Positions 1 to 64,000 of a stretch of 64,000 nt of DNA are shown here, one piece after another. The stretch comes from Patescibacteria group bacterium (GTDB lineage: Bacteria; Patescibacteriota; Microgenomatia; UBA10105; UBA927). Positions within the stretch are counted from its first letter, which is position 1. The number at the start of each line of letters is the position of its first letter. The notes beneath the pieces are model-generated. The model did no database searches. It had not been told where the DNA came from and saw only the letters and a program-made list of their open reading frames with translations. A program made the position numbers and the translations under genes. The stretch spans positions 147,581-211,580 of the forward strand of contig JBMOPU010000012.1 of NCBI GenBank assembly GCA_049322955.1, read 5' to 3'.

Positions 1-759
1 GTGAACGGTGTTCCCCGTCGCGTCATAGACATGATCGGGCATATCCGTGCCGTGCTTTTCTGGCCGGAAGATTTAGAGATCGTGACGGATAGTCCGAGCA
101 TCCGAAGGCGCTATCTTGATACGGTACTGGTTCAGGTGGACCGGGAGTACCGGCGCAACCTGCTTTCCTATGAGCGGGGGATACGACAGAGGAATAAACT
201 GCTCGATCTGATCGCCGAGGGTAAAGCCAGCAGATCACAGTTGCTTTTTTGGGATCAATTGCTCATCAAAGCCGGTGGCTATATCACCGAAAAACGTGTC
301 GCCTTCATTGAATTTGTGAATACAACGGCGATTACCGGGCATACGTTTATGGTCTCTTATGATAAGAGCGTCATTTCCGAAGCGCGACTCGATCAGTATT
401 CCCAGGAAGAAGTGTATGCAAAGTCAACGTTAGTAGGCCCGCATCGCGATGACTTTGCCTTGTTCAGTCAATCACATGAAGAGGATGGGGCAAGCTTTCG
501 CGATGTCAGCAAATTCGGTTCCCGCGGACAACAACGTTTGGTTGTTTTATGGCTAAAGCTTGCAGAGCTCTCCTACATAGAACGGGAAACGGGAGATCGT
601 CCGGTCCTTCTTTTGGACGATATTTTTTCCGAATTGGACATTTCTCATCGGGAACTCATCGCATCGGTGGTACAAAAACAACAAACCATCATCACCAGTG
701 CCGACAAAGAATCCGTCCCCCGGGAGCTACAGAACATCGCCCGAATCATTTCGTTATAA
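1..759 (+). CDS. recF: DNA replication/repair protein RecF, C-terminal part (5' end lies upstream of the window)
   Basis: The ORF is open from base 1. It carries the RecF C-terminal signature LLLDDIFSELD (Walker B/D-loop) and the conserved ATPase C-terminal region. Confidence 0.88.
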   Translation: MNGVPRRVIDMIGHIRAVLFWPEDLEIVTDSPSIRRRYLDTVLVQVDREYRRNLLSYERGIRQRNKLLDLIAEGKASRSQLLFWDQLLIKAGGYITEKRVAFIEFVNTTAITGHTFMVSYDKSVISEARLDQYSQEEVYAKSTLVGPHRDDFALFSQSHEEDGASFRDVSKFGSRGQQRLVVLWLKLAELSYIERETGDRPVLLLDDIFSELDISHRELIASVVQKQQTIITSADKESVPRELQNIARIISL

Positions 760-766
760 TACGGCT

Positions 767-1633
767 ATGCAAAAGGTAGGGCAACAGCATTTGCGATCCT
801 TACAATTGCCCAAAAAAGGATCCCACAAAGGGCAAAACGGGCGATTGCTTATTATCGGCGGAAGCCGTCTCTTCCATGCGGCCAGTATTTGGGCGTTGGA
901 AGTCGCTTCACGAGTCGTCGATTTAGTGCACTACTCTTCAGTGCCCGAAAACAACAAACTGGTTCAGAAGATAAAAGCATCATTTCGGGACGGCATGGTG
1001 ATTGCCCGTGAAGACATCGATGCGTATATAGAAGAGGATGATAGCATCCTCATCGGTCCCGGGATGATGCGAGATGAGGAAACGGCAACCCTGACACACG
1101 GATTACTTACCCGTTATCCGCACAAGCAGTGGATTATAGATGCCGGGGCACTCCAAATGCTTTCCTTATCCGATATCCCGTATAACGCGATCGTCACGCC
1201 GCATCATCAGGAATTTGCCGGACTGTGGAAAAAAATGTGCGAAGAACACCCCGAGTATCAGGAAGCCGTAACCGATCAGGATAAGGTGCAAGCATTCGCA
1301 AAAACCTATCGTTGCATTGTCCTTTTGAAAGGCGAAACGGATATCGCGGTTTCTGGCGGAACCTGTGACGCGTCCGTTTGTCAGCCCGGTGAAATTTATG
1401 CGGTGAGCGGGGGGAACCCGGGGATGACCAAAGGCGGCACCGGAGATGTACTGGCGGGTCTTATTGCCGCGTTAAGTTGTACGAATGATCCGTTTCTTGC
1501 GGTGCTTGTCGGGAGTTATGTGAATAAAACTGCGGGAGATGATCTGTATCGACGGGTAGGTCCGTTTTTTAACGCCTCCGATCTCACGCGGCAAATTCCC
1601 CTCACATTGAAACGTATCCTTATCGGCAAATAG
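767..1633 (+). CDS. nnrD: ADP-dependent NAD(P)H-hydrate dehydratase (YjeF C-terminal carbohydrate-kinase-like domain)
   Basis: Motifs HKGQNGRLLIIGGS and GGTGDVLAGLIAAL are typical of YjeF_C/Nnr. The first in-frame ATG follows the recF stop at 757-759. Confidence 0.8.
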   Translation: MQKVGQQHLRSLQLPKKGSHKGQNGRLLIIGGSRLFHAASIWALEVASRVVDLVHYSSVPENNKLVQKIKASFRDGMVIAREDIDAYIEEDDSILIGPGMMRDEETATLTHGLLTRYPHKQWIIDAGALQMLSLSDIPYNAIVTPHHQEFAGLWKKMCEEHPEYQEAVTDQDKVQAFAKTYRCIVLLKGETDIAVSGGTCDASVCQPGEIYAVSGGNPGMTKGGTGDVLAGLIAALSCTNDPFLAVLVGSYVNKTAGDDLYRRVGPFFNASDLTRQIPLTLKRILIGK

Positions 1634-1979
1634 TCCTCGGACTGTGCCAGCAATCCTTTCCATCAACCTCCGTATAGACCCAATGGTCGGGAGTTGCAGG
1701 AAATTTTTCTTTCTTTCCCCAGTACCATCCGCGAATGAATTCGTCACCGGAAAACCCCTGTGAAACTGGTACCGGTGTGGGGGTAATACGCCGTGTGATA
1801 TTCGTCGGCGGTTGTTGTTTCTGTGGCGTGCGATAGGAGAAATACACGCTGATAAATACGGGAATACAGATAACCAGGAATAGGACCAGAAGGAGCCAGG
1901 GGGGGACGCGGTCATCCGAGTCGTTTTTGCGGGGGACAGAGAGGTGGGAAGTCTGATCAATCGGTGTATCGCCAATCAT
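1620..1979 (-). CDS. hypothetical small single-pass membrane protein
   Basis: A 119-aa ORF with one clear hydrophobic helix (WLLLVLFLVICIPVFISVYFSY). It overlaps the nnr 3' end by 14 nt. The overlapping 167-aa minus-frame ORF was rejected. Confidence 0.4.
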   Translation of the reverse strand: MIGDTPIDQTSHLSVPRKNDSDDRVPPWLLLVLFLVICIPVFISVYFSYRTPQKQQPPTNITRRITPTPVPVSQGFSGDEFIRGWYWGKKEKFPATPDHWVYTEVDGKDCWHSPRTICR

Positions 1980-2089
1980 ACTCCTTCATAGTAACGTACC
2001 GCTAAAAAGGAGTAAAGTACAGGGTGTATTCTGCTTGTGTTTTACAGAGGGTGCGGGTATTATACAGGAATAGTGCGGGAATAAATTCT

Positions 2090-3133
2090 ATGTATCAGCC
2101 TCAATTTTCGATAACCAACAAGATCTTAAAGTACATCGGCATTATTGAAGCGGCCAAAGAGGTCATCGAAAACAGTCCCCTTGTTCCCGCATGGGAAGCA
2201 AAATTCCGTGAGGAAGCGTTGGTGAGGACCGTACATCACGGTACCCATATCGAAGGGAATGATCTCTCGAGAACTGAGGCGGAAAAGGTGCTTGCCGGGC
2301 ATACCATCGTCGGGAGAGAACGGGATATTCAGGAAGTCTTAAATTATCGAAATGTGCTTCGGTTTATCGGTGACTTTCAGGGAAAGCAGATTACCGAGGA
2401 GGTGATAAAACATCTTCATTCGCTCGTTGCGCACCGCATTCTTCCCGAAGAACAGGTGGGGGAGTATCGCAAAACGCAGGTGGTCGTGAAGAATGCCCAA
2501 ACCGGTGAAATTACGTTCCGTCCCCCTCCTTCTGTCGAGGTCCCTTTTTTGCTGTCTGACTTTGTCGCATGGTTAAATGCGTTGGGAGATCAGGAGCTCC
2601 ATCCCGCACTCAAGGCGGCGATTGTGCATTATGAGTTGGTACGCATTCATCCTTTTTTGGACGGCAACGGGCGAGTTGCCAGAGCCGTGGCAACCCTGGT
2701 ACTTTTTTGTGAAGGATACGACATAAAACGATTCTTCTCTTTGGAAGAGTATTACGATCGGGACCCAATGCACTATTATGAGGCGCTTCAAAGTGTGGGG
2801 AAAAGCGAGGGAAACCTGAGTGCCTGGATTGAGTATTTTAGCGAGGGTCTCGCCATTGAACTCACGCGCATTAAGGAGAAAGTAAAATCGCTCTCAACGG
2901 ACTTGAAGATTAAGAAATCTCTGGGCGGACAACAGCTGGCGTTGACTGAACGGCAAATCAAAATTATCGAATTTATGCAGGAACAGGGGTTCTTGCAAAA
3001 TAAAGCTTTTTTTGAGCTTTTTCCTCAAGTGTCCGAAGATACCGTGCTTCGCGAATTGAAGGACTTGCTAAAAAAGGGTATAGTCAAAAAAGAGGGGTCA
3101 ACAAAAGGGGCGAAATACGTGCTTCGCACCTAG
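2090..3133 (+). CDS. Fic/Doc family protein (Fido domain, probable AMPylator) with C-terminal winged-helix-like region
   Basis: A perfect Fic motif HPFLDGNGRVAR is present. I chose the internal ATG (MYQPQFS...) as the start rather than the ORF-track upstream start. Confidence 0.88.
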   Translation: MYQPQFSITNKILKYIGIIEAAKEVIENSPLVPAWEAKFREEALVRTVHHGTHIEGNDLSRTEAEKVLAGHTIVGRERDIQEVLNYRNVLRFIGDFQGKQITEEVIKHLHSLVAHRILPEEQVGEYRKTQVVVKNAQTGEITFRPPPSVEVPFLLSDFVAWLNALGDQELHPALKAAIVHYELVRIHPFLDGNGRVARAVATLVLFCEGYDIKRFFSLEEYYDRDPMHYYEALQSVGKSEGNLSAWIEYFSEGLAIELTRIKEKVKSLSTDLKIKKSLGGQQLALTERQIKIIEFMQEQGFLQNKAFFELFPQVSEDTVLRELKDLLKKGIVKKEGSTKGAKYVLRT

Positions 3134-3136
3134 CCC

Positions 3137-3337
3137 GTGTTCGGCTTGTCTATGGATTTTTCAACGTCAGCAATCATCTATGCACTGCTTATTATTCCCA
3201 CATTTTTTGCGCTTACCGTGTGTGCGCAAGGGATAACGAAATTGGTAAAAGGTGAGACGGACGGTCCTGTTGCGATCGGCTTCGGTATCTTTCTTCTCGT
3301 GCTTATCGCCGCCGCGTATTTTTTGTTTATTCGGTAG
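3137..3337 (+). CDS. hypothetical small two-helix membrane protein
   Basis: A 66-aa ORF with two hydrophobic segments. There is no motif support beyond hydrophobicity. Confidence 0.35.
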   Translation: MFGLSMDFSTSAIIYALLIIPTFFALTVCAQGITKLVKGETDGPVAIGFGIFLLVLIAAAYFLFIR

Positions 3338-3346
3338 GCATAACCT

Positions 3347-5062
3347 ATGCAGTTTTCTTCCTTAGCAGATTTCCTTTCCCGACTTGAAACCACTGCGTCA
3401 CGCAATACGATAACGGAGATATTAAGCGACCTATTTTCGGATGCCCACGCCGATGAGATTGCAAAACTCTGTTATCTCCTGCAGGGACGGGTATGTCCGT
3501 TGTATGAGGATGTTGAATTCGGCATGGCGGAAAAATTTATCATCCGTGCGATTGCCCAGGCATATGATGCACCGCAGGAAGAAGTCATCACTCAGTTCAA
3601 AAAACTCGGTGATATCGGCAAGGTCGCGGAATCACTCTATCGGGGCAAGCCGAAGCAGATGAGTGTTACCGCGGTGTTTGAAGCCCTGTATGCGATTGCA
3701 ACGGAAGGGGGAGCGGGATCCCAGGAAAAAAAGATCGGTCTTCTTGCGGAACTCCTCAGGAGCGTCGATGCACTTTCCGCCCGCTATATCGTACGTATTC
3801 CCTTGGACAAACTGCGGTTGGGTTTTTCTGAAATGACGATTCTGGACAGCTTATCGTGGATGCTTGCAAAGGATAAATCGCTCCGACGTGAACTTGAATG
3901 GGTATATAACGTGCGACCGGATATCGGATATATTGCCGAAACAGTCAAACGTGACGGAATCCATGGACTGTCGCACATCCGTGCCCGTGTGGGATCTCCG
4001 GTACTTGCGGAATTATCACAGCGGTTACCGACGGCGGACGACATGATTAAAAAGATGGGTGAGGTTGCCGTTGAGCCGAAATACGATGGCGTGCGCGTCG
4101 AACTGCATTTTAAGCGGGGCAAATGGGTACGGACATTTTCTAGAAACCTGGAAAACACCACGGCGATGTTTCCCGAACTTGCCGCGGTCGGTAACGAGCT
4201 TGATGCGGATGAGGTTATCCTCGACGGCGAGGCGGTCGGTATTGACCCCAAAACAGGAAAAACCGTCTCGTTTCAGGAAACAACAACGCGAAAAAGAAAA
4301 CATGGCATAGCACTTGCCGCAGAGAACATGCCGGTAACGTTTTTTGTCTTTGACATCCTCTATAAGGACGGTAAAGATTTGCTTGACGTGCCGCTTTCCG
4401 AACGAAGAAAAATACTGGAAAAAACGATACTCCCCAAAAAACTTCTTGCGGTAACTCCGCAGATAGTCACCCGAAGCGCTGACACGCTCCGTGCGTATCA
4501 TGATACACAGCTTCGTCTCGGCTTAGAGGGAGCGATGGTAAAGAAGTGGGACAGCCCGTATGAGCCGGGGAGGAGGGGTTTTTCCTGGGTAAAATTTAAG
4601 GAAGAAGAGGGGAAGGCCGGTAAGCTTACCGATACTATTGACGGAGTGGTTATGGGCTATTATCTGGGCGAGGGGAAGCGAACGGCATTCGGCATCGGTG
4701 CATTCCTGGTCGGGGTCAAAAAGGGTGAACAATTCGTGACGGTTACCAAGGTGGGTACCGGAGTAAGCGATGCGCTATGGAAAGAGCTGAAAGAGCAACT
4801 TCATGCCATAAAGGAAATAACGATGCCCGGCGCTTATCACGACGTGCACAAGACGCTTATTCCCGACGTTTGGGTAAGCCCGTGCGTGGTGGTTGAGCTT
4901 GCGGGTGACGATCTTACCAAGTCGCCGACGCACGGAGCGGGGTATGCGGTGCGATTCCCTCGTCTGGTAAAAATCCGTACGGATAAAGGCAGTGGGCAGG
5001 TTACCACGGTAGAGGAAGTGAAGCAGATGTTTGCCAACCAAAAAACAAAAACAAAGAAATAA
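3347..5062 (+). CDS. lig: ATP-dependent DNA ligase (archaeal/eukaryotic-type adenylation plus OB domains)
   Basis: The ligase adenylation motif I EPKYDGVRV is present, with downstream motifs of the ATP-ligase family. The length (571 aa) is typical. Confidence 0.88.
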   Translation: MQFSSLADFLSRLETTASRNTITEILSDLFSDAHADEIAKLCYLLQGRVCPLYEDVEFGMAEKFIIRAIAQAYDAPQEEVITQFKKLGDIGKVAESLYRGKPKQMSVTAVFEALYAIATEGGAGSQEKKIGLLAELLRSVDALSARYIVRIPLDKLRLGFSEMTILDSLSWMLAKDKSLRRELEWVYNVRPDIGYIAETVKRDGIHGLSHIRARVGSPVLAELSQRLPTADDMIKKMGEVAVEPKYDGVRVELHFKRGKWVRTFSRNLENTTAMFPELAAVGNELDADEVILDGEAVGIDPKTGKTVSFQETTTRKRKHGIALAAENMPVTFFVFDILYKDGKDLLDVPLSERRKILEKTILPKKLLAVTPQIVTRSADTLRAYHDTQLRLGLEGAMVKKWDSPYEPGRRGFSWVKFKEEEGKAGKLTDTIDGVVMGYYLGEGKRTAFGIGAFLVGVKKGEQFVTVTKVGTGVSDALWKELKEQLHAIKEITMPGAYHDVHKTLIPDVWVSPCVVVELAGDDLTKSPTHGAGYAVRFPRLVKIRTDKGSGQVTTVEEVKQMFANQKTKTKK

Positions 5063-5130
5063 CGCCATCTCCCCCCGCAAGTTTGCTCCAAAGCCCCAAT
5101 CCTCGTATAATACGAACGCGACATACACGT

Positions 5131-5952
5131 ATGAAGCGGGCCTTATTTTCCATCATAATCCCGACACTAAACGAGGAAAAATTTCTTCCGCGGTTACTTG
5201 ACTCACTGGTTGCCCAATCCGACAAAAATTTTGAAGTTATTATCGTTGACGGATCCTCGCGTGACAAAACGGTGTCCGTTGCCAAAAAATATACGGCAAA
5301 ACTTCCGAGTCTCAAGATTATCCAAGTGAAAAAACCGAGCTTACCGCTCCAACGGAATCTCGGGGCAAAAGCGGCGAAAGGGGATTGGTTCGTGTTTGTT
5401 GATGCCGACAGCATCTTTCTCCCGTACTTTACCCAGCGTATTGCCGTTTTTATCGAACAAACCAAATCGCGTCTTTTTACCACCTGGTTCCGTTCAGACA
5501 CCGATGATCCGAAGGATGGCGTATATACGTTGCTTGGGAACGCCTATCTCGAAGCAACACTGATTTTCAAGAAACCACTCACGCCGGGTCCGTTGACGAT
5601 TGTAACCCGGGAAGCCTTTGACGAAGTCGGCGGTTATGACGAATCGCATGCCTATAATGAGGATGTCGACTTCGGATTACGGCTGTATAGGGCAGGTATT
5701 CATTTGGACATGCTACGGGAAACGCTGTGTGTTCTCTCGTTACGCCGATTTCGAAAAGAAGGGACACTCAAAGTGCTTAATCAGTATATAGTCAGCCTCT
5801 TTCCCATTCTGTTATTTAATCGATCCATGAAACATATGCCCGGATACATTATGGGAGGGCACCTCTACGGCAAGAAAAAAAAGCTTCGGCGGCCGGTACT
5901 GAAAGGGTATGAAAAAAAATTAAAAGAATTCCTCAAGGAATTATTTGCCTAA
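5131..5952 (+). CDS. family 2 glycosyltransferase
   Basis: N-terminal FSIIIPTLNEE...VIIVDGSS and the DAD-type FVFVDADS motif indicate a GT-A fold. Confidence 0.85.
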   Translation: MKRALFSIIIPTLNEEKFLPRLLDSLVAQSDKNFEVIIVDGSSRDKTVSVAKKYTAKLPSLKIIQVKKPSLPLQRNLGAKAAKGDWFVFVDADSIFLPYFTQRIAVFIEQTKSRLFTTWFRSDTDDPKDGVYTLLGNAYLEATLIFKKPLTPGPLTIVTREAFDEVGGYDESHAYNEDVDFGLRLYRAGIHLDMLRETLCVLSLRRFRKEGTLKVLNQYIVSLFPILLFNRSMKHMPGYIMGGHLYGKKKKLRRPVLKGYEKKLKEFLKELFA

Positions 5953-5979
5953 ACGGGTGAATTTGTATAGGCTTAAACC

Positions 5980-7137
5980 ATGCGGATTCTTCTTGTTTCG
6001 GATGTCTATTTACCGACGGTCAGCGGTGTTGCGACGTCAACGGACTCCATAGCGCGATATATGGCCAAACAAGGCCATACGGTTACCCTCGTTTGTCCCA
6101 AGCCGCTTGATGCCTATATTGCTCTGAAGACGGCAGGATTGACGATCCTCTATACTCCCGGTGTCGTTGACACGCTGGTGGTCAATAAATCAATGACCGT
6201 CTTTCCCTTAGGTTTTGGTGTTTTGTGGCAGGCATTTCGTACTCAGAACTTTGATATCGTGCATATTCAGGAACCGGGATCGCTTGGGGTAACCGCGTTA
6301 TTTCTTGCAAAATGGTTCGGCGTTCCCACCGTCGGGGCACAGCATTTTTCTTGGTCGCAGATTCAAAAATTGGCGCCTGCCGCCATACGTTTTATCAGTG
6401 TGCCGTTTATGAAGTTTTACGTGCGAATATTGTATTCGTTATATGACGTCATTATGGTGCCGACGCGTACGGCAAAAACAGAGCTTGAAGCGATTATGGG
6501 CGGAAAACGGTCAATATATCCGGTGTCAAACGGCGTGGATACGACCGTATATACGCCGGGAGAAGGGAATAAGGCTCCTTTGCGAGCGAAATATCGGCTT
6601 CCGAAAGCATTGCCGATATTTCTCTATATCGGACGATTAGACAGGGATAAAAATATTGAAACCATTCTTCGTGCCGCGGCAAAAGCAACCGTGCCGCACC
6701 ACCTTGTTATTGCGGGAGTAGGTAAGGAACGGGAAACCTTGATGCTCCTTGCTGAAACGTTGAAACTTTCCAATATCACCTGGATTGGTGAGGTGCAAAA
6801 ACCCATGATTATTGATCTCTATCGGCTTGCAGACGTCTTTGTCATCATGTCTCCGGTCGAAACCCAAAGCATTGTCGCGCTCCAGGCAATTTCATGCGGC
6901 TTGCCGCTGATAGCGGCAAATGCGGGAGCGTTGCCCGAGCTCGTTAACGGCAAAAACGGACAGCTGGTGGATACGTATGATGTCGTGACGCTCGCCACGG
7001 TAATGGATGAGTATGCAACCGACCAAGCAAAGCGCGATGCCATGGGGAAAGCAAGTCGAGCGTTGAGCATAACACACCACAAACCTACCGTTCTTGCGAA
7101 GCTCGAAGCGTTGTATAAGAAAGTGGGGAAGACATAA
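5980..7137 (+). CDS. family 4 (GT1-clan) glycosyltransferase
   Basis: The N-terminus MRILLVSDVYLPTVSGVA and a C-terminal GT-B E-x7-E region are present. Confidence 0.82.
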   Translation: MRILLVSDVYLPTVSGVATSTDSIARYMAKQGHTVTLVCPKPLDAYIALKTAGLTILYTPGVVDTLVVNKSMTVFPLGFGVLWQAFRTQNFDIVHIQEPGSLGVTALFLAKWFGVPTVGAQHFSWSQIQKLAPAAIRFISVPFMKFYVRILYSLYDVIMVPTRTAKTELEAIMGGKRSIYPVSNGVDTTVYTPGEGNKAPLRAKYRLPKALPIFLYIGRLDRDKNIETILRAAAKATVPHHLVIAGVGKERETLMLLAETLKLSNITWIGEVQKPMIIDLYRLADVFVIMSPVETQSIVALQAISCGLPLIAANAGALPELVNGKNGQLVDTYDVVTLATVMDEYATDQAKRDAMGKASRALSITHHKPTVLAKLEALYKKVGKT

Positions 7138-7332
7138 TCTCCTTTTGACAACCAGTTGTATTAGCGGCATCCTTTTTCGATTTGCTGAACGCATACGTAT
7201 GGCATATCCCTTCCACTGCCCGTTGATTGGTGTCATCAACAATTGACGATGTGAAAAAAAACATGGTATGGTGGAAAAGACCTGCGTGACCTCTGATGGC
7301 ATACATCGCGGGGAGGAAGGAGGTGATACGAA

Positions 7333-7662
7333 ATGGCAGATAAAGGAAATGAGAATCTCATGGGAGCGGTAAGTTACCTCTTAGGATTCGTTACCGGTAT
7401 TATCATGTTGCTTTTGGAAAAGCAGAGTAAATTCGTGCGCTTTCACGCAATGCAATCCACGATTCTTTTCGGTGGAGTGTTTGTGGCAAACATCGCGCTC
7501 GGATTTCTTCCGATAATCGGATGGCTCCTTGGGTTGCTGTTAAGCTTTACGTCGTTTATCTTGTGGATCGTGTGTATGTGGAAAGCGTTCCAGGGAGAAA
7601 CGTACAAGGTTCCTTATGTTGGAGAACTTGCTGAAAAGCAACTTTCCAAGATGGGGAAGTAA
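7333..7662 (+). CDS. DUF4870-like small membrane protein
   Basis: The FHAMQS motif lies between hydrophobic helices. Confidence 0.55.
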   Translation: MADKGNENLMGAVSYLLGFVTGIIMLLLEKQSKFVRFHAMQSTILFGGVFVANIALGFLPIIGWLLGLLLSFTSFILWIVCMWKAFQGETYKVPYVGELAEKQLSKMGK

Positions 7663-7724
7663 GTGCTGTGTTGATCAACACATGATCGGCACCTTGGCGG
7701 TAATTTCAGTCGGGTGCTGGTCAC

Positions 7725-8351
7725 GTGTTACTCAAAAACAGACGGGATGCCGGTGTTCTTCTTGCCGAACATATCAGGCCGCATATCCGCGCGCCGTTTC
7801 TCCTGTTGGGGCTTGCTCGAGGCGGCGTTGCCGTAGCGGCAGGTGTTGCCGGTGAGCTCGCCTCCCCGTTTGATGTACTGGTAGTGAAAAAACTCGGTAG
7901 TCCGCACAATCCTGAATTTGCCATCGGTGCCTTGGCTCCGGATAAAGTCAGTGTTATCCACCGGAGAGATGCGGAGAAATCGGGGATGGATTCGGTGCAT
8001 CTTGAACGGGAAATTGAATTACTTTCCGATGATATTAAAAAGGGAATGCAACGATATCGCAAAGGAAAAAAACCGTTGGCTATTTCGGGCAAAACAGTCG
8101 TACTTATTGATGACGGAGTGGCAACAGGGGCATCGATGGAAGCGGCGGTTGTCTGGGCGAGAAAGAAGCACGCCGCAACCATCATTGTCGCCGTTCCCGT
8201 GGTCTCTGCTACTGCGGCCGCGACCCTTCGGGGAAAAGCGGATGTGTTTTTGTCGTTGTCGATCGAACACACTTTCGGTGCGGTGGGCGAATATTATGAA
8301 GCATTTCCTCAGGTTACTGATGAAGAGGTGATACAATTACTGCGGGGGTAA
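7725..8351 (+). CDS. phosphoribosyltransferase-domain protein (GTG start)
   Basis: The PRTase PRPP-binding motif VVLIDDGVATGASM is present, with an N-terminal RRDAG segment typical of predicted PRTases. Confidence 0.72.
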   Translation: MLLKNRRDAGVLLAEHIRPHIRAPFLLLGLARGGVAVAAGVAGELASPFDVLVVKKLGSPHNPEFAIGALAPDKVSVIHRRDAEKSGMDSVHLEREIELLSDDIKKGMQRYRKGKKPLAISGKTVVLIDDGVATGASMEAAVVWARKKHAATIIVAVPVVSATAAATLRGKADVFLSLSIEHTFGAVGEYYEAFPQVTDEEVIQLLRG

Positions 8352-8356
8352 AAATT

Positions 8357-8947
8357 ATGAAACTTATCGTTGGACTCGGTAATCCGGGAGACAAATATAA
8401 AGATACCCGTCATAATGTGGGCTTTATGGTTGTGGAAAAACTTGCCCACGAATTGGGTGGGGCGGATATTCTCTGGGAACCCTCCAAAAAACACTCCGCA
8501 CTGATTGCAAAGACGGGTGAGATCGTATTGGTAAAACCCGAAACATTTATGAACGCCAGCGGAGTAGCAGTAAAGAAAATCATGTCGTTTTATCGGATTC
8601 AGCCGGAAGACGTGTGGGTTATTCATGACGATCTTGATCTGCCACTCGGGAAAATCCGGATACGCATAGGAGGTGCGTCAGCGGGTCATCACGGTATCGA
8701 CTCCGTGATTCGGGAGATAGGGAGCGATAAGTTCGTACGCATTCGTCTGGGGATCGGGAGGGGAAAAAGCGGGAGCGGTATCGTTGCCGACAGACAACTA
8801 CACCAGTCTTCAGTGATTGATTTTGTCCTTTCGAAATTCGGTCGCAGTGAGGCCGGTGAGTTTAAACACCTGGTGAAACATGGCGTTGAGGCAGTTCGTG
8901 TGGGATTATTTAAAGGCATCGACAAGGCGATGAACAGGTTTAACTAG
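8357..8947 (+). CDS. pth: peptidyl-tRNA hydrolase
   Basis: The canonical N-terminus MKLIVGLGNPG...RHNVGF is present. Confidence 0.93.
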   Translation: MKLIVGLGNPGDKYKDTRHNVGFMVVEKLAHELGGADILWEPSKKHSALIAKTGEIVLVKPETFMNASGVAVKKIMSFYRIQPEDVWVIHDDLDLPLGKIRIRIGGASAGHHGIDSVIREIGSDKFVRIRLGIGRGKSGSGIVADRQLHQSSVIDFVLSKFGRSEAGEFKHLVKHGVEAVRVGLFKGIDKAMNRFN

Positions 8948-9031
8948 AAGAAGTTGCCATCCTGAGTGTCGTTCATCTGTTCTTTGTTCTGATGTCTGCC
9001 GGATGAAGGCCGGCACACTATAAAAAACACC

Positions 9032-9295
9032 ATGCAAAAAATTGGGAGCATTCTCACCAAGTTTAATCCGTTGGAGGATAAATATATCTCGAGAGAGTTC
9101 CAGGCATACGGAATTTATCTTGCGGAAACATTGGGGGACTATAAACACAAATCTCTCTACATTCGGCTTGCCAAAACGGTTCCCCGGGCGATTCTTGAAA
9201 AAGCGTTAACATTTGTCAAAGATGCCCAAGCCACCAGTAAGGCTCGGTTGTTTATGTGGAAAATGAAGGAGCTACGAAAAGAAGGGACGGTATAA
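9032..9295 (+). CDS. hypothetical protein
   Basis: An 87-aa ORF with no recognisable motif. It sits in an operon-like position before a membrane protein. Confidence 0.4.
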   Translation: MQKIGSILTKFNPLEDKYISREFQAYGIYLAETLGDYKHKSLYIRLAKTVPRAILEKALTFVKDAQATSKARLFMWKMKELRKEGTV

Positions 9296-9296
9296 T

Positions 9297-9758
9297 ATGG
9301 AAAATATCAAAATAATGATCCGTCAGAAACCGCGGATATTCATCTATATTACCGCGGGCTATCTGTTGCTCGCCGGTCTGCTTCGTTGGGCCACGGCGCC
9401 TTCTCTCGATGCATTATGGTTTTTCGTAGGTGGTGCTATTGGGTTGTTTTTTTTGGATGCGGCGGAGGTGTTTTTTGCCCTGTCACCATCACCGTTTCGG
9501 TCTATCGTGTTCGGTGCGTTGTTTGCCGTGGTCGCGTTTTTTGTGGTGACGAGTTCAACGGGAACGATTGGGAGCGGCTTGGTACTTTCGGTATTTTTGC
9601 AGATGTTGTTATGGCAAATAGGCGAGTATCGCGTACACGGCAATATCAACAGCTGGTTTCGGATGGTGGCGGATCCCGTGCCGCCACCAACACAACGGAT
9701 GATACTTATCATCGCGGCAATCATATTTATTATTGAAAGCTATCTGTTTGTTCGTTAA
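9297..9758 (+). CDS. hypothetical multi-pass membrane protein
   Basis: Three to four hydrophobic helices. Its start is 2 nt after the previous stop. Confidence 0.5.
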   Translation: MENIKIMIRQKPRIFIYITAGYLLLAGLLRWATAPSLDALWFFVGGAIGLFFLDAAEVFFALSPSPFRSIVFGALFAVVAFFVVTSSTGTIGSGLVLSVFLQMLLWQIGEYRVHGNINSWFRMVADPVPPPTQRMILIIAAIIFIIESYLFVR

Positions 9759-9760
9759 GT

Positions 9761-10249
9761 ATGATGACTACCTATCCGTTGCTTTGGCGCTATCTTAGCG
9801 AGACGCAAAAAAAACTTGCCCTTGATGGGCAACTGCTCATTGAGGATCGTGACCGACACCCGAATGAGCATCTCAGTGATTATTCATATCTTGTTTTTCC
9901 GTTTGCCAAATTGTACGAAGGATTTTTAAAGCAGTTATTGTTGGACCTTCGCATTATTTCTGAGCGTGAATATCAAAGCACCCATTTTCGCGTGGGTAAA
10001 GTATTAAGCCCCAATATCATGCGAAGGTTAGGGAACAGAAGCGCGTATGCGCATCTGTCCAAGCGCTATGGTGACGAGTTCGCCACTTCGGTGTGGGCAA
10101 CATGGAAGCAGGGGAGAAACCTGGTATTTCACTATTTTCCGCATAATGTCAGCCGGCTCAGCTTCGTCCAGGCGAAAGAAGTGGTACAGCGAATTCTTAG
10201 TACTATGGAGCGTGCGGTTACGGTGACGACACCCGGTTCGATGCAATGA
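9761..10249 (+). CDS. hypothetical protein with HEPN-like Rx4H motif (RNLVFH)
   Basis: A 162-aa ORF. The motif GRNLVFHYFPHN matches the Rx4-6H HEPN signature, but this is weak evidence. Confidence 0.45.
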   Translation: MMTTYPLLWRYLSETQKKLALDGQLLIEDRDRHPNEHLSDYSYLVFPFAKLYEGFLKQLLLDLRIISEREYQSTHFRVGKVLSPNIMRRLGNRSAYAHLSKRYGDEFATSVWATWKQGRNLVFHYFPHNVSRLSFVQAKEVVQRILSTMERAVTVTTPGSMQ

Positions 10250-10295
10250 AAGCACCGCTTGCGAAAGATGGGGCGCGCGGAGTATCGTAGGATTA

Positions 10296-10976
10296 GTGAT
10301 GAAAAAAATACAACAACCATTGTCACCTGCGGTGGACGTTGCGGAGTCCATGTATCGCGTGTGGGGATGGATAGTGCTCGCCTGGGCGTTTTACCGCTAT
10401 TTCTTCCGCCTTCCCGAGTGGGCAGATGAGTTTATCGTAAAACCTGCTATCTTTGCGCTTCCGGTACTTTGGTATGTGGTGAAAAGAGAGAAGCGGGGAT
10501 TGGATTCATTGGGACTTACCGTAACGAATTTATTCACAAGCATTTATATCGGACTCGGATTCGGGTTTGTTTTTGCCGTCGAGGGGTTGGCCGCAAACGC
10601 CATAAAATACGGAAAAATCGAAATCATGCCAATTGCGGCGTTTCGTGAATACGGTCTCGGTATGCTCATCCTGCTTTCCGCGGCGACCGCGATTTCCGAA
10701 GAGCTGTTAAGTCGGGGATTTGTCTTTACCCGGCTTATGGAGGGGAAAAAGAGTCTGTGGTACGCCGCCGTTATTTCCACGCTGATGTTTGTTGTCCTGC
10801 ACATTCCCATCCTCGCGTTCTCACTCAAGCTCGAGGGAATGGCGCTCGTCATGTTTTTCATCACGGATTTCGTTTTGGGGTTTGCGAACAGCCTGCTGTT
10901 GTATAATACAGGCTCACTTGTGGCACCCATTCTTGTTCATATCTTCTGGAACATGACGGTTGCCCTGTACCTCTAG
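10296..10976 (+). CDS. CPBP (CAAX protease/Abi) family intramembrane metalloprotease
   Basis: Motif 1 (ISEELLSRGFVF, EExxxR), an internal His, and motif 3 (HIFWN) lie within hydrophobic helices. Confidence 0.78.
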   Translation: MMKKIQQPLSPAVDVAESMYRVWGWIVLAWAFYRYFFRLPEWADEFIVKPAIFALPVLWYVVKREKRGLDSLGLTVTNLFTSIYIGLGFGFVFAVEGLAANAIKYGKIEIMPIAAFREYGLGMLILLSAATAISEELLSRGFVFTRLMEGKKSLWYAAVISTLMFVVLHIPILAFSLKLEGMALVMFFITDFVLGFANSLLLYNTGSLVAPILVHIFWNMTVALYL

Positions 10977-11040
10977 ATTCGTTGCATCGCAACGCCGCAT
11001 TGTTTTCGATGTAACTTCGTATCGAAATATCGATGAACGT

Positions 11041-11796
11041 CTAGGTAGTCAGCCATCCGCCGTCCACATAAAGGGTTGCCCCGGTCGTGTAGGCGGCCTC
11101 CTCCGAGACAAAATACACCACCGCCGCGGCGATTTCCTCGGCAGTACCCATGCGTTTTATGGGAAGTCGCGAAGTGGTTGCTTTGAGTTGTTCATCACTC
11201 ATCCCGGTCGTCATCTCTGTGCTAACCCCTCCCGGACCTATGGCATTTACAGTGATTCCCATCGGCCCCAATTCTTGTGCGAGTGCCTCTGTAAGGCCGA
11301 TAACACCCCCTTTGCTGGCGCAGTAGTGGGAGATTGCAGGGAAACCAACCCCGACGCCTCCAGAGGCGATGGACGCGATATTCACAATACGACCCCATTT
11401 TGTTTTTGCCATCTCTTTGCCTGCGGCCTGTGCGCAGTAAAAGTATCCCTTGAGATTGGTGTCTATGACGTTATCCCATGATTCTTCTTTAAGATCGAGA
11501 AAGGGGGAGTAGTCTAAAACACCCGCGTTATTGACCAGAATATCCAGTTTGCCGAACTCTTTGATCGCGACACTGACCGCGTTATCAACATCCGCCCGTT
11601 TCGTGACATCCATCTGTACGGCAACCGCTTCTTTGCCCCGGGATTTAATTTCAGCAACCAATGCCTGAAGCTTGTCAATGCGTCTAGCCGCGGCAACTAC
11701 TTTGGCACCCTGCAGAGCAAGAGCAATCGCGGTGGCTCTTCCCATGCCGCTTGAGGCACCCGTTACTAAGGCGACTTTTCCGGTGAGATCAAACAT
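11041..11796 (-). CDS. SDR family oxidoreductase (FabG-like)
   Basis: TGASSGMG Rossmann motif, NNAG, and a YxxxK catalytic region are present. Confidence 0.88.
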   Translation of the reverse strand: MFDLTGKVALVTGASSGMGRATAIALALQGAKVVAAARRIDKLQALVAEIKSRGKEAVAVQMDVTKRADVDNAVSVAIKEFGKLDILVNNAGVLDYSPFLDLKEESWDNVIDTNLKGYFYCAQAAGKEMAKTKWGRIVNIASIASGGVGVGFPAISHYCASKGGVIGLTEALAQELGPMGITVNAIGPGGVSTEMTTGMSDEQLKATTSRLPIKRMGTAEEIAAAVVYFVSEEAAYTTGATLYVDGGWLTT

Positions 11797-11808
11797 AGCT
11801 TCCTCCTT

Positions 11809-12273
11809 TTAGTTGGAATGTTTTTCTAACGCGCGGCTCTTAAGAAGAAGGGCAAAAACAACGACCATATTCACCGCGGAAAGCGCACACCAGGTGCAAA
11901 TTCCCTTAATAACCGTCAGCTCGATATAGGTGAACCAGGAAACGAATGCGACTCCGAAGGTCGCTACCCCGAGCATTGCATTGAGAATCCGCGCTTTTTT
12001 CACCGTTGTCCGCACGAAGGCTAGAACGGTAAGGACGGTATAGCCGACGAGTCCTACCGCTGGAACGGGGATGGAACCGAAAAGATAGCTGGCGGGATGT
12101 TTGCGGACCAGTTCACAGCCGCTCGTGACGCACACGATACCGGTTTTTCGAATAAAGCTTTGGAGCACATAAATCGCCATCAGTATACCGATAATCGAAA
12201 GGATGAAAATAATGCGGTTAAGGAACATTACCCGTGCATCAAGAGGTGATTTCTTCATAAAAATAGTATACAT
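11809..12273 (-). CDS. vitamin K epoxide reductase (VKOR) family membrane protein
   Basis: Cys pairs CVTSGC and CTWC sit in and near transmembrane helices. The start is trimmed to MYTIFMKKS to clear the divergent promoter. Confidence 0.65.
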   Translation of the reverse strand: MYTIFMKKSPLDARVMFLNRIIFILSIIGILMAIYVLQSFIRKTGIVCVTSGCELVRKHPASYLFGSIPVPAVGLVGYTVLTVLAFVRTTVKKARILNAMLGVATFGVAFVSWFTYIELTVIKGICTWCALSAVNMVVVFALLLKSRALEKHSN

Positions 12274-12301
12274 GATTTTATCCAAAAAAATGTTATATAT
12301 C

Positions 12302-12318
12302 TCACATACACAATGTGA
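12302..12318. promoter_or_regulatory. inverted repeat TCACAT-N5-ATGTGA (Crp/Fnr-box-like) in the VKOR/crp divergent intergenic region, next to a TAATATAAT -10-like element
   Basis: A perfect 6+6 palindrome read directly from the sequence. The adjacent gene encodes a Crp/Fnr-family regulator. Confidence 0.45.
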
Positions 12319-12345
12319 CATGAGGTAATATAATATTTGTGCGAT

Positions 12346-12999
12346 ATGCTGAAAGCCGATCAAAAAGTGACCAAGACCGTTGACGAGTTTTTTTCCCACT
12401 ATCAGGCGATAAGCTACAAAAAGGGAGAATTTATTCTTCGTGCGGAAGATTTACCCTACGGGGTGTATTACCTCAAGAGCGGATATGTCCGCCAGTATCT
12501 TTTATCTCCTTCGGGGGAGACGTTTATGGTGCACATCTATAAACCGGGGTCCTTTTTCCCGCTGACGTGGATCATTAACGATACGCCGAACATCTATCAT
12601 TTTGAGGCGATTACTCCGGTCAGTGTGGTTCGCGGCCCGAAGGATGTATTTGTTAATTTCCTGAAGGAGCATCCTGATGCCCTTTTTTATGCCAGTCAGC
12701 GACTTGCCTCGGGGCTTTCGGGATTTATCAGTAGGGTGGCACAGTTAGTGCTTGATGATGCCTACACAAAAACCGTCCTTTTACTCTTGTATTACGGGGA
12801 AAACTTCGGGGAACAGACGGCTGAGGGAATTACGCTTACGATTCCTCTCACGCATCGGGAAATTGCTTCGTGGATCGGTACGACGAGAGAAACGGCAAGC
12901 CTGCAGGTGGAACATCTCATCAAAAAGGGCATACTCACTACCAAAGGAAGACAGTTGACCATCAAAGACGTTGAAGCCCTTCGTCACGAACTCCATTAA
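12346..12999 (+). CDS. Crp/Fnr family transcriptional regulator
   Basis: A cNMP-binding beta-roll ([17 protein letters not shown]) is followed by a C-terminal HTH ([21 protein letters not shown]). The start is set at an ATG (ORF track uses TTG 12337). Its stop overlaps the copA stop on the opposite strand (TTAA). Confidence 0.82.
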
Positions 13000-15347
13000 A
13001 TTCGCACCGTTTTGAGTCTCAGGGAATTTCCCACAACCGATATACTGCTCGCCGCCATGGCAAATGCCGCCAGCCCCGGATTTAACAGGAGCCCCGTGAA
13101 CGGGTATAGTCCTCCCGCCGCGACGGGAATAAGCACCACGTTGTAGGCAAACGCCCAAAAAAGATTTTGCTTAATGATACGCATGGTTTTTTTCGCCAAG
13201 CGGATCGCCTGGGGGAGTTTTAGTATGTTTCCTCCCAGAAGCGTAACGCCTGCGGATTCGATGGCGACATCAGTTCCCGTGCCCATAGCAATTCCCACAT
13301 CTGCTCGGGCAAGTGCGGGTGCATCGTTAATGCCGTCGCCGACCATAGCAACCCGTTTCCCTTGTTTTTGTAATCTGATAATTTCACTTGCCTTATCCTG
13401 GGGGAGCACTTCGGCTATGACCTCATCGATACCGATTTGTTCTGCGATATGGCGCGCCGTTTTTTCCGCATCTCCCGTGAGCATGACGACCGAAAGCTTC
13501 ATCCGGTGGAGGAATGAGACCACCTCTTTTGCCGAGCTTTTTATCGTGTCGGCGATCCCCAGATACCCGAGAATTTCTTCTTTTGTCATAAGAATGATCG
13601 GCGTTTTACCTTGTGCTGAAAAGCGTTCGATCACCGCATGATCCGGGGCAAGTGCCAAGTCGGCGGCAAGTTTTGCATTTCCAGCAAAATAGACCGTTTT
13701 GCCGATTATTCCCGTCAGCCCTTTGCCGGGAAGCGTACGGAATCCCTTCACTCCTTTGAGGTCAAGTTTTTGTGTTTCTGCCTTTTTCGTAATTGCCAGA
13801 GCAAGCGGATGTTCGGAATGGTGTTCCAGCGATGCGAGTACTTGGAGAAGCCGTGTCGCGCTGAGGGTTCCCGATGGTTCGATATCGGTTACTTCCGGTT
13901 TGCCGTTGGTGAGCGTTCCCGTTTTATCGAGCACTACGGTGGTAACACCACTCAATTTTTCGAGAGATTCGGCATTCTTAATAAGGACGCCGTGTTGTGC
14001 CGCTTTTCCGACGCCGACGATAACCGCCGTGGGGGTGGCAAGCCCCATTGCACAGGGGCAGGCGATAACGAGAATGCCGACAAACGCGAGGAGCCCTATG
14101 GACACCGTCGATGCGGAGGGCATAAAGAGCGGGGCCACCAATAGCCATCCGATAAGGGCAATACCGGCAATAATGAGGACTGCAGGTACAAATACCGCCG
14201 ACACCGCGTCGGCAAGTCGCTCAATTGGTGCTTTGGATCCTTGTGCGTCCCGTACCATCTGAATAATTTGTGAAAGCATGGTTTCGTTCCCAACCTTCGT
14301 CGCCCGCGCTTCGATTGCTCCATAGGTATTCATCGTGGCGCCGACTACCGTATCGCCGGGTTTTTTATCAACGGGAAGCGGTTCTCCGGTAATCATGGAC
14401 TCGTCAATCGCAGTCAGCCCTTTGGTGATTACCGAGTCAACGGGAATTTTCTGTCCCGGTTTAATAACGAGAATATCGCCGACGACAACGTCAGTGATAG
14501 GAATTTCAATCTGCCGTCCGGATCGTACGACGGTGGCATTTTTCGCCTGAAGCCCGATAAGTTTTTCAATAGCTTCGCCGGTTTGCAGTTTTGATCGATT
14601 TTCAAGATATTTGCCCAGCGTAATAAAACCGATAACCACGATAGTCACGTCAAAATAGGTGCCCTCGGGTAACGACAGTGCTGATCGGAGACCCGGGAAC
14701 AGTAACACCGCGCTACTGTAAATATACGCCGTAAGGGTGCCGATACCGACCAGAGCATCCATATTGGCGACGCGAAATTCAATAAAGCGGCCTACTGCGG
14801 AAATATACTGCCGTCCGATCCAAAAAAGAATAACACTTGCGAAGAGAAAGAGTATCGGGGTAAAAACCTCCATGGGAATAGGGAATGGCGGAATCGGGAA
14901 GGCTAACTCTGCGATATCCCATACCATAACAAGAAATACCAACAATGCGAGCGGGAGAGAAAATGCGGTTTTGGAAGCAAGTGATGCAAGTTCATCTAAC
15001 TTTTTTTGTTTGCTGTCTGTAAGCCCGAGATGTTCGCGATGATCCTCGTGAGACGGGTGAAATGTTTCATGCTTCTCCTCTCGTGTCATTACCGGTTCAC
15101 TATGGTGATGCGTTCCAGCATCATTTTGGGGAACGAGCGTGTATCCCAGCGGTGACAGACTGGTGTTCATCGCATCAATCGTGGCGGTATCCGAATCATA
15201 GGTAACTTTGGCCGACTCCGCTCCATAACTCACCTCGGCTTCACTCACCCCGGGAAGTTTAGTGAGTCGCCGTTTAATCAGTTGACTGCAACTGGCGCAA
15301 TGCATGCCTTCAACCGAGAATTTTGTCGTTACGGTAGTTGATACCAT
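12996..15347 (-). CDS. copA: copper-translocating P1B-type ATPase
   Basis: An N-terminal HMA domain (GMHCASC), the CPC motif, DKTGTLT, and a GDGINDAP hinge are all present. Confidence 0.95.
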
Positions 15348-15892
15348 GTGGTCCTCCAGTTTTTGAGCGTTGCCGTACTGTCGGTAAGAAATAATTCCAC
15401 CGCGTCGGCGTTGTTTAATACATCCTTATTTGACGACTTCATCCGTATTTCAGACGTCATCGCAATACCTGCTTCATGATGTGCAATAAGGGCGTTGAGC
15501 AGTCGCAGGTCAAATTTCTCATCGTAGGTGGCGAGATTCGGGATAGCGGGGTCTGTTACTCTTCGTGTATCGTTATACCACGCCCGTTTCCATGAATACA
15601 GCTCGTCAATGAGTTTCGGTTCGTTGTCCAGAATGGCTATCGATAATCCATGGATTTCCGGCCGCTTGCTTTCTTTTTTGGCCACCTCCGCAAGCAACAT
15701 CGCTCCGCGGTGATGGCGAATCATGGCGTTTATATACCGAAGATCCACCCACCGGTCGGGAGTACCAAGTCCCATTGTCTGCTCGCTCTCCATCGTTGCG
15801 GGGTAGGGAGGGGAAGATGCAAAACCGATTCCCATGCCAATAACCAGAGCAACAAGGATGAGTGCAACGCTTAGTGGATACGAAAGTTTCAT
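15329..15892 (-). CDS. DUF305 family (copper-resistance-associated) lipoprotein-like protein
   Basis: Paired HH motifs ([13 protein letters not shown]; [11 protein letters not shown]) follow an N-terminal signal-like segment. The gene lies between csoR and copA. Confidence 0.68.
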
Positions 15893-15904
15893 ATACCTCC
15901 TTTA

Positions 15905-16189
15905 TTAACTTCTTCTTTTTTCCATAATCTTCATGACTTCATCGATGACTTCCTTCGAGTTGCCTTTTTTTATTTCGTCCGCAACACAGGTAACCATGTG
16001 GTTTTTCAGAATTTCCTGATCAGTGCTTCGTAATGCCGCCTGAACGGCAAGTGATTGGTTGATCACGTCAACGCAGTAGTTGCCGTCCTCAACCATGGCG
16101 ATGACACGATCCAGATGACCGCGGGCGATCTTCATGCGGTGGATAATGCGTTGCTGTACGGATTGATTTCGGGGTATTCCTTTTGGCAT
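15905..16189 (-). CDS. csoR: CsoR/RcnR family metal-sensing transcriptional repressor
   Basis: A 94-aa protein with the conserved Cys/His pattern (RGHLDRVIAMVEDGNYCVDVINQSLAVQAAL...HMVTC). An AGGAGG ribosome-binding site precedes it. Confidence 0.8.
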   Translation of the reverse strand: MPKGIPRNQSVQQRIIHRMKIARGHLDRVIAMVEDGNYCVDVINQSLAVQAALRSTDQEILKNHMVTCVADEIKKGNSKEVIDEVMKIMEKRRS

Positions 16190-16228
16190 ACTTCCTCCTG
16201 AGTAAGTAAAATAAGTCTCTTGACTTTT

Positions 16229-16245
16229 ATCCCCCCAGTGGGGAT
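16229..16245. promoter_or_regulatory. CsoR-operator-like GC pseudo-palindrome ATCCCCCCAGTGGGGAT between a -35 TTGACT (16220-16225) and a -10 TATAAT (16245-16250)
   Basis: The core CCCCCAGTGGGG closely resembles known CsoR operators. It lies in the divergent csoR-copA / permease-copZ promoter region. Confidence 0.55.
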
Positions 16246-16264
16246 ATAATCATCCTACCATGTT

Positions 16265-16279
16265 TTGACACACTGTCAA
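16265..16279. promoter_or_regulatory. perfect inverted repeat TTGACA-CAC-TGTCAA in the same intergenic region
   Basis: Read directly from the sequence. It may be a second operator or a -35 element. Confidence 0.4.
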
Positions 16280-16293
16280 GACTCAGAAACAAT

Positions 16294-17301
16294 ATGCCGA
16301 ATCTTTGGATCATATTTACCACGGGATTGTTTGCAGGAGGGCTCACCTGTATGGCAGTACAGGGAGGGATCCTCACCACGGCCCTCACGAGGGAGGAAGA
16401 GGAGTATCCCCGCGTTTCGCGCGGCATGGGAGTTGCCGTATTTTTAATTGCCAAACTTATTTCTCATGCGCTTCTCGGCGCACTATTGGGATACATGGGA
16501 TCACTTATCGGATTAACACCGAGGGTGCAGGCGGTGGGTATCGCGTTGGCGTCACTTTTTATGGCGGGAACCGCGCTATCGTTTCTTGATGTTCATCCCA
16601 TTTTCCGCTACTTCGTTATCCAACCCCCGCGTTTTCTGACCCGGTTTATCCGGGGGAGGGCAAAAGCGGGCGGCTTATTTGCGCCGGCAGTCATCGGGTT
16701 ATTTTCCATATTTATACCCTGCGGTACCACCCAGGCTATGATGGCCCTTGCCGCCGGCACCGGGAGCCCCTGGTGGGGGATGGCAACCCTTGCGGTTTTT
16801 GTGTTGGGTACGGCGCCATTATTCTTTTTACTCGGTCTTTCCATTGATGTGATAAAAGCGACATTGAAAGATAAATTTGGCGTGGTAGCCGCGACACTCG
16901 TCCTCATCCTTGCAGTGGTGAATTTCAACGCCGCGCTACGTTTATATGGATCGCCGATAACGATAACATCGGCACTCCGCAGCATGTTCTGTACGGTCAC
17001 GTTTTGTACGACCAATCCTGCAACAATGGAGCCGACCACAACTCCGGTTATTACATTTTGGCTCAACGGGTATAAAACGGATAACCCGGTTATTCCCAAA
17101 GGAGAAACGATCACGCTTACCCTCGTCAATAAAAGCGGGAGCGGTTGCGTGCAGGCATTCACCATTCCCGCTTTGGGACTTTCTGAAATCGTGCCGGTGG
17201 GACAGGAGAAGACACTGACGTTTCAGGCGCCACTGGAAGGGGATGAGTTGGCATACAGTTGCAGTATGGGTATGTATGGTGGTACGTTTTATCTCAAATG
17301 A
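16294..17301 (+). CDS. polytopic permease (DUF318/COG0701-like, putative metal transporter) with a C-terminal Cys/Met-rich cupredoxin-like domain
   Basis: Six or more hydrophobic helices carry conserved Cys (LTCMAVQGG; IPCGTTQAM). The C-terminal roughly 110 aa is soluble and beta-rich and ends in YSCSMGMYGG. It is translationally coupled (ATGA) to copZ. Confidence 0.5.
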   Translation: MPNLWIIFTTGLFAGGLTCMAVQGGILTTALTREEEEYPRVSRGMGVAVFLIAKLISHALLGALLGYMGSLIGLTPRVQAVGIALASLFMAGTALSFLDVHPIFRYFVIQPPRFLTRFIRGRAKAGGLFAPAVIGLFSIFIPCGTTQAMMALAAGTGSPWWGMATLAVFVLGTAPLFFLLGLSIDVIKATLKDKFGVVAATLVLILAVVNFNAALRLYGSPITITSALRSMFCTVTFCTTNPATMEPTTTPVITFWLNGYKTDNPVIPKGETITLTLVNKSGSGCVQAFTIPALGLSEIVPVGQEKTLTFQAPLEGDELAYSCSMGMYGGTFYLK

Positions 17302-17504
17302 AAACCACAAAAACCTATCAGATAGCGGGTATGCATTGTGCAAGTTGTGCGATGCTTATCGAGGGAGAGCTTGAAGACCGGGGAATAATTGGGCGTTGCA
17401 GTTTTGCAAAACAAACCCTTGAAGTTGATACCGAGGACGCAGAAGCCGTGGATATGACGGTGGAAGATGCCGTAACAGCGGCGGGATATCGAGTAGAAAA
17501 ATAA
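17298..17504 (+). CDS. copZ: heavy-metal-associated copper chaperone
   Basis: The MKTTKTYQIAGMHCASCA HMA fold motif is present. The start overlaps the upstream stop. Confidence 0.85.
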   Translation: MKTTKTYQIAGMHCASCAMLIEGELEDRGIIGRCSFAKQTLEVDTEDAEAVDMTVEDAVTAAGYRVEK

Positions 17505-17630
17505 AGTAAAAGTCCGCACCCCCTCGCCAAAAAGCCTGCTGATACGGGAAATAATCATCGGGGTTTACAGAAAAACATTGGGTGTTATACTGAGAATCCG
17601 AAATAATGGTTTATACAAAGGAGGAAACTT

Positions 17631-17948
17631 ATGACAGACGTAACCGACCAATCATTTGATGCGGAAGTATTACAATCACCGGTTCCGGTACTTGTGGATT
17701 TTTGGGCAGTTTGGTGCGGGCCTTGTCAGGTACAGGGACCCATTGTGGAAGAAGTCGCCACCGCCATGGGGGAAAAAGCAAAGGTGGTAAAACTCAATGT
17801 CGACGAAAATCCCACCAATGCACAAAAATACGGGATTATGAGTATCCCGACTCTCATGATTTATAAGAACGGCAACGTGGTAAAACAATTTATCGGCGTG
17901 ACGAGTAAAGAGACCTTGGTACAAGAACTCACTCACCAGGCGAGTTAA
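17631..17948 (+). CDS. trxA: thioredoxin
   Basis: The WCGPC active site is present. Upstream there is a TTTACA-16-TATACT promoter and an AAGGAGG ribosome-binding site. Confidence 0.95.
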   Translation: MTDVTDQSFDAEVLQSPVPVLVDFWAVWCGPCQVQGPIVEEVATAMGEKAKVVKLNVDENPTNAQKYGIMSIPTLMIYKNGNVVKQFIGVTSKETLVQELTHQAS

Positions 17949-17961
17949 TGGTTACGGGCAA

Positions 17962-18909
17962 ATGGCAGACACACTCTATGACGTCGCTATCGTAGGTTCG
18001 GGGCCCGCTGGATATACCGCGGCGCTTTATGCTTCCCGTGCGTTCTTAAAGACGCTTGTGCTTTCCGGTATGCAACCCGGCGGGCAACTGACTACCACGA
18101 CGGAAGTGGATAACTTTCCCGGTTTTCCCCAAGGTATTCTCGGGCCGACGCTTGTCGGCGATATGAAAAAGCAGGCGGAGCGATTTGGTGCCGAAGTGCA
18201 ACAGGAAATGGTAACCTCAATTGCCAAGGGAGATGTTTTTACCCTTGCGGTCGGTGACAAGAAGTATCAGGCTAAAACGGTTATTATCGCCACGGGGGCC
18301 TCCGCAATGTATTTGGGACTTCCGAGTGAAGAGAAGCTCAAAGGGAAAGGGGTTTCCGGGTGTGCCACCTGTGACGGATTCTTTTTCCGCGGCAAGGTGG
18401 TGGTCGTCGTCGGTGGGGGAGACACCGCCATGGAAGAAGCAACATTTCTGACGAAGTTTTGCCCGAAAGTGACCGTAATTCACCGTCGCGAGGAATTCCG
18501 CGCCTCGGCGATTATGCTTGATCGCGCAAAAAAAGATCCCCGGATTGCCTTTTTGACCAATAAGGTGATTGAAGAGATATTGGGAGAGACGGAAGTGACC
18601 GGCATCCGACTCCGCGATACCAAGACCAACGAGGTTATCGACTACCCGACGCAGGGAGTATTTCTGGCAATTGGTCACAAACCGAGCACCGCTTTTTTAA
18701 CCGGACTTGTTGACCTTGATGCAAAAGGCTATGTCAAAGTAGTGAGATCGCTTTCTCCGTTAGATCCCCAAACTGCCACCAATGTACCCGGCATATTTGC
18801 CGCGGGCGATTGTGTTGATCCCCGGTATCGACAGGCGATCGTTGCCGCGGGACAGGGGTGTATGGCCGCAATGGATGCGGAAAAATATCTTGAAGGGTTA
18901 CATCGTTAA
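17962..18909 (+). CDS. trxB: thioredoxin-disulfide reductase
   Basis: A GSGPAGYTAA FAD motif, the CATC redox centre, and a GGGDTAMEEA NADPH motif are present. Confidence 0.95.
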   Translation: MADTLYDVAIVGSGPAGYTAALYASRAFLKTLVLSGMQPGGQLTTTTEVDNFPGFPQGILGPTLVGDMKKQAERFGAEVQQEMVTSIAKGDVFTLAVGDKKYQAKTVIIATGASAMYLGLPSEEKLKGKGVSGCATCDGFFFRGKVVVVVGGGDTAMEEATFLTKFCPKVTVIHRREEFRASAIMLDRAKKDPRIAFLTNKVIEEILGETEVTGIRLRDTKTNEVIDYPTQGVFLAIGHKPSTAFLTGLVDLDAKGYVKVVRSLSPLDPQTATNVPGIFAAGDCVDPRYRQAIVAAGQGCMAAMDAEKYLEGLHR

Positions 18910-18935
18910 TTCGTTACAACGTCACATCGCACGGT

Positions 18936-19634
18936 ATGGCACAAAAGATCCAGCTGGAAGTTTCAAGAAAAGAACAGGTGACGGAGAAAGTGTATTTCAT
19001 CACCTTCCGTCTTGTTTCCCCGTCATCGCTTTCATTCCGGGCGGGACAAAATATGATGCTTATGATTGCCCCCGGTGTCAATCGTACGATGTCCATCGCA
19101 AGTCCTCCTTCGTCAGCTGATCATCTCCTTATGGTGCATGATGTAAGCCCCATGGGACCGGGATCGCAATGGACGGTGGGACTCAAGGTGGGGGATCACG
19201 CAACGATTGTCGCGCCGACGGGAGGGATTTTATCATTCCTTGATACTCCAAAGCGCAAGGTGATGGTGGCAACCGGAACCGGCATAGCGCCGTTTCATGC
19301 CATGATAGTTGACGCGGTCGAAAAAAAAAGTACCGTTCCTATGATGCTGTACTGGGGTCAGCGGTATGAACATGATGTATATTGGAAAGAAGAATTTGAT
19401 CGCATTGCCGATGAAGTGCCCACCTTTGCCTGGCAACAAATACTTTCCCGTCCGACGCCGGCGTGGCAGGGGCTAACCGGACACGTTACCGAACATATGC
19501 TTTTGCAGGAAAAAAACCTTATTGAGTCCGAATTTTATATCTGCGGAAATAAAGCGATGACCGAAGAGGTGAAAGCAACGCTTTTGGATCATAATGTGCC
19601 GAAAGAGCAAATCAAAACGGAGCTTTTTTATTAA
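18936..19634 (+). CDS. ferredoxin-NADP reductase-type FAD/NAD(P)-binding oxidoreductase
   Basis: The RxxS FAD motif (RTMSIAS) and a GTGIAP NAD-binding motif are present. Confidence 0.72.
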   Translation: MAQKIQLEVSRKEQVTEKVYFITFRLVSPSSLSFRAGQNMMLMIAPGVNRTMSIASPPSSADHLLMVHDVSPMGPGSQWTVGLKVGDHATIVAPTGGILSFLDTPKRKVMVATGTGIAPFHAMIVDAVEKKSTVPMMLYWGQRYEHDVYWKEEFDRIADEVPTFAWQQILSRPTPAWQGLTGHVTEHMLLQEKNLIESEFYICGNKAMTEEVKATLLDHNVPKEQIKTELFY

Positions 19635-19675
19635 TATAAATACAAATAGTGAGTACTTTTTATAGAGGAGGCAAT

Positions 19676-20995
19676 ATGCAACAAAATAACCCGTTTGACA
19701 ATGCGATGCAACAACTCGGTAAGGCGCACGCCGTTCTTGCATCTTCAAAAAAGAAAATAAAAAATATCGATCAGAAAGTAGCGGTATTAAAAGAGCCTCA
19801 ACGAATCGTCAACGTGACCCTTCCCGTCACCATGGATAACGGGGAACAGAAAATATTTCAGGGGTATCGGGTGCAGTTTAATAATGCCAGGGGTCCCTAC
19901 AAGGGGGGGATTCGGTATCACCATAACGTCAGCCTTGATGAAGTGAAAGCGTTGTCTTTTTGGATGGCGATGAAATGTGCCGTGGCAGATCTCCCGCTCG
20001 GAGGAGGAAAGGGAGGCATCATCGTCGATCCGAAAGCGCTGTCACAGGACGAACTGGAACGGTTGAGTCGTGCCTACGGTAAGGCGATAGCTGATCTCAT
20101 CGGTCCCGAGACGGACGTACCTGCTCCCGACGTCAATACCAACGGCGTGATTATGGGGTGGATGGTAGATGAATACGTCAAGGCACAAATGAAGAAAGCA
20201 AAACTTTTCGGCGCTACAATATCAGCAAAAAATGCAAAACGATTAAAAGGAACATTTACGGGAAAAGCGATAGCAGACGGGGGGAGCGAAGGACGTGAAG
20301 AGGCAACAGGGCTGGGCGGCTTATTCGTTCTGCAGGCGATTATTAAAAAGCTTAAACTTTCCGGCACCCTCACTGCCGCTGTACAGGGATTCGGGAATGT
20401 CGGTTACAATGTGGCCAAGTTTTTAGATGAAGCGGGAATTCGGGTAGTTGCCGTATCCGACAGTAAAGGCGGCATTTATGTTCCCGAGGGGATAAATCCG
20501 GCGCTCACCCTCGAGTGTAAGAAGAAAAACGGATACCTTGCCGGTTGTTACTGTTCGGGATCGGTATGCGATCTCAAGAAAGGTAAACAACTGACCAATG
20601 ATGCGTTGCTTGAGCTTCCCGTTGATATTTTGGTGCCTGCCGCACTCGAAAACGCCATAACAGGGAAGAATGCGGGCAAGATCAAAGCAAAAGTTGTGCT
20701 TGAAATGGCGAACGGCCCCACGACGCCGGAAGCGGATACCGTGCTCTATAAGAAGGGTATTCCCGTTATACCCGACATATTAAGCAATAGCGGCGGCGTT
20801 ACCGTTTCCGCCTTTGAGTGGGAGCAGAACCTCAAAGGGCAACATTGGACGAAAGCCCAGGTAAATAAGAAGCTCGCAGGAAAAATGGCGTCAGCCGCCG
20901 AAGCGGTATGGCAGGCATCCGTGACTCATAAAACCGACTTGCGAACCGCGGCATTTGTGGTTGCGTTGGAGCGCATTTTAGCTTCAATGGAGTAA
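19676..20995 (+). CDS. gdhA: glutamate dehydrogenase (Glu/Leu/Phe/Val dehydrogenase family)
   Basis: The catalytic region GGIRYHHNVSLDEVKALSFWMAMKCAVADLPLGGGKGG is present. The start is set at the ATG with a GAGGAGG ribosome-binding site. Confidence 0.9.
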   Translation: MQQNNPFDNAMQQLGKAHAVLASSKKKIKNIDQKVAVLKEPQRIVNVTLPVTMDNGEQKIFQGYRVQFNNARGPYKGGIRYHHNVSLDEVKALSFWMAMKCAVADLPLGGGKGGIIVDPKALSQDELERLSRAYGKAIADLIGPETDVPAPDVNTNGVIMGWMVDEYVKAQMKKAKLFGATISAKNAKRLKGTFTGKAIADGGSEGREEATGLGGLFVLQAIIKKLKLSGTLTAAVQGFGNVGYNVAKFLDEAGIRVVAVSDSKGGIYVPEGINPALTLECKKKNGYLAGCYCSGSVCDLKKGKQLTNDALLELPVDILVPAALENAITGKNAGKIKAKVVLEMANGPTTPEADTVLYKKGIPVIPDILSNSGGVTVSAFEWEQNLKGQHWTKAQVNKKLAGKMASAAEAVWQASVTHKTDLRTAAFVVALERILASME

Positions 20996-21044
20996 CGACG
21001 ATTTGATCCTATAGGACATATTGGTGTACTATATGCCCATATAG

Positions 21045-21074
21045 TTGACAATGGGGAGTCGTCACCCATACTAT
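21045..21074 (+). promoter_or_regulatory. sigma70-like promoter TTGACA-18-TACTAT upstream of the first cluster gene; palindrome TCCTATAGGA at 21007-21016
   Basis: Read directly from the sequence. Confidence 0.5.
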
Positions 21075-21110
21075 GGGAATATTGACACTGCCTGATCGAA
21101 AGGGAGGAAT

Positions 21111-21731
21111 ATGGCTGAAGGATTTGAAAAAACAACATTTCAGGAAGCGATAAGTGAAAGCGCCGTCGGCAAAGCCGTACGGGGAGCTATTTCCGAAGTT
21201 CAGCAAACCAATAAGGAATATTGGGATATACGGCAGGATATAGAGGGCAGAAAGAACGCCTCAGGAAAAGGGGTGTATAAACACTATGTCGAGAACATGG
21301 ATAAGATTCTGCACCACATGTATGCGGGCAAAGAGCTTGGTGTGGTCGGAAAAGTTGCCGAATTTTCCCAAAAAGTAGGAGCGAGAGTAGAGGCGGCGGT
21401 TGTATCTTTCGGTGCGGCAACCCTTGATATCCCGTATAACGTATTAACATGGCTTCCGCGTAAAATGAGCCCCTTCGGGCCGCCCAAGGATGTCTTTAAG
21501 CGATTGGCGCTTGCCCGTTTTGATATCAAGCTCGGACTTCGTGCCGCGGGGGCGGGTATTATGCGAGGGGAACTTGGGGTAGCGAAAGCCGTTCGCACCG
21601 GAGCAGAAGCGGTGTTGAGCGCTCCTGAGATTGCCGTACGTATGGCAAAGAAAAAGGTTGATCGCGTGGTGAACTGGATCAAAAGCCCGTTTGCCGAAGG
21701 CAAACCGTCAACACCCAAAGCGAGGCCATAA
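21111..21731 (+). CDS. hypothetical basic Gly/Ala-rich protein (cluster protein P1)
   Basis: Preceded by an AGGGAGG ribosome-binding site. It contains a GxxxG-rich segment (GLRAAGAGIMRGELGVAKAV). No known domain was recognised. Confidence 0.65.
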   Translation: MAEGFEKTTFQEAISESAVGKAVRGAISEVQQTNKEYWDIRQDIEGRKNASGKGVYKHYVENMDKILHHMYAGKELGVVGKVAEFSQKVGARVEAAVVSFGAATLDIPYNVLTWLPRKMSPFGPPKDVFKRLALARFDIKLGLRAAGAGIMRGELGVAKAVRTGAEAVLSAPEIAVRMAKKKVDRVVNWIKSPFAEGKPSTPKARP

Positions 21732-21756
21732 TAGTGTTTTATGAAAGGAGTTTTGT

Positions 21757-22086
21757 ATGGATGACAAACTGCGCGCCGTGGTAACGAGAGTCGAATTGTC
21801 AAAGCTTACCGAAAGCGAGAAAGAAGACGTCTATACCGCGCTTGCCGAGGGACTGCAGTCTACCGTCTGGCCGATTCTTATTAAATACATGCCGAAAGAT
21901 CAGCTCGATGATTTGGCGGCAAATCCGACCAAGGTCAATCTGGAAACATACGGCAAACTGATCGAAGATTCCGTAAAAGACGGACAAGCGTTAAAAGAAA
22001 TCGAAGCATTGATGCAGGATATCTTAACGGCTGTCGATAAGACCCTTACGGAGCAGGGAGTTCCCGAACTTCCGAGCACCGGCTAA
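21757..22086 (+). CDS. small acidic partner protein S1, paralog of the 22773 and 37397 genes
   Basis: It shares the motif LSxSEKExxYTxxAEGLQSTVWPxxxKYMP with the ORFs at 22773 and 37397. Confidence 0.7.
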   Translation: MDDKLRAVVTRVELSKLTESEKEDVYTALAEGLQSTVWPILIKYMPKDQLDDLAANPTKVNLETYGKLIEDSVKDGQALKEIEALMQDILTAVDKTLTEQGVPELPSTG

Positions 22087-22089
22087 CCT

Positions 22090-22737
22090 ATGACGGAAGT
22101 AACACCACCGGTTGAAACTCAAAAGCTTTCCGGAGCGGCAAGGATTGTTGAAAGCCTCAAAAAATGGTCGCACGACCATCTGACGCTCCAGGGTAGAGAG
22201 GACAATATCTATCTTAAAAAATACGCGCAGATCGCGGAAAAACTTCCCCAAGATATGTCTGAAAATCATATGGCGCTTCTTGAGATGCGACTGCGAAAGG
22301 ATGCGCACAGTGCCGCGGTCGGCTCCATTATCGTAGACGCATTGATGACGGGAGGGGTGCTTGTCGGGGCGGGTGCGCTATTAAAGAAAGTTGATTTTGC
22401 ATTTCCCAAGTTTGAACGAAAAATACGGACGGCACCAAGGCCCGTGCCGCCACGAGAACAAGTCGTGCCGCCACCGCCAAAAGCAAATGAACCTGCCAGG
22501 TGGAGTCTGTTTGCCTTTGCCAAAAAAGTAAGTCGTATCCTTGAAGGGCATGGTGAAGATGTCGATATGGACAAAGTGGTAGCGGGTGCCGATACAATGC
22601 TTGATAAAGCGGCAAAAGTGAAATGGGATGCCCCTGCTGATTGGATGGAGAAGGGGATTGATAAAGCCGGAAAGGGTCTTCAGAAACTCTGGGGATGGCT
22701 TGACGGTTCCTTAGGCAAACTTGCGGACAATATGTAA
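22090..22737 (+). CDS. hypothetical protein P2 with a glycine-zipper segment
   Basis: GGVLVGAGALL is followed by a Pro-rich linker. The start is 4 nt after the S1 stop. Confidence 0.6.
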   Translation: MTEVTPPVETQKLSGAARIVESLKKWSHDHLTLQGREDNIYLKKYAQIAEKLPQDMSENHMALLEMRLRKDAHSAAVGSIIVDALMTGGVLVGAGALLKKVDFAFPKFERKIRTAPRPVPPREQVVPPPPKANEPARWSLFAFAKKVSRILEGHGEDVDMDKVVAGADTMLDKAAKVKWDAPADWMEKGIDKAGKGLQKLWGWLDGSLGKLADNM

Positions 22738-22772
22738 GCCTAAGTGTGCTACTATAAATTTTAGGAGGAACT

Positions 22773-23084
22773 ATGGAAGAAACATTGAAGGCGATCATTG
22801 CAAAAATTGAAAAATCCCAACTATCTGAAACCGAGAAAAATGAGCTCTACACCGTGATTGCTGAAGGACTTCAGAGCACCGTTTGGCCCGTTATGGTAAA
22901 ATATATGCCACAGCAAGACCTAGAGTATTTGACCGCTGATCCGAAGTCACGCATGACCGTCGAAAGTTATGCAAAGCTTATAGGGGATGTGGTGAAAGAC
23001 CCTGAGGCATTAGCGGCGATTGAACAGGCGGCGGGCAGTGTGCTTGCCAATGTTGAGTCGGTTTTAGCAGAGGAAAATATATAA
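22773..23084 (+). CDS. small acidic partner protein S2 (paralog of S1)
   Basis: LSETEKNELYTVIAEGLQSTVWPVMVKYMP. Confidence 0.7.
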   Translation: MEETLKAIIAKIEKSQLSETEKNELYTVIAEGLQSTVWPVMVKYMPQQDLEYLTADPKSRMTVESYAKLIGDVVKDPEALAAIEQAAGSVLANVESVLAEENI

Positions 23085-23109
23085 TTGTTTGTACATGAAG
23101 GAGGTTCTT

Positions 23110-23937
23110 ATGACCGAAGTAGGAATGTCACCTGAGCGACAAGGATGGTTTGCGGGGCTCAAAGAAAAAGTCCGCAAGTCTTTTACCGTCCAGGGCGCGA
23201 AAGAAAAATTTTATCAGAACAACAGCGAACTTATCGCCAAAGCAACGGCAAACCTTTCCCCCGAGGATAAGCAGGCGGCATATGCCCAGATTGAACAGGA
23301 TGCGCTATCTTCGGCCAAAGTCGATGTTGCAACCCATTGGGGTGCCCTAGTATTGGGTACCACCGTTGCCGGTCTCGGCGGTGCGCTCCTAAACGACAAA
23401 GTCCGCGGGAGAGTAGGCGAGATGGGTAACTTCGGCAAAAAAGTTGCTGGTCTCGGTGACAAGGCAAAAGACGGGCTGATGCGGCTGGTCAGCCGTTTCA
23501 ATTTCCGAAGAGAGGGGAGTAGTAAGGGCCCCATTAATGTGGATGCAGTTTCCGAATCTATCAAGTCTGCCGCCGGTTATAAGCAACGGGTGGATGCGCT
23601 TACCCAGATGATCAACAGTGGAAAATATCAGGGCGAGGCATTGACCCGACTGCGAAGGAAACAAAGGTTGGCAATGCTAGATTTACGACGTGCCGACGCC
23701 TTGCTTTCCGGTCGTCCCGAGCTTAACAAAGTGCAGGAATTGTCCCGGCAAATCCAAGAAGCGATAAAGGCCGGCAAACCGGTTGATGATTTGGTGCGGC
23801 GACGAACTGACATGCAAAACGGATTGAATGATATTTTGTCTGCACGGAGAAAAGCCGGATTCAAAGGTTTGGAACGGGGCGACGTAAGCAACTATCAGAA
23901 AAAGATAGATGCCATAAAGGCTCGCAACAGATCCTAA
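23110..23937 (+). CDS. hypothetical protein P3 (glycine-zipper plus coiled-coil-like C-terminus)
   Basis: A GAAGGAGG ribosome-binding site precedes it. It contains VLGTTVAGLGGALL. The C-terminal half is Arg/Lys-rich and helical. Confidence 0.6.
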   Translation: MTEVGMSPERQGWFAGLKEKVRKSFTVQGAKEKFYQNNSELIAKATANLSPEDKQAAYAQIEQDALSSAKVDVATHWGALVLGTTVAGLGGALLNDKVRGRVGEMGNFGKKVAGLGDKAKDGLMRLVSRFNFRREGSSKGPINVDAVSESIKSAAGYKQRVDALTQMINSGKYQGEALTRLRRKQRLAMLDLRRADALLSGRPELNKVQELSRQIQEAIKAGKPVDDLVRRRTDMQNGLNDILSARRKAGFKGLERGDVSNYQKKIDAIKARNRS

Positions 23938-24032
23938 CGTCCTATTCTTCACTTTGTTGCCATACGCTGGATCAGCATATCTTGGGAAGTTATCTGTGTT
24001 TGTGGTGATGGAACAGCTCGTGCGTTACGAAG

Positions 24033-24062
24033 ATACACGAAAATACGCGTAAATACGCTACA
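24033..24062 (+). repeat. three tandem imperfect 10-bp repeats (ATACACGAAA / ATACGCGTAA / ATACGCTACA) overlapping the -10 TACAAT of the ABC gene promoter
   Basis: Read directly from the sequence. Confidence 0.5.
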
Positions 24063-24071
24063 ATAGTGGAT

Positions 24072-26297
24072 ATGACCGCAGAAGCGATCGGCAAACGACA
24101 GGAAGTTCCCCGTATTCAGGAATCAGGGCTGAACTTTTCTCCCGAATCGTTGGTTGCCGCGGGAAAACTCGCCTCAGAGATTGCCGCCAATACCCCCCCT
24201 GAAGCTTCCGACGTTTCCCAAATGGTAAAGACGATAGGCAGTGATCTGGCCAAAGAGGGACTTCCCATAGCAAAAGAAGACTATAAAGCCGTGATGAAGC
24301 AAGCGGAGGCCGCGTATCTTCGTCACCGCGGACAGCAAACGGTTCCCGAGCATACCCCCGACATTGAAACCGTCTCTCCGATAGATCTTGCCGAATACAG
24401 GGATGTGATGGGGGAGCTCTTTAAAACATATAAATTAGGAAGCGGCAGTTGGCAGACGGTGACCGGCATTTATGGAGCTACCGACCTTATCGGCAACGTG
24501 ATCGGCGGGTACCAGACGAAACCGTGGATAAGCGAAGAATCCCGGAAGGCATTTACGGAAAAAGTAGAAGGGGGACTTGAGCTTCTTCAGGCACGGCAAA
24601 CGCCGTTACAGGAGCTGGGCCGCACCCTCAAGCGTCTGCCCGCCGAAACAAAGAAAAAAGCCGCCGGGCTACTCCTTTCTGCTACCTGGCCGTGGGTCGC
24701 AGGAACGGCTCATTGGTTTATCGGCAGACAAGCGGAAAAATTTGCGCATAAACTCATCGTGCGGGAGGGAATGAATTTACAGAAGGCCGTCAATACCCGT
24801 ATCGCCGAATCGTTATTTATGCGGGATTTTGAGTTTCTTCATGACAAACCCGCGGGAGAAATCATGGAGATTGTTAACAACGGCAAATTATCGACCATTG
24901 ATCTGGTTCGTGTTACGTACACGGAGTTTCTTCCGACGATTTTGGGCATACTAAGCCAGTTGCCCCGCCAATATGTTACCGGAAAATTGGAATTTATGTC
25001 TTCACTTATCAAAATGCCGTTTCTTTTAATGCGCAGTGAACAAAACGCGAAACTTATGCAAGAAAATAGAGCGGCTGAACTTGCCAAAATGGATAAAGTG
25101 AACACGAAGCTCATGACCACGCTTGCCGGTCTTGAATCGGTGCGAACATCAGGAAATGCGACCGGCGGATCGGTAAGTATGCTTGATCTGTTAACGGAAC
25201 GTGACACGGTGGCGGGGAAGGGTCTTCGCCAAAAACTCGCGGGACAACGGCAGATGAATATGTTCTTTGACGTGATGGATGTCGCCCTGCCGTTTATGAG
25301 CGAGGCGTTGCAGTTTAATAAACAACGTCCACCGGGCAAGCTGTCGGGGGAGGGAGCATTTAACTTCGGTGTCGATGCACTGTCACGGGTGATTAACTCC
25401 AAGAATCAACAGATGGAGCTTCGTGCGGCATTTGCCGGTTTGACGAGACTCTATGTCGATAACATTATTCCCGATATTCAGGATATCAAGCGCATGGAGG
25501 AACTCCTCGGCAAATACGACGCGTTAGATAGGCCAAACGGCCCTCGGGAACGGGCTCGGGTTGCGGTGGGGAAGTTGACGAACACGGATATTCGTGTCGA
25601 GAACCTTTCTTATAAAGGCATCATCAATAACGTTTCCCTGGATATCCCGCAAGGATCATTCGTGACCATTAAGGGCGAGTCCGGAACGGGGAAAACGACA
25701 TTCATCCGTAATCTTGTCGGTCTTTACACGCCGGAATCGGGATCGGTGACGATTGGCGGCGTCCCCATCGACGGCATAAAAAAGTACGGAACCGAATCGG
25801 TATCGAGTATTGTCGGCTATGCCAATCAAAACCCTCAGATTCTTGAAGGCATGACTCTCAAGGAAAACTTGTTGTTATGGTCCCAACAGCAGGTTCCCGA
25901 TGCGGTACTGACGAAAACACTTAAGGATCTCCGTTTGGAGCATCTTACCGATAGACTTGATAAAGCGACCAAGCATTTTTCGGGCGGTGAACTTCGGCGT
26001 ATCGGCATAGCCCGGGCGCTTCTGAAAAATCCGAAAATACTTGTGCTTGATGAACCGACCGCAAGCCTTGATGAAGCGTCAGCACAGCAGGTCATGGATA
26101 TCATCCAGCGTTTGCGAATAGAGCGTCCTGATATGACGGTGGTTGCCATTACCCATGACCCGGTATTTGAAAATATCTCCGAGCGTATCATAGATTTTTC
26201 ACAGATAAATAAGTCAAGGTCATCGGAAGCATACGGAAACCGTCAGCTCAAAGATCACCAGATATTGGAAGCAATTGCCCGGCCGAAGCGGCCGTGA
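24072..26297 (+). CDS. ABC-exporter-like protein: divergent, weakly hydrophobic N-terminal domain fused to a C-terminal ABC ATPase
   Basis: Walker A (GESGTGKTT), the signature FSGGELRRIGIARAL, and Walker B (ILVLDEPTASLD) are present. The N-terminal 500 aa carry exporter-TMD-like coupling-helix motifs (FEFLHDKPAGEIMEIVNNGKLSTIDLV) but show little hydrophobicity. Confidence 0.82.
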   Translation: MTAEAIGKRQEVPRIQESGLNFSPESLVAAGKLASEIAANTPPEASDVSQMVKTIGSDLAKEGLPIAKEDYKAVMKQAEAAYLRHRGQQTVPEHTPDIETVSPIDLAEYRDVMGELFKTYKLGSGSWQTVTGIYGATDLIGNVIGGYQTKPWISEESRKAFTEKVEGGLELLQARQTPLQELGRTLKRLPAETKKKAAGLLLSATWPWVAGTAHWFIGRQAEKFAHKLIVREGMNLQKAVNTRIAESLFMRDFEFLHDKPAGEIMEIVNNGKLSTIDLVRVTYTEFLPTILGILSQLPRQYVTGKLEFMSSLIKMPFLLMRSEQNAKLMQENRAAELAKMDKVNTKLMTTLAGLESVRTSGNATGGSVSMLDLLTERDTVAGKGLRQKLAGQRQMNMFFDVMDVALPFMSEALQFNKQRPPGKLSGEGAFNFGVDALSRVINSKNQQMELRAAFAGLTRLYVDNIIPDIQDIKRMEELLGKYDALDRPNGPRERARVAVGKLTNTDIRVENLSYKGIINNVSLDIPQGSFVTIKGESGTGKTTFIRNLVGLYTPESGSVTIGGVPIDGIKKYGTESVSSIVGYANQNPQILEGMTLKENLLLWSQQQVPDAVLTKTLKDLRLEHLTDRLDKATKHFSGGELRRIGIARALLKNPKILVLDEPTASLDEASAQQVMDIIQRLRIERPDMTVVAITHDPVFENISERIIDFSQINKSRSSEAYGNRQLKDHQILEAIARPKRP

Positions 26298-26312
26298 CGA
26301 TAGCTTGCGAAA

Positions 26313-27374
26313 ATGGAAAAAACTGCCCATACTGAAGCTATGAATGATTTTTCGCCGGAAACACCCGAATCGCGAATATCCGTGTCACCTGAATTAGGGC
26401 AACGGATAGGGGAAGCTAAGTCGGGGATTGAAGAAAATAGGGACATGCCGGCTTCAGAAATAGCCACCAACACCGAACAAATGGGGCTTCTTGCTTCTTT
26501 GGGCGGGCTGTATAAGGATATGGCCAAAAAGAAGCTCGGTATCGCATTCAAAGATGTGAAAGCGGCGCTTGCCATTGTTCCCTTTGTTCCTCTCGCCAGC
26601 GAAGCGATAGCGGTAGCAAAGGGAGGGGCAAAATTGGAAAGTATTGCTACGAAAGTGCATAAGGCCGCGTATGCGGAGTCCGCCGCAATCAAGGCTCAAA
26701 AAACGGCAAATAAAGCGGAGCGTTGGGCAAAATGGTTTCGCAAAAGCGAAAAAGCGCAACAGCGATTGGGTGCGGCGAAGGACGCACTGGGAATCGCAAA
26801 CGCTGAAGCATCCACCGCCACTGCCGCGGCAAAGAAGGCTTTGGAACGGGGATTGAAACAGGGAGTGCCTGTTGAGGGATCGGCCTCACGATTCGTGCGC
26901 AAACATATTGTTCATGACATCCGTGATGCCGACTATGTACTTAATTACGAAAAAGCGATAAAAAGCGGTAAAGCGTTGACCGATGCGGAAAAAATACTTT
27001 CCACGGCAACGGGGGAAGTTGCGGCAAAAACGTTTGGGGAAAAAGCGGTTCATAAGGCAAAAACAATCGGCAAACATACGCTTCTTCACTCGCTAGGCCC
27101 CATCATCGATCCGACGCCGAATGTCCCACATGCGGTTGTGCTGGGCTCATTTGGTGCGGAATTATTCGGTCAAGTATGGGCGGGACTTATTCCGCCCGTC
27201 TGGCAGTATCTTCACAACCGATATGAAGACGTCAAAGTCGGGTGGGATACGGCGGTCAAAGCCAAAGATATTATCACAACGCATTTTTCTCAAAAAGTCG
27301 ATAAACTGAAAACACCGGAAGTGGCAAAAGCCGCCGAGGTTTTTGTGCCGTCAGATGCTCCCGCGGCACCATGA
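26313..27374 (+). CDS. hypothetical Ala/Lys-rich helical protein P4
   Basis: A 353-aa protein with amphipathic helical repeats. Its start is 13 nt after the ABC stop. Confidence 0.6.
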   Translation: MEKTAHTEAMNDFSPETPESRISVSPELGQRIGEAKSGIEENRDMPASEIATNTEQMGLLASLGGLYKDMAKKKLGIAFKDVKAALAIVPFVPLASEAIAVAKGGAKLESIATKVHKAAYAESAAIKAQKTANKAERWAKWFRKSEKAQQRLGAAKDALGIANAEASTATAAAKKALERGLKQGVPVEGSASRFVRKHIVHDIRDADYVLNYEKAIKSGKALTDAEKILSTATGEVAAKTFGEKAVHKAKTIGKHTLLHSLGPIIDPTPNVPHAVVLGSFGAELFGQVWAGLIPPVWQYLHNRYEDVKVGWDTAVKAKDIITTHFSQKVDKLKTPEVAKAAEVFVPSDAPAAP

Positions 27375-27378
27375 TGCT

Positions 27379-27651
27379 ATGAATAAAAAAATCGCGCTTG
27401 TCACCCTCATTGAAGCGAGTATCATCCTGTCGGATGAAGATAGGCTTATGTTGCTTGATTTGGTGCCAGGACTTACCGAAAAACAGGTGGATGCGCTGGG
27501 CAAGTTTTTCGCCCTGGAGCGCAAATTTGTTTTGAGCAATGAGGATGATGTAAAACAAAAGATTGAATCATTGCTTACCGGTCTGGATCGACAGGATACC
27601 GATACTGTGTATGTAGGGAGCGGGAATGCATTCGACCAAGGAACAAAATAA
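27379..27651 (+). CDS. small acidic partner protein S4
   Basis: A 90-aa protein starting 2 nt after the P4 stop. Its N-terminal LSDEDRLMLLDLV motif resembles those of the other small partners. Confidence 0.55.
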   Translation: MNKKIALVTLIEASIILSDEDRLMLLDLVPGLTEKQVDALGKFFALERKFVLSNEDDVKQKIESLLTGLDRQDTDTVYVGSGNAFDQGTK

Positions 27652-27699
27652 CATAAGAAGTTAACTATTACTTTGTCAGTTTATTCATGAGTCGTACCT

Positions 27700-28593
27700 A
27701 TGGCAGAGAGTATCATCAAAGACTTTAAAGGAAAAAACGATTGGGTCTATGTCGGTAAAAGTGAAGCCCCGAAACCTTCCGAGAAAAAAGCTGACACGTT
27801 ATTTCATCAGTATATGCAGGAAGTGTTTGACGTGGCGGCTCCCGTGATGATCGGCGAGCTTGACGGGGCGGCAGGGGCGCAAGCGGCCCTTGCCTCTGCA
27901 ACGCTTTCGCTTGCAGACAAAGCGCATACCGACGCCACTTCAACCGCCTCCCTCCCGGATAAATCAACATTTGCCAAACGATGGCTCGCGCTGGAACAGC
28001 GGGTCGGCAATGATGATCACCAAAATAGGTTGGGAAAGCTTCTGACCAGTTTTGTATATATGGGCGGGTCATTTGCTATGAACCTGGGGAGCGAAGTGGT
28101 TGCCGATGTATTGTATCGCGGCAAATCGAAAGTACCGCTCCCTCTGGGACGTTCCATCAACATCTCAAAAGAAACGGGTAATCAGCGCATGCTTGACGCA
28201 GGCTGGGAGTATCTCACCGATTATGGGGTCGAAAAAACGGTGGACTGGTCGGCTCAGAAGCTGGCCAATCGGGAAAATATCGGCTTTGTTTCGCCGCTCT
28301 CGCGTGCGATCAGTAAAATCGGCAACACGATTATCAATGCCACGAGAAATTTTGATGAACATAATTTTTCCACGGCCGTAAAACGCTCGCTCTTAAGCCC
28401 GGGATTTATCGAAGGGGCGTTTCGTTTTGCAGGTGCGCTTCCGGGCGGCGGATTTATCAAGGAATTGTACGGCAAAGCCAATAAACAAATCATGAAAGGG
28501 GAAGGAGTCATTCCCTTGGGAGCTGATCTTGCGTTTAACATGATATTTGCCAAGGTGCTTTACAAGATGCAACAGGGAGGAGCAAAGCCATAA
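27700..28593 (+). CDS. hypothetical protein P5
   Basis: A 297-aa protein with GELDGAAGAQAALASA and a C-terminal Gly-rich region. Confidence 0.6.
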   Translation: MAESIIKDFKGKNDWVYVGKSEAPKPSEKKADTLFHQYMQEVFDVAAPVMIGELDGAAGAQAALASATLSLADKAHTDATSTASLPDKSTFAKRWLALEQRVGNDDHQNRLGKLLTSFVYMGGSFAMNLGSEVVADVLYRGKSKVPLPLGRSINISKETGNQRMLDAGWEYLTDYGVEKTVDWSAQKLANRENIGFVSPLSRAISKIGNTIINATRNFDEHNFSTAVKRSLLSPGFIEGAFRFAGALPGGGFIKELYGKANKQIMKGEGVIPLGADLAFNMIFAKVLYKMQQGGAKP

Positions 28594-28911
28594 ATGGATA
28601 TATCGATACAGCAATTTTGTGATCAGGTACTGCGAAGTCGGGCTCTTTCTCAGGAACAGAAAGAACTGCTCGTTGCCGATCCTGAAGCATTGCCGTCCTC
28701 ATACCGTGAGGAGGTTGCGGCCATTCTCTCGGCATTTGACGACCAATCGATGCAACGGGAGGAGTACCTACGAAATGCCGTGGAAGACCGTATGCGGCAG
28801 TTTGAAAAAAAACTTGAAGAAGAGGGGACTGATGCGCCGACGACGCATGCATTACTCAAAAAGGCAAAAGCGTTGAGTGCATCATTGTTTCCCGTAAAGC
28901 ACGTTGTTTGA
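28594..28911 (+). CDS. small acidic partner protein S5
   Basis: Its start abuts the P5 stop. It carries LSQEQKELLVADPEAL. Confidence 0.55.
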   Translation: MDISIQQFCDQVLRSRALSQEQKELLVADPEALPSSYREEVAAILSAFDDQSMQREEYLRNAVEDRMRQFEKKLEEEGTDAPTTHALLKKAKALSASLFPVKHVV

Positions 28912-28947
28912 CGGCGCAGGGAATCTCCTATACGCTAGAAGAAGAGT

Positions 28948-29934
28948 ATGCAACACCATCATGAAATACCGCAGTGGCACCCGCCCCAAGAAGCGATGCC
29001 CGCCAAGGAAGGCAATTTGACGAAGGAGCAGTCGCTCTTTCAACGGCTGGGAGTAGCCGTAGCGGAAACGGTCAAAGATATCCGTGATGCAAATGATATG
29101 GCGAAACGAAAGTTTGATGGAGATAGCGCGCTGATGCGCGTAGCTCGTGGTGCGCTGACCGGTGCGGTTGGCGCGGGGCTTGAACTTGCCACGGATGATA
29201 TGTTTAGTAAGGCCTGGCGGGGGGAAGGACCTATCTTCGAGCGATTTATCATGGGTGAAAATACCGGCAAAAAACTCGCAAAACTTTCGGAACAACATCC
29301 CAGGATTTCCCATTTTGTGAAAGAAGGTACCCAAGATGTTGCACTCGCGGCGCTTTACAACTTTATCGCCTATAGGTCACAGCCGATTTTTACCCAAGTC
29401 GAATCACCTCATGTGCTTCGGTCGCTCACCGCGGATGCTTTGGAAGCCGGATTTATCAACAGCATCCCGGCGGAAATGAAAACAGCGGTTTCTGCCATAA
29501 ATCAACCCAAAGTGGATAGGTGGCAACATCAGCGTCGTCGTTTTCGGCGCCCTAAGCAAAAAAAATATCCCTTGGGGGGTGAAGGTTCGGAGATGATGAT
29601 GAATGATTTTTTCAAAAAAAAGCCTTCAGCAGATATGCAAGCCGCACGAATATCGGGGAAAAATACCCCAGGAACTGTCCCCGAGAGGCAGGGGGTATTG
29701 GGAAATGTCTTTAATCTTTCCAATCCCGTTACGCAACTAGGTCTTGAGATGGTATGGTCGGGCATGACCACCTTTGCAAAAAACTTTAGTGAACTGAGGA
29801 AAACACGCAAAGTGAATGAATGGTCGGGTGGCAAAGCAACGGTATCGGGAAAAGGAGAGAACGTGTATTACGGGAATTCGCATGGGAAATACACAAAGAG
29901 AAGGGGGTATGATGAGCGACTTGACGATCTATAA
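28948..29934 (+). CDS. hypothetical protein P6
   Basis: A 328-aa protein with GALTGAVGAGLELA and a basic C-terminal tail. Confidence 0.6.
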   Translation: MQHHHEIPQWHPPQEAMPAKEGNLTKEQSLFQRLGVAVAETVKDIRDANDMAKRKFDGDSALMRVARGALTGAVGAGLELATDDMFSKAWRGEGPIFERFIMGENTGKKLAKLSEQHPRISHFVKEGTQDVALAALYNFIAYRSQPIFTQVESPHVLRSLTADALEAGFINSIPAEMKTAVSAINQPKVDRWQHQRRRFRRPKQKKYPLGGEGSEMMMNDFFKKKPSADMQAARISGKNTPGTVPERQGVLGNVFNLSNPVTQLGLEMVWSGMTTFAKNFSELRKTRKVNEWSGGKATVSGKGENVYYGNSHGKYTKRRGYDERLDDL

Positions 29935-30202
29935 AAAGATACAAAATACCAAGCTGTTTAGCGATGCGCAGAAAGTGGCGCTTCTTGTTGCCATTGTTGA
30001 TGCCACCGATGAGGATAAAGCAAAACTGGAAGCCGGCATTGACGAATTCGACGCACGTTACGACAACGCCATTAAAAAGCATACGGCACAGATACAGTCA
30101 CTCCTGGGACACACGATGAAGGACCTTACCCCGGAAGAGAAAAAAGCTCAGGAAACGGCATTGCGATCGATCAGAGCTGGCTTTGGACTTCTGACCTCGT
30201 AA
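29909..30202 (+). CDS. small acidic partner protein S6
   Basis: The ribosome-binding site AGAAGGGGG lies inside the 3' end of P6, giving a 26-nt overlap. The protein carries LFSDAQKVALLVAIVDATDEDKAKLEAG. Confidence 0.55.
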   Translation: MMSDLTIYKKIQNTKLFSDAQKVALLVAIVDATDEDKAKLEAGIDEFDARYDNAIKKHTAQIQSLLGHTMKDLTPEEKKAQETALRSIRAGFGLLTS

Positions 30203-30286
30203 CCACACAAGCCTATTGCTATAGGACACTTCTTGTGGTATACTTCACGATAGTACCCAAGCATTGTGTTTGGGTTTGTTGTATCT

Positions 30287-31012
30287 ATGTCAAAAGAATC
30301 ACAACCAACCAGAGCCTATACGCCGGCGGAACAAGGGTTCCAGCGCCTGCTCATTCGCGAACAGAAGCATGAATCCCAGCCGGGTGACGGTCTCCGACGA
30401 CTGGGAATCAATTCCTCGCTCCTGATCGGATCAACCGCTCTTGATCTTGCCGAAAGTCATCTTGTCGATGCCGTGATTCGAAATCCCATGCATGATAGGA
30501 TTCATCAAATTAAGGAAAAGGGACCCAACTTTACCGAACAGGCAAAGCGGGCACAAGGCGTGCAATTTGCCGCCGAATTCGTTGAAGAGTGGGCATCCGA
30601 CAGTATTTATGCCAATATGGCAAATGCATGGGTTCGTGCCATGACCGGTATGGATGATGCTAAGTATGTTTCCGAAACCGCCGCATTCCTTGCGGAGTGG
30701 GGGAACGTCATTTCCCAGGTATTTTTGGCAGACAGACTGTATGGGAAGACAAAGACACATCACGGACATACGGTGCCGCAAACATATGGCAAGGTGAAAC
30801 TTGCCTACGCGTCGGCTGACTTTTTGAATCCCGTCAACGTCGAAGCGGCGATCCGGGTGATGGAAGAAGTACCCGTTATCGGGAAAGCAGTCTCCTGGAT
30901 GCATGATAAGACGGATCATTTGCTGGAAACCGCCGCCGTTCGGCTCGGGAGCGGCATTGCCGGAAAAGGTATTCTCGGCTATCATATCGGACGAAACGTA
31001 AAAGCGTTATAA
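30287..31012 (+). CDS. hypothetical protein P7
   Basis: Preceded by a CTATAGG element and a TATACT -10. The C-terminus is GSGIAGKGILGYHIG. Confidence 0.55.
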   Translation: MSKESQPTRAYTPAEQGFQRLLIREQKHESQPGDGLRRLGINSSLLIGSTALDLAESHLVDAVIRNPMHDRIHQIKEKGPNFTEQAKRAQGVQFAAEFVEEWASDSIYANMANAWVRAMTGMDDAKYVSETAAFLAEWGNVISQVFLADRLYGKTKTHHGHTVPQTYGKVKLAYASADFLNPVNVEAAIRVMEEVPVIGKAVSWMHDKTDHLLETAAVRLGSGIAGKGILGYHIGRNVKAL

Positions 31013-31033
31013 ACGGCTTTTCATCTTTTTGCT

Positions 31034-31903
31034 ATGACAGCAGAGACACTAAGCGTACGAATACAGTATCCGCAGGATAATCCCATCTCGGCTGAGAAAA
31101 CCTCCTCTCAGGATGGCGCCGCGATCTGGAAGAAAGCATATGCGGAATCCCGACAAAAGCATTGGCAACAGGTATTCCAAGTCGGTGACTATTCCCCCTA
31201 TGACAAAGCGCGCAAGCTCCCGCAGGGTACTGCGCTTCGTGAGGCACTCTACGAATCTCTCACCGATCCGATTTCTTTTGTAACGCATATCGGCGAACAT
31301 ATCCGTAAGGTCGATACCGATCTTCGCGGCGGAAAAGATATCGGGGGTGCGAAAGAGCGATGGGAGCGAGTCGGGGCATTTGCCAGTATGGCGGTGCTCT
31401 TTACCGCATTTGATTACGCAACAAGTAAGCCATTTGAGCGATTTTTTCCCATGATAAAGAATAAGGTATTAACCCCTGAGGAACTTCGTCTGAATGCGCG
31501 GATGGGGGCGATGAAAAAGATCCTTGACGTCATGAACGATAAATACGCGACGGCATTAGGCAATATGCTGGTAGAGAAAATTTCCGGCAAGCGGGGATTT
31601 ATCCATGAAGTGGCGGATAAGGGTGCAGACACCATCCAATCGGGATTTGAGGAAACCAATGACTTGGTCAACGGCGCAACACTGGAAAGTTATATGCGGA
31701 TTTTTTCTCAGGTACCGATTGTGGGAGCGTTATTTGAGCAGGGGATGACCCGTCTTTCCCTGTTGCAGGAAAAGTCATCGCTCCACACCGCTACGGGCAA
31801 AATGCTTTATATGGCGCTTGGCGTATTTATCCGAGATAATCGAAAAGCAGACAAAATGGATGGCGCTTCTTTGGCAGGACTTATTGCCAGGACAATCCTT
31901 TAA
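31034..31903 (+). CDS. hypothetical protein P8
   Basis: A 289-aa protein with the N-terminus MTAETL. No domain was recognised. Confidence 0.55.
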   Translation: MTAETLSVRIQYPQDNPISAEKTSSQDGAAIWKKAYAESRQKHWQQVFQVGDYSPYDKARKLPQGTALREALYESLTDPISFVTHIGEHIRKVDTDLRGGKDIGGAKERWERVGAFASMAVLFTAFDYATSKPFERFFPMIKNKVLTPEELRLNARMGAMKKILDVMNDKYATALGNMLVEKISGKRGFIHEVADKGADTIQSGFEETNDLVNGATLESYMRIFSQVPIVGALFEQGMTRLSLLQEKSSLHTATGKMLYMALGVFIRDNRKADKMDGASLAGLIARTIL

Positions 31904-31927
31904 TCGAATAACGAAGTGATTTGGGTG

Positions 31928-31956
31928 TTGACAGTTTTTTATCCGCTGAGTACAAT
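31928..31956 (+). promoter_or_regulatory. sigma70 promoter TTGACA-17-TACAAT heading the tRNA-Ala/23S/5S unit or a short leader RNA
   Basis: Near-consensus hexamers with 17-nt spacing. Confidence 0.6.
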
Positions 31957-32105
31957 ACCTTTTGCCTTTGTTCGCCAATTATCGGCGATACGGAATGCGG
32001 AGGCAAGACTTTTCTTTTTCATGAGAATCACCACTTCATACAAAACCGACCTTTTTGGGCGACGTTTGCGTGTGATGTAGAACTTCTTACAAGGAGAGAG
32101 TCCCG

Positions 32106-32133
32106 ATCCCGCATAAAAGGCGGGATTTTTTTA
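32106..32133 (+). terminator. hairpin (ATCCCGC-N7-GCGGGAT) followed by a T7 run: an intrinsic terminator or boxB-like leader hairpin
   Basis: Read directly from the sequence. It lies between the promoter and tRNA-Ala. Confidence 0.5.
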
Positions 32134-32211
32134 TCCCTTTTGCACATTACCTAAGCATGATCGACGGAGAAGAACTGTGGGTTCGCCTTCGGGTCTGCCC
32201 ATTCGTTTAAT

Positions 32212-32284
32212 GGGCCCGAAGTTTACCTGGTTGAACGCTTCATTTGCAATGAAGAGGCAGGCGGTTCGACTCCGCCCGGGTCCA
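32212..32284 (+). tRNA. tRNA-Ala(UGC)
   Basis: A manually folded 73-nt cloverleaf: acceptor GGGCCCG/CGGGTCC with the G3:U70 Ala identity pair, anticodon loop TTTGCAA, T-loop GGTTCGACT, discriminator A. CCA is not encoded. Confidence 0.88.
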
Positions 32285-32349
32285 CCGATGTTCTTGTATC
32301 GGGAGTAGCTACATATATATGTATATACTCTCGCGACAAGAGCGCGAGT

Positions 32350-32362
32350 TGCTCTTTAACAA
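32350..32362 (+). promoter_or_regulatory. boxA antitermination element TGCTCTTTAACAA in the tRNA-23S spacer
   Basis: A near-exact match to the bacterial rRNA-operon boxA consensus. Confidence 0.75.
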
Positions 32363-32529
32363 TATTGCCAAATGACTTCTTGTAAGACAGGTGAAATTCC
32401 TGCTCTACAAGAATTGAAAGTAATGAAGTAATGAGGTAGTTGCCGCGTAAGGGGGAGTGAATCCCACTTATCGTGGCCATTTTTAGTTGAGGGAACAAGG
32501 GTCGTCTTCGAGACGAATCTTTTGTTCTC

Positions 32530-35840
<3,311 letters not shown>

Positions 35841-35967
35841 GGAACAAAGGACGTTTTTTGCCGAGAGGCAAAAACACCTTGTTTCTCTTGGCGAAAATGA
35901 CACGAAAAGTCGGTCATTCTCCCTTATGTTGCAATTACCTTTATAATAAGAAAAGATTTTATCGTTG

Positions 35968-36086
35968 AGCCTTTCGGTCTCTTACGCGATGTGGTACCAC
36001 CCTTTCCCATTCCGAACAGGGAAGTGAAACACATTAGCGCCAACAATACTCGTTTCGCAAGGAACCTGGAAGATAGGTCGAGGCCG
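35968..36086 (+). rRNA. rrf: 5S ribosomal RNA (approximate ends)
   Basis: Conserved blocks CCCATTCCGAACAGGGAAGTGAAAC and TAGCGCCAACAATACT are present. The length is about 119 nt. Confidence 0.75.
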
Positions 36087-36113
36087 GGGGACTCAACGAT
36101 AAAACGGCAAATT

Positions 36114-36139
36114 ATCCCTAGTGACCCTAGGGATTTTTT
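36114..36139 (+). terminator. rho-independent terminator of the rRNA unit (ATCCCTAG-TGACC-CTAGGGAT plus a T6 run)
   Basis: A perfect 8-bp stem followed by a U-tract. Confidence 0.8.
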
Positions 36140-36177
36140 GTGGGATTTGGCCTATAGGTGTATAATACGCTCTAACT

Positions 36178-36651
36178 ATGGTAGAACGAGGTGCTACTTC
36201 AGTAATGCCGCGAGGCAAAGAACTCATTAACCGGGGGATGGATAAAGTCGTCACCGGAGTGATTCTCACCGCGGGCAATGAAATTGTTCATGCGGTGAAG
36301 TTCGGGCTTGTCGGTGCGGCGATCGGTATTCCCGCAGGTATCCTGGGCGGCAATGTTGTTGAAGGGGTCAAAAGCTTCGGAAAGATAGGTGTTGATGTGG
36401 GTGTATTGTGGGGATGGCATACGGCACATACTGACTTTAATAAAACTGCCGAAAAAAACGGCAATCCACCGGTCCGGTGGTATGACTGGTTAGGGGCGAC
36501 CATCATTTCATCCAATGCACGTAATCATGAACGGCCGTTTCACAAAGCAACGCAGACGGAAGCCATATTATGGGGACAATTCTTTAATCCTACGTCAACC
36601 AGCGGCATGAAAGATGTGTTACACGGAGCAATACAGGTAGTGTTCGGTTAA
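36178..36651 (+). CDS. hypothetical glycine-zipper protein P9
   Basis: A CCTATAGG element and a TGTATAAT -10 at 36151-36166 give a near-leaderless start; the alternative start is the ATG at 36205. The protein carries FGLVGAAIGIPAGILGGNVVEG. Confidence 0.55.
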   Translation: MVERGATSVMPRGKELINRGMDKVVTGVILTAGNEIVHAVKFGLVGAAIGIPAGILGGNVVEGVKSFGKIGVDVGVLWGWHTAHTDFNKTAEKNGNPPVRWYDWLGATIISSNARNHERPFHKATQTEAILWGQFFNPTSTSGMKDVLHGAIQVVFG

Positions 36652-36671
36652 TACGATATACTTTTATCACT

Positions 36672-37394
36672 ATGGCAGAACGGCCGGTACACCACGAACT
36701 CGCTCCCAAGAAAACGCTTGCCGATCAGGTACAGGCGATATTTGAACGCCGGGCCACCAAAGGCGAGAGGAAACTCATTTTGGAAACCTACGAAACCAAG
36801 TTTGATGCCCTCCTTCAAAAATTACCCAAAGAACAACAGGAAAATATCATGGTGAAGATCCAGAAAGTTTTGACCACCATCCGCGGCGTGTTTTCCGAAT
36901 ACGGCGCACGCATCACCGATTTTGCGCGAAAAGTGTTTTTATGGCCGATGATTGCCGCAGACAAGGATTTCCCAAAAGATAAATATTATCAGATTGAACT
37001 CGCCAGAGCAAAAGCCTGGGGGGAGTTTGCCAAAGACACGACCAAAACCGCAACCGCCGAACGTACGGCCTATCGTGACCACTTTGCGTCAACCGTTGTT
37101 TCCCATGCTCAAGTATTGGGAGCAGGAGGGGCGATCGGCATGGTCGGTCTCGGTGTGGCTGAGGGTGCAAAAATAGGTGCCGTTGCCGGGTTGGGACTGC
37201 AGGGTGCCGCCGTCGGAGCAATTGCCGGAGGTATTCTGGGAGGCGCCTATTCATTCGGGCTTTTTGTAAAAGATAAAATTGTTGGTCCTCCGGTTGTGTA
37301 TTATGATGTATTTGCGGGGGCAGGAAAGCGGGGAGTGTCAATTGATATTTCCCAACAAGTGGTACAAAAAGTACCCGCCACTACCTACGCATAA
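36672..37394 (+). CDS. hypothetical glycine-zipper protein P10
   Basis: A long GxxxG array, GAGGAIGMVGLGVAEGAKIGAVAGLGLQGAAVGAIAGGILGGAYSFGLF. Confidence 0.6.
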   Translation: MAERPVHHELAPKKTLADQVQAIFERRATKGERKLILETYETKFDALLQKLPKEQQENIMVKIQKVLTTIRGVFSEYGARITDFARKVFLWPMIAADKDFPKDKYYQIELARAKAWGEFAKDTTKTATAERTAYRDHFASTVVSHAQVLGAGGAIGMVGLGVAEGAKIGAVAGLGLQGAAVGAIAGGILGGAYSFGLFVKDKIVGPPVVYYDVFAGAGKRGVSIDISQQVVQKVPATTYA

Positions 37395-37396
37395 GC

Positions 37397-37714
37397 ATGG
37401 ATGCAATTGACGAGGTTCTTACCCGGATTATCACTACGGTTTCGCAATCAAGCCTTTCCGAAACGGACAAAAATGATGTCTACGCACAGCTTACCGTCGG
37501 CATGCACCGACTCGTCTGGCCGATTTTGCTTGCCCATGTGCCCCAATACCTTTTGGACGATGCCGTGAGTAATCCCCAGCGTTTTACCGTAGAAGACTAT
37601 GCCGAACTTATTGATATAGCGCTCAAAAATCCCGCAACCGCCAAAGAAATGCATGAAGAACTGCTCGGGGCTCTTACCGAGGTCGATGCACTGGTCACCA
37701 AAGCCGTGAGTTGA
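37397..37714 (+). CDS. small acidic partner protein S10, third paralog of S1/S2
   Basis: LSETDKNDVYAQLTVGMHRLVWPILLAHVP. The start is 2 nt after the P10 stop. Confidence 0.65.
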   Translation: MDAIDEVLTRIITTVSQSSLSETDKNDVYAQLTVGMHRLVWPILLAHVPQYLLDDAVSNPQRFTVEDYAELIDIALKNPATAKEMHEELLGALTEVDALVTKAVS

Positions 37715-37772
37715 GGAATACCCCATAATCTTGTATAATGAGCAAATCCTAAAAGAAAGGCGGAATGAATGA

Positions 37773-38924
37773 ATGGTAAAAACATCTACAAGCAGTAAAT
37801 CACCAGCGGAGGGTGACAAGGCTCCGAAAACAAAATCCTCAAACGGGGCTTCCAGCATGGAAGAGCTCTTAAAGAGCACAGGGTACCAGCTTAAGGGACT
37901 CAAGAAAGGTGATACGGTCACCGCAACCATAACCCGTATGTCCGCGCGCGAAATTGCGCTTGATACCGGCAGTAAAACCGAAGGTGTCGTGATGGACAAG
38001 GAAATAGAAAACTACCGGGATATGCTGGCAAAACTCAAGGTCGGGGATACCGTTACCGCACAAGTGATTGTTGCGGAAAATGATCGGGGGCAGAGTGTCC
38101 TTTCCATCCGAAAATCTCTTCTTGAGAAGCGATGGACAACCCTATCAGAGGTACAAAAGAGCGGCGAAGCGGTTGATGTCATGCTTCGTGATCTCGTTCG
38201 CGGCGGGGTACTCGTTGATTATGGCGGTATTCGCGGCTACATCCCCATGAGTCAGCTTGATGCAACGCTTGCAAAACAGCTTGATAAAATGGCCGGTAGG
38301 CGCATTAAAGTCAAAGTCATTGAAGTCGACTCGGCAAACAACAGACTCGTCTTTTCGCAACGGGCACTGACCGAAGAGGCCGTGCTCGCCAAGCAAAAAG
38401 AACTCTTTGATGTCATTCCCGTCGATAAAACGGTGGAAGCAACCATTACTGGTGTCGCTCCCTTCGGCGCATTTGCCAAATTTACCGTTGAAAAAGAAGG
38501 CACCAAGCACGAAGTGGAAGGCTTGATCCATATTTCCGAGATTGCCTGGGAAAAGGTTGACGATCCGAACCAGTATATGAAAGCGGGCGACACCATGAAA
38601 GTGAAAATCGCCGGCGTGGATGAAAAGACCGGAAAAGTAACCTTGTCCGTGAAGCAATTGCTTCCTGACCCGTGGGAACATGTACTGGATATGTTTGAGA
38701 AAGACAGTCAGGTGAAAGGAAAAGTCACCCGCACGAGTCCCTATGGCATATTCGTCGAGCTTACCCCGGGAGTGGAAGGGCTTATCCATATCAGTAAAGT
38801 GACTCCGGGAACGGAACCGAAAGTCGGCGAAGAGATCGTGTGTTTAGTCGAAGACGTGAAACAGGATCAACGAAAAATCAGTCTCTCGATGGCACTTACC
38901 GAAAAGCCGATCGGGTATCGCTGA
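37773..38924 (+). CDS. rpsA: 30S ribosomal protein S1 (four S1 domains)
   Basis: Repeated S1 RNA-binding domains (GDTVTA..V, GAFAKF, GIFVEL). Confidence 0.88.
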   Translation: MVKTSTSSKSPAEGDKAPKTKSSNGASSMEELLKSTGYQLKGLKKGDTVTATITRMSAREIALDTGSKTEGVVMDKEIENYRDMLAKLKVGDTVTAQVIVAENDRGQSVLSIRKSLLEKRWTTLSEVQKSGEAVDVMLRDLVRGGVLVDYGGIRGYIPMSQLDATLAKQLDKMAGRRIKVKVIEVDSANNRLVFSQRALTEEAVLAKQKELFDVIPVDKTVEATITGVAPFGAFAKFTVEKEGTKHEVEGLIHISEIAWEKVDDPNQYMKAGDTMKVKIAGVDEKTGKVTLSVKQLLPDPWEHVLDMFEKDSQVKGKVTRTSPYGIFVELTPGVEGLIHISKVTPGTEPKVGEEIVCLVEDVKQDQRKISLSMALTEKPIGYR

Positions 38925-39159
38925 ACACACCTGGGACGACACCTACGGTTTCGTCCCAACGACTTTCCCTTAAGAAGAGTCGGGATGGCATACGTTCGAT
39001 TGCCGAAAGCATCCCGAGGAATTTGGAGCAACACTGCAGTTCCTTCCCAACGATCCTCCCTTACCAGGAATCTTGTGGCGGAAATAATTCCGTCGAATGC
39101 AAGGCGATGCAATTTCCCCTGCCTGTGAACCTGTAGTATTGACGCTGAGCCGTTTCTGT

Positions 39160-39840
39160 ATGACAATGAATCATATGACGGAAGCTGTACAGGGCATGGG
39201 GTTTCGGGCGCAGATACGGGAGCTACTCTCCAGGGAGCCGGTATCCATCGTTCCCGTTACCGAACGTAATATCAAGCGGTTTGATGCCACCCTCACCGAT
39301 CTTTCAATGAAAAGTTCCGCAAACGGCGATATGTTTGCCGTCACCGGAAATCCCCACGAAACCAATGAGGAGTGGGCGAAAGGGGTGAAAGCGTTATGGC
39401 TTATCGGTCAAAAAGAAACGGATTTTTCCGTCCCCGAAAATGTTGCAGGTTTTGTGAATGTCTATGCACCTGAGCATACGGGAACGATAAACGACTGGTT
39501 GCTCAAAAAAGGCATGCGTGCCTATGAGCCGGGCATGATTGTGGAGGCGGCATCATTCGTCAAAGAAGGCAATGCCGAAGCAGAATTAAGTGCGAATAAA
39601 CAGGCACTCGCCAAGGTATTCATGGACGATGCGTTCAAAGATGTCCGCGCGGTTACCACATGGGTGACCCACAACGCCGAAAACGCTCTTGATCCGCAAG
39701 ATGCTATTGATATGAAAAAACTCGGCGGTTGGCCTTTGGGAAGCGCCAAATATAACCCCGGTGAGTCGGTTGACAGCACCTGTTTTCTCATTACCAGGCG
39801 CCAATTTATGGATGCCTTGACCGGTACGAAACGCTCCTGA
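39160..39840 (+). CDS. hypothetical protein
   Basis: A 226-aa protein from an internal ATG. No motif was recognised. Confidence 0.45.
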   Translation: MTMNHMTEAVQGMGFRAQIRELLSREPVSIVPVTERNIKRFDATLTDLSMKSSANGDMFAVTGNPHETNEEWAKGVKALWLIGQKETDFSVPENVAGFVNVYAPEHTGTINDWLLKKGMRAYEPGMIVEAASFVKEGNAEAELSANKQALAKVFMDDAFKDVRAVTTWVTHNAENALDPQDAIDMKKLGGWPLGSAKYNPGESVDSTCFLITRRQFMDALTGTKRS

Positions 39841-39876
39841 GGCATGAGATAACCGTTTCGTGTACAATACCTCGAT

Positions 39877-41187
39877 ATGAAGCTCCGGACATCGTATGTA
39901 TGCCAGCAGTGCGGCTACGAAACACCACAGTGGTACGGGAAGTGTCCCAATTGCGATCAGTGGAATACCCTCATTGAGACGGTCAAAGATGTGGGATCTG
40001 CGGGGGGAAAAGGTGGTGTGATACGGCCGTCAGGACAAGCGGGCACGCCTCAAAAGCTTTCCGAGGTACGGCATATCGAAAAACACCGGGTGAAGAGCGG
40101 GTTATCTGAATTTGATCGGGTTATGGGAGGGGGAACGGTGCCGGGCAGTGTGACGCTCTTGGCGGGGGATCCCGGCATCGGGAAATCAACCCTGCTTCTG
40201 CATGTACTAGGCGCGGTGGGCGGTTTATACGTCTCCGGAGAAGAGTCAGCAGAACAAGTGAAGCTTCGCGCCAAGCGATTGGGGATAGAAGGCAAGAATA
40301 TTTCGCTTCTTTCAGAAACCAATGCGGAAAACATTGTCGCCGCGGTAGAACGCTTTTCCGAGAAAGATCTCGTCATCATCGATTCGATTCAAACGCTTTC
40401 CTCAAGTGAGCTTGACGGAATGGCAGGATCGGTAGGACAAATTCGCCATAGCGCGGAACTTCTCATCGCCGCGGCAAAATCAAAGGGAATTCCCATGATT
40501 ATTATCGGGCATGTGACCAAGGAAGGAGCAATCGCCGGTCCCAAAGTACTCGAACATATGGTGGATGCGGTACTGTATTTGGAAGGAGAGAGGTTTGCCA
40601 ATGCAAGAATTCTTCGTACGCTCAAAAACCGGTTCGGGGCTGTCGAGGAGGTGGGGATTTTTGAAATGGCAGGCGAAGGACTGAAAGAAGTGGCAAATCC
40701 TTCGGCGCTATTTCTTCAGGATCGAGTAAAGAATGTCCCCGGGTCTGTGGTCACCGTTATTATGGAAGGAACCCGCCCTATGCTTGTTGAAATTCAGGCA
40801 TTAGCGGTAGCAACACAACTTGCCATGCCTCGTCGTGTTGCAAGCGGCGTTGATTATAATAGGCTACAGCTGATTGTTGCGATTCTTTCAAAGCGTTTGA
40901 ATTTGCCGCTTGCGGGGTTTGATATTTTCGTCAACGTCAGTGGAGGGTTGAAGCTGTCAGAACCCGCCGCAGATCTTGCTATTGCGCTTGCAATCCTTTC
41001 ATCATTTACCAATAAGGCATTTGCTCCCAACGCGGTGGCTTTTGGAGAAGTGGGGCTTTTGGGAGAGGTACGCAGGGTAGGAAGTGAGGAGCGACGGGAA
41101 AATGAAGCGAAGCGTTTGGGGTTTCCCCGGGTGTGTTCGCCCAAAACCATAAAAAATCTCAAACAAGGAGCCGCAATTCTCGGATAG
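39877..41187 (+). CDS. radA: DNA repair protein RadA/Sms
   Basis: An N-terminal C4 zinc finger (CQQCGYETPQWYGKCPNC), the Walker A GDPGIGKST, the KNRFG motif, and a Lon-like C-terminal domain are present. Confidence 0.95.
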   Translation: MKLRTSYVCQQCGYETPQWYGKCPNCDQWNTLIETVKDVGSAGGKGGVIRPSGQAGTPQKLSEVRHIEKHRVKSGLSEFDRVMGGGTVPGSVTLLAGDPGIGKSTLLLHVLGAVGGLYVSGEESAEQVKLRAKRLGIEGKNISLLSETNAENIVAAVERFSEKDLVIIDSIQTLSSSELDGMAGSVGQIRHSAELLIAAAKSKGIPMIIIGHVTKEGAIAGPKVLEHMVDAVLYLEGERFANARILRTLKNRFGAVEEVGIFEMAGEGLKEVANPSALFLQDRVKNVPGSVVTVIMEGTRPMLVEIQALAVATQLAMPRRVASGVDYNRLQLIVAILSKRLNLPLAGFDIFVNVSGGLKLSEPAADLAIALAILSSFTNKAFAPNAVAFGEVGLLGEVRRVGSEERRENEAKRLGFPRVCSPKTIKNLKQGAAILG

Positions 41188-41314
41188 CCGTTGCGCGTTA
41201 TCCATCGGGTTTTCAGTAATTATTCAGCTTTACTCCGCACAATGATACGTAGCAGATTGTTGTGCGCCAATTACTCGCTTCGATTTCGGCTTTCTTCATA
41301 AATACTATATAATA

Positions 41315-42142
41315 ATGAAGGATACGACGAATGCATCTATCATGAAAAAACAAAAACAGGAGGCAAAAAAAGTTGAAAATCCGCCGGTGCCCGCACAATC
41401 ATTAACCCCGATTGTCCGTCCGACCACGGCATTTACCCAGGCGCTTGCGAGAGAGATAGTAAAAAATCTTACGGCTCTCAGCGAGATGACCACCCGTCCG
41501 TTTCATCGGACCGTGGCTCCCGAGACCAAGGAAACAATCGGCGAGCACCCGATCATGGTTGACACAAGTGTGCTTATCGATGGGAGAATACTCCAGATAG
41601 TCAACAGCGGATTCATTTCGGGCACCCTTGTTATTCCGCAGTTTATTTTAATCGAAGTACAGCATATCGCAGATGACAGTGATCCCTTGAGAAGAGCAAA
41701 AGGGAGAAGGGCGCTTGATGTGGTGGCCAAATTAAAGGCGCAGCGGGCGAATCCGTGGCTGAAAGTAAAGGTGGTCAGTGAAGATGCCGTTGACGTGAAA
41801 GAGGTCGACAGTAAGCTTGTCGCACTGGCAAAACGGTGGGACGGAGCCCTCCTTACGGTTGATTTTAATCTTGCCCACATCGCCCGTGCCCAGAGTGTGC
41901 GGGTGTTAAATGTAAATGATCTCGCGCAAGCCATGAAGGTGGCGTTAGTCGCCGGTGAAGAGTTTGCGATAAAAATCACGCACGAAGGCAGGGAGCGGGA
42001 GCAGGGGGTAGGGTATCTCCCTGACGGCACGATGGTGGTGGTGGAGAATGCCAAAGAGAGAATCGGCCAGGAAATACAGATTATCGTGACCAAGATCCAT
42101 CAGACCCCTGCAGGTCAGCTATTCTTCGGAAGAATGAAGTAA
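41315..42142 (+). CDS. PIN plus TRAM domain protein (YacL-like)
   Basis: PIN acidic residues (IMVDTSVLIDG...DSD...) and a C-terminal TRAM domain. It sits next to radA as in other bacteria. Confidence 0.78.
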   Translation: MKDTTNASIMKKQKQEAKKVENPPVPAQSLTPIVRPTTAFTQALAREIVKNLTALSEMTTRPFHRTVAPETKETIGEHPIMVDTSVLIDGRILQIVNSGFISGTLVIPQFILIEVQHIADDSDPLRRAKGRRALDVVAKLKAQRANPWLKVKVVSEDAVDVKEVDSKLVALAKRWDGALLTVDFNLAHIARAQSVRVLNVNDLAQAMKVALVAGEEFAIKITHEGREREQGVGYLPDGTMVVVENAKERIGQEIQIIVTKIHQTPAGQLFFGRMK

Positions 42143-42239
42143 GTGCCTCTTTCTGATCTTTTACAGTTACCCCAATTTGTCATCAATTATTTCTTCAAAC
42201 CGATTACAGGGGCGTAGGGGAGTTTGCCCGGTAAAAATG

Positions 42240-42259
42240 TTATCCAAAAGTTATCCACA
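42240..42259 (+). promoter_or_regulatory. two tandem DnaA boxes, TTATCCAAA then the perfect TTATCCACA, with a third degenerate box (TAATCCAAA at 42292-42300) and an AT-rich tract
   Basis: Read directly from the sequence. A -10 TATAAT lies at 42328-42333. Confidence 0.55.
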
Positions 42260-42391
42260 ATGATTTTAAAAAACATAAAATCGCGTCAGAATAATCCAAA
42301 TCTAATATTCATACTATAGGTACACCCTATAATATTTACATAAATTATTATGGGACTTGACAATGGGGTGGGGCGGTGATTAACTTAATAC

Positions 42392-42562
42392 ATGCAACTG
42401 CTAGCTACGGGTTTGGGAAGTATCCTTAGGGCCTTAGGATTGGGCAAAAAGGCCCGTGTTAGCCCTTTTGAGAGAGAGCGCCGCTCTTATGAACAAGAGG
42501 TGCGCCGTGAGCTTTTAAAGCTCAAGGAAAAGGGGTTAAGCATTCCGGTATTTACTCTTTAA
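42392..42562 (+). CDS. possible 56-aa small protein with a glycine-zipper (GLGSILRALGLG) and a basic C-terminus; alternatively a structured ncRNA
   Basis: An orphan unit bounded by a TTGACA promoter-like element (42355) and a strong terminator. It lacks a good ribosome-binding site. It is absent from the ORF track because it is under 60 aa. Confidence 0.3.
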   Translation: MQLLATGLGSILRALGLGKKARVSPFERERRSYEQEVRRELLKLKEKGLSIPVFTL

Positions 42563-42578
42563 GTAGCGGAATCAAGGA

Positions 42579-42605
42579 AGTCCGCCGATGAGGCGGATTT
42601 TTTTG
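42579..42605 (+). terminator. rho-independent terminator (GTCCGCC-GATGA-GGCGGAT plus a T7 run)
   Basis: Read directly from the sequence. Confidence 0.75.
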
Positions 42606-42654
42606 TGGAGATTGGATTGTCCGTATGCTATGATTCGCATGTTTTATCACAAAC

Positions 42655-43002
42655 ATGAAAGTAACGATTCTTGACGGTGCGGGGCAGAGGAGAGAGCGCT
42701 CACTCAGCGGGAAAGTAACCGTTGAGCGAGTTATTGCCGGACCAGTCGATCATTTGCGTCTGACGGTCGCAAGAAGCAGGGTAGATCGGGTGCAACGGTG
42801 GTTAACCGCCGCATTAAGTACCATCCAGCAATGGGATCAAGGCGGTCATGTGTGGTTTGATGTCGAAGATCCGACTCGAGATAGCGCCATTGTTCCTTTC
42901 TCCGCACAAAAAAAATTGCAAAGCGTCGGGTATGCGCTGACCAATCAGACGGTGCTCCATGTGGAAGCAAACAAACCGCGAAAGAGGAGTGTGGCTGACT
43001 AA
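42655..43002 (+). CDS. hypothetical protein
   Basis: A 115-aa ORF with no recognisable motif. Confidence 0.4.
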   Translation: MKVTILDGAGQRRERSLSGKVTVERVIAGPVDHLRLTVARSRVDRVQRWLTAALSTIQQWDQGGHVWFDVEDPTRDSAIVPFSAQKKLQSVGYALTNQTVLHVEANKPRKRSVAD

Positions 43003-43270
43003 ACAATCTTTTCCCCAATAAAAAAGCATCACTACCGCTAGCATTGGGTTTGGGATTCTAGCTACGAATAGTAATGCCTTTTATATATGGCACCATTCGC
43101 AATGGGCAATCGTGAATGATACCGTCAATCAAAATATCAACACGGCAAAATCTTGTCAAATATTTTTTTGAAGCTAAAATTTTTCTTTTGGATTGTATCG
43201 GTGCGCTAAAAATAGCCAATTTATTTTTTGTTTCAATACATGAATGCTTCATTTTCATTGTGAGATGTTA

Positions 43271-43299
43271 TTGACAAGGTCAATATCCGGCGATACAAT
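43271..43299 (+). promoter_or_regulatory. sigma70 promoter TTGACA-17-TACAAT
   Basis: Consensus hexamers. It drives a leader of about 160 nt that ends in the 43388-43455 hairpin. Confidence 0.55.
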
Positions 43300-43387
43300 G
43301 ACCGAGATTTCAATCTTAATATCTTTTTTCGAGTACCGGAAATACTCTACTTTTTATTTCGGTGTCGAGAGGGGAAAGCGGTGAGAA

Positions 43388-43455
43388 AACGTACTTTGTG
43401 TGGAGGGTTGATAGTTGGGCAGGCTGTCAACTCTCCACTGAGAGTACGTTTTTTT
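43388..43455 (+). terminator. long imperfect hairpin (ACGTACT...GGAGGGTTGA / TCAACTCTCC...AGTACGT) plus a T7 run: leader terminator or attenuator
   Basis: Read directly from the sequence. An upstream GAGTAC segment could form an alternative pairing. Confidence 0.5.
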
Positions 43456-43491
43456 ATGCATGCGTTTGTCTAACACGATGCGGCTGGTTAT

Positions 43492-43845
43492 ATGAGTATG
43501 AAAGAACGCGCGTTTGTCATTCATTGGGATGAAGTACCGGATGATGAAATTAATGATTTACCCGTACATATGCGGGGACCGTCTCGGGTGATAAACGGCG
43601 TTATTCGCCGGGCAACCGATGTTCAACGGGTACCCTTTGTTCCTTCTGACCCTCCGGCTACCGTCGTAATTTATCATCGTCCGCTTGCAATCATGAGCGG
43701 GCTTAGGGACTTTGCAAAAAAAGGAGAATCAGTGGTGTTGTATGGGACAAGGCGCAGTGTCTGTGTGGCGGAAGCATATGACATATTAAGCGCGGTGGTG
43801 GGAAGAGCACATATTCGGGTAAGTAAGGGTGGCACATTTGATTAA
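43492..43845 (+). CDS. hypothetical protein
   Basis: A 117-aa ORF downstream of the leader element. Confidence 0.45.
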   Translation: MSMKERAFVIHWDEVPDDEINDLPVHMRGPSRVINGVIRRATDVQRVPFVPSDPPATVVIYHRPLAIMSGLRDFAKKGESVVLYGTRRSVCVAEAYDILSAVVGRAHIRVSKGGTFD

Positions 43846-43875
43846 TAGTCGTATTCGGGTACTATATGAAGATAT

Positions 43876-44445
43876 ATGCAAAAACCGATTCGCGTGGGAT
43901 TCGATTTTGACGGGGTGATCGCCTATAATCCCGCCCGGCTCGCCAGGCTTCCCATAGCGATAGTGAAGCGGTACCTCTTCGGTGAAAAGAAGATTACGTT
44001 TTTCGTTCCCAAAACACCGATTCAAAAAACATTGTGGGCGGTTGCGCATGAATCAAGTCTGTTTCCGTCCCGCGGTGCCTGGCTACTCAAAAAGCTCACC
44101 AAAGAGGGTGTTATTGAAGCACATCTTGTGACAAGCCGTTTTTCATTTTTGGAACCGAATCTCCGACAGTTTTTGAAACGGTGGGATTTGGAAGATTGTT
44201 TTACCAGCATTACGTTAAACACCGAGGAATTACAGGCACATGAATATAAAGAACAGGTGATCCGTCGGAAAAAATTTGATTATTTTATCGAAGACAACTG
44301 GGATATCGTATCGCATCTGCATCGATCAAACCTGAAAACCAACATACACTGGATTTATAATCTTCTTGACCGACATGTCGTATATACACGCAAGCATCCG
44401 TATCTCGAGCATGCCCTTCAGGCGATTCTTAAAGAAAGGAAATAG
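43876..44445 (+). CDS. HAD-superfamily-like hydrolase
   Basis: Motif I is VGFDFDGVIA and the C-terminal DD-like motif is FIEDN. Confidence 0.55.
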   Translation: MQKPIRVGFDFDGVIAYNPARLARLPIAIVKRYLFGEKKITFFVPKTPIQKTLWAVAHESSLFPSRGAWLLKKLTKEGVIEAHLVTSRFSFLEPNLRQFLKRWDLEDCFTSITLNTEELQAHEYKEQVIRRKKFDYFIEDNWDIVSHLHRSNLKTNIHWIYNLLDRHVVYTRKHPYLEHALQAILKERK

Positions 44446-44448
44446 CAC

Positions 44449-45600
44449 ATGAAGGTGCTTTTTACGGTTACGTATTTTACCCCGTATGTGTCCGGTCTCA
44501 CGCTTGCCGTGCAACGATGGGCGGAAGGGCTGAGTCTTCTCGGTCATCAGGTGACGGTGCTTACCATGCGGCATGATCCGTCGTTACCCCGTACCGCGCG
44601 GCAGGGAGCACTTCATATCCGACGTGTCCCTTGGCTCATAAAAATCAGTAAGGGATTTCTTTCTCTAGTCTGGTGGAAAGAGGCGTGGGAGTTAAGTAAG
44701 CGCCATGATGTCGTGGTGGTCCATTTGCCTCAGCCTGAGGCAATCATCGTCGTCGTTGCGGCAAAGTTACTGGGCAAACGGATTGTCGCGGTGTATCACT
44801 GTGAAATATCGTTGCCTGCGGGATTTTTTTCCCAAATCATCCAATCGCTCATGGAAGTTTCCCATTTTGGGTGCATGATGCTTGCCGATAGCGTCGTTAC
44901 TTATACAACCGATTATGCAACGCACAGCCGACTTATCCGGTTGTGGGAACGATTCACGAAAAAACACATTACTGCAATCGTTCCGCCAATTCCTCTTTTT
45001 GCCGCTTCAAGACGCGACGTTGCCTCGTTTCGGAAAAAGATAGGATCGGCGGATATTGTTCTGGGTCTTGCCGCACGTATTGCCGCAGAAAAGGGCATAG
45101 AGTACTTACTCGCGGCACTGTCACGTATCGGGCGCGCCCATAAGGGAAAACGGGTCATTCTTGCCGTTGCAGGTCCGGTACCGGTCGGTGAAGGATTGTA
45201 CGGCAAGAAGATCTCATCGCTCGTCAAACAGTATGGCAACACGGTCATATTTTTGGGGAGCATTCCTCCGCACATGATGGCATCGTTTTATCGTTGCCTC
45301 GATATATTGGTATTGCCATCTATTAACGGCACGGAAAGCTTCGGTATGGTGCAAGTTGAGGCGATGCTCGCGGGTGTGCCCGTTATTGCCACTTCCTTGC
45401 CCGGCGTGCGGGTGCCGATTCAAAAAACCGGCATGGGTATTCTCATTCCGCCGAAAGATGAAACCGCAATTGCCGACGCGGTGACAGCACTTCTTCGGAA
45501 TCCGGCTTCTTACCGTCGGGAGCAAGCCGACATACGGCGGATTTTTTCCGAGGAAGAGAGTGTCCAGGCAATGGCGACCGTGGTTACAGGTTTATCATGA
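44449..45600 (+). CDS. family 4 glycosyltransferase (GT-B)
   Basis: The N-terminus MKVLFTVTYFTPYVSG and a C-terminal EX7E-type region. Confidence 0.82.
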   Translation: MKVLFTVTYFTPYVSGLTLAVQRWAEGLSLLGHQVTVLTMRHDPSLPRTARQGALHIRRVPWLIKISKGFLSLVWWKEAWELSKRHDVVVVHLPQPEAIIVVVAAKLLGKRIVAVYHCEISLPAGFFSQIIQSLMEVSHFGCMMLADSVVTYTTDYATHSRLIRLWERFTKKHITAIVPPIPLFAASRRDVASFRKKIGSADIVLGLAARIAAEKGIEYLLAALSRIGRAHKGKRVILAVAGPVPVGEGLYGKKISSLVKQYGNTVIFLGSIPPHMMASFYRCLDILVLPSINGTESFGMVQVEAMLAGVPVIATSLPGVRVPIQKTGMGILIPPKDETAIADAVTALLRNPASYRREQADIRRIFSEEESVQAMATVVTGLS

Positions 45601-47251
45601 TGCCGTACTTATCGGAAAAAGGGATATAGGTTGCCTCAGGATAGGTATCGGTAAAATCCTGTTTAAATTCTCCGGGGAGCGTCAGGATAATAACATACCG
45701 GCCGGGTATCTTTGACCGTAGAAAGTCCTGATGGTATTTCGTGGTGATCCCGGGTGCGGTGGTTTGGGGGAAAAACGGAAAGAAATATCCTAACGCAAAC
45801 GACGGAAACGCGGCTACATATATGGATCGTCCGGGATAATATGCGTTGACATGATGGATAATAGCCGCATCCTCAATCATTGCCTCTTCCTTGGTCGCCG
45901 TTTGCACATAATGAATATTGATGCCCGCATAGATCGCCAATGCGACCATCGCGATGAAAAACGGCACCCGTTTTTTCAGAGTAAGGAGGGCAAATGGTGA
46001 TGCGGATATTACGGCGATGAAGGGGAATGCGAGTGTCAGTCGATGATACGCGGGCGGAGGAATGGTGAGTACCATACCCGTGATATACGTCAACACAACG
46101 GTAAGCATAATCAGCCAAATTGCGATATGCCGAGACATTCTTATGAACAGAAACGCCGTGCCCCAGAGAAAAAACAGGAGTCCTACCGGCGGAAAAAATG
46201 CCTGCTGATGAAACGTATAGCCACCGTGTCCGCCGACCCCGTCCTTCACAAAAGATGAAAGCGAAAGAACGGTGTTATCCCATATGACTTTTCCCGTTTC
46301 CGACACCGTATGGCCGGCCGTTTTATACACGGACCAGGTGCCGTTGATAAGCGACACCTGTTGTATCCTTCCCGCAAAATAGTTTTCTTGTGTCAGTGCA
46401 TACGTCACAAACGGGGCGAGCACAACGATGACGCCGATAGTTATCCAGGTGATGATGCGGACGGGATGGGCCTTCCTGGCAAACAACGCGTGAATAACCG
46501 CGACAAGAAGGATGGGAAGAGCGATATACGAGGAAGGATACGACAGATAACACAGTCCTGCGGTGATTCCGGTCGTTACCAGACGAAAGCGCGTGTAGCG
46601 CTTTTGCAGACGCAGGAGAGAAACAAAAAAGAGCATATAAACCGCGGTGCTTGAGATAAAGTGCAGTCCCAGTGTTTCATGGTAGATGCTGATTGCCATA
46701 AAGGCATACAGGATAACCGCCGCAATACCGGCTATCCTGCCGAAAAGCGTGCGGGCGATAAGGTAAGTGCATACAGTGACCACGAAAATATACGGAAGTA
46801 CGGAGAGTTTAACCGTAAGGACACTGGCGCCCGTCATACTGAGGAAGAGTTTCTGGAACAGAAAATACGGAGTGGGAAATTTAGCCACCCACGCGTCTCC
46901 CGGGGGAATTCCCGAAAAGAAGTTGGTCGTGAGGGGATGATAATTTTGAGAAAAAGTAGCGGTTAACAGATCATCTCCGTGGATGCGGTCAGGCTGATAG
47001 AGGAGTACCCGTACCACGATCGGGAGGAACATGATGGCGAGAATAAACAGTCTTTTTTTCGTCAATTGCGGAAACGTCATTTTGGGTATCCTTGAGGGGA
47101 TTCCCGCGGTAAGAACGAGCAGAATTGCAAGTGCCCAAAGGAATACAAGCGGCAACGAGTACCGATTTGTCGCAATAAAAAAACACAGATACAGCGTCAC
47201 GGCTCCCGCAAGCAAGAGGGATGCAATGGTGTACGGCCGAGTATTACTCAT
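45584..47251 (-). CDS. large polytopic membrane protein, GT-C (ArnT/PMT)-like putative glycosyltransferase
   Basis: Thirteen or more hydrophobic helices. It is the last gene of a four-gene minus-strand operon. The start is trimmed to MSNTRPY, 4 nt after the upstream stop. Confidence 0.55.
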   Translation of the reverse strand: MSNTRPYTIASLLLAGAVTLYLCFFIATNRYSLPLVFLWALAILLVLTAGIPSRIPKMTFPQLTKKRLFILAIMFLPIVVRVLLYQPDRIHGDDLLTATFSQNYHPLTTNFFSGIPPGDAWVAKFPTPYFLFQKLFLSMTGASVLTVKLSVLPYIFVVTVCTYLIARTLFGRIAGIAAVILYAFMAISIYHETLGLHFISSTAVYMLFFVSLLRLQKRYTRFRLVTTGITAGLCYLSYPSSYIALPILLVAVIHALFARKAHPVRIITWITIGVIVVLAPFVTYALTQENYFAGRIQQVSLINGTWSVYKTAGHTVSETGKVIWDNTVLSLSSFVKDGVGGHGGYTFHQQAFFPPVGLLFFLWGTAFLFIRMSRHIAIWLIMLTVVLTYITGMVLTIPPPAYHRLTLAFPFIAVISASPFALLTLKKRVPFFIAMVALAIYAGINIHYVQTATKEEAMIEDAAIIHHVNAYYPGRSIYVAAFPSFALGYFFPFFPQTTAPGITTKYHQDFLRSKIPGRYVIILTLPGEFKQDFTDTYPEATYIPFSDKYGIMINL

Positions 47252-49031
47252 AGAGCAGGGGTAAAAGATCATTATATGAAATACGCCGGACATTTTTAAG
47301 AATAATAACTTTCGGATGATCATATACGGTGAACGTTTCATCGGCGTAATCGTCGATAACGGTTATCCCGGAGGAAGGACACTCTTCAATCGGGCGTGAT
47401 ACCGCACCATAGGAAAAAAATGGCATACGGAGGCACAACGGAGGGATGGGAAGGGGTATGGTAGGTCGCGAGGTGAATTGTTTGGCTACCGTGTAGCCGA
47501 GTTTTCCGGCAAGCAGATTTTCATAAAATCTACTGGTTTGCGGAAACCGATGTTTTGCCCGGAGTAGTGCTCCATAGGCACGATTACTGGAAAGGATGAG
47601 GTAATCCGAACGGGATAGTACATCGGCAATCTTGGGCATTTTTTCCTTGTCGTCAGGATCAAATGAAGGAAGCTGTATCTGTTGATATACGGAAGGGGAT
47701 AGTTCGCGCATGGGAAACGGAAGCGGATCATCCCAATGTTCCCATGCGATCGCACTTCCCCGGGGAAGTGTCGTATATATCCAAATATTTGCGGCTATCC
47801 GCGAGTGGGTGGTGGTATAGACCGAAAGGAATGCGGTCGGCCACGCAGACAGCGTGATTCCGAGGAGGAATATACCCCAAATACCTGCCGCTCCGGTATG
47901 GGGCAATGATCGGGATATCTTTTTTGCGATTCCGTACAGAAATAATCCGGAAAGCACAGCGAGAGAAGGATAGGCCGTCCAAACGTATCGCATCGGTTTT
48001 GCAAACTGCAATGACTGGTAGGTGAGGACAAGAATAATCCAGGCAATAATGATGCCGATTGCCGTTTTGTTTCTCCCCGAGAGTACGCGAAAAAGGAAAT
48101 AGCAAAATGCGCCGAGCGTGATACTGCCCAGAGGAATACCGAGTCCCCAAACTAGCAGATCCAACGGTACCTGCCATGGATGAACGCCGATCCACTGAAT
48201 ACCGGGTGGAAATCCCGTCGTCGGTCCATCAAAAGAGGCGAGTTGCTTCCAGTTGTTGATGACATCTTGGTTTATCGCCCAACCCGCGAATAGATACGGA
48301 TATGCGACCCGTACGGTCGCCATAAATCCGATAAAAAAACTACTTCCTTGGAGCAGGAGGCGGGAAAAGTGTTTTTTGGTATCAGTTCTCCAATGAAAGC
48401 CGGTGAATAACGCAATGACGCAAATCGGGAGGATAAGAACGGCGGAAATTTTTGCGCTTACGGCAAACCCCACGGCTATACCCGTCAGGATGTCCACTTT
48501 ATGGCGTATCAGGCGGTATAGGGCAATGGTAGTGAATGCGGTGACGTACGGATCAACCGTAAAAAAATGTGATAACTGTATGGGGATCACGGACACGGCG
48601 TAACAAAACCCGGCGAGAATGCCCGCCCAGATACTTTTGGTGAGGTGATAGGCAATAAGGATGACAAAAAATAGCGTGACAAGGTCGGCGGATGCAGACA
48701 GTAATCGGCCAACGATAGCAATGCCGTCATAGGTGGCGCGTCCGGAAAGGGTGGCAATAAGTTTAGTAAGATGCACGGGATAGGTGCCATAGACATAAAA
48801 GGAAAAATCCCTATTATGCGGATTGAGGGGAGAGGCTGACGTATCAAAATATTCGGCAACGGTACGCGGCCAGGATATATTCGTCGCTACCATGGTAAGA
48901 AACCGCTCGTCGGGGTGAAGGTGTGCCGACTGATCCCAATTGATACCCGTAAAGCGAAAAAAAGCGGCAAAAACCATCACTGCGATAGCAAAAAACTTCG
49001 CCGTTCCGGTTACTGTTTCAGTTTGTTTCAT
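47244..49031 (-). CDS. GT39/ArnT-like phospholipid-carrier-dependent glycosyltransferase
   Basis: A first-loop DE motif (HLHPDERFLTMVATNISWP) and many transmembrane helices. The start MKQTETV is 10 nt after the upstream stop. Confidence 0.65.
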   Translation of the reverse strand: MKQTETVTGTAKFFAIAVMVFAAFFRFTGINWDQSAHLHPDERFLTMVATNISWPRTVAEYFDTSASPLNPHNRDFSFYVYGTYPVHLTKLIATLSGRATYDGIAIVGRLLSASADLVTLFFVILIAYHLTKSIWAGILAGFCYAVSVIPIQLSHFFTVDPYVTAFTTIALYRLIRHKVDILTGIAVGFAVSAKISAVLILPICVIALFTGFHWRTDTKKHFSRLLLQGSSFFIGFMATVRVAYPYLFAGWAINQDVINNWKQLASFDGPTTGFPPGIQWIGVHPWQVPLDLLVWGLGIPLGSITLGAFCYFLFRVLSGRNKTAIGIIIAWIILVLTYQSLQFAKPMRYVWTAYPSLAVLSGLFLYGIAKKISRSLPHTGAAGIWGIFLLGITLSAWPTAFLSVYTTTHSRIAANIWIYTTLPRGSAIAWEHWDDPLPFPMRELSPSVYQQIQLPSFDPDDKEKMPKIADVLSRSDYLILSSNRAYGALLRAKHRFPQTSRFYENLLAGKLGYTVAKQFTSRPTIPLPIPPLCLRMPFFSYGAVSRPIEECPSSGITVIDDYADETFTVYDHPKVIILKNVRRISYNDLLPLLYE

Positions 49032-50697
49032 ATCGGCAAATATCCGCGGTTTTATAAAGTCTGAGATCCGTTTGCGCGTTGCGGTATGCATACGAAAGGG
49101 ATTGCCATAATTCCCGATTCGGGTGAAGGTATGACTCGGGTGCAGGGTTGACTTCCGCCCAGTGAACACCGTGCGAACGGAGTTCGTGACAGAGGTTTTG
49201 GATTGTTTTTGCTTCATATATGCGGATAAGTGACGCCTCCCGTACACCCTGGTCGTACCCATAGGACCACGTGAAGTACGTGTATCCCGAGTAGAGTGAT
49301 CGCCCGGCGATGCTCGCAGGGTGGTAAAACCAGGTGGTATTGGCGATCACATCGGTCACCTTTGTATTTGCGGCGATAAATGCCGCATCAGGATTAGCCG
49401 CAATATCAGGAACACTCCCGCTGGTGTCGTTTAAGACGGGGAACAAATCAATGACACCCGATAACGTGAGGAGCAAGACAAGAACCATACCGATGATGAG
49501 ACTTACGATGTGGCGAAGGAAGGGGAGTGTTCGGCTACGGATAACCCGAACCAGCCAGATAACCGCAGTGGCGGAAAACATATTGCCGAGTATAACGGCG
49601 AAGTTGAAAAACTTGTGGTTATTGATCATATCGGAGGAAAACCGGAAACAATTACCCAGAAGGAACAGCACCAATACCGGAGGAGCAAGCGTGCGTCTCG
49701 TTTCTTTCGGCGCTAAAAACATCCCCAGCGGCACAAGGAGCAGGTGAAGACCGATATTTCCCCCCCAAAATTGTAAAAAGGTACGAACCGTTAACGGGGC
49801 ACGCATAAGATATCCGGGTTCCCAGGTAATTACCGAGGTGACGTTCCCCAACAGCCGCACGATGCCGTACGTAACAAGACTTATTCCGAAGCTTATGAAT
49901 AATGCCGGCCGATGCGCTTTCCGCAAAAGGAATAGCCAACCCACAAAAAGCACCGCTATCCCCGTTACGGCAAAGTTAACCGTCATAAGGACGCTGATAA
50001 GGATGCCGAGCCAGACACCCCAGGTTTTGGTAAGTTTCGGTTTTTCATATAAGAGCAGGAGAATAAGGAGGAGGAGTCCGTAAGAAAGCGCGAGGTGGCG
50101 TTGATTGGTATAAATGTTGAGCGTCCAGAAGGCGGTGATGTTTCCGTTATCCCAGGGGCCGAAAACGGGGAATACGCTATTGGTCACAATATCCAAACCC
50201 GTAGAAGGGGACAGGGGATGGCGGGCAAAAAATGAAAGAAATCCGAGTGAGCCGTTGAAAAGAAAAAATATCACCGAAAGAAGCCCTATCCGAACCGATC
50301 GGAAGAGTTTTTTAGCCAGGTAATAAATGCAGAGGAGAAGAAGTGTCATCCCCACAGCACTCGGTATATTAAGTGCCTGATCAATACGAAACCCGATCTT
50401 TTCCAAAAGTCCGACGAATGCGTAAAAACCGAAGTGATAGCGGATCGGTTCTCCCGGATACAGCGGCGACTCTATGGGACGCAACGTCAATAATCTCTGA
50501 AAATTCGGTCCTTCGGAAAACGAACGAATAAGCGGGATGTGCGCGCCGAAATCGCTCCAAAGTTTTGAACCGATACGCATTTCGTTTCGCGATGCATCGT
50601 ATGAGAATCCGCGAGCCATGAGAACATAGGAAAACAAAAATGCCGCGAGCACGGCAAGAAAAAACACACCCCGTGACGACATGATGGTCTGTTTCAT
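49018..50697 (-). CDS. large polytopic membrane protein (GT-C-like)
   Basis: Twelve or more hydrophobic helices. The start MKQTIMSS is 4 nt after the oxidoreductase stop. Confidence 0.55.
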   Translation of the reverse strand: MKQTIMSSRGVFFLAVLAAFLFSYVLMARGFSYDASRNEMRIGSKLWSDFGAHIPLIRSFSEGPNFQRLLTLRPIESPLYPGEPIRYHFGFYAFVGLLEKIGFRIDQALNIPSAVGMTLLLLCIYYLAKKLFRSVRIGLLSVIFFLFNGSLGFLSFFARHPLSPSTGLDIVTNSVFPVFGPWDNGNITAFWTLNIYTNQRHLALSYGLLLLILLLLYEKPKLTKTWGVWLGILISVLMTVNFAVTGIAVLFVGWLFLLRKAHRPALFISFGISLVTYGIVRLLGNVTSVITWEPGYLMRAPLTVRTFLQFWGGNIGLHLLLVPLGMFLAPKETRRTLAPPVLVLFLLGNCFRFSSDMINNHKFFNFAVILGNMFSATAVIWLVRVIRSRTLPFLRHIVSLIIGMVLVLLLTLSGVIDLFPVLNDTSGSVPDIAANPDAAFIAANTKVTDVIANTTWFYHPASIAGRSLYSGYTYFTWSYGYDQGVREASLIRIYEAKTIQNLCHELRSHGVHWAEVNPAPESYLHPNRELWQSLSYAYRNAQTDLRLYKTADICRYETN

Positions 50698-50701
50698 ATT
50701 G

Positions 50702-51988
50702 TTACGCGTTTTCCGAAAGTATGGCGGTTGCCGCGGTAATCCCGAGTTCCACGGCATAGTTCGTCCCTCTGTCCCACGGCACCACGAAATCCATGTTGGC
50801 AAGGTAGGTATGGGGAACGGGTGTTTTGATAGGCGGAATACGTGTTGAATACCTCAATTCGTGCACCGGTTGGGCAAATGGGCCGACAAAAAGGAACGCA
50901 TCGGTGATTTTTACATTTCCCTCACTTTCGGCAAGTCTTCGTATATACGGCATAAATGTTTTGAGGAGTTCTTGTTTGGTGAAAGAAAGATACGGATGAC
51001 CCTGAGGGAGATAGTTTCCGAAATAGGTGAGATGTTTGCCTCCATAGTGCGACGCATCCATAAAATTGGTATGTGCGACCGCCGCAAGAAACGGATACGT
51101 CCGGTCATTTACATTCAGCCAATAGATATTTTTGAGGATCGGCCTTGTCGTCTCAACAATAAGTACCTGCGCATGGACGTGCGGAATCTCGGCAAGCCCG
51201 TTCGAATAGTTGCCGTTGAGCGCCGGCATGATGCGAAGCGCAAGGGGGGTTGGAACGGTAAGAAGGATGCGATCAAAGGTTTGTTTCCCATTTTTCCAGG
51301 TCAGCTCGATTGATCTGTCTTTTTTTTGCACGATTTTTTCAATCGGCGTGCCGGTTCTGATGACACCGCCCTGTGCCGTAATACGGTCCTGAAGCGCTTC
51401 GATAAGCGTATGAAACCCTCCGTCTATATAGCATAGCGACGGAGTGCGCTTCACTATCCTTGCCCAAAACCAGGAGGCGGCAATTTTTGGCGCATACATA
51501 TGAAATTTCCCATACATAAGAGGCTCCCAGAGCGTCTTCCAGGCATTTTTCCCACCGATTGCAATCAAAAGTTGTTCAGTACGAAAGCGCTCCAAGAGTC
51601 GCCAAAATGGAAAGAGTTTGAGAAATCCCAAGAGGATTGCGGTCCGAACTTTGTCGATCGGTGAAAGCCCCGGGAAGGTAAAAAGATTCACCGGGGAATC
51701 CAATTGATAGAATTTTTCGTGCCACATGGTGGATGTGATCGGGCGTTTGATGATGAGTTTGTCTTCAATGTCCAGTTCCTTGATAAGTCCGATGATGGCG
51801 CGATCGTTGGTGAAAAGATGATGGTATGCGCCTTCAATATGCCAGTCCCAGGTTTTCTTCCGAAACCCGTAGGCCAACCCGCCAAGTGTTGTTTCTTTTT
51901 CAAAGACGGTAACCGAATGTCCCGCTTTTGTAAGCTGATATGCCGCGGTGAGTCCGGTAAAACCGCCGCCGATTATTGCAATTTCCAT
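50702..51988 (-). CDS. FAD-dependent oxidoreductase (amine-oxidase/phytoene-desaturase-like Rossmann fold)
   Basis: An N-terminal dinucleotide-binding motif IAIIGGGFTGLTAAYQL...VFEK...GG. The start is set at MEIAII. Confidence 0.72.
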   Translation of the reverse strand: MEIAIIGGGFTGLTAAYQLTKAGHSVTVFEKETTLGGLAYGFRKKTWDWHIEGAYHHLFTNDRAIIGLIKELDIEDKLIIKRPITSTMWHEKFYQLDSPVNLFTFPGLSPIDKVRTAILLGFLKLFPFWRLLERFRTEQLLIAIGGKNAWKTLWEPLMYGKFHMYAPKIAASWFWARIVKRTPSLCYIDGGFHTLIEALQDRITAQGGVIRTGTPIEKIVQKKDRSIELTWKNGKQTFDRILLTVPTPLALRIMPALNGNYSNGLAEIPHVHAQVLIVETTRPILKNIYWLNVNDRTYPFLAAVAHTNFMDASHYGGKHLTYFGNYLPQGHPYLSFTKQELLKTFMPYIRRLAESEGNVKITDAFLFVGPFAQPVHELRYSTRIPPIKTPVPHTYLANMDFVVPWDRGTNYAVELGITAATAILSENA

Positions 51989-52058
51989 GTTTTCAATTGT
52001 ATCAAATAGGATTTTTCTTGCAGAACCGGATGTCGGTGCAGTATATAATGAATCCCAT

Positions 52059-54311
52059 ATGCCGCTTTTTGACGTCTTCCTTGTTTTGCGTTTTTGGGGT
52101 GCGATGTTTCTCATCGGTGCCGCGGCGTTTCCCGTCACCAAACTGTTATTTCCGCATTGGCATGACCGCGGGTATCTCTTTAGCAAGGCGGTGGGTCTGA
52201 GCATCGTCACCTGGATTGTCTATATCCTGGGCCTTTCCCGTCTGTTGGAGTTTCGCGTAGAAACGATATATGCGGCGATTTCTCTGGTCTTTGCGGCGGG
52301 TATCGTCGGAACGTATCAGATGGTGACCAAAGGTACGCAGAAGGAACGTCGGAGTCCGCTGGGAGTACGCATTGTCCTCTACGAGATGTTCTTTCTCGGT
52401 GCACTGTTGTTTTGGAGTTGGATCAAAGCACATGAACCGTCTATCCGTGGGCTTGAGAAATTCATGGACTACGGATTTATGCAATCCATACTAAACAGCA
52501 GATATTTCCCGCCTGCGGATATGTGGTTTCCGCCGTACCCCATTAACTACTACTACTTCGGTCACTTGGTAACGGCACTTTTGACGAAGCTTTCGGGCTT
52601 GGAGCTTGCCTACACCTTTAATATGATGCTTGCCGCCCTTTTTGCTTTCACCCTTACCATGAGTTTTTCCATCGGCTACCAGCTTATGGAAACTACCCCT
52701 GTTTTTGCGGCAAAGAGGCGGTTCGTTCCATGGGTGGGGGGCATTGTGACGGCATTTTTGGTCACGCTTGCCGGAAATATGCAGACTATTTATGCCTTCA
52801 CGAAAGGGTATACGGGGGAAGAGGTGAAACCGTTCTGGGAATTAGCATGGGGGGTAGGCGAGTTTTTTACGAAATATCAGGAAGGAATGCAACTGTATTG
52901 GTACGCCAACGCGACACGATTTATTCCCTACACAATCCATGAGTTTCCGAGTTATTCATTCGTGGTTTCCGATGTGCACGGTCATGTGCTCTCATTGCCG
53001 TTTGTGTTGCTTGCCATCGCATTGGTGCTTTCGCTGTTCGGGAGCGGGAGCGGTGTTTCTGTAAAACGGCCGCTGGGGAGCCTTATATTTTACGGTTTTT
53101 TGCTCGGGGTGTTACTCATGACCAACGCGCTTGACGGACCTATTTACGGCGCACTTTTTGTAGCCGCTCTTTTTCTAATTTGGGTTGTTAGGACGGGAAA
53201 AATAGATACTTTTGATGGCAAACGTTTTATTTTGGAATCCATGCTTGTCATAGCAAGTGCGGGGATAAGTAGTATGCCGTTTCTTGCGCATTTTAAATCG
53301 TTTGTGAACGGCATTGCCGTCAACTGTCCGAACGGGTTGGTTGCCAACAGTAAAATCGGCCCCTTACTTTTTGAGGGAGTAGAGAAGTGTCAACGAAGTG
53401 AGCTATGGATGTTCTGGTTGTTGTGGGGATTCTTTTTCTATGTTGCCGGCGCATTTTTGATTTCTCCTTTGCTCGGGGAAAAGCGAATAAAATCAGCAAA
53501 AAGCTTATTAAAACTTGATAAAATTCACTTGTTGAGAACAGGATTTACTCATGACGAGCAGGTGCTTGTTGTCTTTATTTTTCTCTCAGTACTCCTGCTT
53601 ATTTTCCCCGAATTCTTTTACTTTAAGGATATTTATCCGCAACACTTTCGCAGTAATACCATGTTTAAGTTAGGGTATCAGGCCTTTATCATGCTGAGCA
53701 TTGTCGCGGGCTACGGCATTTGCCGGTTTGCTTTTGCCGGCAGAGCAGAGCGATTACTTGCCCGGCAGAGGATTGCCCGAAAGCTCTTTTTCCTCCTGCT
53801 TATGCCACAACTTGTGCTCGTTTCCATTTATCCGCTTTTCTCGGTGCGAAGTTATTTCGGCGGACTTGCGCGGTATGAAGGGTTGTACGGAATGACATGG
53901 TTTGCGGGTGAGTATCCCGACGACTATCAGGCGGCATTGTGGTTAAGCCAGGCAATGCAAGGTCGTGACGGGGAAACAATCCTTGAAGCGGACGGTGATA
54001 GCTATACCGACTATCAGCGATTCTCGGTCTTTACCGGAAGACCGACGCCGATCGGATGGGCAGTCCATGAATGGTTATGGCGCGGGACCTATGATGTGGT
54101 ATCTCCGCGGCGAGAAGACGTCAAAACCCTTTACGAATCTACGGACCCGACACTTACTCGAGAACTCCTCAACGCGTACAGGATTGCCTATGTGGTGGTA
54201 GGAACGCTTGAACGACAAAAATATACGGCGATGGACGAAGCAAAATGGCTGACATTCGGTACCGAGGCGTTTCGCAGTAACAATACCGTCATTTACGAGA
54301 TAGCAAAGTAA
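52059..54311 (+). CDS. DUF2298 / Chlor_Arch_YYY-domain polytopic membrane protein
   Basis: The signature INYYYFGH sits in a roughly 750-aa hydrophobic protein. It is divergent from the glycosylation operon. The start is MPLFDVF. Confidence 0.68.
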   Translation: MPLFDVFLVLRFWGAMFLIGAAAFPVTKLLFPHWHDRGYLFSKAVGLSIVTWIVYILGLSRLLEFRVETIYAAISLVFAAGIVGTYQMVTKGTQKERRSPLGVRIVLYEMFFLGALLFWSWIKAHEPSIRGLEKFMDYGFMQSILNSRYFPPADMWFPPYPINYYYFGHLVTALLTKLSGLELAYTFNMMLAALFAFTLTMSFSIGYQLMETTPVFAAKRRFVPWVGGIVTAFLVTLAGNMQTIYAFTKGYTGEEVKPFWELAWGVGEFFTKYQEGMQLYWYANATRFIPYTIHEFPSYSFVVSDVHGHVLSLPFVLLAIALVLSLFGSGSGVSVKRPLGSLIFYGFLLGVLLMTNALDGPIYGALFVAALFLIWVVRTGKIDTFDGKRFILESMLVIASAGISSMPFLAHFKSFVNGIAVNCPNGLVANSKIGPLLFEGVEKCQRSELWMFWLLWGFFFYVAGAFLISPLLGEKRIKSAKSLLKLDKIHLLRTGFTHDEQVLVVFIFLSVLLLIFPEFFYFKDIYPQHFRSNTMFKLGYQAFIMLSIVAGYGICRFAFAGRAERLLARQRIARKLFFLLLMPQLVLVSIYPLFSVRSYFGGLARYEGLYGMTWFAGEYPDDYQAALWLSQAMQGRDGETILEADGDSYTDYQRFSVFTGRPTPIGWAVHEWLWRGTYDVVSPRREDVKTLYESTDPTLTRELLNAYRIAYVVVGTLERQKYTAMDEAKWLTFGTEAFRSNNTVIYEIAK

Positions 54312-54497
54312 TTCTTGACAAACGGAGGCTGTTTTGGTTAAATAGGAGGAAGCATACGACTCCTCAATAGTGTCAGTCATGTTTTTCCCATGAATTCTTA
54401 CATCGAGAATCTTTGCGAATTCTTTGTTACTTATTGACATGTCGTCACCAAGTTAGTCTTATACAACAATCCATAGCTAGCCTCTATTACTATTTAT

Positions 54498-56195
54498 ATG
54501 GCGTTTAAAGCAACCCGCAAACCAACCACGAAGAAAACCAAAGCGACGGACGATGAAAAGACAATAAAAGCGCCGGTCGTTTCGGTCGCGGAGCCGGAAG
54601 AAACACCTGTTCCACAAGTGCAGACGAACCTCAGTATCGACGATTTTGTCGGTGCGCCGAGGGTTTCGGATGATATTCCCGTTCCCGCTGAACCGAAAAA
54701 TGATCCGGTACCTTTGCAACCCAAAACTCCCTATGCGGGGGCGGATAGAGGTAATTATCCTTCTTCCCAAGGAGACCGCGGACGACGGGATTTTGGTCAG
54801 AATCACGGCGGGAATCGCGGTCGCGGCAGATTTGAGCCGCGGCACCGCGGCGGGTACGGATACGACCGCGGCGGCTACGGCGGCAACCGAGATTTCCATC
54901 GAGGCGGCAACCAGGGGTTCAATCGCGATAACGGTTACCGGAGAGACGACGGCTATCGAAGAGATTTCGGCGATACCCAGTCGGCAAATGCGGGGGCGAC
55001 ATTTACTCCCGATGTCGATGTCCCGACGGAAACCGTTCGCGGCGTATTAGACACCATGCCGGACGGTCACGGCTTTTTACGGCCGAAATACACCCCGAGT
55101 GAGCGTGATGTGTATATTTCCCAGTCGCAAATTCGCCGATTCTTACTGAGAAACGGTGACTTGGTCGAAGGCCAGGCACGGCCTCCAAAGGATAATGAAC
55201 GATACTGGGGCTTATTGAAAGTCGAAAAAGTGAATGAACTTCTCGCGGAACAGATGGAAAAACGCCCGCGATTTGAAGATTTGGTGCCGGTGTATCCCAA
55301 TAAGCTGTTAAAACTTGAAACGCTTGACCGCCCGCTTTCCACCCGGATTATCGATTTACTTGCTCCCATCGGCTTCGGACAACGCGGTCTGGTGGTGAGT
55401 CCGCCGAAGGCGGGAAAAACGACTATTCTCAAAGAGCTTGCCGCAGGAATCTCCGCAAACTATCCGGAGGTGCACCTTATGGCTGTCCTTATCGGTGAAC
55501 GGCCGGAAGAAGTCACGGATATTTCGCGCTCAGTCAAAGGCGAGGTGTATGCTTCGAACTTTGACGAATCACCGGAACATCAAACCAGAGTTGCGGAAGT
55601 AGCACTTGATCGTGCAAAACGGCTTATCGAAATGGGTCATGACGTGGTGATTCTTTTGGATTCCATTACCCGGCTTGCCCGTGCTTATAACTTGGTGGTC
55701 AATCCGAGCGGCAGAACCTTAACCGGCGGATTTGATCCGGCGGCTCTGTATCCTGCCAAGAAGTTTTTGGGAGCGGCCCGTTGCAACGAACCGTTTTTGA
55801 CTCCTGAAGAACAGGCGGGAGCGGCTACCGGTGAAAAGCCGGTCGTCAAACGGGTTACCGACGGAGGCAGTCTTACGATTATCGGTACCGCGCTCGTCGA
55901 GACCGGAAGTCGCATGGATGATTTGATCTATGAAGAATTCAAGGGAACCGGCAACATGGAATTGCATCTTTCGAGATCGCTCCAGGAACGCCGCATTTTC
56001 CCGGCTATCGATGTCGGCAAATCAGGTACCCGACACGATGAATTACTCTTGGGCGAAGAAAACATGAAGCGCGTTACCACCCTTCGACATATGTTAAGTC
56101 TTCTTTCCGATGAAGAACGGACGCAGATGCTTATTGATCGGCTCGGGAAAACCAAAAATAACGCCGAATTCATCGAAAGTCTCTCGCAGGGATAA
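54498..56195 (+). CDS. rho: transcription termination factor Rho with an RGG/YG-rich N-terminal insertion
   Basis: A cold-shock-like RNA-binding region (RGVLDTMPDGHGFLRP), the Walker A LVVSPPKAGKTT, and conserved Q- and R-loops are present. A low-complexity insertion of about 150 aa (DRGGYGGNRDFHRGGNQGFNRDNGYRRDDGYRRDF) is present. Confidence 0.95.
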   Translation: MAFKATRKPTTKKTKATDDEKTIKAPVVSVAEPEETPVPQVQTNLSIDDFVGAPRVSDDIPVPAEPKNDPVPLQPKTPYAGADRGNYPSSQGDRGRRDFGQNHGGNRGRGRFEPRHRGGYGYDRGGYGGNRDFHRGGNQGFNRDNGYRRDDGYRRDFGDTQSANAGATFTPDVDVPTETVRGVLDTMPDGHGFLRPKYTPSERDVYISQSQIRRFLLRNGDLVEGQARPPKDNERYWGLLKVEKVNELLAEQMEKRPRFEDLVPVYPNKLLKLETLDRPLSTRIIDLLAPIGFGQRGLVVSPPKAGKTTILKELAAGISANYPEVHLMAVLIGERPEEVTDISRSVKGEVYASNFDESPEHQTRVAEVALDRAKRLIEMGHDVVILLDSITRLARAYNLVVNPSGRTLTGGFDPAALYPAKKFLGAARCNEPFLTPEEQAGAATGEKPVVKRVTDGGSLTIIGTALVETGSRMDDLIYEEFKGTGNMELHLSRSLQERRIFPAIDVGKSGTRHDELLLGEENMKRVTTLRHMLSLLSDEERTQMLIDRLGKTKNNAEFIESLSQG

Positions 56196-56288
56196 TTAGC
56201 CTCCGAAACGGTCGCCGCTCCATTTGTTTCCGCACTTTTTTTGTGGTACCCTTCATCTTTGCGGTGACGAAAACAGGGAGTGTTTTTC

Positions 56289-57374
56289 ATGAAGAAAAAG
56301 ATTCAATTATTGCTTGAGGATGTGCGTCTTTGGCGGCAGGGATGGTACCACTATCTGGTACGGCGTATTCGTCGTTTCGGAGCATGGTTTGAAACGAACA
56401 AAGACGTCCTGGTCGACATTTTGATGGCACGCCGAGGCGGCTATCAGCGGCCATTTTTGCATTTTTCCGTGGGCGTATTGGTGCTTGCGGCGATCATTTC
56501 GGCGCCGATTCTCGCCAATGCCTACCCCGGGGGAAGTGCACGGGCGCTTGCGGACTTCACCCCTCCTTCCGCAGTGGTGACATCGCTTGATCTTACCGAA
56601 TACGGCGTGCAGACGCAGATATCGGAAAAACCAAGGGATCAAATCATATCATACAAGGTACAAAGCGGTGATACGCTATCAACGATTGCACAAAAATTTG
56701 GCGTTTCTGTTGATAGTATTAAGTGGTCAAATGATCTAAAAAGAGACAGTTTGACCATAGGGCAGGATGTAAAAATCCCGCCGGTGACGGGTATCGTGCA
56801 TAAGGTGCGGGAAGGGGAGACCGTCTATTCGATCGCGAAAAAATACAAAACGGAATCACAAAAAATCGTGAACTTTCCGTTTAATGATTTTACGGATCTT
56901 GATACCTTTGCCCTTAGTGTAGGACAGACCCTTATCGTTCCCGATGGCGTTATGCCGGAGGCGGCTCCCATCGCTCCCGTTCGCTACTCTATATCACCGC
57001 TTGCCGCGGGAGGAAGCGGGCAATTTGCATGGCCGACCGTGGGGGCCATTACGCAGTATCCGATCTGGTACCATATGGCATTTGATATCGCAAATCCCAG
57101 TCAGCCGCCGATCACTGCGGCAGGGGATGGTACCGTCTTGTCGGTGCAATACCTGACGTACGGGTACGGGAGACACGCGATTATCGATCACGGCGACGGT
57201 TTATCGACCCTCTACGGGCACATGATCGAAATCTATGTAAAGGCGGGAGACAAAGTAAGCAGAGGGCAGGTGATAGGAAAGATGGGGTCGACGGGACGAT
57301 CCACCGGAACGCATTTGCATTTTGAGGTGCGGAGAAACGGGACGCCGGTTAATCCGACCTCCTTCCTCAAGTAA
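56289..57374 (+). CDS. LysM-domain M23 family metallopeptidase
   Basis: Two LysM repeats (YKVQSGDTLSTIA; HKVREGETVYSIA) are followed by the M23 motifs HxxxD (HAIIDHGDG) and HLHFE. An AGGGAG ribosome-binding site precedes it. Confidence 0.9.
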   Translation: MKKKIQLLLEDVRLWRQGWYHYLVRRIRRFGAWFETNKDVLVDILMARRGGYQRPFLHFSVGVLVLAAIISAPILANAYPGGSARALADFTPPSAVVTSLDLTEYGVQTQISEKPRDQIISYKVQSGDTLSTIAQKFGVSVDSIKWSNDLKRDSLTIGQDVKIPPVTGIVHKVREGETVYSIAKKYKTESQKIVNFPFNDFTDLDTFALSVGQTLIVPDGVMPEAAPIAPVRYSISPLAAGGSGQFAWPTVGAITQYPIWYHMAFDIANPSQPPITAAGDGTVLSVQYLTYGYGRHAIIDHGDGLSTLYGHMIEIYVKAGDKVSRGQVIGKMGSTGRSTGTHLHFEVRRNGTPVNPTSFLK

Positions 57375-57515
57375 TTGCACCACAATGGCATTTGCCTCGT
57401 GAGATGGTATAATCAAGAAGGTATTATTTGTTGCGACGGTGTGCCGTACGATCCGGATCCGTCGCAACACATTGGAGGAAAAACGTTGGGGAAAACCCTC
57501 GTTTGTCCCCAGAAC

Positions 57516-57586
57516 GGGCCCGTAGTACACCGGTAGTATATCTCCATGGCATGGAGGAGAAAGGGGTTCAATTCCCCTCGGGTCCA
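57516..57586 (+). tRNA. tRNA-Ala(GGC)
   Basis: A manually folded 71-nt cloverleaf: acceptor GGGCCCG/CGGGTCC with G3:U70, anticodon loop ATGGCAT, T-loop TTCAATT. Confidence 0.82.
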
Positions 57587-57671
57587 CCCATATAACTTTT
57601 GACGTGTGACCGTTGACTATTCACCGGAAAATATGGTTAAACGCTAAGTATTACCGGTGAACGGTTATTTC

Positions 57672-57744
57672 GGGCCTGTAGCTTAGTTGGTAGAGCGCCG
57701 CATTCGCATTGCGGAGATCAGCGGTTCGACTCCGCTCAGGTCCA
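57672..57744 (+). tRNA. tRNA-Ala(CGC)
   Basis: A 73-nt cloverleaf: acceptor GGGCCTG/CAGGTCC with G3:U70, anticodon loop TTCGCAT, T-loop TTCGACT. Confidence 0.88.
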
Positions 57745-57775
57745 CTTAAGAGGTATAACACGGGAGCAAGTCCAC

Positions 57776-57804
57776 AAAAAAAGAAGCCATTCGGCTTCTT
57801 TTTT
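57776..57804. terminator. bidirectional rho-independent terminator (A-run, AAGAAGCC-ATTC-GGCTTCTT, T-run)
   Basis: It serves the plus-strand tRNAs and the convergent minus-strand small ORF. Confidence 0.8.
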
Positions 57805-57821
57805 GCTCCAACACGCCGCGA

Positions 57822-58037
57822 TTACTCTGATTCCACCTGCACACCTGCAACGGTGGGAACGCTTCCCGATTGGGTATTGAGATAGGTACCAACCACGGCA
57901 CCCAGCCCCAACATCAGGGCAAACATCACGAGCAACATCCAGCTTCGTACAACGACCAGATAGCCTTCCTTCACCCGCGGTGCACGGACTGCTTTATTGA
58001 CACGATGCGCTTTGCGCGAAACGATTTTTTTCTTCAT
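57822..58037 (-). CDS. hypothetical small tail-anchored membrane protein
   Basis: A 72-aa protein with a basic N-terminus (MKKKIVSRKAHRVNKAVRAPR) and one C-terminal hydrophobic helix. Confidence 0.4.
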   Translation of the reverse strand: MKKKIVSRKAHRVNKAVRAPRVKEGYLVVVRSWMLLVMFALMLGLGAVVGTYLNTQSGSVPTVAGVQVESE

Positions 58038-58365
58038 AGGATATGGTTTTAGTTTGGGGAGAAAAAAAGCATTTGTCAATACCCAAACCAGGCTATTGAC
58101 ACCATATATGATATCTCATCATAGTAATAATAGACACCCGGTGGAAATCGACGTCGTGATGCATACCATGGCGTCGGGTTAGGGACATCGGGTGGCTCTT
58201 TGATGCAACGTGGGTTTATTTAACAAACGGAATCTTGACAGCACTATTTCTTCTTCTGCCCGCCGGGATGTGTCATTAGCCACCAAGCTGTTCCACTTTT
58301 TTATAGATTGTCATAGACAGAGAAAATGGTCTCATTTTTATGAGACAAACGGATTCGCCCAAATA

Positions 58366-61300
58366 TTGCCGCTGGTGCTGTTGATGTTGTTTGCGGGAAG
58401 CACATTTTTCATCATTGCCAGAGTCCAAAAAGAACGAACCGGCGAAATCCGGCAATTTGCGCAAAGCGGCGCGTATGCGTCGCCGACCGCCAAGACCACG
58501 GCAACGCCGAAAGTCACGCCATCCGTCACGATTTCTCCGACTCCCAAACCTGATCCGTGCCGATATCTGACCGGTACCGCACTTTCTTCCTGCAGAAGCG
58601 TCAATCCCTTGCCGTCGGCAACCCGTACGCCGACGAAATCTCCGACACCGACAAAAACGGTAACCCCCGTAGTGACGACGCGGGTATATACCAGCATGAC
58701 GGCGAGTGAATGTAGCGGGAGGCGCGGCACCTATAATCCGACTACGAGGACCTGTACGATATCGGTGACGCCCATTCCCACGATTAAGGTCAATTCGTCC
58801 TCATCGCAGTTGGTGTACGTGCTCAACAAGCAGACCGGCGGGTGTTCTCCACGGTTAGGAAGTGCCGTAAAATCTACTGATGAAACATATCAGAGTAGTG
58901 CATTGTGTGTCACCGCATCATGGAATCAGGGTATCGCCCAGGGAGCCGCCTCACCAAAAGCGAATACAACTATTCCGCCAAAACTCGCTTCCGGACAATC
59001 GTCGGGTGCTCCGGTGCCCCCTCCGGGAACCGGCATCGGGGTAGGGGCGGGAGTCGGTTTTGAAATTCCCATCACCTTTACGGCATCAGTCGTCAATTGG
59101 TTCCAGAATACTTTTGGGAAAGGAACCACGCCGACTCCGTCGCCGCTTGCTACAGGAACCACCCCCCGCGTAACGCCGAAGCCGACCATCGCACCGGGAC
59201 AAGATTGCTTTCCTAACTGTAAAGAACTATGTCAATATGGATCGAGTGGCATCTTTGGATGGGCGAAATGCGATGCAAAACCGACCGATACACCGAAGCC
59301 GGTTGCCAAATCCGGCACAACGCCGACGGTTACTCCAAAGCCGACGCTCAAGCCGGGTGCCGACTGTACGATTTGGGGTGGAGAAAACGGTTGCGGCAAT
59401 TGCCCGGGTGGGAAGTGGAAACCGGGGCTCAATGCCGTTTGTGAGTCTGCCGCTCCGGCATCGACGCCTCCCAAAACCCCCGCGACCACCGTAACCACGG
59501 CACCGGTTGCCGCGGTCGTACAACCGACGGTTACTCCGATTATTCCGACCGTGACGATTAAACCCGCCTCAACAATCACGCCATCGCCGAGTGCCAAGCC
59601 GAAGCCGAAGGTTTCGTGCGGCGGGGCAGGGGATGTTCCCATCAGTGAGGGAAGTGTGGCGACGGGCGAACAATACGGACCGGCGACGGCAATGAATGAT
59701 AATCAGCGATGGCGATGTGTCCCTGATCCCAAGAATCCGAATGTAGGGAAATGGGAGCAGTGTCCCGGCTGTCCGCTTACCGTTATTTCTTCCAGTGCGA
59801 ATCTTGCTGAGGAGTATAAAAAGGAATCGGCGGCGTTTGCCGAAACGGTCAATAAAATGGCCGCCGATGTCTATGCCTGCGGAACCTCGGCTTCCTGTAA
59901 AAATGAGGTCTATGCCAAATACGGCGTAAGCGCAGAGTCCCAGGCTTACCAGGACATGGCGAAGAACCAGGTGACGGAACAGGTGAAACTCTATCAAAGT
60001 CAGGATACCTATTTTGAGAACCGCGAAAAATGGGATCTGTGTAAGGCTCAGCAGGCAAATGATGCGAATTGTGAAGGCTACATCCAAGCGGCGAATAACG
60101 CGCTCGCCGCCGCAGGACTTGATCCCGTCGCGACCGCCGCCCAACTCGAATTAACCTATCACAACTATGTGGTGAACAAGGCATCCAGTCTTTACCTCAT
60201 GGCCGAAAGCGCGTACGCGTCATGCGTGGAGGATAAAAAAACAAATTCCGGTCTTGATTGTTCAGGGCTCCAAAAAAATGCCGCCGCCGCCTTAGCGTAC
60301 CCCGGGACTACGGCGGCTGACCAGGCATCTATATCCAAGTTATACAAAGATTATAAAACAGCATCAGATTATGTGTATCAGTCCAATCAGGAAATCTGCG
60401 GTACGTGTACCCCGGCGCAAGCCAACGCCTTACGTCAACAACATCTTGCGGCATCAGGACTTTCCGATTCCTATCAGGCGGGATTGTTGGAGGGGTGGCA
60501 ATCACAAATCGTGAACCTGGTGAAGGGGAACGGTCCCGGGAGCGAAATGGCAATCTGTAAAGAAGTGATAGGGACGTCGGCGTGTAATAGTTTGGAATCC
60601 GCCCGAACCGCCCTCAAAGGCGCGGTATCACTTGCTCAGCAGACCGAATTACAGGCACGTTTCGCCCAAAACGATGTTGCAGTCACCAGTGGGACGGGTT
60701 CTATTGCCATGGGAAATCCCGGAAGTGCCTATGCCGATGCGCTGTCCGCATACAAGGCGGAACAAATCAAAGGAGGGGATTATGCCGACCGGATCAAAAC
60801 CGAGGAACAATGGGAAAAAGAATTCGATGCCTATCAGCAAGGCATATGGGAAGAACTAAAGCCTATTTATGCCGCGCAAGGGAAAGACGCATTGATCGAA
60901 GCGAAAATCGCACAGGGACTGCTGGTTCCGTCGGAAATAAAAGAGGAGTATTTCAGCACGTACCCGCAGTGGGTGTACGACATGCAACCGGGATGGGAGA
61001 ATTTTTGGAACAGCGTTAAAAAACCGTTTGTTTCCGAAAACTCTGATATTGCGAAATACCAGGCACAGGGACAGACAGAAATGTTATCGCTTAATCCGGC
61101 AAATCAGGCCGCCGTATTTGCACAGGTCAACTCCTCCGATGCCTATAAAGATTGGCTCAAGACCGCGGAAATTGATAAAACCATCCCTCCGGAAGAGCAA
61201 TTTATCGAGCATCAACTGGAGCTGTTTTACGGCAATAAAGCCTATCTTGATATCGCCAAAGGGAACTATGAGCCGGGAACGGAGAGTGAGCGGATTTTCT

Positions 61301-64000
61301 TTCAGCAGGTCATTACCGGGGATGTCGATATGACCAAAATTGATAATGATCTGAGCAACCCCCTTGCAAAACCCATGTTGCTTGCCCTTAACGTGGCGCA
61401 GAAGGCGGCGCCTATCATTACCTTCGGGCTTGTCGACAACCTCACACCGAACCTTACGAACATGCAGAGTGCCGCAACCGCGGAAAATGTCATCACCTAT
61501 GCAGAGAAAGTAAATCCCGAGCTTATCACGACCCGGGTGAACATGATTAAAACAGATGCGGAAGAAAGTGCCGCCTATGAAGCGTGGAAAGCTACCCAAA
61601 AGACAGGGAGCGACACCTCGGAAAAAGCCTATCTTACCGATCTGTATGCCCAGGCGGTGGCGACAACCGTCAATGCAAAACTCGGTGAGTATGAACTCGA
61701 CGGCGCGGCGGAATTTTTTGCCACCAATCCCGATTGGTTAACCAATAGTGTGCTCAATGGTACCGATGGACTCAATACCTTTTACCAAAATCTTGAAGAA
61801 TCCAAGGCAAAACAGGATGCCGCTTATGCGGAATTCCTAAAGGACAACAGCCAAGATCGGGCGGAGACATATACCCAAAAACTTGAAACCATTGCAAACG
61901 AACAGGCTGAGTTATTCACCGATGTCCTGACAAAAAGCATCACCGATGAACAGAAGGTTGAGCTTGCCGCAAAATTGGACACCAAAGGGATCAATCAGTC
62001 TGCCGATGACTATATTCATGACCAAGTGAATGCGTACCTGAAGAGCTCGGATGTGCGGGCATTTTTGGCATCGGGCGGCATCGAATCATCGATTGACTCG
62101 GTCATAAACGGCGACTTTAATGCCGTTGCGGCACAAAACGCCTATAACGGTTTATCCGACGGCGATAAGTTTTTGGTTTCGTTAAACGCCTTCACCGACG
62201 GCAAAAAACTGGAGTCGGTCATCGAACAGGGACAACTTAAACAGCAATACCAAAACGGTGAAATCAACTGGGGTGAGTATGCGGCGCGGACCGCGTGGGC
62301 GGAAGTCAAGGGAGATGCTAAGGTGGTAGGCACGGCACTTGCACTTGCGGCGCCACCGCTTCGTGTTGCTCAGCTTGGCGCGGCGGCATTTACGGTTCCC
62401 TCGGTGTTAAGTATCACGGGAGAAGCGCTCGGGTTTCAGATGACCGGCACGAGTTTGGCCGATACCGCAACCAACTGTACTTTCCGCGAAGATCAGAATG
62501 ATGCCGCATGTTTAACAAGTGCAGGGATGACTGCCTTTGCGGCATGGAGTACCGCTTCATCAATAAGCGGGCTCAATCAGGCGGCACGGGCATCTCAGCT
62601 TAATCGGCTGAGCTTGATCGCTCCTAAAGAAACGGCACTGGTAAAGGTATCGCAAATAACTAACGGCACGGAAGCAATCACCACCCAACTTGTTGACGAC
62701 GCGACGACCTCCGTTGCCAAAGCATTCACTCCAAAGGCTCCCAATGTCATCGCCGAACGGGCACGGAACGCGTTGGGAACCGTCGTGTTCGGATCGCAGG
62801 CGGCACAAACCTGTTCGCAGACAGGGTTTAATGCCGATTGTATTCTCTCGATGAGTATGGCGGGAGTATCGCTGGCGCGTACCGTTATGCCGGCAACCGC
62901 GATAGTGAACCCCACCACACAGGCATCGCAAGCGGTGGTGCGAACCGATCAGGTGGTCAACGGGTTACAGGCATTGACCGCCTGTTCCGCCGCCGCCACC
63001 GGTCAGGCAAAATGGGATAACTGTGTGACGACCGCCATGATGGCGGGGATGTCGTTTGGTCCTGATCTTGCCAAGCAATCCACCGAGGGACCCTCGACAT
63101 TCACCAACCCTTTTGAGGCAAAACAATTGGCGCTCGGCGATTTGCAACTTATTGACGGGCTCAAAAACTATACCAACCTTGATACCGTAACGCTTTCTGA
63201 CGGACAGACGGTGAAATTCGCCGATCAGGCGACCGCCCGCACCCAGGTGTTGCAAACCTTGGGGAGAGCGGTTGTCGAGTCAGGGAGGGCGTTATCGCAG
63301 ACGCAATTTGCGGTAAGCGAGATTCTTGCCGACAGAACGATTCCTAAAGATGTCGCAGAACAATCGTTTGCACAGCGGCAACTTCTCCAGGCCGCCGATA
63401 CCTGGAATAAAATGGTCAACCCCGACGGATCAATAAAAAGCACGATTGAAGTTGACGGCGTGGTCAAACCCATCACCTCGGAGATGATAGACGGTGCAAG
63501 AAAAAGCATTGATATCGCACAACAACAGGTGCAGGTAGAACAAGCACTCATGGAAAATCCGCGCACGCCCATGCAACAGCTTGGTGACTCCATTGCCAAA
63601 GCACTCAATCGTGAAGCGACGCAAATTAAGGACTTTGAGGCGGCACAACAGCGATTTGCGGAAGCGGCAAAGGCCGCAGACACCAATCCGGTTGAATACG
63701 AAGTCGCCAGGCAGGCACTTGAAAAGGCCAAAACGGGGATTGAACGCATGGGATATACCCGTGCGCAAGCCGAGTATGCCAGCGATCTTGATGCCGCCCG
63801 TGAAGCGCTGACCAAAGCGCAGGATGACGCGGGGATAATAAAAATCCGCGTAGAACTTTTGCAGGAACCGGATCTTATTGTCGAAGCATTGACGAGACAG
63901 GCGCAGGTTGTCAATGATGCAGGACAACAGCTTGCTGATCTGCTGGCGGCAAAAGCGAGCCCCGAGGCAATTAAGGTTGCCCAGGACGGACTTGCGAGAT
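58366..64000 (+). CDS. giant secreted/surface protein (partial; more than 1,870 codons; continues beyond the window end)
   Basis: One frame is open from the stop at 58201-58203 to base 64000 with no stop. An N-terminal signal-anchor-like helix (LPLVLLMLFAGSTFFIIA) is followed by Thr/Pro-rich linkers (TPKVTPS, TPKPT repeats), several Cys-rich modules (DCFPNCKELCQYG; DCTIWGGENGCGNCPGGKW), and a long helical Ala/Gln/Glu-rich region. The start is uncertain (TTG 58366, GTG 58375 or ATG 58384). It is not in the supplied ORF list. Confidence 0.8.
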   Translation, partial: MPLVLLMLFAGSTFFIIARVQKERTGEIRQFAQSGAYASPTAKTTATPKVTPSVTISPTPKPDPCRYLTGTALSSCRSVNPLPSATRTPTKSPTPTKTVTPVVTTRVYTSMTASECSGRRGTYNPTTRTCTISVTPIPTIKVNSSSSQLVYVLNKQTGGCSPRLGSAVKSTDETYQSSALCVTASWNQGIAQGAASPKANTTIPPKLASGQSSGAPVPPPGTGIGVGAGVGFEIPITFTASVVNWFQNTFGKGTTPTPSPLATGTTPRVTPKPTIAPGQDCFPNCKELCQYGSSGIFGWAKCDAKPTDTPKPVAKSGTTPTVTPKPTLKPGADCTIWGGENGCGNCPGGKWKPGLNAVCESAAPASTPPKTPATTVTTAPVAAVVQPTVTPIIPTVTIKPASTITPSPSAKPKPKVSCGGAGDVPISEGSVATGEQYGPATAMNDNQRWRCVPDPKNPNVGKWEQCPGCPLTVISSSANLAEEYKKESAAFAETVNKMAADVYACGTSASCKNEVYAKYGVSAESQAYQDMAKNQVTEQVKLYQSQDTYFENREKWDLCKAQQANDANCEGYIQAANNALAAAGLDPVATAAQLELTYHNYVVNKASSLYLMAESAYASCVEDKKTNSGLDCSGLQKNAAAALAYPGTTAADQASISKLYKDYKTASDYVYQSNQEICGTCTPAQANALRQQHLAASGLSDSYQAGLLEGWQSQIVNLVKGNGPGSEMAICKEVIGTSACNSLESARTALKGAVSLAQQTELQARFAQNDVAVTSGTGSIAMGNPGSAYADALSAYKAEQIKGGDYADRIKTEEQWEKEFDAYQQGIWEELKPIYAAQGKDALIEAKIAQGLLVPSEIKEEYFSTYPQWVYDMQPGWENFWNSVKKPFVSENSDIAKYQAQGQTEMLSLNPANQAAVFAQVNSSDAYKDWLKTAEIDKTIPPEEQFIEHQLELFYGNKAYLDIAKGNYEPGTESERIFFQQVITGDVDMTKIDNDLSNPLAKPMLLALNVAQKAAPIITFGLVDNLTPNLTNMQSAATAENVITYAEKVNPELITTRVNMIKTDAEESAAYEAWKATQKTGSDTSEKAYLTDLYAQAVATTVNAKLGEYELDGAAEFFATNPDWLTNSVLNGTDGLNTFYQNLEESKAKQDAAYAEFLKDNSQDRAETYTQKLETIANEQAELFTDVLTKSITDEQKVELAAKLDTKGINQSADDYIHDQVNAYLKSSDVRAFLASGGIESSIDSVINGDFNAVAAQNAYNGLSDGDKFLVSLNAFTDGKKLESVIEQGQLKQQYQNGEINWGEYAARTAWAEVKGDAKVVGTALALAAPPLRVAQLGAAAFTVPSVLSITGEALGFQMTGTSLADTATNCTFREDQNDAACLTSAGMTAFAAWSTASSISGLNQAARASQLNRLSLIAPKETALVKVSQITNGTEAITTQLVDDATTSVAKAFTPKAPNVIAERARNALGTVVFGSQAAQTCSQTGFNADCILSMSMAGVSLARTVMPATAIVNPTTQASQAVVRTDQVVNGLQALTACSAAATGQAKWDNCVTTAMMAGMSFGPDLAKQSTEGPSTFTNPFEAKQLALGDLQLIDGLKNYTNLDTVTLSDGQTVKFADQATARTQVLQTLGRAVVESGRALSQTQFAVSEILADRTIPKDVAEQSFAQRQLLQAADTWNKMVNPDGSIKSTIEVDGVVKPITSEMIDGARKSIDIAQQQVQVEQALMENPRTPMQQLGDSIAKALNREATQIKDFEAAQQRFAEAAKAADTNPVEYEVARQALEKAKTGIERMGYTRAQAEYASDLDAAREALTKAQDDAGIIKIRVELLQEPDLIVEALTRQAQVVNDAGQQLADLLAAKASPEAIKVAQDGLAR

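Follow-up and report, generated by a model that had tools for sequence, protein, structure and literature searches.

An ordered, conserved array of large helical and small acidic proteins around a divergent ABC ATPase in Gottesmanbacteria and other Microgenomates

Results

The 14 co-directional genes g1-g14, which occupy positions 21111-31903 on the + strand of the window (the whole 64,000-nucleotide stretch of DNA analysed), belong to a genuine cluster whose layout is far beyond chance, because the same gene order recurs in about 17 of about 30 related loci, drawn from genomes and metagenomes of different species. About 17 genes make up the cluster in total; helical proteins of no matched family alternate with small acidic partners, with an ABC ATPase amid them. 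Nearly all related loci come from Gottesmanbacteria, a small group of ultra-small groundwater bacteria, or from other Microgenomates, and the cluster is vertically inherited and specific to these groups. It matches no described system. The original prediction, made from the DNA letters, described an ordered array of large/small pairs around a dedicated ABC ATPase and proposed looking for it in related genomes, and the recurring order supports such an array; its toxin/immunity and exporter readings fare less well. Its description of the locus was right about much of the layout and needed correction on gap sizes, the order within upstream pairs, the basic and glycine-zipper labels and a strict sequence motif.

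Gene content and order

Gene calls made independently on three near-identical public contigs match g1-g14. The proposed limits are correct for this block, yet the cluster continues beyond the rRNA genes with three further members, h1-h3, at 36178-37714. Successive intergenic gaps in g1-g14 are 25, 3, 35, 25, 134, 15, 4, 48, 0, 36, -23, 84 and 21 nt, three of them above the 0-40 nt first described, and paired genes are spaced by 3, 4, 0 and -23 nt. In the list below, F labels are BLAST families defined in this analysis, and corrected starts are used for the small proteins g8 (27379) and g12 (29912).

21045..21074, + strand: sigma-70-like promoter candidate directly 5' of g1 (TTGACA-16/18-nt spacer, 10/12 match); a consensus match only, such sites being no commoner in the region than in shuffles
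21111..21731, + strand: g1, 206 aa, pI 9.9, family F19, putative large client with an N-terminal part akin to F27
21757..22086, + strand: g2, 109 aa, pI 4.40, F3 partner, small and acidic; carries the motif LTESEKEDV (residue 17)
22090..22737, + strand: g3, 215 aa, pI 9.1, family F9; starts 3 nt past the g2 stop, without a Shine-Dalgarno sequence
22773..23084, + strand: g4, 103 aa, pI 4.38, F3 partner, small and acidic; carries the motif LSETEKNEL (residue 17)
23110..23937, + strand: g5, 275 aa, pI 10.2, family F10; ORF opens at 23089
24072..26297, + strand: g6, 741 aa, ABCB-type half-transporter homologue
26313..27374, + strand: g7, 353 aa, pI 9.3, 17% Ala, family F4; after the last ABC gene in the core order
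27379..27651, + strand: g8, 90 aa, pI 4.57, F2 small acidic partner; true start MNKKIALV; motif LSDEDRLML
27700..28593, + strand: g9, 297 aa, pI 9.1, first of three F0 paralogues; all-helical
28594..28911, + strand: g10, 105 aa, pI 5.03, F8 small partner; start abuts the g9 stop
28948..29934, + strand: g11, 328 aa, pI 9.7, family F5
29912..30202, + strand: g12, 96 aa, pI 6.08, F2 small partner; 23-nt overlap with g11; motif FSDAQKVAL
30287..31012, + strand: g13, 241 aa, pI 7.2, second F0 paralogue
31034..31903, + strand: g14, 289 aa, pI 9.0, third F0 paralogue
32105..32127, + strand: terminator-like hairpin and T-run after g14, before tRNA-Ala/23S (8-bp stem, 5 GC pairs, TTTTT tail); likely the end of the transcription unit
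36178..36651, + strand: h1, 157 aa, family F7; glycine zipper G46/G50/G54; cluster-type gene past the rRNA
36672..37394, + strand: h2, 240 aa, family F40; client-type region at the N-terminus and extended glycine zipper at the C-terminus
37397..37714, + strand: h3, 105 aa, pI 4.4, third F3 partner, likewise small and acidic; carries the motif LSETDKNDV

The order shared by the loci is gdhA, alternating small and large genes, one to three ABC genes, F4-F2-F0-F8-F5-(F2)-F0-F0, then tRNA-Ala/23S rRNA. Family-specific adjacencies recur as well: F4 is followed by F2 17 times, F0 by F8 in 14 of 14 cases and F7 by F2 eight times, a large client follows F3 in 29 of 31 cases, and gdhA directly precedes F3 in six loci. 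F10, found in relatives immediately before the ABC genes, comes directly after F3 in 10 loci. Order and adjacency are kept while ABC identity ranges from 80% to 26%. The downstream half has a fixed order and copy number across species, with three F0 paralogues, the upstream client set varies between loci, and some relatives have toxin-antitoxin modules among the genes. Each small gene was first thought to follow its large partner, which is the case downstream of the ABC gene, whereas upstream the pairs read better as small then large. The cluster is chromosomal and syntenic, without a composition shift, and its proteins diverge much faster than those of the flanking trxB and gdhA, as would be expected if they sit at an interaction surface.

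As predicted, the ABC ATPase is the sole recognisable domain: Pfam matched PF00005 at g6 residues 521-666, the 13 non-ABC genes had no matches in Pfam, NCBIfam, PHROGs or PDB, and Pfam gave none for h1. Family sizes are about 25-115 sequences among billions searched; among 5.8 billion proteins there are 114 F3 members, all without annotation, and an exhaustive phmmer search with g12 against 1.84 billion representatives returned 25 hits, of which two were spurious repeats. The ABC subfamily is always placed among F-family genes, and it and the partner families co-occur at the same loci in the same narrow clade, all very rare in large databases.

The ABC protein

The ABC protein descends from exporters, keeps its ATPase motifs intact and has lost its hydrophobic spans. 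It comprises an N-terminal helical extension (residues ~24-119), an exporter-type domain of six long helices (~124-479) and a nucleotide-binding domain (~500-712), and its family keeps Walker A, Q-loop, signature, Walker B and H-loop invariant, together with a conserved intracellular-loop signature, NxRIAxSLFMRDFEFLHDKPAGEI. Across both domains g6 is homologous to MsbA, TAP, PCAT1, McjD and HlyB/PrtD (peptide/protein exporters), with a profile-profile alignment over membrane-domain helices 3-6 and the nucleotide-binding domain (E 3e-51); MsbA is the top Foldseek match, at a rank not meaningfully above other exporters.

Pfam ABC_membrane (PF00664) was not detected in g6. None of 23 ABC family members has a window with dG<=3, compared with 3-6 in canonical exporters, and marginal hydrophobic segments number 0-1 versus 4-9. 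Membrane-equivalent columns have a mean Kyte-Doolittle (KD) value of 0.46 versus 1.78 and 15% versus 5% charged residues, and the 'membrane' domain scores as soluble-like in 35/35 paralogues. The helices that correspond to TM3/TM4 and TM1/TM2 keep short hydrophobic tips of 12-13 residues. The extra ~120-aa N-terminal helical domain, for which no match was found, sits where PCAT exporters have a substrate-recognising peptidase domain. Segments hydrophobic enough to cross a membrane are missing from the ABC protein and almost every partner, so the cluster appears to encode no conventional secretion conduit, which weakens the earlier exporter reading.

Small acidic partners

Five small acidic proteins of 90-109 aa lie within g1-g14, as predicted (g2, g4, g8, g10, g12); the window's other ORFs have a median pI of 9.1, with pI <6 in only 9%, so the small proteins are acidic outliers. 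The shared motif put forward for them, L-S-x-x-[DE]-K-x-x-L, is matched exactly by g4 only, but a relaxed form, [LF][ST]xx[DEQ][KR]xx[LVIM], lies at residues 16-20 in 5/5 and in a sixth small protein (37397-37714), against a background of 0.02 hits per 100 aa. Across relatives it occurs in 19/25 F3, 23/27 F2 and 2/9 F8 small proteins.

In the proposed all-against-all comparison, BLAST links only g2 with g4 (45% identity) and, weakly, g13 with g14 in the window, and profiles together with transitive BLAST links extend this. They relate F2 to F8 (g8/g12 with g10; hhalign probability 96%), join g9, g13 and g14 as F0, and reveal a common N-terminal ~65 aa in g3 and g5 (F9 and F10; 96%). N-terminal hhalign links of ~65-115 aligned columns connect several upstream client families, F19 with F27 (97%) and F32 with F36 (91%) among them.

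Conservation is higher in the small proteins than in the large ones beside them. F3 identity across genomes stays at 54-90%; in those genomes g1 drops to 25-30%, g5 drops to 33% or is undetectable, and g3 has zero matches spanning at least half its length. This favours an adaptor or chaperone role over cognate immunity. Tandem F3-F3 fusions occur in two loci, followed by two F36 paralogues in one (L012) and one in the other (L023), which would fit partners that dimerise, with 1:1 stoichiometry. From gene order, we infer that small and large proteins pair physically.

Large helical proteins

The cluster proteins are amphipathic, Ala/Lys-rich and helical; g9 gave no specific fold match. A basic pI, first taken as a hallmark of the large proteins, is the norm for this genome, and g13 is neutral. 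The glycine-zipper label was overstated: the strict GxxxG count in g1-g14 equals the shuffle expectation, and a short Gly/Ala-rich, marginally hydrophobic segment occurs there only in g3 (residues 80-98, IIVDALMTGGVLVGAGALL, dG19 2.9) and g5 (WGALVLGTTVAGLGGALLN). In g3 it lies between a helical N-terminal region of ~80 aa and a variable C-terminus. True extended glycine zippers occur in h1 and h2 (36178-37394) and in F7 of relatives, the one in h2 with 8 GxxxG (p=0.002; dG19 2.7). On hydrophobicity scales, which are crude and not a dedicated topology predictor, hydrophobic segments are missing from F0, F5, F19 and F22, and no cluster protein has a canonical transmembrane helix or a signal peptide-like N-terminus. 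F0 and F5 may be structural parts instead of clients, because they have no hydrophobic segment at all. M-[AST]-[ED] stands at or near the N-terminus of 61/122 clients versus 4/42 housekeeping neighbours.

Discussion

Our best guess, a tentative one, is ATP-driven handling of chaperone-bound helical clients by a system built round the divergent ABCB-type ATPase. The large helical proteins would be the clients, and in some of them a Gly/Ala-rich, marginally hydrophobic hairpin could enter the membrane on demand. A dedicated small acidic helical partner would keep each client in the cytoplasm as adaptor or chaperone, F3 partners serving the variable upstream clients and F2/F8 partners the conserved downstream F4, F0, F5 and F7. 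Powered by ATP binding and hydrolysis, the ABC protein, acting as a dimer or, where there are 2-3 paralogues, as a hetero-oligomer, would remove clients from their partners for delivery, assembly or release on the cytoplasmic side of the membrane. The roles of client and adaptor are putative, as is any translocation or membrane insertion by the system. The model draws support from the conserved order and tight spacing, from acidic outlier partners with a common N-terminal motif, from the F3-F3 fusions, from the shared client N-termini and M-[AST]-[ED] enrichment, from F3 being far better conserved than its clients, from the fast divergence of the cluster proteins, and from the exporter kinship and extra N-terminal domain of the ABC protein; it is weakened because there is no canonical transmembrane helix, signal peptide or evident conduit, because the ABC 'membrane' domain is soluble-like, and because F0 and F5 lack hydrophobic segments. 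The effector/chaperone or substrate/adaptor reading first offered is compatible with these data but unproven.

Another possible, somewhat more doubtful model is a cytoplasmic machine that transports nothing, in which the exporter-derived ABC protein now serves as an ATP-driven motor or clamp, either soluble or peripheral, and F4, F0 and F5, with the small partners, form the structural subunits of an apparatus peculiar to the lineage, inside the cell or beneath the membrane, such as an attachment or cytoskeletal structure. Mollicutes, in a similar way, built new machines from housekeeping ATPases. In favour of this model are an ABC family devoid of transmembrane-competent segments, with three times more charged residues in its membrane-equivalent columns, the lack of hydrophobic segments in F0, F5, F19 and F22, the absence of signal peptides, the vertically inherited position and a downstream order and copy number that look subunit-like. 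However, the hydrophobic tips on the ABC protein and the marginally insertable Gly/Ala segments in g3, g5 and h2 suggest some membrane contact, variable and fast-evolving upstream clients would be unusual among structural subunits, and a literature search found no natural soluble protein with the type IV exporter fold (weak negative evidence).

We consider it unlikely that these are toxin/immunity or bacteriocin arrays, with membrane-active toxins like the glycine-zipper bacteriocins (Cdz, class II) as large proteins, cognate immunity proteins as small ones and an ABC protein that exports the toxins or provides self-protection. Large and small genes do alternate beside an ABC gene whose product is similar to McjD, PCAT1 and ComA, which export bacteriocins, Gly-zipper segments are present in F7, h1, h2, g3 and g5, the upstream set is variable, and some relatives carry toxin-antitoxin modules. 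But a toxin and its immunity protein should vary together, and here the reverse is seen, with small proteins conserved beside large neighbours that become unrecognisable. The small proteins are also soluble and acidic, whereas immunity to membrane-active bacteriocins normally comes from membrane proteins; no toxin domain is detectable, neither a double-glycine leader nor a C39 peptidase was found in the cluster, gene order in the downstream half does not vary between species, and the chromosomal, syntenic setting shows no shift in composition.

Less probable again is a role in membrane or lipid handling, with the ABC protein as a peripherally docked MsbA-like lipid flippase or extractor and the Ala/Lys-rich amphipathic helical proteins as apolipoprotein- or phasin-like, lipid-binding carriers that help a lipid-auxotrophic CPR cell to obtain or distribute lipids. 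The MsbA match and the amphipathic helices fit this, and to our knowledge CPR bacteria lack lipid biosynthesis, but MsbA is not meaningfully ahead of other exporters, specific similarity to lipid-binding families was not found, and while CPR bacteria in general depend on lipids from outside, this system does not go beyond one small clade. A coincidental neighbourhood, in which an ordinary ABC transporter gene lies among unrelated lineage-specific hypotheticals, is very improbable and already disfavoured: none of the partners has an assigned function and orphan genes abound in CPR genomes, but order and adjacency hold across the whole range of ABC identities, the genes are translationally coupled, and a rare ABC subfamily co-occurs with its partner families in one narrow clade.

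Comparison with known systems

The cluster was originally judged not assignable to T1SS, T7SS, bacteriocin or polymorphic toxin systems, and indeed at least one defining feature fails for each. T3SS class I/II chaperones, T7SSb LXG/Lap and ESX EspG/PE-PPE arrays likewise have acidic helical partners of ~100 aa, translationally coupled and better conserved than their clients, several larger-protein families with similar N-termini and varying C-termini, and a dedicated ATPase in the same cluster. Here, however, the ATPase is ABC and not of FtsK/EssC or FliI/InvC type, T3SS or T7SS structural genes and a membrane channel are absent from the cluster, and the small proteins lack a WXG motif and match neither CesT/SycE, Lap nor WXG100 families. 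Caulobacter CdzC/CdzD (CdzAB, CdzI) and class II bacteriocin/PCAT loci resemble the cluster in that F7, h1 and h2 zippers lie near an ABCB-type ATPase and small companions. The cluster differs in having no HlyD-type adaptor, C39 peptidase or leader peptide, in proteins of 150-400 aa instead of 40-100, in companions that are soluble, acidic and conserved instead of membrane immunity proteins, and in that most of its large proteins are not glycine zippers.

The g6 family shares with the type IV-fold ABC half-transporters (MsbA, TAP, TM287/288, McjD, PCAT1, HlyB/PrtD) an alignable helix 3-6 and nucleotide-binding region, the intracellular-loop signature and all ATPase motifs, and is set apart from them by the missing hydrophobic spans and PF00664 match, by its N-terminal domain and by its constant place amid F-family partners. 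Like ABCE/ABCF, SMC/Rad50, UvrA and SufC, g6 is apparently not membrane-embedded and may do mechanical work on macromolecules; unlike them, it retains an exporter-type six-helix domain, which is clearly homologous to transporter membrane domains.

Conserved gene order and distribution

The 14 genes g1-g14, all on the plus strand at 21111-31903, are bounded by gdhA (19649-20995) and the tRNA-Ala/23S/5S genes (32212-36089), and they belong to a real, conserved, lineage-restricted system that we cannot place in any described kind. Gene calls from three near-identical public contigs match those made here apart from some starts, and we adopted the public starts for g5 (23110), g6 (24072), g8 (27379), g12 (29912) and g13 (30287). 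From g1 to g14 the intergenic gaps are, in order, 25, 3, 35, 25, 134, 15, 4, 48, 0, 36, -23, 84 and 21 nt. A further three genes, h1-h3, lie directly 3' of the 5S gene and ahead of rpsA, and because they encode proteins of cluster families we conclude that the system straddles the rRNA genes. A mobile element or prophage was rejected in view of GC content and skew that are even with the flanking DNA and by the conserved position between gdhA and 23S.

Features flanking g1-g14
5' of g1: promoter-like site
31928-31956: near-consensus promoter-like site (11/12), between g14 and tRNA-Ala
32105-32127: good terminator-like hairpin, 3' of g14
36178-36651: h1, glycine-zipper protein of family F7
36672-37394: h2, F40 client with an extended glycine zipper
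37397-37714: h3, F3 small acidic protein

The original prediction held that only the ABC ATPase, g6, was recognizable, and domain searches agree: Pfam (all 14 proteins), NCBIfam (g1-g11 minus g4) and PHROGs (nine non-ABC proteins) returned the ABC domain only, leaving the 13 non-ABC proteins with no credible match in these databases. A Pfam scan of h1-h3 gave no match, and profiles of families F3 and F0 found nothing meaningful among PDB sequences. The proteins are also rare. There are about 23 full-length homologues of the ABC protein (36-100% identity) in 5.8 billion proteins, the nearest named relatives being Candidatus Gottesmanbacteria; F3 comprises 114 proteins and F0 80, and an exhaustive search for F2 gave about 23 representatives in 1.84 billion, its two top matches being rejected as low-complexity or TPR artefacts. 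Scanning with the N-terminal 500 residues of the ABC protein located 18 loci in 185,579 species-representative genomes and 11 in 241 million metagenome records, nearly all from Gottesmanbacteria, Woesebacteria or unnamed Patescibacteria, and every source organism is uncultured; such genomes occur in groundwater at Hainich and comparable sites. A Uhrbacteria relative of the ABC protein was left out, its neighbourhood being unrelated. Record titles of nine cluster-bearing loci (L007, L009, L011, L012, L014, L015, L017, L019 and L021; TPA_asm, several of them GTDB representative MAGs) include 'uncultured Gammaproteobacteria bacterium'; this label is probably wrong, because these loci have the same gene content and Gottesmanbacteria-like trxB and gdhA (73-86% identical).

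ORFs were called in every locus and grouped by BLAST into families (F numbers), to which the genes of the window belong as follows.

Family membership of the cluster genes
F19: g1
F3 (small): g2, g4, h3
F9: g3
F10: g5
ABC: g6
F4: g7
F2 (small): g8, g12
F0: g9, g13, g14
F8 (small): g10
F5: g11

About 17 loci share one architecture, which begins with trx, trxB, F12 and gdhA, continues with F3 genes alternating with those for large proteins, here called clients (F19, F9, F10, F21, F27, F32, F36, F25 or F40), and then runs (F7-F2), one to three ABC genes, F4, F2, F0, F8, F5, (F2), F0, F0 and rRNA. Adjacency is family-specific: the gene directly 5' of F2 is F4 in 17 cases, F7 in 8 and F5 in 6, the gene before F8 is F0 in 14/14, and a large client stands directly 3' of F3 in 29/31 cases, 10 of them F10. 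Even the distant locus L004, with an ABC protein 36% identical, carries the same families in permuted order, together with a second ABC gene. Pairing and synteny in related genomes, whose absence would have told against the original prediction, are thus strongly confirmed. Since the client follows F3 in all but two cases, and F3 lies immediately 3' of gdhA in 6 loci, the upstream pairs are better read as small then large.

In many relatives (L009-L011, L013, L025, L027 and L032) the ABC gene is present as two or three tandem paralogues (about 720, 640 and 745 aa), sometimes split by the gene for the 269-aa F22 protein, an arrangement that suggests hetero-oligomeric ATPases. Toxin-antitoxin modules of the HEPN/nucleotidyltransferase, ParE/Phd, PIN and DUF4258/DUF2283 types sit between small/large pairs in some relatives (L005, L015, L016, L020, L029, L030 and L033), and in L004 and L005 an AAA_14/DUF4143 ATPase and an SNase gene lie 3' of the ABC gene. 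The cluster's upstream half looks like a hotspot for insertions.

Evolutionary tempo was gauged as percent identity to the window's proteins over six genomes, and the values indicate a fast-evolving cluster in which the small partners have kept more of their sequence than the large proteins beside them.

Identity to the window's proteins over six genomes
trxB, gdhA (flanks): 73-86%
ABC: 80% down to 26-45%
g7: 75% down to 23-40%
g11: 69% down to ~30%
g1: 88% down to 25-30%
g3: no match over at least half its length
g5: 71% down to 33% or undetectable
F3 small proteins: 54-90%

Small partners and large putative clients

Within the window, BLAST links only g2 with g4 (45% identity) and, weakly, g13 with g14. 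Profile-profile comparison reaches further, joining the small families F2 and F8 (96% probability) and connecting the N-terminal regions of clients over about 65-115 aligned columns (F19 with F27, 97%; F9 with F10, 96%; F32 with F36, 91%; F10 with F21, 82%; F26 with F36, 80%). In F9, F10, F21, F25 and F36 a weakly hydrophobic, Gly/Ala-rich segment comes after this N-terminal region, and the C-terminus beyond it is variable. Kinship of F3 with F2/F8 is undemonstrated (1-10% probability): hhalign gave F3 and F2 a probability of 1.3%, or 9.9% once trimmed, and their common ancestry is undemonstrated because the alignment is confined to ~25 residues at the N-terminus. None of the partner families showed a relationship to the N-terminal extension of the ABC protein.

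What F3 and F2/F8 do have in common is a relaxed motif, [LF][ST]xx[DEQ][KR]xx[LVIM], at about residue 14-17. It is present in 19/25 proteins of F3 and 23/27 of F2, the background rate being 0.02 per 100 aa, and it looks like the hydrophobic-staple or capping-box start of helix 2. F3 is found as a tandem F3-F3 fusion at two loci:

L012:5919-6701: F3-F3 fusion, two F36 paralogues next
L023:7529-8167: F3-F3 fusion, one F36 next

Clients carry a signature of their own: 61/122 have M-[AST]-[ED] at the N-terminus or within 25 residues of the ORF start, as do 4/42 housekeeping neighbours and 1/61 small proteins, and it could serve as an N-terminal recognition or processing signature.

The large proteins had been described as basic, a trait that does not set them apart from the background, whose median pI of 9.1 makes basicity the genomic norm. 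The real outliers are the acidic small proteins, with median pI of 4.5 in F3 and 4.9 in F2, values below 6 being found in only 9% of background ORFs. Ribosome-associated basic proteins, an idea raised by the nearby rRNA genes and rpsA, were rejected on this ground and because a terminator divides the cluster from the rRNA genes. As to glycine zippers, strict GxxxG in g1-g14 is as frequent as in composition-matched shuffles; h2 alone is significantly enriched (p=0.002), and zippers are visible in h1 and F7. Neither these GxxxG proteins nor g1-g14 match a Pfam glycine-zipper family.

Hydrophobicity was judged with crude scales, by which most of the partners look soluble. On the dG scale g3 (2.9), h2 (2.7) and g5 (4.0) approach insertability, where the window's true membrane proteins score -0.2 to -1.9 and cytoplasmic controls 5.6-8.8. 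At no locus do F0, F5, F19, F22 or any small family show a hydrophobic segment, and none of the cluster proteins has a signal peptide-like N-terminus by sequence. As internal controls for hydrophobicity we used the large, strongly hydrophobic proteins (9-17 predicted spans) encoded one after another at 45584-54311, among them minus-strand PMT and PMT_2 glycosyltransferase-like proteins.

The ABC protein

The most surprising element of the cluster is g6, a de-hydrophobised exporter homologue of 741 aa. It matches PF00005 (E 7e-32) and has the complete nucleotide-binding set of Walker A, Q-loop, signature, Walker B with catalytic Glu, and H-loop; K541, Q586, SGGE637-640, DE660-661 and H695 are invariant across 18 homologues. 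Its best PDB sequence matches are the nucleotide-binding domains of ABCB1/ABCB4, with TAP and ComA also close. An AF2 model (pLDDT 70.6) divides it into an N-terminal helical extension (~24-119), six long helices (~124-479) and the nucleotide-binding domain, and the six-helix domain is homologous to ABC_membrane.

The six hydrophobic membrane-spanning segments per subunit are, by hydrophobicity scales, absent from the family. KD 19-mers of at least 1.6 number 0-1, and marginal, in 35/35 paralogues from 21 loci; most of the 23 canonical exporters have 4-9 (range 1-9 over all 23), and the window's membrane proteins 7-17. Hessa-type windows with dG<=3 are lacking in 23/23 ABC members (median minimum +6.3), whereas canonical exporters have 3-6 (median minimum -1.0). 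Over membrane-equivalent columns the mean KD is 0.46 in the ABC family versus 1.78 in canonical exporters, and charged residues make up 15% versus 5%, while in the cytoplasmic-loop columns both groups follow the same course. Read from the sequence, several g6 helices retain short hydrophobic tips of 12-13 residues. All the tandem ABC copies in relatives likewise lack hydrophobic spans. The searchable literature yielded no account of a natural ABC protein that keeps the exporter fold yet has no membrane spans, which is limited negative evidence.

Comparison with known systems

The original prediction could not tie the cluster to type I or type VII secretion, bacteriocin export or polymorphic toxins, and in each case the defining feature that we looked for is indeed missing. 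No cluster protein matches HlyD, OEP or RTX (Pfam, NCBIfam), as type I secretion would have it. For PCAT or bacteriocin exporters, whose substrates carry double-glycine leaders, the all-helical N-terminus of g6 gives no Peptidase_C39 match; the large proteins here are 157-353 aa and start with polar residues, as in M-[AST]-[ED]. As to type VII secretion, FtsK_SpoIIIE has no match in the cluster (Pfam, NCBIfam) and W-x-G is absent from all the small proteins; Trp is lacking altogether in g8, g10 and g12, and F3 conserves a V-W-P. T3SS chaperones (CesT/SycE/SycD-like) gave no Pfam or PDB-sequence match, and there are no T3SS genes within the window. Compared with ABCB-type exporters, g6 presents the fold and motifs but not the hydrophobic spans. 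For the cluster as a whole we found no description in the searchable literature, again limited negative evidence.

A possible mechanism and its alternatives

Gene order, coupling and co-distribution mark the cluster as one functional unit around an ABC ATPase whose intact motifs suggest that it is active. The small proteins are conserved and acidic and may be dimers. Conserved acidic partners with a shared motif, set beside clients whose N-termini are in several cases related and whose C-termini vary, follow the logic of an adaptor or chaperone/substrate array, to which T3SS chaperones and T7SSb LXG-Lap offer a likeness. Because neither the ABC protein nor its partners have true membrane spans, a normal secretion conduit is missing. 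Our best explanation, which we hold tentatively, is that chaperoned helical clients are handled at the cytoplasmic face of the membrane in an ATP-driven manner, where handling would mean their delivery, insertion or assembly, and some clients might insert via Gly/Ala-rich hairpins. We infer physical pairing of small with large proteins, their localisation and any transport step. A bolder proposal, possible but doubtful, is that g6 descends in nature from an ABCB-type exporter but has itself left the bilayer to become soluble or peripheral, and that it would act as an ATP-driven clamp, loading, unloading or assembling amphipathic helical proteins passed on by dedicated acidic adaptors of two families.

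The main rival to membrane-face handling would put the exporter fold to new use in a structural or mechanical complex that is wholly cytoplasmic or peripheral; the missing spans fit it as well, the near-insertable segments of g3, h2 and g5 fit it less comfortably, and we regard it as rather unlikely. Toxin/immunity pairs, as offered by the original prediction, would account for small genes beside large ones, but an immunity protein is expected to co-vary with its toxin, and here the partners stay conserved while their large neighbours diverge; Pfam, NCBIfam and PHROGs also show no toxin domain, whether of the polymorphic kind or otherwise, and we set this reading aside as improbable. Lipid handling strikes us as more improbable still, and a merely coincidental neighbourhood is hardly credible given the conserved adjacency.

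Bacteria of the Candidate Phyla Radiation (CPR), among them the Patescibacteria member from which the window comes, have genomes of about 1 Mb, and to our knowledge how they attach to or exploit other cells is largely unknown. At about 17 genes, the cluster takes up more than 1% of the genome, and a conserved, fast-evolving cluster of that share makes a strong candidate for cell biology peculiar to the lineage. An exporter-fold ABC protein with active ATPase motifs and lost spans would be an unusual natural case, showing a membrane-protein fold repurposed and widening known ABC mechanochemistry, and the two small-protein families are new candidate adaptor or chaperone families with concrete pairs. 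If g6 does act as a clamp, it would be at once a non-transport ABC machine of a new class and a new CPR-specific apparatus for protein delivery or host interaction.

Other features of the window

The rRNA unit (32212-36089) consists of tRNA-Ala(TGC), 23S and 5S; no 16S occurs within the window, so that the rRNA genes are not linked. A group I intron (Rfam RF00028, 58 bits) occupies 35193-35543 in the 23S gene (32527-35844). Two more tRNA-Ala genes, with GGC and CGC anticodons, lie 84 nt apart at 57516-57745. Upstream, at 11800-17500, is a copper-handling module with a P-type ATPase bearing an HMA domain (12996-15347, minus strand), DUF305, a CsoR-like repressor, a DsbD_2/cupredoxin protein and a small HMA protein, and it is followed by thioredoxin and thioredoxin reductase.

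Follow-up and report, generated by a model that had tools for sequence, protein, structure and literature searches.

What do three copies of a small, strongly acidic protein do beside larger basic proteins, and do the genes on the two sides of an rRNA unit form one cluster? These questions arise from the window (the whole 64,000-nucleotide stretch of Patescibacteria DNA analysed here), in which a first-pass annotation, made without database searches, had named three open reading frames as clear paralogs:

21757..22086, + strand: A1, small acidic helical protein of family A, 109 aa, pI 4.40 (ORF, paralogy)
22773..23084, + strand: A2, family-A protein, 103 aa, pI 4.38 (ORF, paralogy, AF2 model)
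37397..37714, + strand: A3, family-A protein, 105 aa, pI 4.41, a divergent subtype (GMHRLVWPILLAHVP) (ORF, paralogy)

All three were found on the + strand at the positions given for them and could be aligned end to end with a single 1-residue indel (A1 and A2 45% identical, E 5e-34; A1 and A3 36%, E 9e-23; A2 and A3 39% across 77 aa, E 8e-19). They have 20 invariant columns in common, including a V-W-P triplet, and on this alignment evidence A1, A2 and A3 are homologous paralogs, shared composition being ruled out. The motif proposed for all three fits A2 exactly and A1 approximately only, as A1 has LTESEKEDVY instead of LSE[ST][ED]KN. The invariant residues are of structural types (S, L, K, G, V-W-P, P and I) with no catalytic set, the proteins are acidic throughout (pI 4.38-4.41, net charge -9 to -10), and hydropathy analysis found neither a hydrophobic segment nor a signal-like N-terminus. 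A Shine-Dalgarno (SD)-like AAAGGAG precedes A1.

An AlphaFold (AF2) model of A2 (pLDDT 87.6, pTM 0.70) has six helices, with W38 of the V-W-P triplet inside predicted helix 19-43; a Foldseek search of the PDB with this model gave no match with E<4, and A1-A3 had no match with E<0.03 among PDB sequences. Searches with A gave no Pfam, NCBIfam, PHROG, PADLOC or PDB match. Only 95 representatives were found among 1.84 billion proteins searched, every named source being a Gottesmanbacteria/Patescibacteria MAG, and so the family is narrow and unannotated; its members are acidic, all-helical and probably cytoplasmic, of around 103 aa, and both the family and the cluster around it are restricted to Gottesmanbacteria, which are tiny uncultured groundwater bacteria. 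One JGI record names an A homolog “RNA-binding protein YhbY”, and a distant A copy (locus L026) lies in a different genomic context. Tandem A-A fusions occur in nature (P0121, P0010, L023 and L024), suggesting that two A paralogs function together as a dimer.

The larger proteins encoded beside A are:

21111..21731, + strand: F, 206 aa, basic (pI 9.9), of the partner superfamily (hhalign), opening the cluster
22090..22737, + strand: B1, 215 aa, basic, with one Gly/Ala-rich hydrophobic segment at residues 80-98 (ORF, hydropathy)
23110..23937, + strand: B2, about 275 aa, very basic, in one BLAST family with B1
36178..36651, + strand: I, 157-aa glycine-zipper protein with three GxxxGxxxG motifs
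36672..37394, + strand: J, 240 aa, basic, with four overlapping GxxxGxxxG motifs at residues 161-190, directly upstream of A3

The B2 frame opens with TTG at 23089, and its likely start is the ATG at 23110, downstream of AAGGAGG. The statement that each A directly follows a larger glycine-zipper protein was right as to position; as to sequence, the label suits I and J, suits B1 in part, no strict GxxxGxxxG being found there, and is weak for F, where searches for a strict zipper and for a strongly hydrophobic segment both found none. F has no Pfam or NCBIfam match. By profile comparison, F, J, B and c12 (a further family of basic neighbours) are one remote-homology group, since hhalign gave 95.6% for F with J, 94.6% for c12 with F, 90.4% for B with c12 and 73.6% for B with J; this grouping is no artefact of composition, because A scored below 8% against every other cluster family. 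The partner proteins carry net charges of +4 to +20 (pI 9.1-10.1), a charge complementarity with acidic A which counts in favour of A being their binding partner.

Conservation of the two groups is asymmetric. Across relatives A orthologs are 54-90% identical (compared to 64-96% for GDH), whereas for F, B, E and H identity falls to 25-45% or no ortholog could be detected, which counts in favour of a chaperone role for A. Compared to its L004 ortholog, B1 shows 52-65% identity over the N-terminal 80 aa and 30-35% over the remainder. The pattern of conserved chaperone and variable client is not universal, since J, with which A3 is paired, is well conserved too, its 82 homologs showing 43-77% identity. 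J was modelled by AF2 from a 64-sequence alignment with pLDDT 49.8 and pTM 0.29, giving long helices; given that A alone yields a confident fold, this outcome for J, despite its 64 sequences, is in keeping with J depending on a partner or a membrane. The large proteins also begin with M-[STAV]-E (F 11/11, c12 11/12, I 9/10 and B 25/33, compared to 10/165 housekeeping proteins and at most 1/48 small proteins), a signature consistent with a shared recognition feature. No GG-leader (double-glycine) motif was found at the partner N-termini.

Gaps between the genes are small: 25 nt from F to A1, 3 nt from A1 to B1 and 2 nt from J to A3, so that A1 is coupled more tightly to the gene downstream than to the one upstream. 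No SD was found upstream of B1 or A3, which together with these gaps of 3 and 2 nt suggests translational coupling. In the loci fetched from relatives the median gap was 4.5 nt from A to B (with overlaps of 4 or 8 nt in 7 of 20), -1 nt from A to c12 and 2 nt from J to A, and there is roughly one A domain per partner gene. As partner-type genes stand on either side of every A, its cognate neighbour is ambiguous.

The rest of the main block, and the rRNA unit that separates A2 from A3 (32212-36089), are made up as follows:

24072..26297, + strand: ABC half-transporter-like protein, whose ORF opens with GTG at 24066 (ABC_tran, NCBIfam and PDB matches)
26313-27374, + strand: E, large unannotated protein
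27379-27651, + strand: s2, small protein of a second family
27700-28593, + strand: D1, large unannotated protein
28594-28911, + strand: c17, small protein of the second family
28948-29934, + strand: H, large unannotated protein
29912-30202, + strand: s2b, small protein of the second family
30287-31012, + strand: D2, large unannotated protein
31034-31903, + strand: D3, large unannotated protein
32212-32286, + strand: tRNA-Ala(TGC), rRNA unit
32527-35844, + strand: 23S rRNA, with a group I intron at 35193-35543
35973-36089, + strand: 5S rRNA, rRNA unit
36114..36134, + strand: terminator-like hairpin and T-run directly after the 5S (consensus scan only)
36161-36166, + strand: TATAAT, about 12 nt upstream of the I start (consensus scan only)

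From 26313 to 31903 the large proteins are mostly basic, and three of them directly precede a small protein of the s2/c17 family (pI 4.6-6.1). As judged by hhalign (s2 with c17 93.9%; A with either below 8%), s2/c17 is a second small-protein family unrelated to A. The whole order reads Trx-TrxR-FNR-GDH, then F-A-B-A-B-ABC-E-s2-D-c17-H-s2-D-D, then tRNA-Ala-23S-5S, then I-J-A, then S1-RadA.

The third A copy does therefore lie beyond the tRNA-23S-5S unit, together with two further glycine-zipper proteins as the first-pass annotation had it, and the cluster extends around the unit, as J is remotely homologous to F and linked to c12 and B, and as, in other genomes, I (L006, L011, L013, L016, L017, L019 and L022) and J-A pairs (L001 and L010, far from rRNA) stand inside the main block. 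The same gene set is thus present on both sides, and its description as split by the rRNA transcription unit needs one amendment, in that the rRNA unit, to judge by the hairpin and the TATAAT, seems to be transcribed on its own, so that the cluster is interrupted by it and not co-transcribed with it. This adjacency is conserved: a main block followed by tRNA-Ala-23S-5S, (I)-J-A3, S1 and RadA recurs in the window, L002, L004/L028, L009/L027, L020/L029 and L030, so that at least six genomes have the rRNA unit within the cluster (L005 covers the upstream side only). The A3 subtype is always downstream of J and upstream of the S1 gene (J-A3-S1 in L002, L027, L028, L029 and L030), while A1- and A2-type copies never adjoin rRNA or ribosomal genes. 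The cluster keeps a fixed position between housekeeping genes in all sampled genomes, and the order of its block of around 16 genes is kept across Gottesmanbacteria, with copy numbers varying between genomes (A 1-5, ABC 1-3; B, c12 and D also).

The only kind of ATPase in the cluster is ABC-type. The ABC protein has an ATPase domain of the ABCB/CydCD/T1SS type (Pfam ABC_tran, E 7e-32; NCBIfam matches of CydD/CydC/PrtD type), and its C-terminal NBD carries GESGTGKT, FSGGEL and ILVLDEP as Walker A, signature and Walker B. Its N-domain is divergent and weakly hydrophobic (KD maximum 1.21, no segment above 1.25), with no PF00664 match in the window protein, sub-threshold ABC_membrane matches (E 2.8e-4 at best) in 6 of the 22 members of its family and a weak profile match to the ABCB6 TMD (E 0.03); being so unusually hydrophilic, it makes a role as exporter uncertain. 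ABC_tran and P-loop families were the only ones matched by this protein, with no C39 peptidase domain, and among the cluster proteins no HlyD-type adaptor, FtsK/SpoIIIE-type ATPase (EssC/EccC) or type III or flagellar apparatus was found. Most cluster-carrying loci have 1-3 ABCB-type ATPase genes; RBG_16_52_11 (L001), with five A copies, has no ABC gene within 10 kb.

Taking these findings together, our tentative reading, to which we would give a probability of about 0.4, is that A is a chaperone or adaptor, a dedicated binding partner of the adjacent basic F/J/B/c12 proteins in a system linked to an ABC exporter. Probably acting as an A-A' dimer in the cytoplasm, A would bind its neighbour at the latter's conserved N-terminal or helical part and would keep this aggregation-prone, Gly/Ala-zipper-bearing protein soluble or inactive until its membrane insertion or export, in which the divergent ABCB-type half-transporters of the same cluster would plausibly help. 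Against the chaperone reading count the lack of a match between A and any known chaperone family or fold, the L001 locus without an ABC gene and the context of the L026 copy.

The conserved order of the block, its many tight or overlapping junctions and the good conservation of both A and J would also fit A, its neighbours and the ABC protein being permanent parts of a lineage-specific membrane-associated complex (such as an envelope, attachment or transport machine), with A as a peripheral cytoplasmic subunit. We consider this unlikely, as the variable copy numbers of A, B, c12, D and ABC and the rapid turnover of many members would be unusual for a fixed stoichiometry.

Alternatively, the basic glycine-zipper proteins could be pore-forming or other bacteriocin-like toxins exported by the ABC protein, each A neutralising its neighbour in the producer, and the tightly linked small acidic and basic pairs in several copies per locus, the ABCB/T1SS/bacteriocin-type ATPases, the fast evolution of the partners and the zippers of I and J would all suit such an immunity or antitoxin function. 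It is distinctly unlikely, since A is conserved while its neighbours diverge, the opposite of co-diversifying immunity proteins, and the cluster occupies a fixed syntenic site between housekeeping genes rather than a variable island. Moreover, A has no EntA_Immun or Colicin_Pyocin Pfam match and no Foldseek match to an immunity protein in the PDB, the peptidase domain, adaptor and leaders sought above were not found, and A-A tandem fusions would be unexpected for immunity proteins.

Should A instead be the exported product, an Esx/WXG100-like helical heterodimer whose export apparatus was formed by the larger proteins together with the ABC ATPases, its size of around 100 aa, acidity, helices and several paralogs would be accounted for, and the tandem fusions would hint at dimers as in EsxA/EsxB. 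This appears very unlikely given the missing WXG100 Pfam match and FtsK/SpoIIIE ATPase, the model of six helices rather than a two-helix hairpin, the conserved W lying in V-W-P and not in a W-x-G turn, and the M-[STAV]-E signature, which is a mark of the large proteins rather than of A. That the adjacency is merely inherited synteny and A acts elsewhere, for example on ribosomes or RNA, as the place of A3 upstream of the S1 gene (rpsA) near the rRNA unit and the YhbY label might suggest, is most improbable, for A1/A2-type copies are never beside rRNA or ribosomal genes, J-A pairs occur far from rRNA in L001 and L010, none of 65 family-A members matched YhbY/CRS1_YhbY or any other RNA-binding Pfam profile, and so strongly acidic a protein is unlikely to bind RNA.

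A bolder extension of the chaperone reading, decidedly improbable as it stands, would make the block of around 16 genes a new Gottesmanbacteria-specific system for protein export or insertion, powered by ABC ATPases, in which A and s2/c17 chaperones might escort some 10 large, fast-evolving, basic M-[STA]-E clients to the atypical weakly hydrophobic ABCB-like ATPases for delivery to the cell surface or a host cell. If true, such delivery would matter in view of the reduced genomes of Gottesmanbacteria and their probable life as symbionts.

Among known systems, the WXG100/Esx and Lap1/Lap2-type partners of LXG toxins are acidic helical (hetero)dimers of around 100 aa with several paralogs, belonging to type VII secretion, and some are targeting partners of larger substrates. 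A resembles them in size, acidity, helices and paralogs, but PF06013 had no match at E<=1 for A1-A3 and none in 65 family-A members, A is modelled as a six-helix bundle with V-W-P in a predicted helix where WXG100 is a hairpin with a W-x-G turn, and the EssC/EccC ATPase is absent from the A cluster. Cdz-type bacteriocin systems combine an ABC T1SS with glycine-zipper bacteriocins and a membrane-bound immunity protein; an ABC protein and zipper proteins (I and J) are found here too, but with no HlyD-type adaptor, with much larger zipper proteins and with A soluble, having no hydrophobic segment. Im7/Im9, EntA-im and PedB are small acidic helical bundles encoded beside a basic toxin in ABC-exporter loci (Im7/Im9 pair with colicin DNases, and class IIa immunity proteins are helical and of around 100 aa), much as small acidic helical A lies beside a basic protein with an ABC gene in the locus. 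Unlike them, A has no Pfam or Foldseek match and is conserved rather than hypervariable, and unlike bacteriocins the partners are of 200-280 aa with no double-glycine leaders, the ABC protein having no C39 peptidase domain. Finally, secretion chaperones of the FliS/FliT/FlgN and CesA/CesAB types are acidic, cytoplasmic, all-alpha proteins of around 100-140 aa, encoded beside their clients, aggregation-prone helical proteins that they bind and stabilise ahead of export; A has no sequence or fold match to them (Pfam, PDB, Foldseek) and its cluster has no type III or flagellar apparatus, but size, charge, helical fold and gene adjacency are common to A and these chaperones.

The three ORFs of family A, which are small acidic proteins, are placed as follows.

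21757-22086, + strand: A1, ORF of 109 aa
22773-23084, + strand: A2, ORF of 103 aa
37397-37714, + strand: A3, ORF of 105 aa

Their full-length alignment needs just one indel, of one residue, and contains 20 invariant columns, a V-W-P triplet among these; BLASTP gave 45% identity between A1 and A2 (E 5e-34) and 36% between A1 and A3 (E 9e-23); all three are acidic (pI 4.4, net charge -9 to -10). The first-pass annotation had called them paralogs by virtue of a common block, and pairwise alignment rules out a merely compositional likeness: the similarity is, judged from sequence, true paralogy. Searching 5.8 billion proteins by word index gave 134 relatives, each about 102-112 aa long and named at source only as hypothetical proteins of Gottesmanbacteria/Patescibacteria, and the profile search which had been proposed (exhaustive HMMER, 65-sequence profile) found 95 A proteins in 1.84 billion cluster representatives, showing the family to be narrow. 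A one-genome-per-species scan gave 25 loci, whose informative labels were all Gottesmanbacteria/Patescibacteria MAGs except for one Woesebacteria. A search of viral contigs found no relatives of A, and a phage origin was rejected for that reason. Scans of A and all its neighbours with Pfam, NCBIfam, PHROGs and PADLOC gave nothing above threshold; below threshold, 24 of the 65 A members matched Arg_decarbox_C (best E 4e-4), which was taken as generic helical similarity. A full-text literature search found nothing on this cluster. Family A is an uncharacterised, clade-restricted protein family, and it is a clean new family with no described relatives even if the chaperone reading given below is wrong. 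The most divergent copy (36% identical; 9992-10315 of locus L026) has a different neighbourhood, with two genes upstream, one for a 2339-aa protein that has a Ser/Thr kinase domain and one partner-like (196 aa) that overlaps A by 4 nt, and a PCMT-like methyltransferase downstream.

An AlphaFold2 model of A, built from a 65-sequence alignment, is confident and has six helices (pLDDT 87.6, pTM 0.70). Foldseek found no match for it in the PDB or BFVD, and when the A alignment was run as a sequence profile against the PDB, only designed helical repeats came up (E>=0.03). The invariant residues (S15, K22, G32, V37-W38-P39, P46, L50, I70, L91 and V94) look structural rather than catalytic, and a scan of A for a hydrophobic or signal-like segment found none; for these reasons we read A as soluble and probably cytoplasmic, a protein of the binding type. 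Natural fusions of two A domains in tandem are present in at least three settings (P0121; P0010, truncated by a contig end; and L023/L024), and every single-domain homolog aligned to the P0121 fusion does so on its first half only. P0153 was considered as a possible A-partner fusion, but the C-terminal extension that follows its A domain matches no partner family and is uninformative. Outside the window, P0157 (2888 aa) has a hydrophobic, signal-peptide-like N-terminus and over 17 repeats (each about 93 aa), 17 of which weakly match A residues 8-46 (SSLPQAQKNEITQEF vs SQLSETEKNELYTVI); it was rejected as an A homolog, the match being probably a helix N-cap motif in common rather than homology.

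Family A genes lie beside genes for large basic proteins (families F, J, B and c12; pI 9.1-10.1, net charge +4 to +20), and the spacing is often very tight. Across loci the median gap is 4.5 nt from A to a following B (overlapping in 7 of 20 cases) and -1 nt from A to c12, with 2 nt from J to a following A, 5 nt from c12, 21 nt from F and 37 nt from B; in the window, A1 to B1 is 3 nt and J to A3 is 2 nt. A Shine-Dalgarno sequence is absent before B1 and A3 and present for A1, A2, F and B2 (from ATG 23110). The first-pass description of the neighbours as glycine-zipper proteins holds for J, with four overlapping GxxxGxxxG motifs, and for I, the protein preceding J, with three, but only partly for B1, where a single hydrophobic segment is rich in Gly/Ala, and weakly for F. 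By sequence identity, most of the neighbours are much less conserved than A: orthologs of A share 54-90% where the flanking housekeeping protein GDH shares 64-96%, whereas orthologs of F, B and the large main-block proteins E and H share 25-45% or cannot be detected. Within B1 the first 80 residues are 52-65% identical and the remainder 30-35%. The exception among the neighbours is J, with 43-77% identity over 82 homologs. Modelled alone (AF2, 64 sequences), J gave only long helices of low confidence (pLDDT 49.8, pTM 0.29).

Between A2 and A3 lie the following features.

32212-32286: tRNA-Ala(TGC) gene
32527-35844: 23S rRNA gene, containing a group I intron at 35193-35543
35973-36089: 5S rRNA

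Whether the cluster was split by this unit or extended around it had been left as alternatives. ORFs were called in 27 related loci and then clustered locally, and the gene order proved strongly conserved: Trx-TrxR-FNR-GDH, alternating F/A/B/c12, the ABC protein (1-3 copies), E-s2, D-c17, H-s2, D-D, tRNA-Ala-23S-5S, I-J-A3 and S1-c28-RadA, where D is a further large protein and s2/c17 a second small-protein family. The rRNA unit stands between D-D and I/J-A3 in the window and also in L002, L004/L028, L009/L027, L020/L029 and L030, so its adjacency to the cluster is kept in these relatives; the L005 locus covers only the upstream side. A J-A pair is found inside the main block beside GDH in RBG_16_52_11 (L001) and L010, and family I falls within the main block in seven other loci. 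Profile-profile comparison with hhalign linked A's neighbours to one another (F with J at 95.6%, c12 with F at 94.6%, B with c12 at 90.4% and B with J at 73.6%), whereas A against every other family stayed below 8%. As J-A and I are placed within the block elsewhere and the neighbour profiles are linked, the genes past the rRNA form one set with those of the main block, supporting a cluster that extends around the rRNA unit. In consensus scans only, a promoter-like site (11 of 12 positions matched) was seen at 31928-31956, a terminator-like hairpin and T-run at 36114-36134 immediately past the 5S, a TATAAT about 12 nt ahead of the I start, and a further promoter-like site ahead of the S1 gene; from these sites, the rRNA unit seems to form a transcription unit of its own. 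There is no 16S gene in the 64-kb window and therefore the rRNA genes are unlinked, and this nested tRNA-23S-5S unit is a stable synteny marker for the clade. The 23S of L002 has a LAGLIDADG ORF inside it and L029 has two group I introns, unlike the one in the window's 23S; at 57516-57588 and 57672-57745, separated by 84 nt, are two more genes for tRNA-Ala, with anticodons GGC and CGC.

The s2/c17 genes (27379-27651, 28594-28911 and 29912-30202) encode small helical proteins and follow E, D1 and H; s2 also follows I in other genomes. The two groups match each other (hhalign 94%) but were rejected as divergent A copies (below 8%), and therefore the theme of a large protein plus a small partner is used twice with unrelated small proteins. 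A start of M-[STAV]-E was found in F (11/11), c12 (11/12), I (9/10) and B (25/33), compared to 10 of 165 (6%) flanking housekeeping proteins, and almost never in the small proteins of the cluster. Counting MTAE as well, it occurs in 50-100% of members in 7 of 11 large-protein families (F, c12, I, B, c24, c31, J, D); the window proteins considered were F, B1, B2, D1, D3, I, J and ABC. About 10-20 residues in, a motif [VF][FY]-x-G-x(3-4)-[PK] is seen in D (in the window's D1 as DWVYVGKSEAPKP), c12, c31 and some B, and by eye only in I. These N-terminal features may be a common recognition or processing signal. Three exact copies of the palindrome CCTATAGG are present in the window, always inside the cluster (21008-21015, 29369-29376 and 36151-36158), two of them in promoter-like contexts (103 nt upstream of F and 27 nt upstream of I); the palindrome is conserved upstream of F in L004, L005 and L015 (at 90-103 nt) and upstream of J in L002 (at 27 nt). 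When one mismatch was tolerated it showed no overall enrichment, and a search for a common regulatory site gave ATACGCT 10 times against 5 expected; neither was significant overall as an operator common to the cluster, and CCTATAGG is suggestive of promoter context only.

The cluster also encodes a possible route for export.

24072-26297: ABC protein, C-terminal ATPase domain and 500-aa N-domain

At the C-terminus is an ordinary ATPase domain of the ABCB/CydCD/T1SS type, whose motifs are intact. The 500-residue N-domain has no ABC_membrane match in the window protein, with sub-threshold matches in 6 of 22 family members (best E 2.8e-4) and E 0.03 for the family profile against the ABCB6 membrane domain; its hydrophobicity is unusually low, and no segment of it is strongly hydrophobic (KD maximum 1.21). 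The ABC protein is probably a half-transporter, though a highly diverged one. ABC families in L004-L024 have 1-3 copies per genome, some without a consensus Walker A or Walker B motif.

The adjacency, coupling and opposite charges of A and its neighbours, together with the asymmetry in conservation, the A-A fusions and the difference in fold confidence between A and J, suggest that A would bind the adjacent F/J/B/c12 proteins in the cytoplasm as a chaperone or adaptor, probably as an A-A' dimer, holding them until membrane insertion or export, plausibly through the cluster's ABC proteins; we put the probability of this reading, which has the best support, at about 0.4. That A and its neighbours are permanent subunits of a lineage-specific membrane complex is unlikely by comparison. 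A role for A as immunity protein or antitoxin for bacteriocin-like neighbours is distinctly improbable, as A is well conserved and its syntenic position fixed, C39, HlyD and GG-leader features are lacking, and A has no fold match to immunity proteins. It is very doubtful that A is Esx-like exported cargo, as the defining WXG100 features were looked for and were absent, and a function independent of the neighbours, for example in ribosome association, is least probable of all.

CPR/Patescibacteria have small genomes in which a large share of genes is without known function, and little is understood so far of how their envelope is built or of their interactions with hosts. The conserved block of about 16 genes is specific to one lineage, its only annotated part being the ATPase domain of the ABC protein, and in it ABC ATPases are found together with rapidly evolving proteins that have membrane-type segments and with two small-partner families; the finding is real and its initial interpretation was essentially correct. 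Should the small proteins act as chaperones for clients that are exported or inserted, this would make the locus a concrete candidate, open to testing, for a secretion or surface-display system specific to the lineage, and the cluster is a good candidate for such an export or surface system in CPR bacteria. All testable sequence and fold criteria for placing A among the secretion chaperones or immunity proteins failed and it belongs to neither group, but in functional likeness A is closest to the small helical secretion chaperones or the small acidic immunity proteins.

Follow-up and report, generated by a model that had tools for sequence, protein, structure and literature searches.

An exporter-fold ABC ATPase with non-hydrophobic helices in an unannotated gene cluster of Gottesmanbacteria

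A 741-aa ABC ATPase from a tiny, uncultured member of the Gottesmanbacteria joins an intact nucleotide-binding domain (NBD) to a helical domain that is predicted to have the complete architecture of a type IV exporter but not its hydrophobic helices. Judged from its sequence and its structural model, the protein is homologous to ABC half-transporters with the Sav1866/MsbA (type IV exporter) fold. Because it has a full-length six-helix domain with coupling loops but no hydrophobic belt, it most likely does not act as an ordinary membrane-embedded pump. The gene and its domains are located as follows.

24072–26297, + strand: ABC ATPase gene, 741 aa; exporter-fold half-transporter homolog with a non-hydrophobic helical domain
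24072–24386, + strand: N-terminal extension, residues 1–105; three short helices and a disordered linker (AF2, dN/dS)
24387–25508, + strand: exporter-like helical domain, residues 106–479 (AF2, Foldseek, hydropathy, variability test)
25569–26207, + strand: nucleotide-binding domain, residues 500–712

Domain architecture and predicted fold

The open reading frame runs from an ATG at 24072 to a stop codon at 26295–26297, and an alternative in-frame GTG at 24066 is a less likely start because homologs begin MTAE. These boundaries agreed with the original prediction, and the peptides quoted there were all located in the 741-aa protein (AAGLLLSATWPWVAGTAHWFIG at residues 197–218, FEFLHDKPAGEIMEIVNNGKLSTIDLV at 253–279 and LESVRTSGNA at 354–363). 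The sole Pfam match was ABC_tran (residues 519–664, E 7e-32); neither ABC_membrane nor Peptidase_C39 was found by Pfam and the protein contains no cysteines, in line with the earlier remark that the Cys motif of a C39 peptidase is absent.

The expected canonical NBD at the C-terminus was borne out by this Pfam match and by the presence of all catalytic motifs, namely Walker A (G535–T542), Q586, the signature (F636–SGGE640), Walker B (D660–E661) and H695. GESGTGKT, NQ586, FSGGE, LDE661PT and TH695D were invariant across the family and all tandem paralogs. The protein therefore has the hallmarks of the ABC ATPase superfamily (PF00005; Walker A, Q-loop, signature, Walker B Glu and H-loop), and these intact motifs give it an active-looking, apparently catalytically competent ATPase half. 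By sequence, the family closest to the NBD was ABCB.

The N-terminal 500 aa, originally treated as one domain, proved in the AF2 model to be an extension of ~105 aa followed by a six-helix domain of ~375 aa. Residues 1–123 returned no match in a domain search, including no C39-like domain. In the AF2 monomer model, an elbow helix (residues 106–120) preceded six main helices of 26–60 residues each (127–152, 191–250, 261–303, 305–352, 363–418 and 426–479), and coupling loops were placed at residues ~251–260 (DFEFLHDKPAGE) and ~353–362 (LESVRTSGNA), such that both motifs previously likened to the intracellular coupling loops of exporters fell at the two loops of the model. Model confidence was moderate, with a pLDDT of 73.8 overall and 56–70 over residues ~300–440. 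The suggested comparison with Sav1866/MsbA folds gave Foldseek matches over the whole chain, as 600–650 columns aligned to Rv1273c/72c, MsbA, IrtAB, TAP, Atm1 and Sav1866 (E 1e-17 to 1e-18), and CydDC chains were also among the matches. The predicted structure thus shows the elbow, six helices and two coupling loops that precede the NBD in type IV-fold exporters.

At the level of sequence, in-register links were weak: one was to the ICL1-TM3-TM4-ICL2 region of ABCB6 (E 0.11), and tblastn alignments to T1SS/PCAT exporters began at residue ~195–245. PF00664 (ABC_membrane) gave no match to the query even at E ≤ 1, was sub-threshold in 3 of 12 relatives (best E 0.002) and had a weak precomputed match in one distant relative. 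A profile of the helical domain aligned with a T1SS transmembrane domain at only 30.6% probability, though in register at helix 4/ICL2. Homology at the sequence level is therefore weak, and the exporter relationship rests on the fold.

Compared to Sav1866, MsbA, TM287/288, Atm1 and the ABCB family, the protein is alike in the order of helical domain and NBD, in its six helices and in its NBD motifs, whereas it differs from type IV exporters in its non-hydrophobic helices, its polar variable positions, the lack of a PF00664 match, the added 105-aa N-terminal extension and the TxVGExG X-loop, which was not apparent before the ABC signature when the sequence was inspected by eye. Beyond the NBD, the best tblastn and NCBIfam alignments were to T1SS and peptide exporters (HlyB/PrtD/LapB and PCAT/ComA/LanT), a likeness under which neighbouring proteins with no obvious signal peptide (by eye) could be cargo. 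However, NCBIfam T1SS models scored 107–115 bits against cut-offs of 510–693, Pfam and NCBIfam searches of the neighbours found no HlyD or TolC partner beside the gene, and, unlike PCAT/bacteriocin exporters, the protein has neither a C39 peptidase nor a C39-like domain, nor any cysteine. One source labels a close homolog as CydDC, and the NBD and the linker from the last helix to the NBD do align to CydD/CydC; however, NCBIfam scores were 138.5 bits for CydD (cut-off 435) and 130.5 bits for CydC (cut-off 329), the gene lacks a cytochrome bd context and the helices are non-hydrophobic. ABCF/EttA, ABCE1, SufC, UvrA and Rad50/SMC use ATP-driven NBD dimerisation for non-transport mechanical work, a use that the ABC protein would share if it is soluble. 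In these families the NBDs occur in tandem or with unrelated partner domains, and no member has an exporter-type six-helix domain, whereas here a single C-terminal NBD, rather than tandem or interrupted NBDs, follows such a domain. To our knowledge, all characterised proteins with the exporter fold are transporters embedded in the membrane.

Hydrophobicity and conservation of the helices

The segments that should be transmembrane helices had been described as weakly hydrophobic, and scoring agreed: the 19-residue Kyte-Doolittle (KD) maxima of the six helices were 0.73–1.21, the upper value being the highest in the whole protein, versus six peaks of KD 1.5–3.0 in each of three canonical exporters scored in the same way. 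These controls were drawn from plasmid records and a T1SS family; the window, meaning the whole 64-kb stretch of DNA analysed, contains no canonical exporter that could serve, and its minus-strand ORFs of 585, 672 and 594 aa are not ABC proteins. A genome-wide bias towards weak transmembrane helices was rejected as an explanation, as a CopA-like ATPase and a DsbD-like protein in the window peak at KD 2.2–2.7. On the Hessa scale, the six candidate segments had sums of +6 to +12 kcal/mol, and those of the controls were about −2 to +8 kcal/mol. The six 22-residue helix tips contain 21 charged residues, and would-be extracellular loop 1 carries 7 Lys/Arg. By hydropathy and substitution pattern, the protein thus lacks six hydrophobic membrane-spanning segments.

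Low hydrophobicity also held in nearly all relatives, in line with the suggestion to check the TM-like segments in orthologs. The family-mean 19-residue KD maximum was 1.09, and sub-canonical values were found in all 34 close and ~70 distant relatives. A few relatives attain KD 1.7–2.1, but in no more than two of their helices. There are five weak hydrophobic maxima whose positions match the membrane-equivalent ends of helices 1–5 exactly, and helix 2 has a Trp-rich WPW...HWF stretch; some membrane contact is therefore plausible.

Substitutions in the helix tips followed the opposite pattern to those of a canonical T1SS family subjected to the same test. Mean KD was −0.21 over the most variable third of tip positions, rising to +0.66 over the most conserved third (Spearman −0.16, p 0.07), versus +2.35 and +1.05, respectively, in the T1SS family (Spearman +0.23, p 0.008), and charged residues made up ~16% of the tips in the ABC family versus 3.9% in the T1SS family. 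With polar residues at the variable tip positions, the substitution pattern is of a soluble type, although the correlation is weak (p 0.07).

The original, hedged prediction of a degenerate or soluble exporter relative, or of an unusual membrane-associated ATPase, was supported, with a refinement of the word degenerate. The dN/dS values, which are approximate because dS is near saturation, were 0.022 for the tips, 0.018 for the cytoplasmic parts of the helices and 0.019 for the NBD; the N-terminal extension was the fastest-evolving part (~0.24, with the same reservation). As the helix tips are constrained as strongly as the NBD, the gene is not decaying, and degeneracy in that sense is rejected. 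Among 1.84 billion proteins, the helical-domain profile matched 75 cluster representatives, none of which was a canonical exporter, and the named relatives of the protein belong to Gottesmanbacteria, Woesebacteria or unclassified Patescibacteria. Identity within the family ranges from 25% to 100%, with the cluster context kept in many genomes and one to three tandem ABC paralogs per locus in relatives; where there are two or three, these probably form heterodimers, so that the varying paralog number hints at homodimers in some loci and heterodimers in others. A distant subfamily of ~780 aa was found on short contigs, on which no shared cluster was seen. In the full-text literature, of which coverage was incomplete, neither the family nor the cluster was found to be described, nor was any soluble ABC protein with an exporter fold.

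The surrounding gene cluster and upstream elements

The gene lies in a cluster of 14 genes spanning ~11 kb, in which the ABC ATPase is the sole recognisable enzyme. The other features of the cluster are listed below.

21045–21074, + strand: promoter-like site (TTGACA, 16–18 nt, TACTAT), candidate cluster promoter; consensus match only
21111–21731, + strand: c01, 206 aa, basic, no database match; first cluster gene
21757–22086, + strand: c02 (sA), 109 aa, small acidic helical protein; paralog of c04
22090–22737, + strand: c03, 215 aa, one Gly/Ala-rich moderately hydrophobic segment
22773–23084, + strand: c04 (sA), 103 aa, small acidic helical protein
23110–23937, + strand: c05, 275 aa, strongly basic, glycine-zipper-like segment; start placed after AAGGAGG
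24028–24058, + strand: 10-bp tandem repeat, 3.1 copies, consensus CGAAAATACG (TRF score 41, 85% matches)
24058–24063, + strand: TACAAT, a −10-like hexamer 8 nt before the ATG
26313–27374, + strand: c07, 353 aa, basic
27379–27651, + strand: c08 (sB), 90 aa, small acidic protein; family common to c10 and c12
27700–28593, + strand: c09, 297 aa, all-alpha, N-terminus conserved but disordered; paralog of c13/c14
28594–28911, + strand: c10 (sC), 105 aa, small protein
28948–29934, + strand: c11, 328 aa, basic
29909–30202, + strand: c12 (sD), 97 aa, small protein
30287–31012, + strand: c13, 241 aa, c09 family
31034–31903, + strand: c14, 289 aa, c09 family; last cluster gene
32105–32127, + strand: terminator-like hairpin with a T-run after c14; consensus match only

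The earlier assumption that the ABC gene belongs to a surrounding cluster was supported by synteny, since the same gene order was conserved in ~15 loci of Gottesmanbacteria and Woesebacteria. The position of the cluster is fixed after the TrxR-FNR-GDH genes even in distant lineages, and the promoter-like site lies between the glutamate dehydrogenase gene and c01. Wherever c07 was detected, it directly followed the last ABC gene. None of the neighbouring cluster proteins matched Pfam, NCBIfam, PHROGs or PADLOC, and the c09 model matched nothing among PDB and viral folds. The cluster proteins are helical and Ala/Lys-rich, the small ones being acidic and the large ones basic. Across orthologs, no cluster protein had a consistent TM helix (for c07, just 4 of 14 orthologs had a hydrophobic segment that attained TM level), and no N-terminal signal peptide was obvious when the sequences were inspected by eye. 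Kinship of the N-terminal extension of the ABC protein with cluster proteins, with an 'FSPE' motif common to it and c07, was considered and rejected at hhalign probabilities of ≤ 11%.

Upstream of the ABC gene, the three tandem 10-bp repeats reported to overlap a −10 element are real but small; they occupy the spacer just upstream of TACAAT, which they abut, and their period-10 score was unmatched elsewhere in the window. No such repeats were seen by eye in the upstream regions of orthologs, and a conserved regulatory role for them was accordingly rejected. A consensus scan called no sigma-70-type promoter at the repeats because a −35 match is absent. The arrangement TACAATAG..-ATG was found upstream of orthologs in 6 of 7 other loci examined, with TATAAT in place of TACAAT in locus L017 and no hexamer in L005. 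TACAAT is a candidate short-leader or leaderless promoter or translation-initiation element.

Proposed function and alternative explanations

Our preferred reading, offered tentatively and with a little under an even chance of being right, is that the protein is a soluble or peripherally membrane-attached, exporter-derived homodimeric ATPase that powers the cluster and has the cluster proteins as clients. We infer its location, soluble or membrane-associated, from the sequence, and likewise regard dimerisation and the client role of the cluster proteins as inferred. In such a machine, ATP binding would close the two NBDs of the homodimer, and this closure, passed on through the conserved coupling loops, would open and close the helical bundle. 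The targets of this movement would be proteins, not a solute on its way through the bilayer. The most probable clients would be the larger, mostly basic proteins of the cluster, interleaved with small acidic partners of ~100 aa, and the ATPase may load, release, assemble or deliver them. A bolder version, which is possible but doubtful, is that a type IV exporter fold has been turned into the water-soluble motor of an as yet undescribed multi-protein system specific to Microgenomates, in which basic helical proteins pair with small acidic ones and no integral-membrane component takes part. Such a system might represent a new type of apparatus by which these host-dependent, ultra-small bacteria handle or deliver proteins.

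It is rather unlikely that the protein is instead a true exporter that sits in the membrane, the unusual polarity of its transmembrane domain being shielded by partners or by a higher-order oligomer, and that it exports the cluster proteins, with the small acidic ones as chaperones, much as T1SS or PCAT proteins would in a monoderm cell. Such an exporter would account for the fully kept architecture and helix lengths, the leftover hydrophobic maxima at membrane-equivalent positions, T1SS and peptide exporters as the closest sequence matches and cluster proteins with no signal peptide obvious by eye, as well as a small-acidic/large-basic layout resembling chaperone-substrate pairs and the Gly/Ala-rich, moderately hydrophobic segments in c03, c05 and c07. 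However, TM-level hydrophobicity occurs in no segment of the query nor in most relatives, the tips carry 21 charged residues, the Lys/Arg-rich 'extracellular' loop breaks the positive-inside rule and variable positions are polar rather than lipid-like, while the cluster proteins offer no conserved TM helix for shielding and a HlyD/TolC-type partner is absent. The contrast of conserved hydrophobic and variable polar tip positions would also suit a soluble ATP-gated carrier, an inside-out exporter fold in which conserved, moderately hydrophobic positions line a putative central cavity for lipid or other hydrophobic cargo. Patescibacteria are not known to synthesise lipids, and a carrier of this kind, working alongside the amphipathic helical proteins of the cluster, could help a lipid-auxotrophic cell to deal with the lipids that it scavenges; the MsbA/ABCB4-type relatives in the Foldseek list handle lipids, and the cluster proteins are of a helical, Ala/Lys-rich kind. 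We consider this improbable, as the same conservation pattern is expected of any soluble helical bundle and the cluster contains no lipid-metabolism genes.

Two further explanations fared worse. PADLOC models of ABC-type ATPases (mad3, mad8 and AriA) match the NBD, as might be expected of an ATPase from a mobile, phage-derived or anti-phage defence module, but these matches span generic NBD motifs only and come with no partner genes, none of the neighbours could be placed in a PADLOC or PHROG family, no viral fold matched the c09 model, and the chromosomal site after the TrxR-FNR-GDH genes is fixed in distant lineages, which makes this origin very improbable. There is next to no chance that the gene is a functionless exporter relic in decay or an ORF called in error: degeneration could, in principle, explain why hydrophobic helices are missing, but the 741-aa reading frame is intact and encodes every ATPase motif, dN/dS is ~0.02 in tips and NBD alike, and many genomes keep a family member (25%–100% identity) within this same cluster.

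If the soluble or peripherally attached ATPase is the true form, the exporter scaffold would be reusable outside the bilayer, with its fold and ATPase kept and its hydrophobic belt lost, and the protein would provide a soluble model for how NBDs drive helices. The analysis also marks out a ~11-kb, 14-gene cluster with no database annotation, for which the ATPase is the only experimental handle and thereby a concrete way into the unknown proteins of host-dependent Patescibacteria.

Exporter-type fold of the ABC protein

The ABC protein was modelled with AlphaFold2 on a 25-sequence alignment (pLDDT 73.8). The model starts with three short helices that make up an extension of ~105 aa, followed by an elbow helix (residues 106-120), six long helices and the nucleotide-binding domain (NBD).

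The ABC gene and the six long helices of its modelled product
24072 (ATG) to 26295-26297 (stop), + strand: ABC gene, ORF of 741 aa
Residues 127-152: helix 1
Residues 191-250: helix 2
Residues 261-303: helix 3
Residues 305-352: helix 4
Residues 363-418: helix 5
Residues 426-479: helix 6

The original prediction of a canonical NBD and no C39 peptidase was confirmed, as ABC_tran was the sole Pfam match (residues 519-664, E 7e-32), the same search returned neither ABC_membrane nor C39 peptidase, and the sequence contains no cysteine. Walker A, Q-loop, FSGGE signature, Walker B Asp-Glu and H-loop are all consensus, and are invariant family-wide and in every tandem paralog of the ABC gene; these intact motifs predict a competent ATPase. 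The identical database entry is labelled 'Patescibacteria group bacterium', and close homologs Gottesmanbacteria.

When the model was compared with Sav1866/MsbA-type folds, the exporter fold was recovered: Foldseek against PDB matched full-length type IV exporters over 600-650 aligned columns (E 1e-17 to 1e-18), including Rv1273c/72c, MsbA, IrtAB, TAP, Atm1, TM287/288, PCAT1, McjD and Sav1866. The peptides quoted earlier map to residues 197-218, 253-279 and 354-363, and the two motifs likened to coupling loops coincide in the model with both intracellular coupling loops. Sequence similarity to real transmembrane domains is faint but in register: ABCB6 ICL1-TM3-TM4-ICL2 aligned to the helical domain at E 0.11, PF00664 matched 3 of 12 relatives below threshold, hhalign against a T1SS transmembrane domain gave 30.6% probability at helix 4/ICL2, and T1SS and peptide exporters aligned in tblastn from residues 195-245 onward.

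The modelled fold suggests that the ABC protein derives from type IV ABC exporters and shares their way of working, although two features that define them, membrane spans of sufficient hydrophobicity and a match to PF00664, are absent. In membership tests it fell outside PCAT, T1SS and CydDC. Known soluble ABC ATPases, in contrast, lack the exporter-type helical domain that it has.

Polar helices under selection

The highest 19-residue Kyte-Doolittle (KD) mean anywhere in the ABC protein was 1.21, for a usual threshold of 1.6. Low hydrophobicity is particular to this protein, since the copper P-type ATPase and DsbD-like protein in the window peak at 2.2-2.7. The six segments peaked at 0.73-1.21, compared to 1.5-3.0 in three canonical exporter controls, and Hessa-scale sums were +6 to +12, compared to about -2 to +8.

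Membrane(-equivalent) segments in the ABC family and in 114 canonical T1SS sequences
Mean KD: ABC 0.39; T1SS 1.83
Mean KD, most variable third of positions: ABC -0.21; T1SS +2.35
Mean KD, most conserved third of positions: ABC +0.66; T1SS +1.05
Spearman, hydropathy vs variability: ABC -0.16 (p 0.07); T1SS +0.23 (p 0.008)
Charged residues: ABC ~16%; T1SS 3.9%

The variability pattern in the tips (the 22-residue membrane-equivalent helix ends) is of the soluble-protein type, although the correlation is weak. The family-averaged KD profile tops out at 1.09, and its five small maxima fall exactly on the membrane-equivalent ends of helices 1-5. The weak hydrophobicity originally noted in the TM-like segments is shared by nearly the whole family. 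The six tips of the ABC protein carry 21 charged residues, and the helix 1-2 loop, which would be extracellular, has 7 Lys/Arg, contrary to the positive-inside rule.

Compared with its closest homolog at the DNA level (88% aa identity), the ABC gene gave dN/dS values of 0.022 for the tips, 0.018 for the cytoplasmic portions of the helices and 0.019 for the NBD; the N-terminal extension reached 0.24. These figures are approximate because dS is near saturation. As the tips are as constrained as the NBD (~0.02), selection maintains the polar helical domain, and the suggestion that the protein is degenerate, in the sense of decaying, did not hold.

A conserved cluster around the ABC gene

The N-terminal 505 aa retrieved 34 protein clusters, whose members were 657-771 aa except for one truncated entry, and none carried PF00664. 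A helical-domain profile matched 75 of 1.84 billion representatives at E ≤ 1e-3, with canonical exporters absent. About half of these matches belong to a more distant subfamily of ~780-aa proteins, whose N-terminal region spans ~290 aa and whose hydrophobicity is likewise sub-canonical; the 14-gene cluster was not seen around its genes on three contigs with any neighbours (a fourth had none). Scanning 185,579 species genomes gave 17 loci with relatives of the ABC gene. Taxonomic names were Gottesmanbacteria, Woesebacteria or 'Patescibacteria group', and a 'Gammaproteobacteria' label on several bulk-submitted MAGs was judged unreliable.

Gene order is kept in about 15 loci. First come genes for thioredoxin reductase-like and ferredoxin-NADP reductase-like proteins and for glutamate dehydrogenase, then sA (~103 aa; c02 and c04 here) in one to three copies interleaved with larger proteins, followed by c05, one to three tandem ABC paralogs, and c07, sB, c09, sC, c11, sD, c13 and c14. 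The single ABC gene in the window is orthologous to the last paralog of other loci. Sets of two or three tandem paralogs occur at L002, L004, L009-L014, L016, L018-L020 and L023, all with intact ATPase motifs and weak hydrophobicity; the middle one (~620-660 aa) lacks the N-terminal extension. A copper/redox set (CopA-like P-type ATPase, DsbD_2-cupredoxin protein, thioredoxin reductase-like, FNR-like, glutamate dehydrogenase; 12996-17301 and 17962-20995) lies directly upstream and holds the same position in distant relatives.

Profile-profile comparison gave three groups: the sA copies; sB, sC and sD (90-93% probability); and c09, c13 and c14 (91-98%). The cluster (21111-31903) consists of repeated modules: five genes from two families encode small acidic proteins of ~90-109 aa, and they alternate with genes for larger basic or neutral proteins, of which c09, c13 and c14 are paralogs. 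Median net charges of the small proteins were -1 to -9.5, and those of c01, c05, c07 and c11 +9 to +13. None of 13 cluster protein families had a consistently TM-grade hydrophobic segment, and the neighbours of the ABC gene had no match in Pfam, NCBIfam, PHROGs or PADLOC. For c09, the model is all-alpha and has no fold match in PDB or among viral folds. The first ~70 residues of c09 show strong conservation yet are predicted to be disordered (AlphaFold2); within residues 1-72 (27700-27915), M1, E3, S4, F9, G11, D14-G19 and others are nearly invariant, and this stretch may be a docking or recognition peptide.

A candidate promoter-like site lies upstream of c01, and downstream of c14 there is a terminator-like hairpin. 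The tandem repeats placed at the -10 element were found by Tandem Repeats Finder as a small 10-bp repeat (3.1 copies, 24028-24058) whose end meets TACAAT (24058-24063), eight bases upstream of the ABC gene ATG. TA[CT]AAT lies 5-12 nt upstream of the start codon in eight window genes. Gottesmanbacteria and Woesebacteria (L002, L012, L015, L016, L017, L025) share the conserved string TACAATAG(R)G..T-ATG in front of the ABC ortholog, even with only ~25 nt to the preceding gene; L017 has TATAAT at this site and L005 lacks the motif. This conservation close to start codons suggests that the transcripts have a very short leader or none, or that the motif is a conserved translation-initiation element.

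Other window features
24058-24063 (ABC gene) and gene starts 767, 12346, 23095, 36178, 39877, 52059, + strand: TA[CT]AAT-preceded
Gene start 51988, - strand: TA[CT]AAT-preceded
3347-5062: ATP-dependent DNA ligase, three ligase domains
32212-32286: tRNA-Ala(TGC), before the 23S rRNA gene
32527-35844: 23S rRNA gene, no 16S gene found adjacent to 23S/5S
35193-35543: group I intron in the 23S rRNA gene
35973-36089: 5S rRNA, after the 23S rRNA gene
45584-54311: run of large membrane-protein ORFs, two (~590 aa) with no Pfam match
47247-49262, - strand: PMT-family glycosyltransferase-like protein, in this run
51948-54311, + strand: DUF2298 protein, in this run
54498-56195: Rho termination factor
57516-57745: two adjacent tRNA-Ala genes (GGC, CGC), making three tRNA-Ala anticodons with TGC

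Possible role of the ABC protein

With somewhat less than even confidence, we propose an exporter-fold ABC protein that acts on the cluster proteins. It would dimerise as its relatives do, forming a homodimer in this genome and heterodimers in those with paralogs; closure of the NBDs, driven by ATP, would, via the invariant coupling loops, open and close the helical bundle, and this movement would load, release, assemble or deliver cluster proteins. Location and clients are inferred from sequence: the site of action would be the cytoplasm or the membrane surface, peripheral contact being possible because of the Trp-rich helix 2 tip and the residual hydrophobic maxima. The main alternative, which we consider less likely, is a true exporter embedded in the membrane, its polar domain shielded, for which the small acidic proteins would be chaperones of secreted cluster proteins; the exporter fold would suit it, and the charged tips and the Lys/Arg-rich helix 1-2 loop would not. 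A soluble carrier of lipid or hydrophobic cargo is a more remote possibility. Decay, defence and mobile-element readings were contradicted by selection, synteny and the absence of partner matches.

The literature search found no description of the ABC family or of the cluster. The exporter fold, the missing hydrophobic belt and cluster synteny support the original view of a soluble exporter relative or unusual membrane-associated ATPase serving its neighbours. The ABC gene occupies a constant position in a 14-gene cluster which, by hydropathy, is itself without integral membrane proteins. Its product is best read as a predicted ABC ATPase that has the exporter fold but no membrane-type helices and is tied to this unannotated, lineage-specific cluster.

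Follow-up and report, generated by a model that had tools for sequence, protein, structure and literature searches.

The long open frame that runs off the 3′ end of the window (the whole stretch of 64,000 nucleotides that was analysed) raises the question whether it belongs to a real gene, and if so, where this gene begins and what its product might do. After re-translation, the TGA at 58201-58203 was found to be followed by 1,932 sense codons up to base 64000, for which the chance expectation is about (61/64)^1932, or roughly 1e-40, given about 3 stops per 64 codons. The uninterrupted frame at 58204-64000 noticed in the initial annotation, which contains no in-frame stop, is missing from the lists of open reading frames only because the lister leaves out frames running off the source. 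The same 5,790 nt were recovered from six independent Logan assemblies of the species, with 0-12 substitutions and with the frame undisrupted, and no tandem repeats were found in the window part of the gene, so the mis-assembled repeat that had been named as a concern does not account for the region. In place of the more than 1,870 codons that could be counted within the window, gene calls give a product of 13,602 aa for four public assemblies and of 13,322 aa for one (L006). The 13,602-aa product as called starts at the GTG at 58765 of the window, and with the start proposed below the product would reach about 13,500-13,800 aa, depending on the strain. The continuous gene thus measures about 41 kb, of which the window holds the part for the N-terminal 1,930 residues (about 14%).

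The possibility was considered that the frame is an artefact, be it an open frame arisen by chance, an assembly error or a pseudogene in decay, since the gene callers differ on the start and put a minus-strand gene over the 5′ end, and since one relative (L001) carries an in-frame TAG. This TAG is the only in-frame stop met in a relative, and it is CAG in the sister assembly L015, of which the frame is open for 3,928 aa. Against an artefact, 5.8 kb are free of stops in six independent assemblies, 40-41 kb are called in five, five other species show no stop over 3,900-5,500 aa, and the sequence is conserved as protein with invariant cysteines and lacks repeats. We therefore regard a real giant gene with the anatomy listed in Table 1 as practically certain and an artefact as hardly credible. 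As judged from the conservation of the plus frame as protein in the relatives (28-72% identity), the minus-strand ORFs of the interval are shadows, as had been suggested, including a 119-aa ORF at about 58340-58699 that is annotated by public gene callers over the 5′ end of the giant gene. The public gene callers begin the giant gene too late (58765) and place a false minus-strand gene over its true 5′ end.

Table 1. Features of the giant gene and its surroundings in the window.
Feature	Position	Strand	Basis or remark
GT-C/PMT-type glycosyltransferase genes	45584-54311		PMT-family GT-C at 45584-49262, DUF2298 at 51948-54311
Divergent 71-aa membrane protein, conserved neighbour	57822..58037	-	same position and orientation in 8/8 related loci
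Promoter-like site TTGACA-N18-CATAGT	58096..58125	+	scan match, 10/12 positions
Conserved leader hairpin	58135..58195	+	arms CACCCGGTG (58135-58143) and CATCGGGTG (58187-58195); loop length variable
N-terminal 1,930 codons of the giant gene	58210..64000	+	open frame; proposed GTG start; continues past the window
Basic N-terminal tail, aa 1-51, predicted cytoplasmic	58210..58362	+	
Single transmembrane signal-anchor helix ILPLVLLMLFAGSTFFIIA, aa 52-70	58363..58419	+	hydrophobicity; conserved in all homologues
Juxtamembrane motif RVQKERTGEIRQFAQ	58420..58464	+	family signature ARxQxERxGELRQFA
Thr/Pro/Ser-rich linkers alternating with small Cys modules	58471..59607	+	composition and Cys positions
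Most conserved small module, Cys 470, 503, 518, 521	59617..59799	+	motifs VATGEQYG, WEQCPGCPLT; invariant columns in alignments A1, A3 and A5
Five helical hairpins, Cys pair at each turn	59800..60654	+	pairs 557/563, 611/621, 672/684, 730/733, 783/792
Cys-free helical region, aa 816-1347	60655..62250	+	composition
Family-wide conserved core	62251..63126	+	three Cys-loop hairpins (Cys 1423/1434, 1535/1544, 1592/1605)
Ala/Gln/Glu-rich coiled-coil-like segment	63127..64000	+	composition; leads out of the window towards the P-loop domain

With respect to the translation start, an in-frame GTG at the position of 58210 is kept in the five closest related loci (L001, L014, L016 and L020 among them), while the more distant L017, L019 and L021 carry TTG at or near this position. 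In 8 species, at least 51 codons ahead of the membrane helix are free of stops in this frame, against 1-9 stops in the other two frames, and the length differences among species in this part are multiples of 3. In addition, the distant homologue P0013 has an ATG start followed by a 48-aa Arg/Lys-rich tail. From these comparisons of sequence, translation most likely begins at the conserved GTG 58210. The frameshift or sequencing error suspected earlier at the 5′ end is not needed, because ahead of the helix the 8 species have an uninterrupted frame that reads like protein, and because the conserved GTG is preceded by the conserved promoter-like site; the out-of-frame ATG at 58340 that had prompted this suspicion is indeed present, but it is not conserved in the relatives. 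All 8 related loci share the promoter-like TTGACA (TTGACT in L021) and the CATAGT that follows after 18 nt, and this site could also drive the divergent small gene. As predicted by RNAalifold on 7 species, the leader hairpin has 9 pairs, of which 2 show compensatory changes, and its loop measures 16-48 nt; by direct reading its 3′ arm lies 13-15 nt ahead of the proposed start codon. The GTG at 58210 lacks a good Shine-Dalgarno sequence.

Within the N-terminal tail, a FFIDC[HY] motif is encoded at 58297-58314 by 18 nt that hardly vary even as nucleotides. This led us to consider a programmed -1 frameshift at the invariant U UUU UUA UAG (58296-58305), which was rejected for this window, as by direct reading the frame that would feed it carries a stop 8 codons upstream and has no start. 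An internal extended -10 promoter in the invariant block, combined with a TTG start at 58366, is a minor alternative. This TTG represents an alternative start codon, and in L014 the gene call begins at the equivalent TTG.

The signal-anchor-like helix proposed at the start of the frame was recognized as a single strongly hydrophobic segment, aa 52-70, with a sum of -1.4 over 19 residues on the Hessa scale. This is the only segment at or below 1.5 on this scale in the first 3,276 aa, and the next membrane helix appears at about aa 4,000 in the relatives. By direct reading the anchor is uncleaved, with Ile at -3. The juxtamembrane motif that follows, of which R, Q, R, G, E, R, F and A are invariant across 5 species, was found also in L017, L019 and L021. 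Helix 52-70 would serve as a signal anchor that is not cleaved and keeps the N terminus in the cytoplasm; since both flanks are basic, the orientation is not certain. If it were reversed, with translation starting at TTG 58366, a short N terminus would face outwards and the rest would lie inside, and the product could be a giant scaffold or NTPase machine that is mainly cytoplasmic and of which the Cys pairs do not form disulfides. Such an arrangement would agree with the basic residues RVQKERTGEIR after the helix, with the use of the equivalent TTG as the called start in L014, with the absence of a cleavable signal peptide and with the P-loop and FHA domains encoded further downstream, which normally work in the cytoplasm. 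It is opposed by the 51 or more open, protein-like codons before the helix in 8 species and by the distant homologue with its ATG-initiated basic tail, and also by the cysteines as described below.

The order of linkers, small Cys modules and long helical sequence given in the initial annotation was confirmed and could be located precisely. The Thr/Pro/Ser-rich stretches occupy aa 88-166, 301-331, 358-382 and 437-466, and the cysteines of the linker region (117/128, 168/182, 212/233, 333/337/341/354 and 386/395/398/411) are conserved in position in the homologues P0001 and P0002. For the four-Cys module that follows, short strands were predicted by AlphaFold2 with pLDDT below 62, while the Cys-pair helical hairpins, of which the pairs repeat about every 56 aa, were modelled confidently. 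For the Cys-free region, the first 185 residues were helical in the AlphaFold2 model, and the region is 71% identical to P0001. The conserved core, which was the region most often matched in a search of 1.84 billion representatives, was modelled as all helical (pLDDT 61.6), with seven long helices and two short low-confidence helices in the linker; of its six cysteines, four are the same in all of 12 sequences and the other two in nearly all, at identities as low as 24%. Altogether, more than 1,300 aa of the window part were predicted to be helical by AlphaFold2, in line with the claim of more than 1,000 aa of Ala/Gln/Glu-rich helical sequence. No match was found for the Cys modules in Pfam and NCBIfam, no domain or fold match for the whole window part in sequence searches of Pfam, NCBIfam and PDB, and no fold match for the core in a structure search. 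The Foldseek top matches of the core are GPCRs, at a probability of 0.9 but with E of 0.03 and TM-scores of 0.26-0.3. A seven-transmembrane nature of the core was rejected for insufficient hydrophobicity, its best 19-mers reaching 4.8-13 as compared with -1.4 for the real helix.

All 34 cysteines after the helix are in close pairs, as expected for the small disulfide domains suspected earlier, and those covered by alignments are largely conserved, being invariant across the 3-5 species of alignments A1 and A3. After the last pair, Cys is absent from the next 1,671 aa here and from 3,400 aa in L001 (P = 6e-5 and 3e-9, respectively, against the window background of 0.58% Cys). The close-paired conserved cysteines, the Cys desert, the Thr/Pro linkers and the helical hairpins together point to an extracytoplasmic stalk. 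Thr/Pro linkers and strictly paired invariant cysteines are hallmarks of exported proteins, two cysteines at a hairpin turn are unable to bind a metal alone, and a protein in the cytoplasm of this organism would not be expected to lack Cys over 3,400 aa; a mainly cytoplasmic scaffold is thus quite unlikely.

The relatives number about 24 among the 1.84 billion representatives, and the named ones are Microgenomates, labelled Gottesmanbacteria and Woesebacteria. The genome that carries the gene is that of a Microgenomates (Gottesmanbacteria-like) CPR bacterium with a group I intron in its 23S rRNA, and accordingly the proposal of a giant protein in a bacterium of episymbiotic or ultra-small type agrees with the lineage. 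Within the window, the neighbours of the giant gene are DUF2298, Rho, the M23 peptidase, tRNAs and the 71-aa membrane protein, and the gene order DUF2298, Rho, LysM/M23 peptidase, small membrane protein and giant gene is kept in 8 loci. The 71-aa protein, for which there was no Pfam or NCBIfam match, is 58-84% identical across the 8 related loci. In the same loci the M23 neighbour is 76-93% identical as compared with 28-71% for the giant N terminus, and this faster evolution than that of the neighbours fits a surface or host-contact role, as far as can be judged from sequence. A literature search on giant proteins in CPR, Patescibacteria or Gottesmanbacteria yielded no description of this family.

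Beyond the window, the coiled coil runs in L002 into a DEAD-like domain about 190 aa past the window end. This P-loop domain matches Pfam DEAD with 27.9 bits (cutoff 26) and also ResIII, and its Walker A and Walker B motifs (APGGAGKTETS and IVDEVKT) are invariant in three species and contain the GxGKT and DExx of SF2 helicase-like P-loop NTPases; neither a second RecA domain nor a C-terminal domain of helicases was detected in the region, so that the match does not imply helicase activity. A SecA-like nature of the domain was not supported, as no SecA family was found in Pfam even at E up to 10, and none in a PDB profile search. By eye, IVDEVKTIWQPALSFQVSG shows a local likeness to a SecA motif. 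The continuation in L001 contains the DEAD-like domain, an HExxH motif, an FHA domain and a Trp-rich hydrophobic region, and relatives also show later membrane segments. The downstream modules vary among relatives, L014 carrying a weak HopA1-effector-like match (25 bits, cutoff 22.7) and the homologue P0017 a methyltransferase-like motif by direct reading.

Since a single membrane helix is predicted ahead of about aa 4,000, the P-loop domain is predicted outside the cell together with the disulfide modules, where NTP is absent. Its motifs are strongly conserved even though the domain and the putative disulfide modules share one side of the membrane, and this could be explained by a delivered multi-effector protein of the MARTX or polymorphic-toxin kind, of which the stalk and core bind or breach a neighbouring cell and the Cys-free enzyme-like part enters it, where NTP is available. 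The Cys desert of 1,670-3,400 aa, the varying downstream modules and the fast evolution agree with such delivery; neither translocation repeats, an autoprocessing protease nor a toxin domain was detected, however, the HopA1 match is weak, no secretion system is encoded beside the gene, and the N-terminal anchor suggests retention on the producer cell, so that we consider this reading unlikely. With the anchor retained, all of the about 3,900 residues after the helix might lie outside, the disulfide stalk joining the two cells and the Cys-free part, with working P-loop NTPase, protease-like and FHA modules, being threaded or delivered into the host; this is rather improbable, and if true, it would represent a single-polypeptide, surface-anchored effector-delivery device of a new kind. 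It is also conceivable, with any of these readings, that a single translation product of the giant frame is processed into several smaller proteins with separate roles. Unrelated module types joined by long linkers, the HExxH motif downstream, the one strain with an in-frame stop yet otherwise intact, and the processing proposed for other giant proteins (10.1101/2023.11.21.568195) would agree with a polyprotein, but neither a processing protease such as C39 or S8 in the parts seen nor a cleavage-site pattern was identified, making it very unlikely.

The overall best explanation, to which we assign a probability of about 0.6, is a giant gene with a GTG start that encodes a surface stalk contacting other cells. 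The Thr/Pro linkers would cross the cell envelope as extended spacers and may carry O-glycans, perhaps added by the GT-C/PMT-type enzymes encoded nearby. For the suggestion in the initial annotation that the product may be a substrate of an upstream cluster, the genes of these enzymes (45584-54311) are the one pertinent hint. The Cys pairs would form disulfides stiffening the long helical stalk on the cell surface, and the fast-evolving stalk might tether the producer to another cell, or sense it, as proposed for giant proteins of other ultra-small bacteria. Taken by itself, the role as surface tether or in host contact, read from sequence features, has about an even chance, and adhesin is a function that we infer. 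The secreted adhesin or host-interaction factor named in the initial annotation is in agreement with the anchor, linkers, paired cysteines and fast evolution, but with a P-loop NTPase-like domain, an HExxH motif, an FHA domain and additional membrane segments downstream, the protein is more than a plain secreted adhesin.

The genomes of CPR bacteria are about 1 Mb in size, of which a 41-kb gene would take roughly 4% of the coding capacity. Its size, clade-wide kept position and fast evolution make its product a prime candidate for the means by which these uncultured cells attach to, or exploit, a host, the central open question for CPR bacteria. The family is almost entirely dark, with neither a fold match nor, over the first 4,000 aa, a domain known to Pfam, and since gene callers mis-annotate the giant gene and MAG assemblies fragment it, surveys will undercount such genes. 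The Cys pattern and the misplaced NTPase domain give concrete, testable hypotheses on topology and delivery.

Proteins exceeding 10,000 aa that combine membrane segments with a DEAD-type domain have been reported for ultra-small predatory or episymbiotic bacteria (10.1101/2023.11.21.568195), in a study that does not report such genes in CPR bacteria. These giant proteins of Omnitrophota are the closest known kind, and the protein described here is a separate family. By the classes of West-Roberts et al. 2023 ('large', at least 10,000 aa; 'giant', at least 30,000 aa; 10.1101/2023.11.21.568195), it belongs with 13,322-13,602 aa to the 'large' class only. Shared with the Omnitrophota proteins are a length above 10,000 aa, an N-terminal region without identifiable domains, membrane segments, a divergent DEAD-type P-loop domain deep inside, a sequence mostly invisible to HMM searches, a small-genome host probably dependent on other cells, and the puzzle of 'cytoplasmic-type' domains predicted outside the cell. 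In contrast, no sequence relationship was found, the P-loop domain here matches Pfam DEAD and ResIII and not SecA_DEAD, only one membrane helix is present in the first ~4,000 aa, and Cys-paired helical hairpins with a long Cys desert are not described for the Omnitrophota proteins. Numerous transmembrane regions are typical of the latter; in the roughly one quarter of the present protein that the analysis covered, the clear helix at aa 52-70, the next one at about aa 4,000 in relatives and the Trp-rich hydrophobic region of L001 were observed. In the parts covered by domain searches (the window part, 3,333 aa of the L001 continuation, 6,560 aa of L014 and 4,100 aa each of L017 and L021), no dockerin, thrombospondin(-3), glycoside hydrolase/glycosyl transferase, methylase, NUDIX, C39 or S8 domain was found, and the domain sets of the 'archaeovorin' and 'dockerin-type' Omnitrophota subfamilies are thus not present there.

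Among other systems, the protein differs from LPXTG/MSCRAMM-type adhesins, which have a cleavable signal peptide, Ig-like or repeat domains and an LPXTG sorting signal at the C terminus, in its uncleaved anchor and in the lack of Pfam adhesin or repeat matches in the first 1,930 aa, and from RTX/MARTX proteins in the lack of glycine-rich nonapeptide repeats and of a cysteine protease domain in the parts examined; no type I secretion genes lie next to the gene. In Actinobacteria, Thr/Pro-rich exported proteins are O-mannosylated by Pmt; the likeness lies in the Thr/Pro linkers just after the membrane segment, with PMT-family GT-C genes nearby, and concerns the linkers only, glycosylation here being putative, and the co-location may just reflect a gene order common to close relatives. 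MARTX toxins are very large, single, Cys-poor polypeptides in which structural parts flank variable enzyme-like modules, while the protein described here has three times their size and an N-terminal anchor. Ebh of Staphylococcus aureus, a protein of about 10,000 aa of a cell without an outer membrane, is tied to the membrane and forms a long rod of helical bundles, and the protein described here shares the predicted membrane tie and largely helical, rod-like build. In Ebh, however, the signal peptide is cleaved, the anchor is C-terminal and FIVAR/GA repeats occur in many near-identical copies, whereas here the anchor is N-terminal and uncleaved, without detectable sequence repeats or Pfam repeat matches, and is followed by Cys-paired hairpins and downstream enzyme-like modules.

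The giant gene that runs on the plus strand from a proposed start at 58210 past the end of the window is real. After re-translation of 58201-64000, we found a TGA followed by 1,932 sense codons without stop up to the final base of the window, so that the open frame described in the initial annotation holds no mis-read stop; by our own arithmetic (about 3 stops per 64 codons), a frame of this length would arise by chance with a probability of about 1e-40. Its absence from the supplied ORF track, also pointed out there, is due to the ORF lister, which leaves out frames running off the source. A mis-assembled repeat, considered there as a possible source of the frame, finds no place in the data: no tandem repeats were found in the ORF, and the same 5,790 nt recur in six loci with 0-12 substitutions and an undisrupted frame, the sequence being identical to the window in SRR32167788_6211 (L006), an assembly of the same species.

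By exact look-ups of two neighbouring proteins, the same species was found in many public assemblies, in which the gene continues beyond the window end. The gene calls give it 13,602 aa in four of them (L002, L003, L007 and L009) and 13,322 aa in L006; since the latter gene lies inside its contig, the difference represents a length polymorphism, of 280 aa among strains at about 0.2% nucleotide divergence. These public calls begin at a GTG equivalent to window position 58765, and the public protein therefore lacks the membrane anchor described below. When counted from the GTG at 58210, the predicted total length is about 13,787 aa, or 13,507 aa for strains of the L006 type. Complete contigs with the full gene include, besides L006, the Logan contig SRR13860397_1514, where it spans about 24,200-65,000. 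In a related species (L001, 71% identical; ENA ERZ21828318), an ORF of 1,837 aa is followed by an in-frame TAG (15512-15514) and then by a further 10,323 aa without change of frame. The sister groundwater MAG (L015) carries CAG at this codon (about 5105-5107) and stays open for 3,928 aa, and the window frame also passes the position without stop; the TAG is a nonsense mutation specific to that strain or else an error. The locus of another related species (L014, GCA_023382895.1) codes for 5,459 aa, followed by a scaffold gap and 1,110 aa up to the contig end.

GTG 58210 is most likely the start, as judged from sequence comparison. In the DNA alignment of three species this in-frame GTG is conserved, the stretch from it to the membrane helix differs in length by multiples of three only, and the substitutions therein look protein-like (for instance SA[RH]RD and FFIDC[HY]). 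For at least 51 codons ahead of the helix, the giant frame contains no stop in any of the 8 species; the other two frames contain 1-9. The distant homologue P0013 starts with ATG and carries a 48-aa Arg/Lys-rich tail ahead of the same helix. In addition, the start is preceded by a conserved promoter-like site and a hairpin, whose loop measures 16-48 nt depending on species and whose 3' arm lies 13-15 nt ahead of the start codon; the leader gave no Rfam match at the gathering score. Translation might alternatively begin at TTG 58366, the equivalent of which is the called start in L014; the conserved GTG, the open upstream frame, the basic tail of P0013 and the conserved leader elements together favour GTG 58210. 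The frameshift or sequencing error once suspected from ATG 58340 is unnecessary, because this ATG is out of frame and not conserved and the giant frame is open ahead of the helix in 8 species. Within the segment downstream of GTG 58210, the 18 nt at 58297-58314, TTTTTTATAGATTGT(C/T)AT, encoding FFIDC[HY], are nearly free of synonymous variation in 8 species, in which the flanking coding sequence has strongly diverged. Within the block, the heptamer U UUU UUA precedes a UAG that belongs to another frame; these features suggest an additional constraint at the RNA or DNA level.

Features of the giant gene and its surroundings (nucleotide positions in the window; aa counted from GTG 58210)
Feature	Position	Strand	Remark
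tRNA-Ala(TGC)	32212-32286		near 23S rRNA
23S rRNA with group I intron	32527-35844; intron 35193-35543		intron RF00028, 58 bits
5S rRNA	35973-36089		near 23S rRNA
PMT_2	45584-47341		weak match
PMT	47244-49262		
594-aa ORF	49018-50802		no family assignment
Amine-oxidase-like gene	50702-52210		among large membrane-protein genes
DUF2298	51948-54311		
71-aa protein, basic N terminus, one membrane helix	57822-58037	-	divergent from giant gene; same position in 8/8 related loci
Promoter-like TTGACA-N18-CATAGT	within leader 58096-58209, upstream of start	+	conserved in all species
Leader hairpin, 9 bp	58135-58143 with 58187-58195	+	two compensatory pairs
119-aa ORF in public gene calls	58340-58699	-	overlies the proposed 5' end of giant gene
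Basic tail	aa 1-51		
Single true membrane helix	aa 52-70		Hessa sum -1.4
Motif ARVQxERTGELRQFA	after membrane helix		conserved
Small Cys modules interspersed with Thr/Pro/Ser linkers	aa 88-466		
Four-Cys module	follows linkers		highly conserved; motifs VATGEQYG and WEQCPGCPLT
Five helical hairpins, Cys pair at every turn			repeat spacing about 56 aa; AlphaFold2 pLDDT 80-90
Helical stretch without Cys	between five-hairpin array and core		
Core of seven long helices and three Cys-loop hairpins	after Cys-free stretch		most conserved part of family
Ala/Gln/Glu-rich coiled coil	last segment, exits window		

The signal-anchor-like helix, the Thr/Pro-rich linkers with Cys-rich modules and the long helical region noticed in the initial annotation were all recovered, the last of these resolving into the hairpin array, the Cys-free stretch, the core and the coiled coil. 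All 34 Cys residues downstream of the membrane helix are closely paired, and their positions are largely conserved. Past aa 1605, the next 1,671 aa in the window's species, and the next 3,400 aa in L001, are free of Cys (P = 6e-5 and 3e-9, respectively, against the 0.58% background of the window's other genes). A P-loop domain resembling DEAD/ResIII (Pfam DEAD, 27.9 bits; cutoff 26) follows about 190 aa after the window end, with invariant Walker A and Walker B motifs; its assignment as SecA-like was supported by neither Pfam nor the PDB profile search. Further downstream, L001 carries a hydrophobic region rich in Trp, the motif HEYTH and an FHA domain (4.9e-12), and L014 a weak HopA1-like match. 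In the relative P0017, direct reading gave a methyltransferase-like motif where the P-loop domain would be.

The paired conserved Cys, the later exclusion of Cys, the Thr/Pro linkers and the basic tail ahead of the helix suggest that the helix would be an uncleaved signal anchor and that the large part of the protein would stand outside the cell, as a stiff helical stalk with putative disulfide-paired Cys. The conserved NTPase would then also lie outside, because the first 4,000 aa or so are predicted to contain one membrane span only and the helices of the core are too hydrophilic to cross a membrane. This paradox would be removed if a membrane crossing had been missed, if the downstream part were delivered into a host cell, or if the protein were mainly cytoplasmic and its Cys pairs not disulfides. 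A similar topology inconsistency has been pointed out for the giant proteins of Omnitrophota (West-Roberts et al., 10.1101/2023.11.21.568195).

Among known proteins, the family comes nearest to the 'large' class (at least 10,000 aa) from ultra-small bacteria, whose members are multi-domain and membrane-associated (10.1101/2023.11.21.568195). Size class, domain-poor N-terminus and internal DEAD-type domain are common to both. The present family shows no sequence relationship to those proteins, has neither their SecA-type signature nor their sets of domains, and possesses distinct features of its own. In the searchable literature, we found no account of a comparable gene from CPR bacteria.

The window contains a 5S rRNA gene and a 23S rRNA gene interrupted by a group I intron, but no 16S gene adjacent to them, an arrangement typical of CPR bacteria. 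Named relatives of the giant gene belong to Candidatus Gottesmanbacteria and Woesebacteria (Microgenomates group). The family is sparse: 3 relatives in a database of 5.8 billion proteins, 24, mostly fragments, after exhaustive search of 1.84 billion representatives, and 7 loci after scanning one genome per species for 185,579 species. The loci that reach far enough upstream (those of L014 and L021 end early) share the order DUF2298, Rho, LysM/M23 peptidase, divergent 71-aa membrane protein and giant gene. Across loci the M23 neighbour is 76-93% identical, whereas the giant N-terminus is 28-71% identical, indicating much faster evolution of the giant gene; this, together with the lifestyle of such bacteria, suggests contact with other cells as its function. 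Three loci, L017 (CAZNKB010000003.1), L019 (CAYSAP010000002.1) and L021 (CAYIXE010000002.1), stand in genome records titled 'uncultured Gammaproteobacteria bacterium', yet are of the CPR type with the shared gene order, and these labels look wrong.

The 71-aa membrane protein, for which no family match was found, is a possible partner for the giant protein. Closely upstream, large membrane proteins are encoded on both strands (45584-54311); the GT-C/PMT-type genes among them are possible candidates for enzymes that could glycosylate the Thr/Pro linkers. Farther upstream, ORFs that gave no Pfam matches are clustered (21111-31903) around a protein of 743 aa containing an ABC-ATPase domain (24066-26297); this protein and the next three ORFs (26313-29934) contain no Cys, and the cluster may be another exported set.
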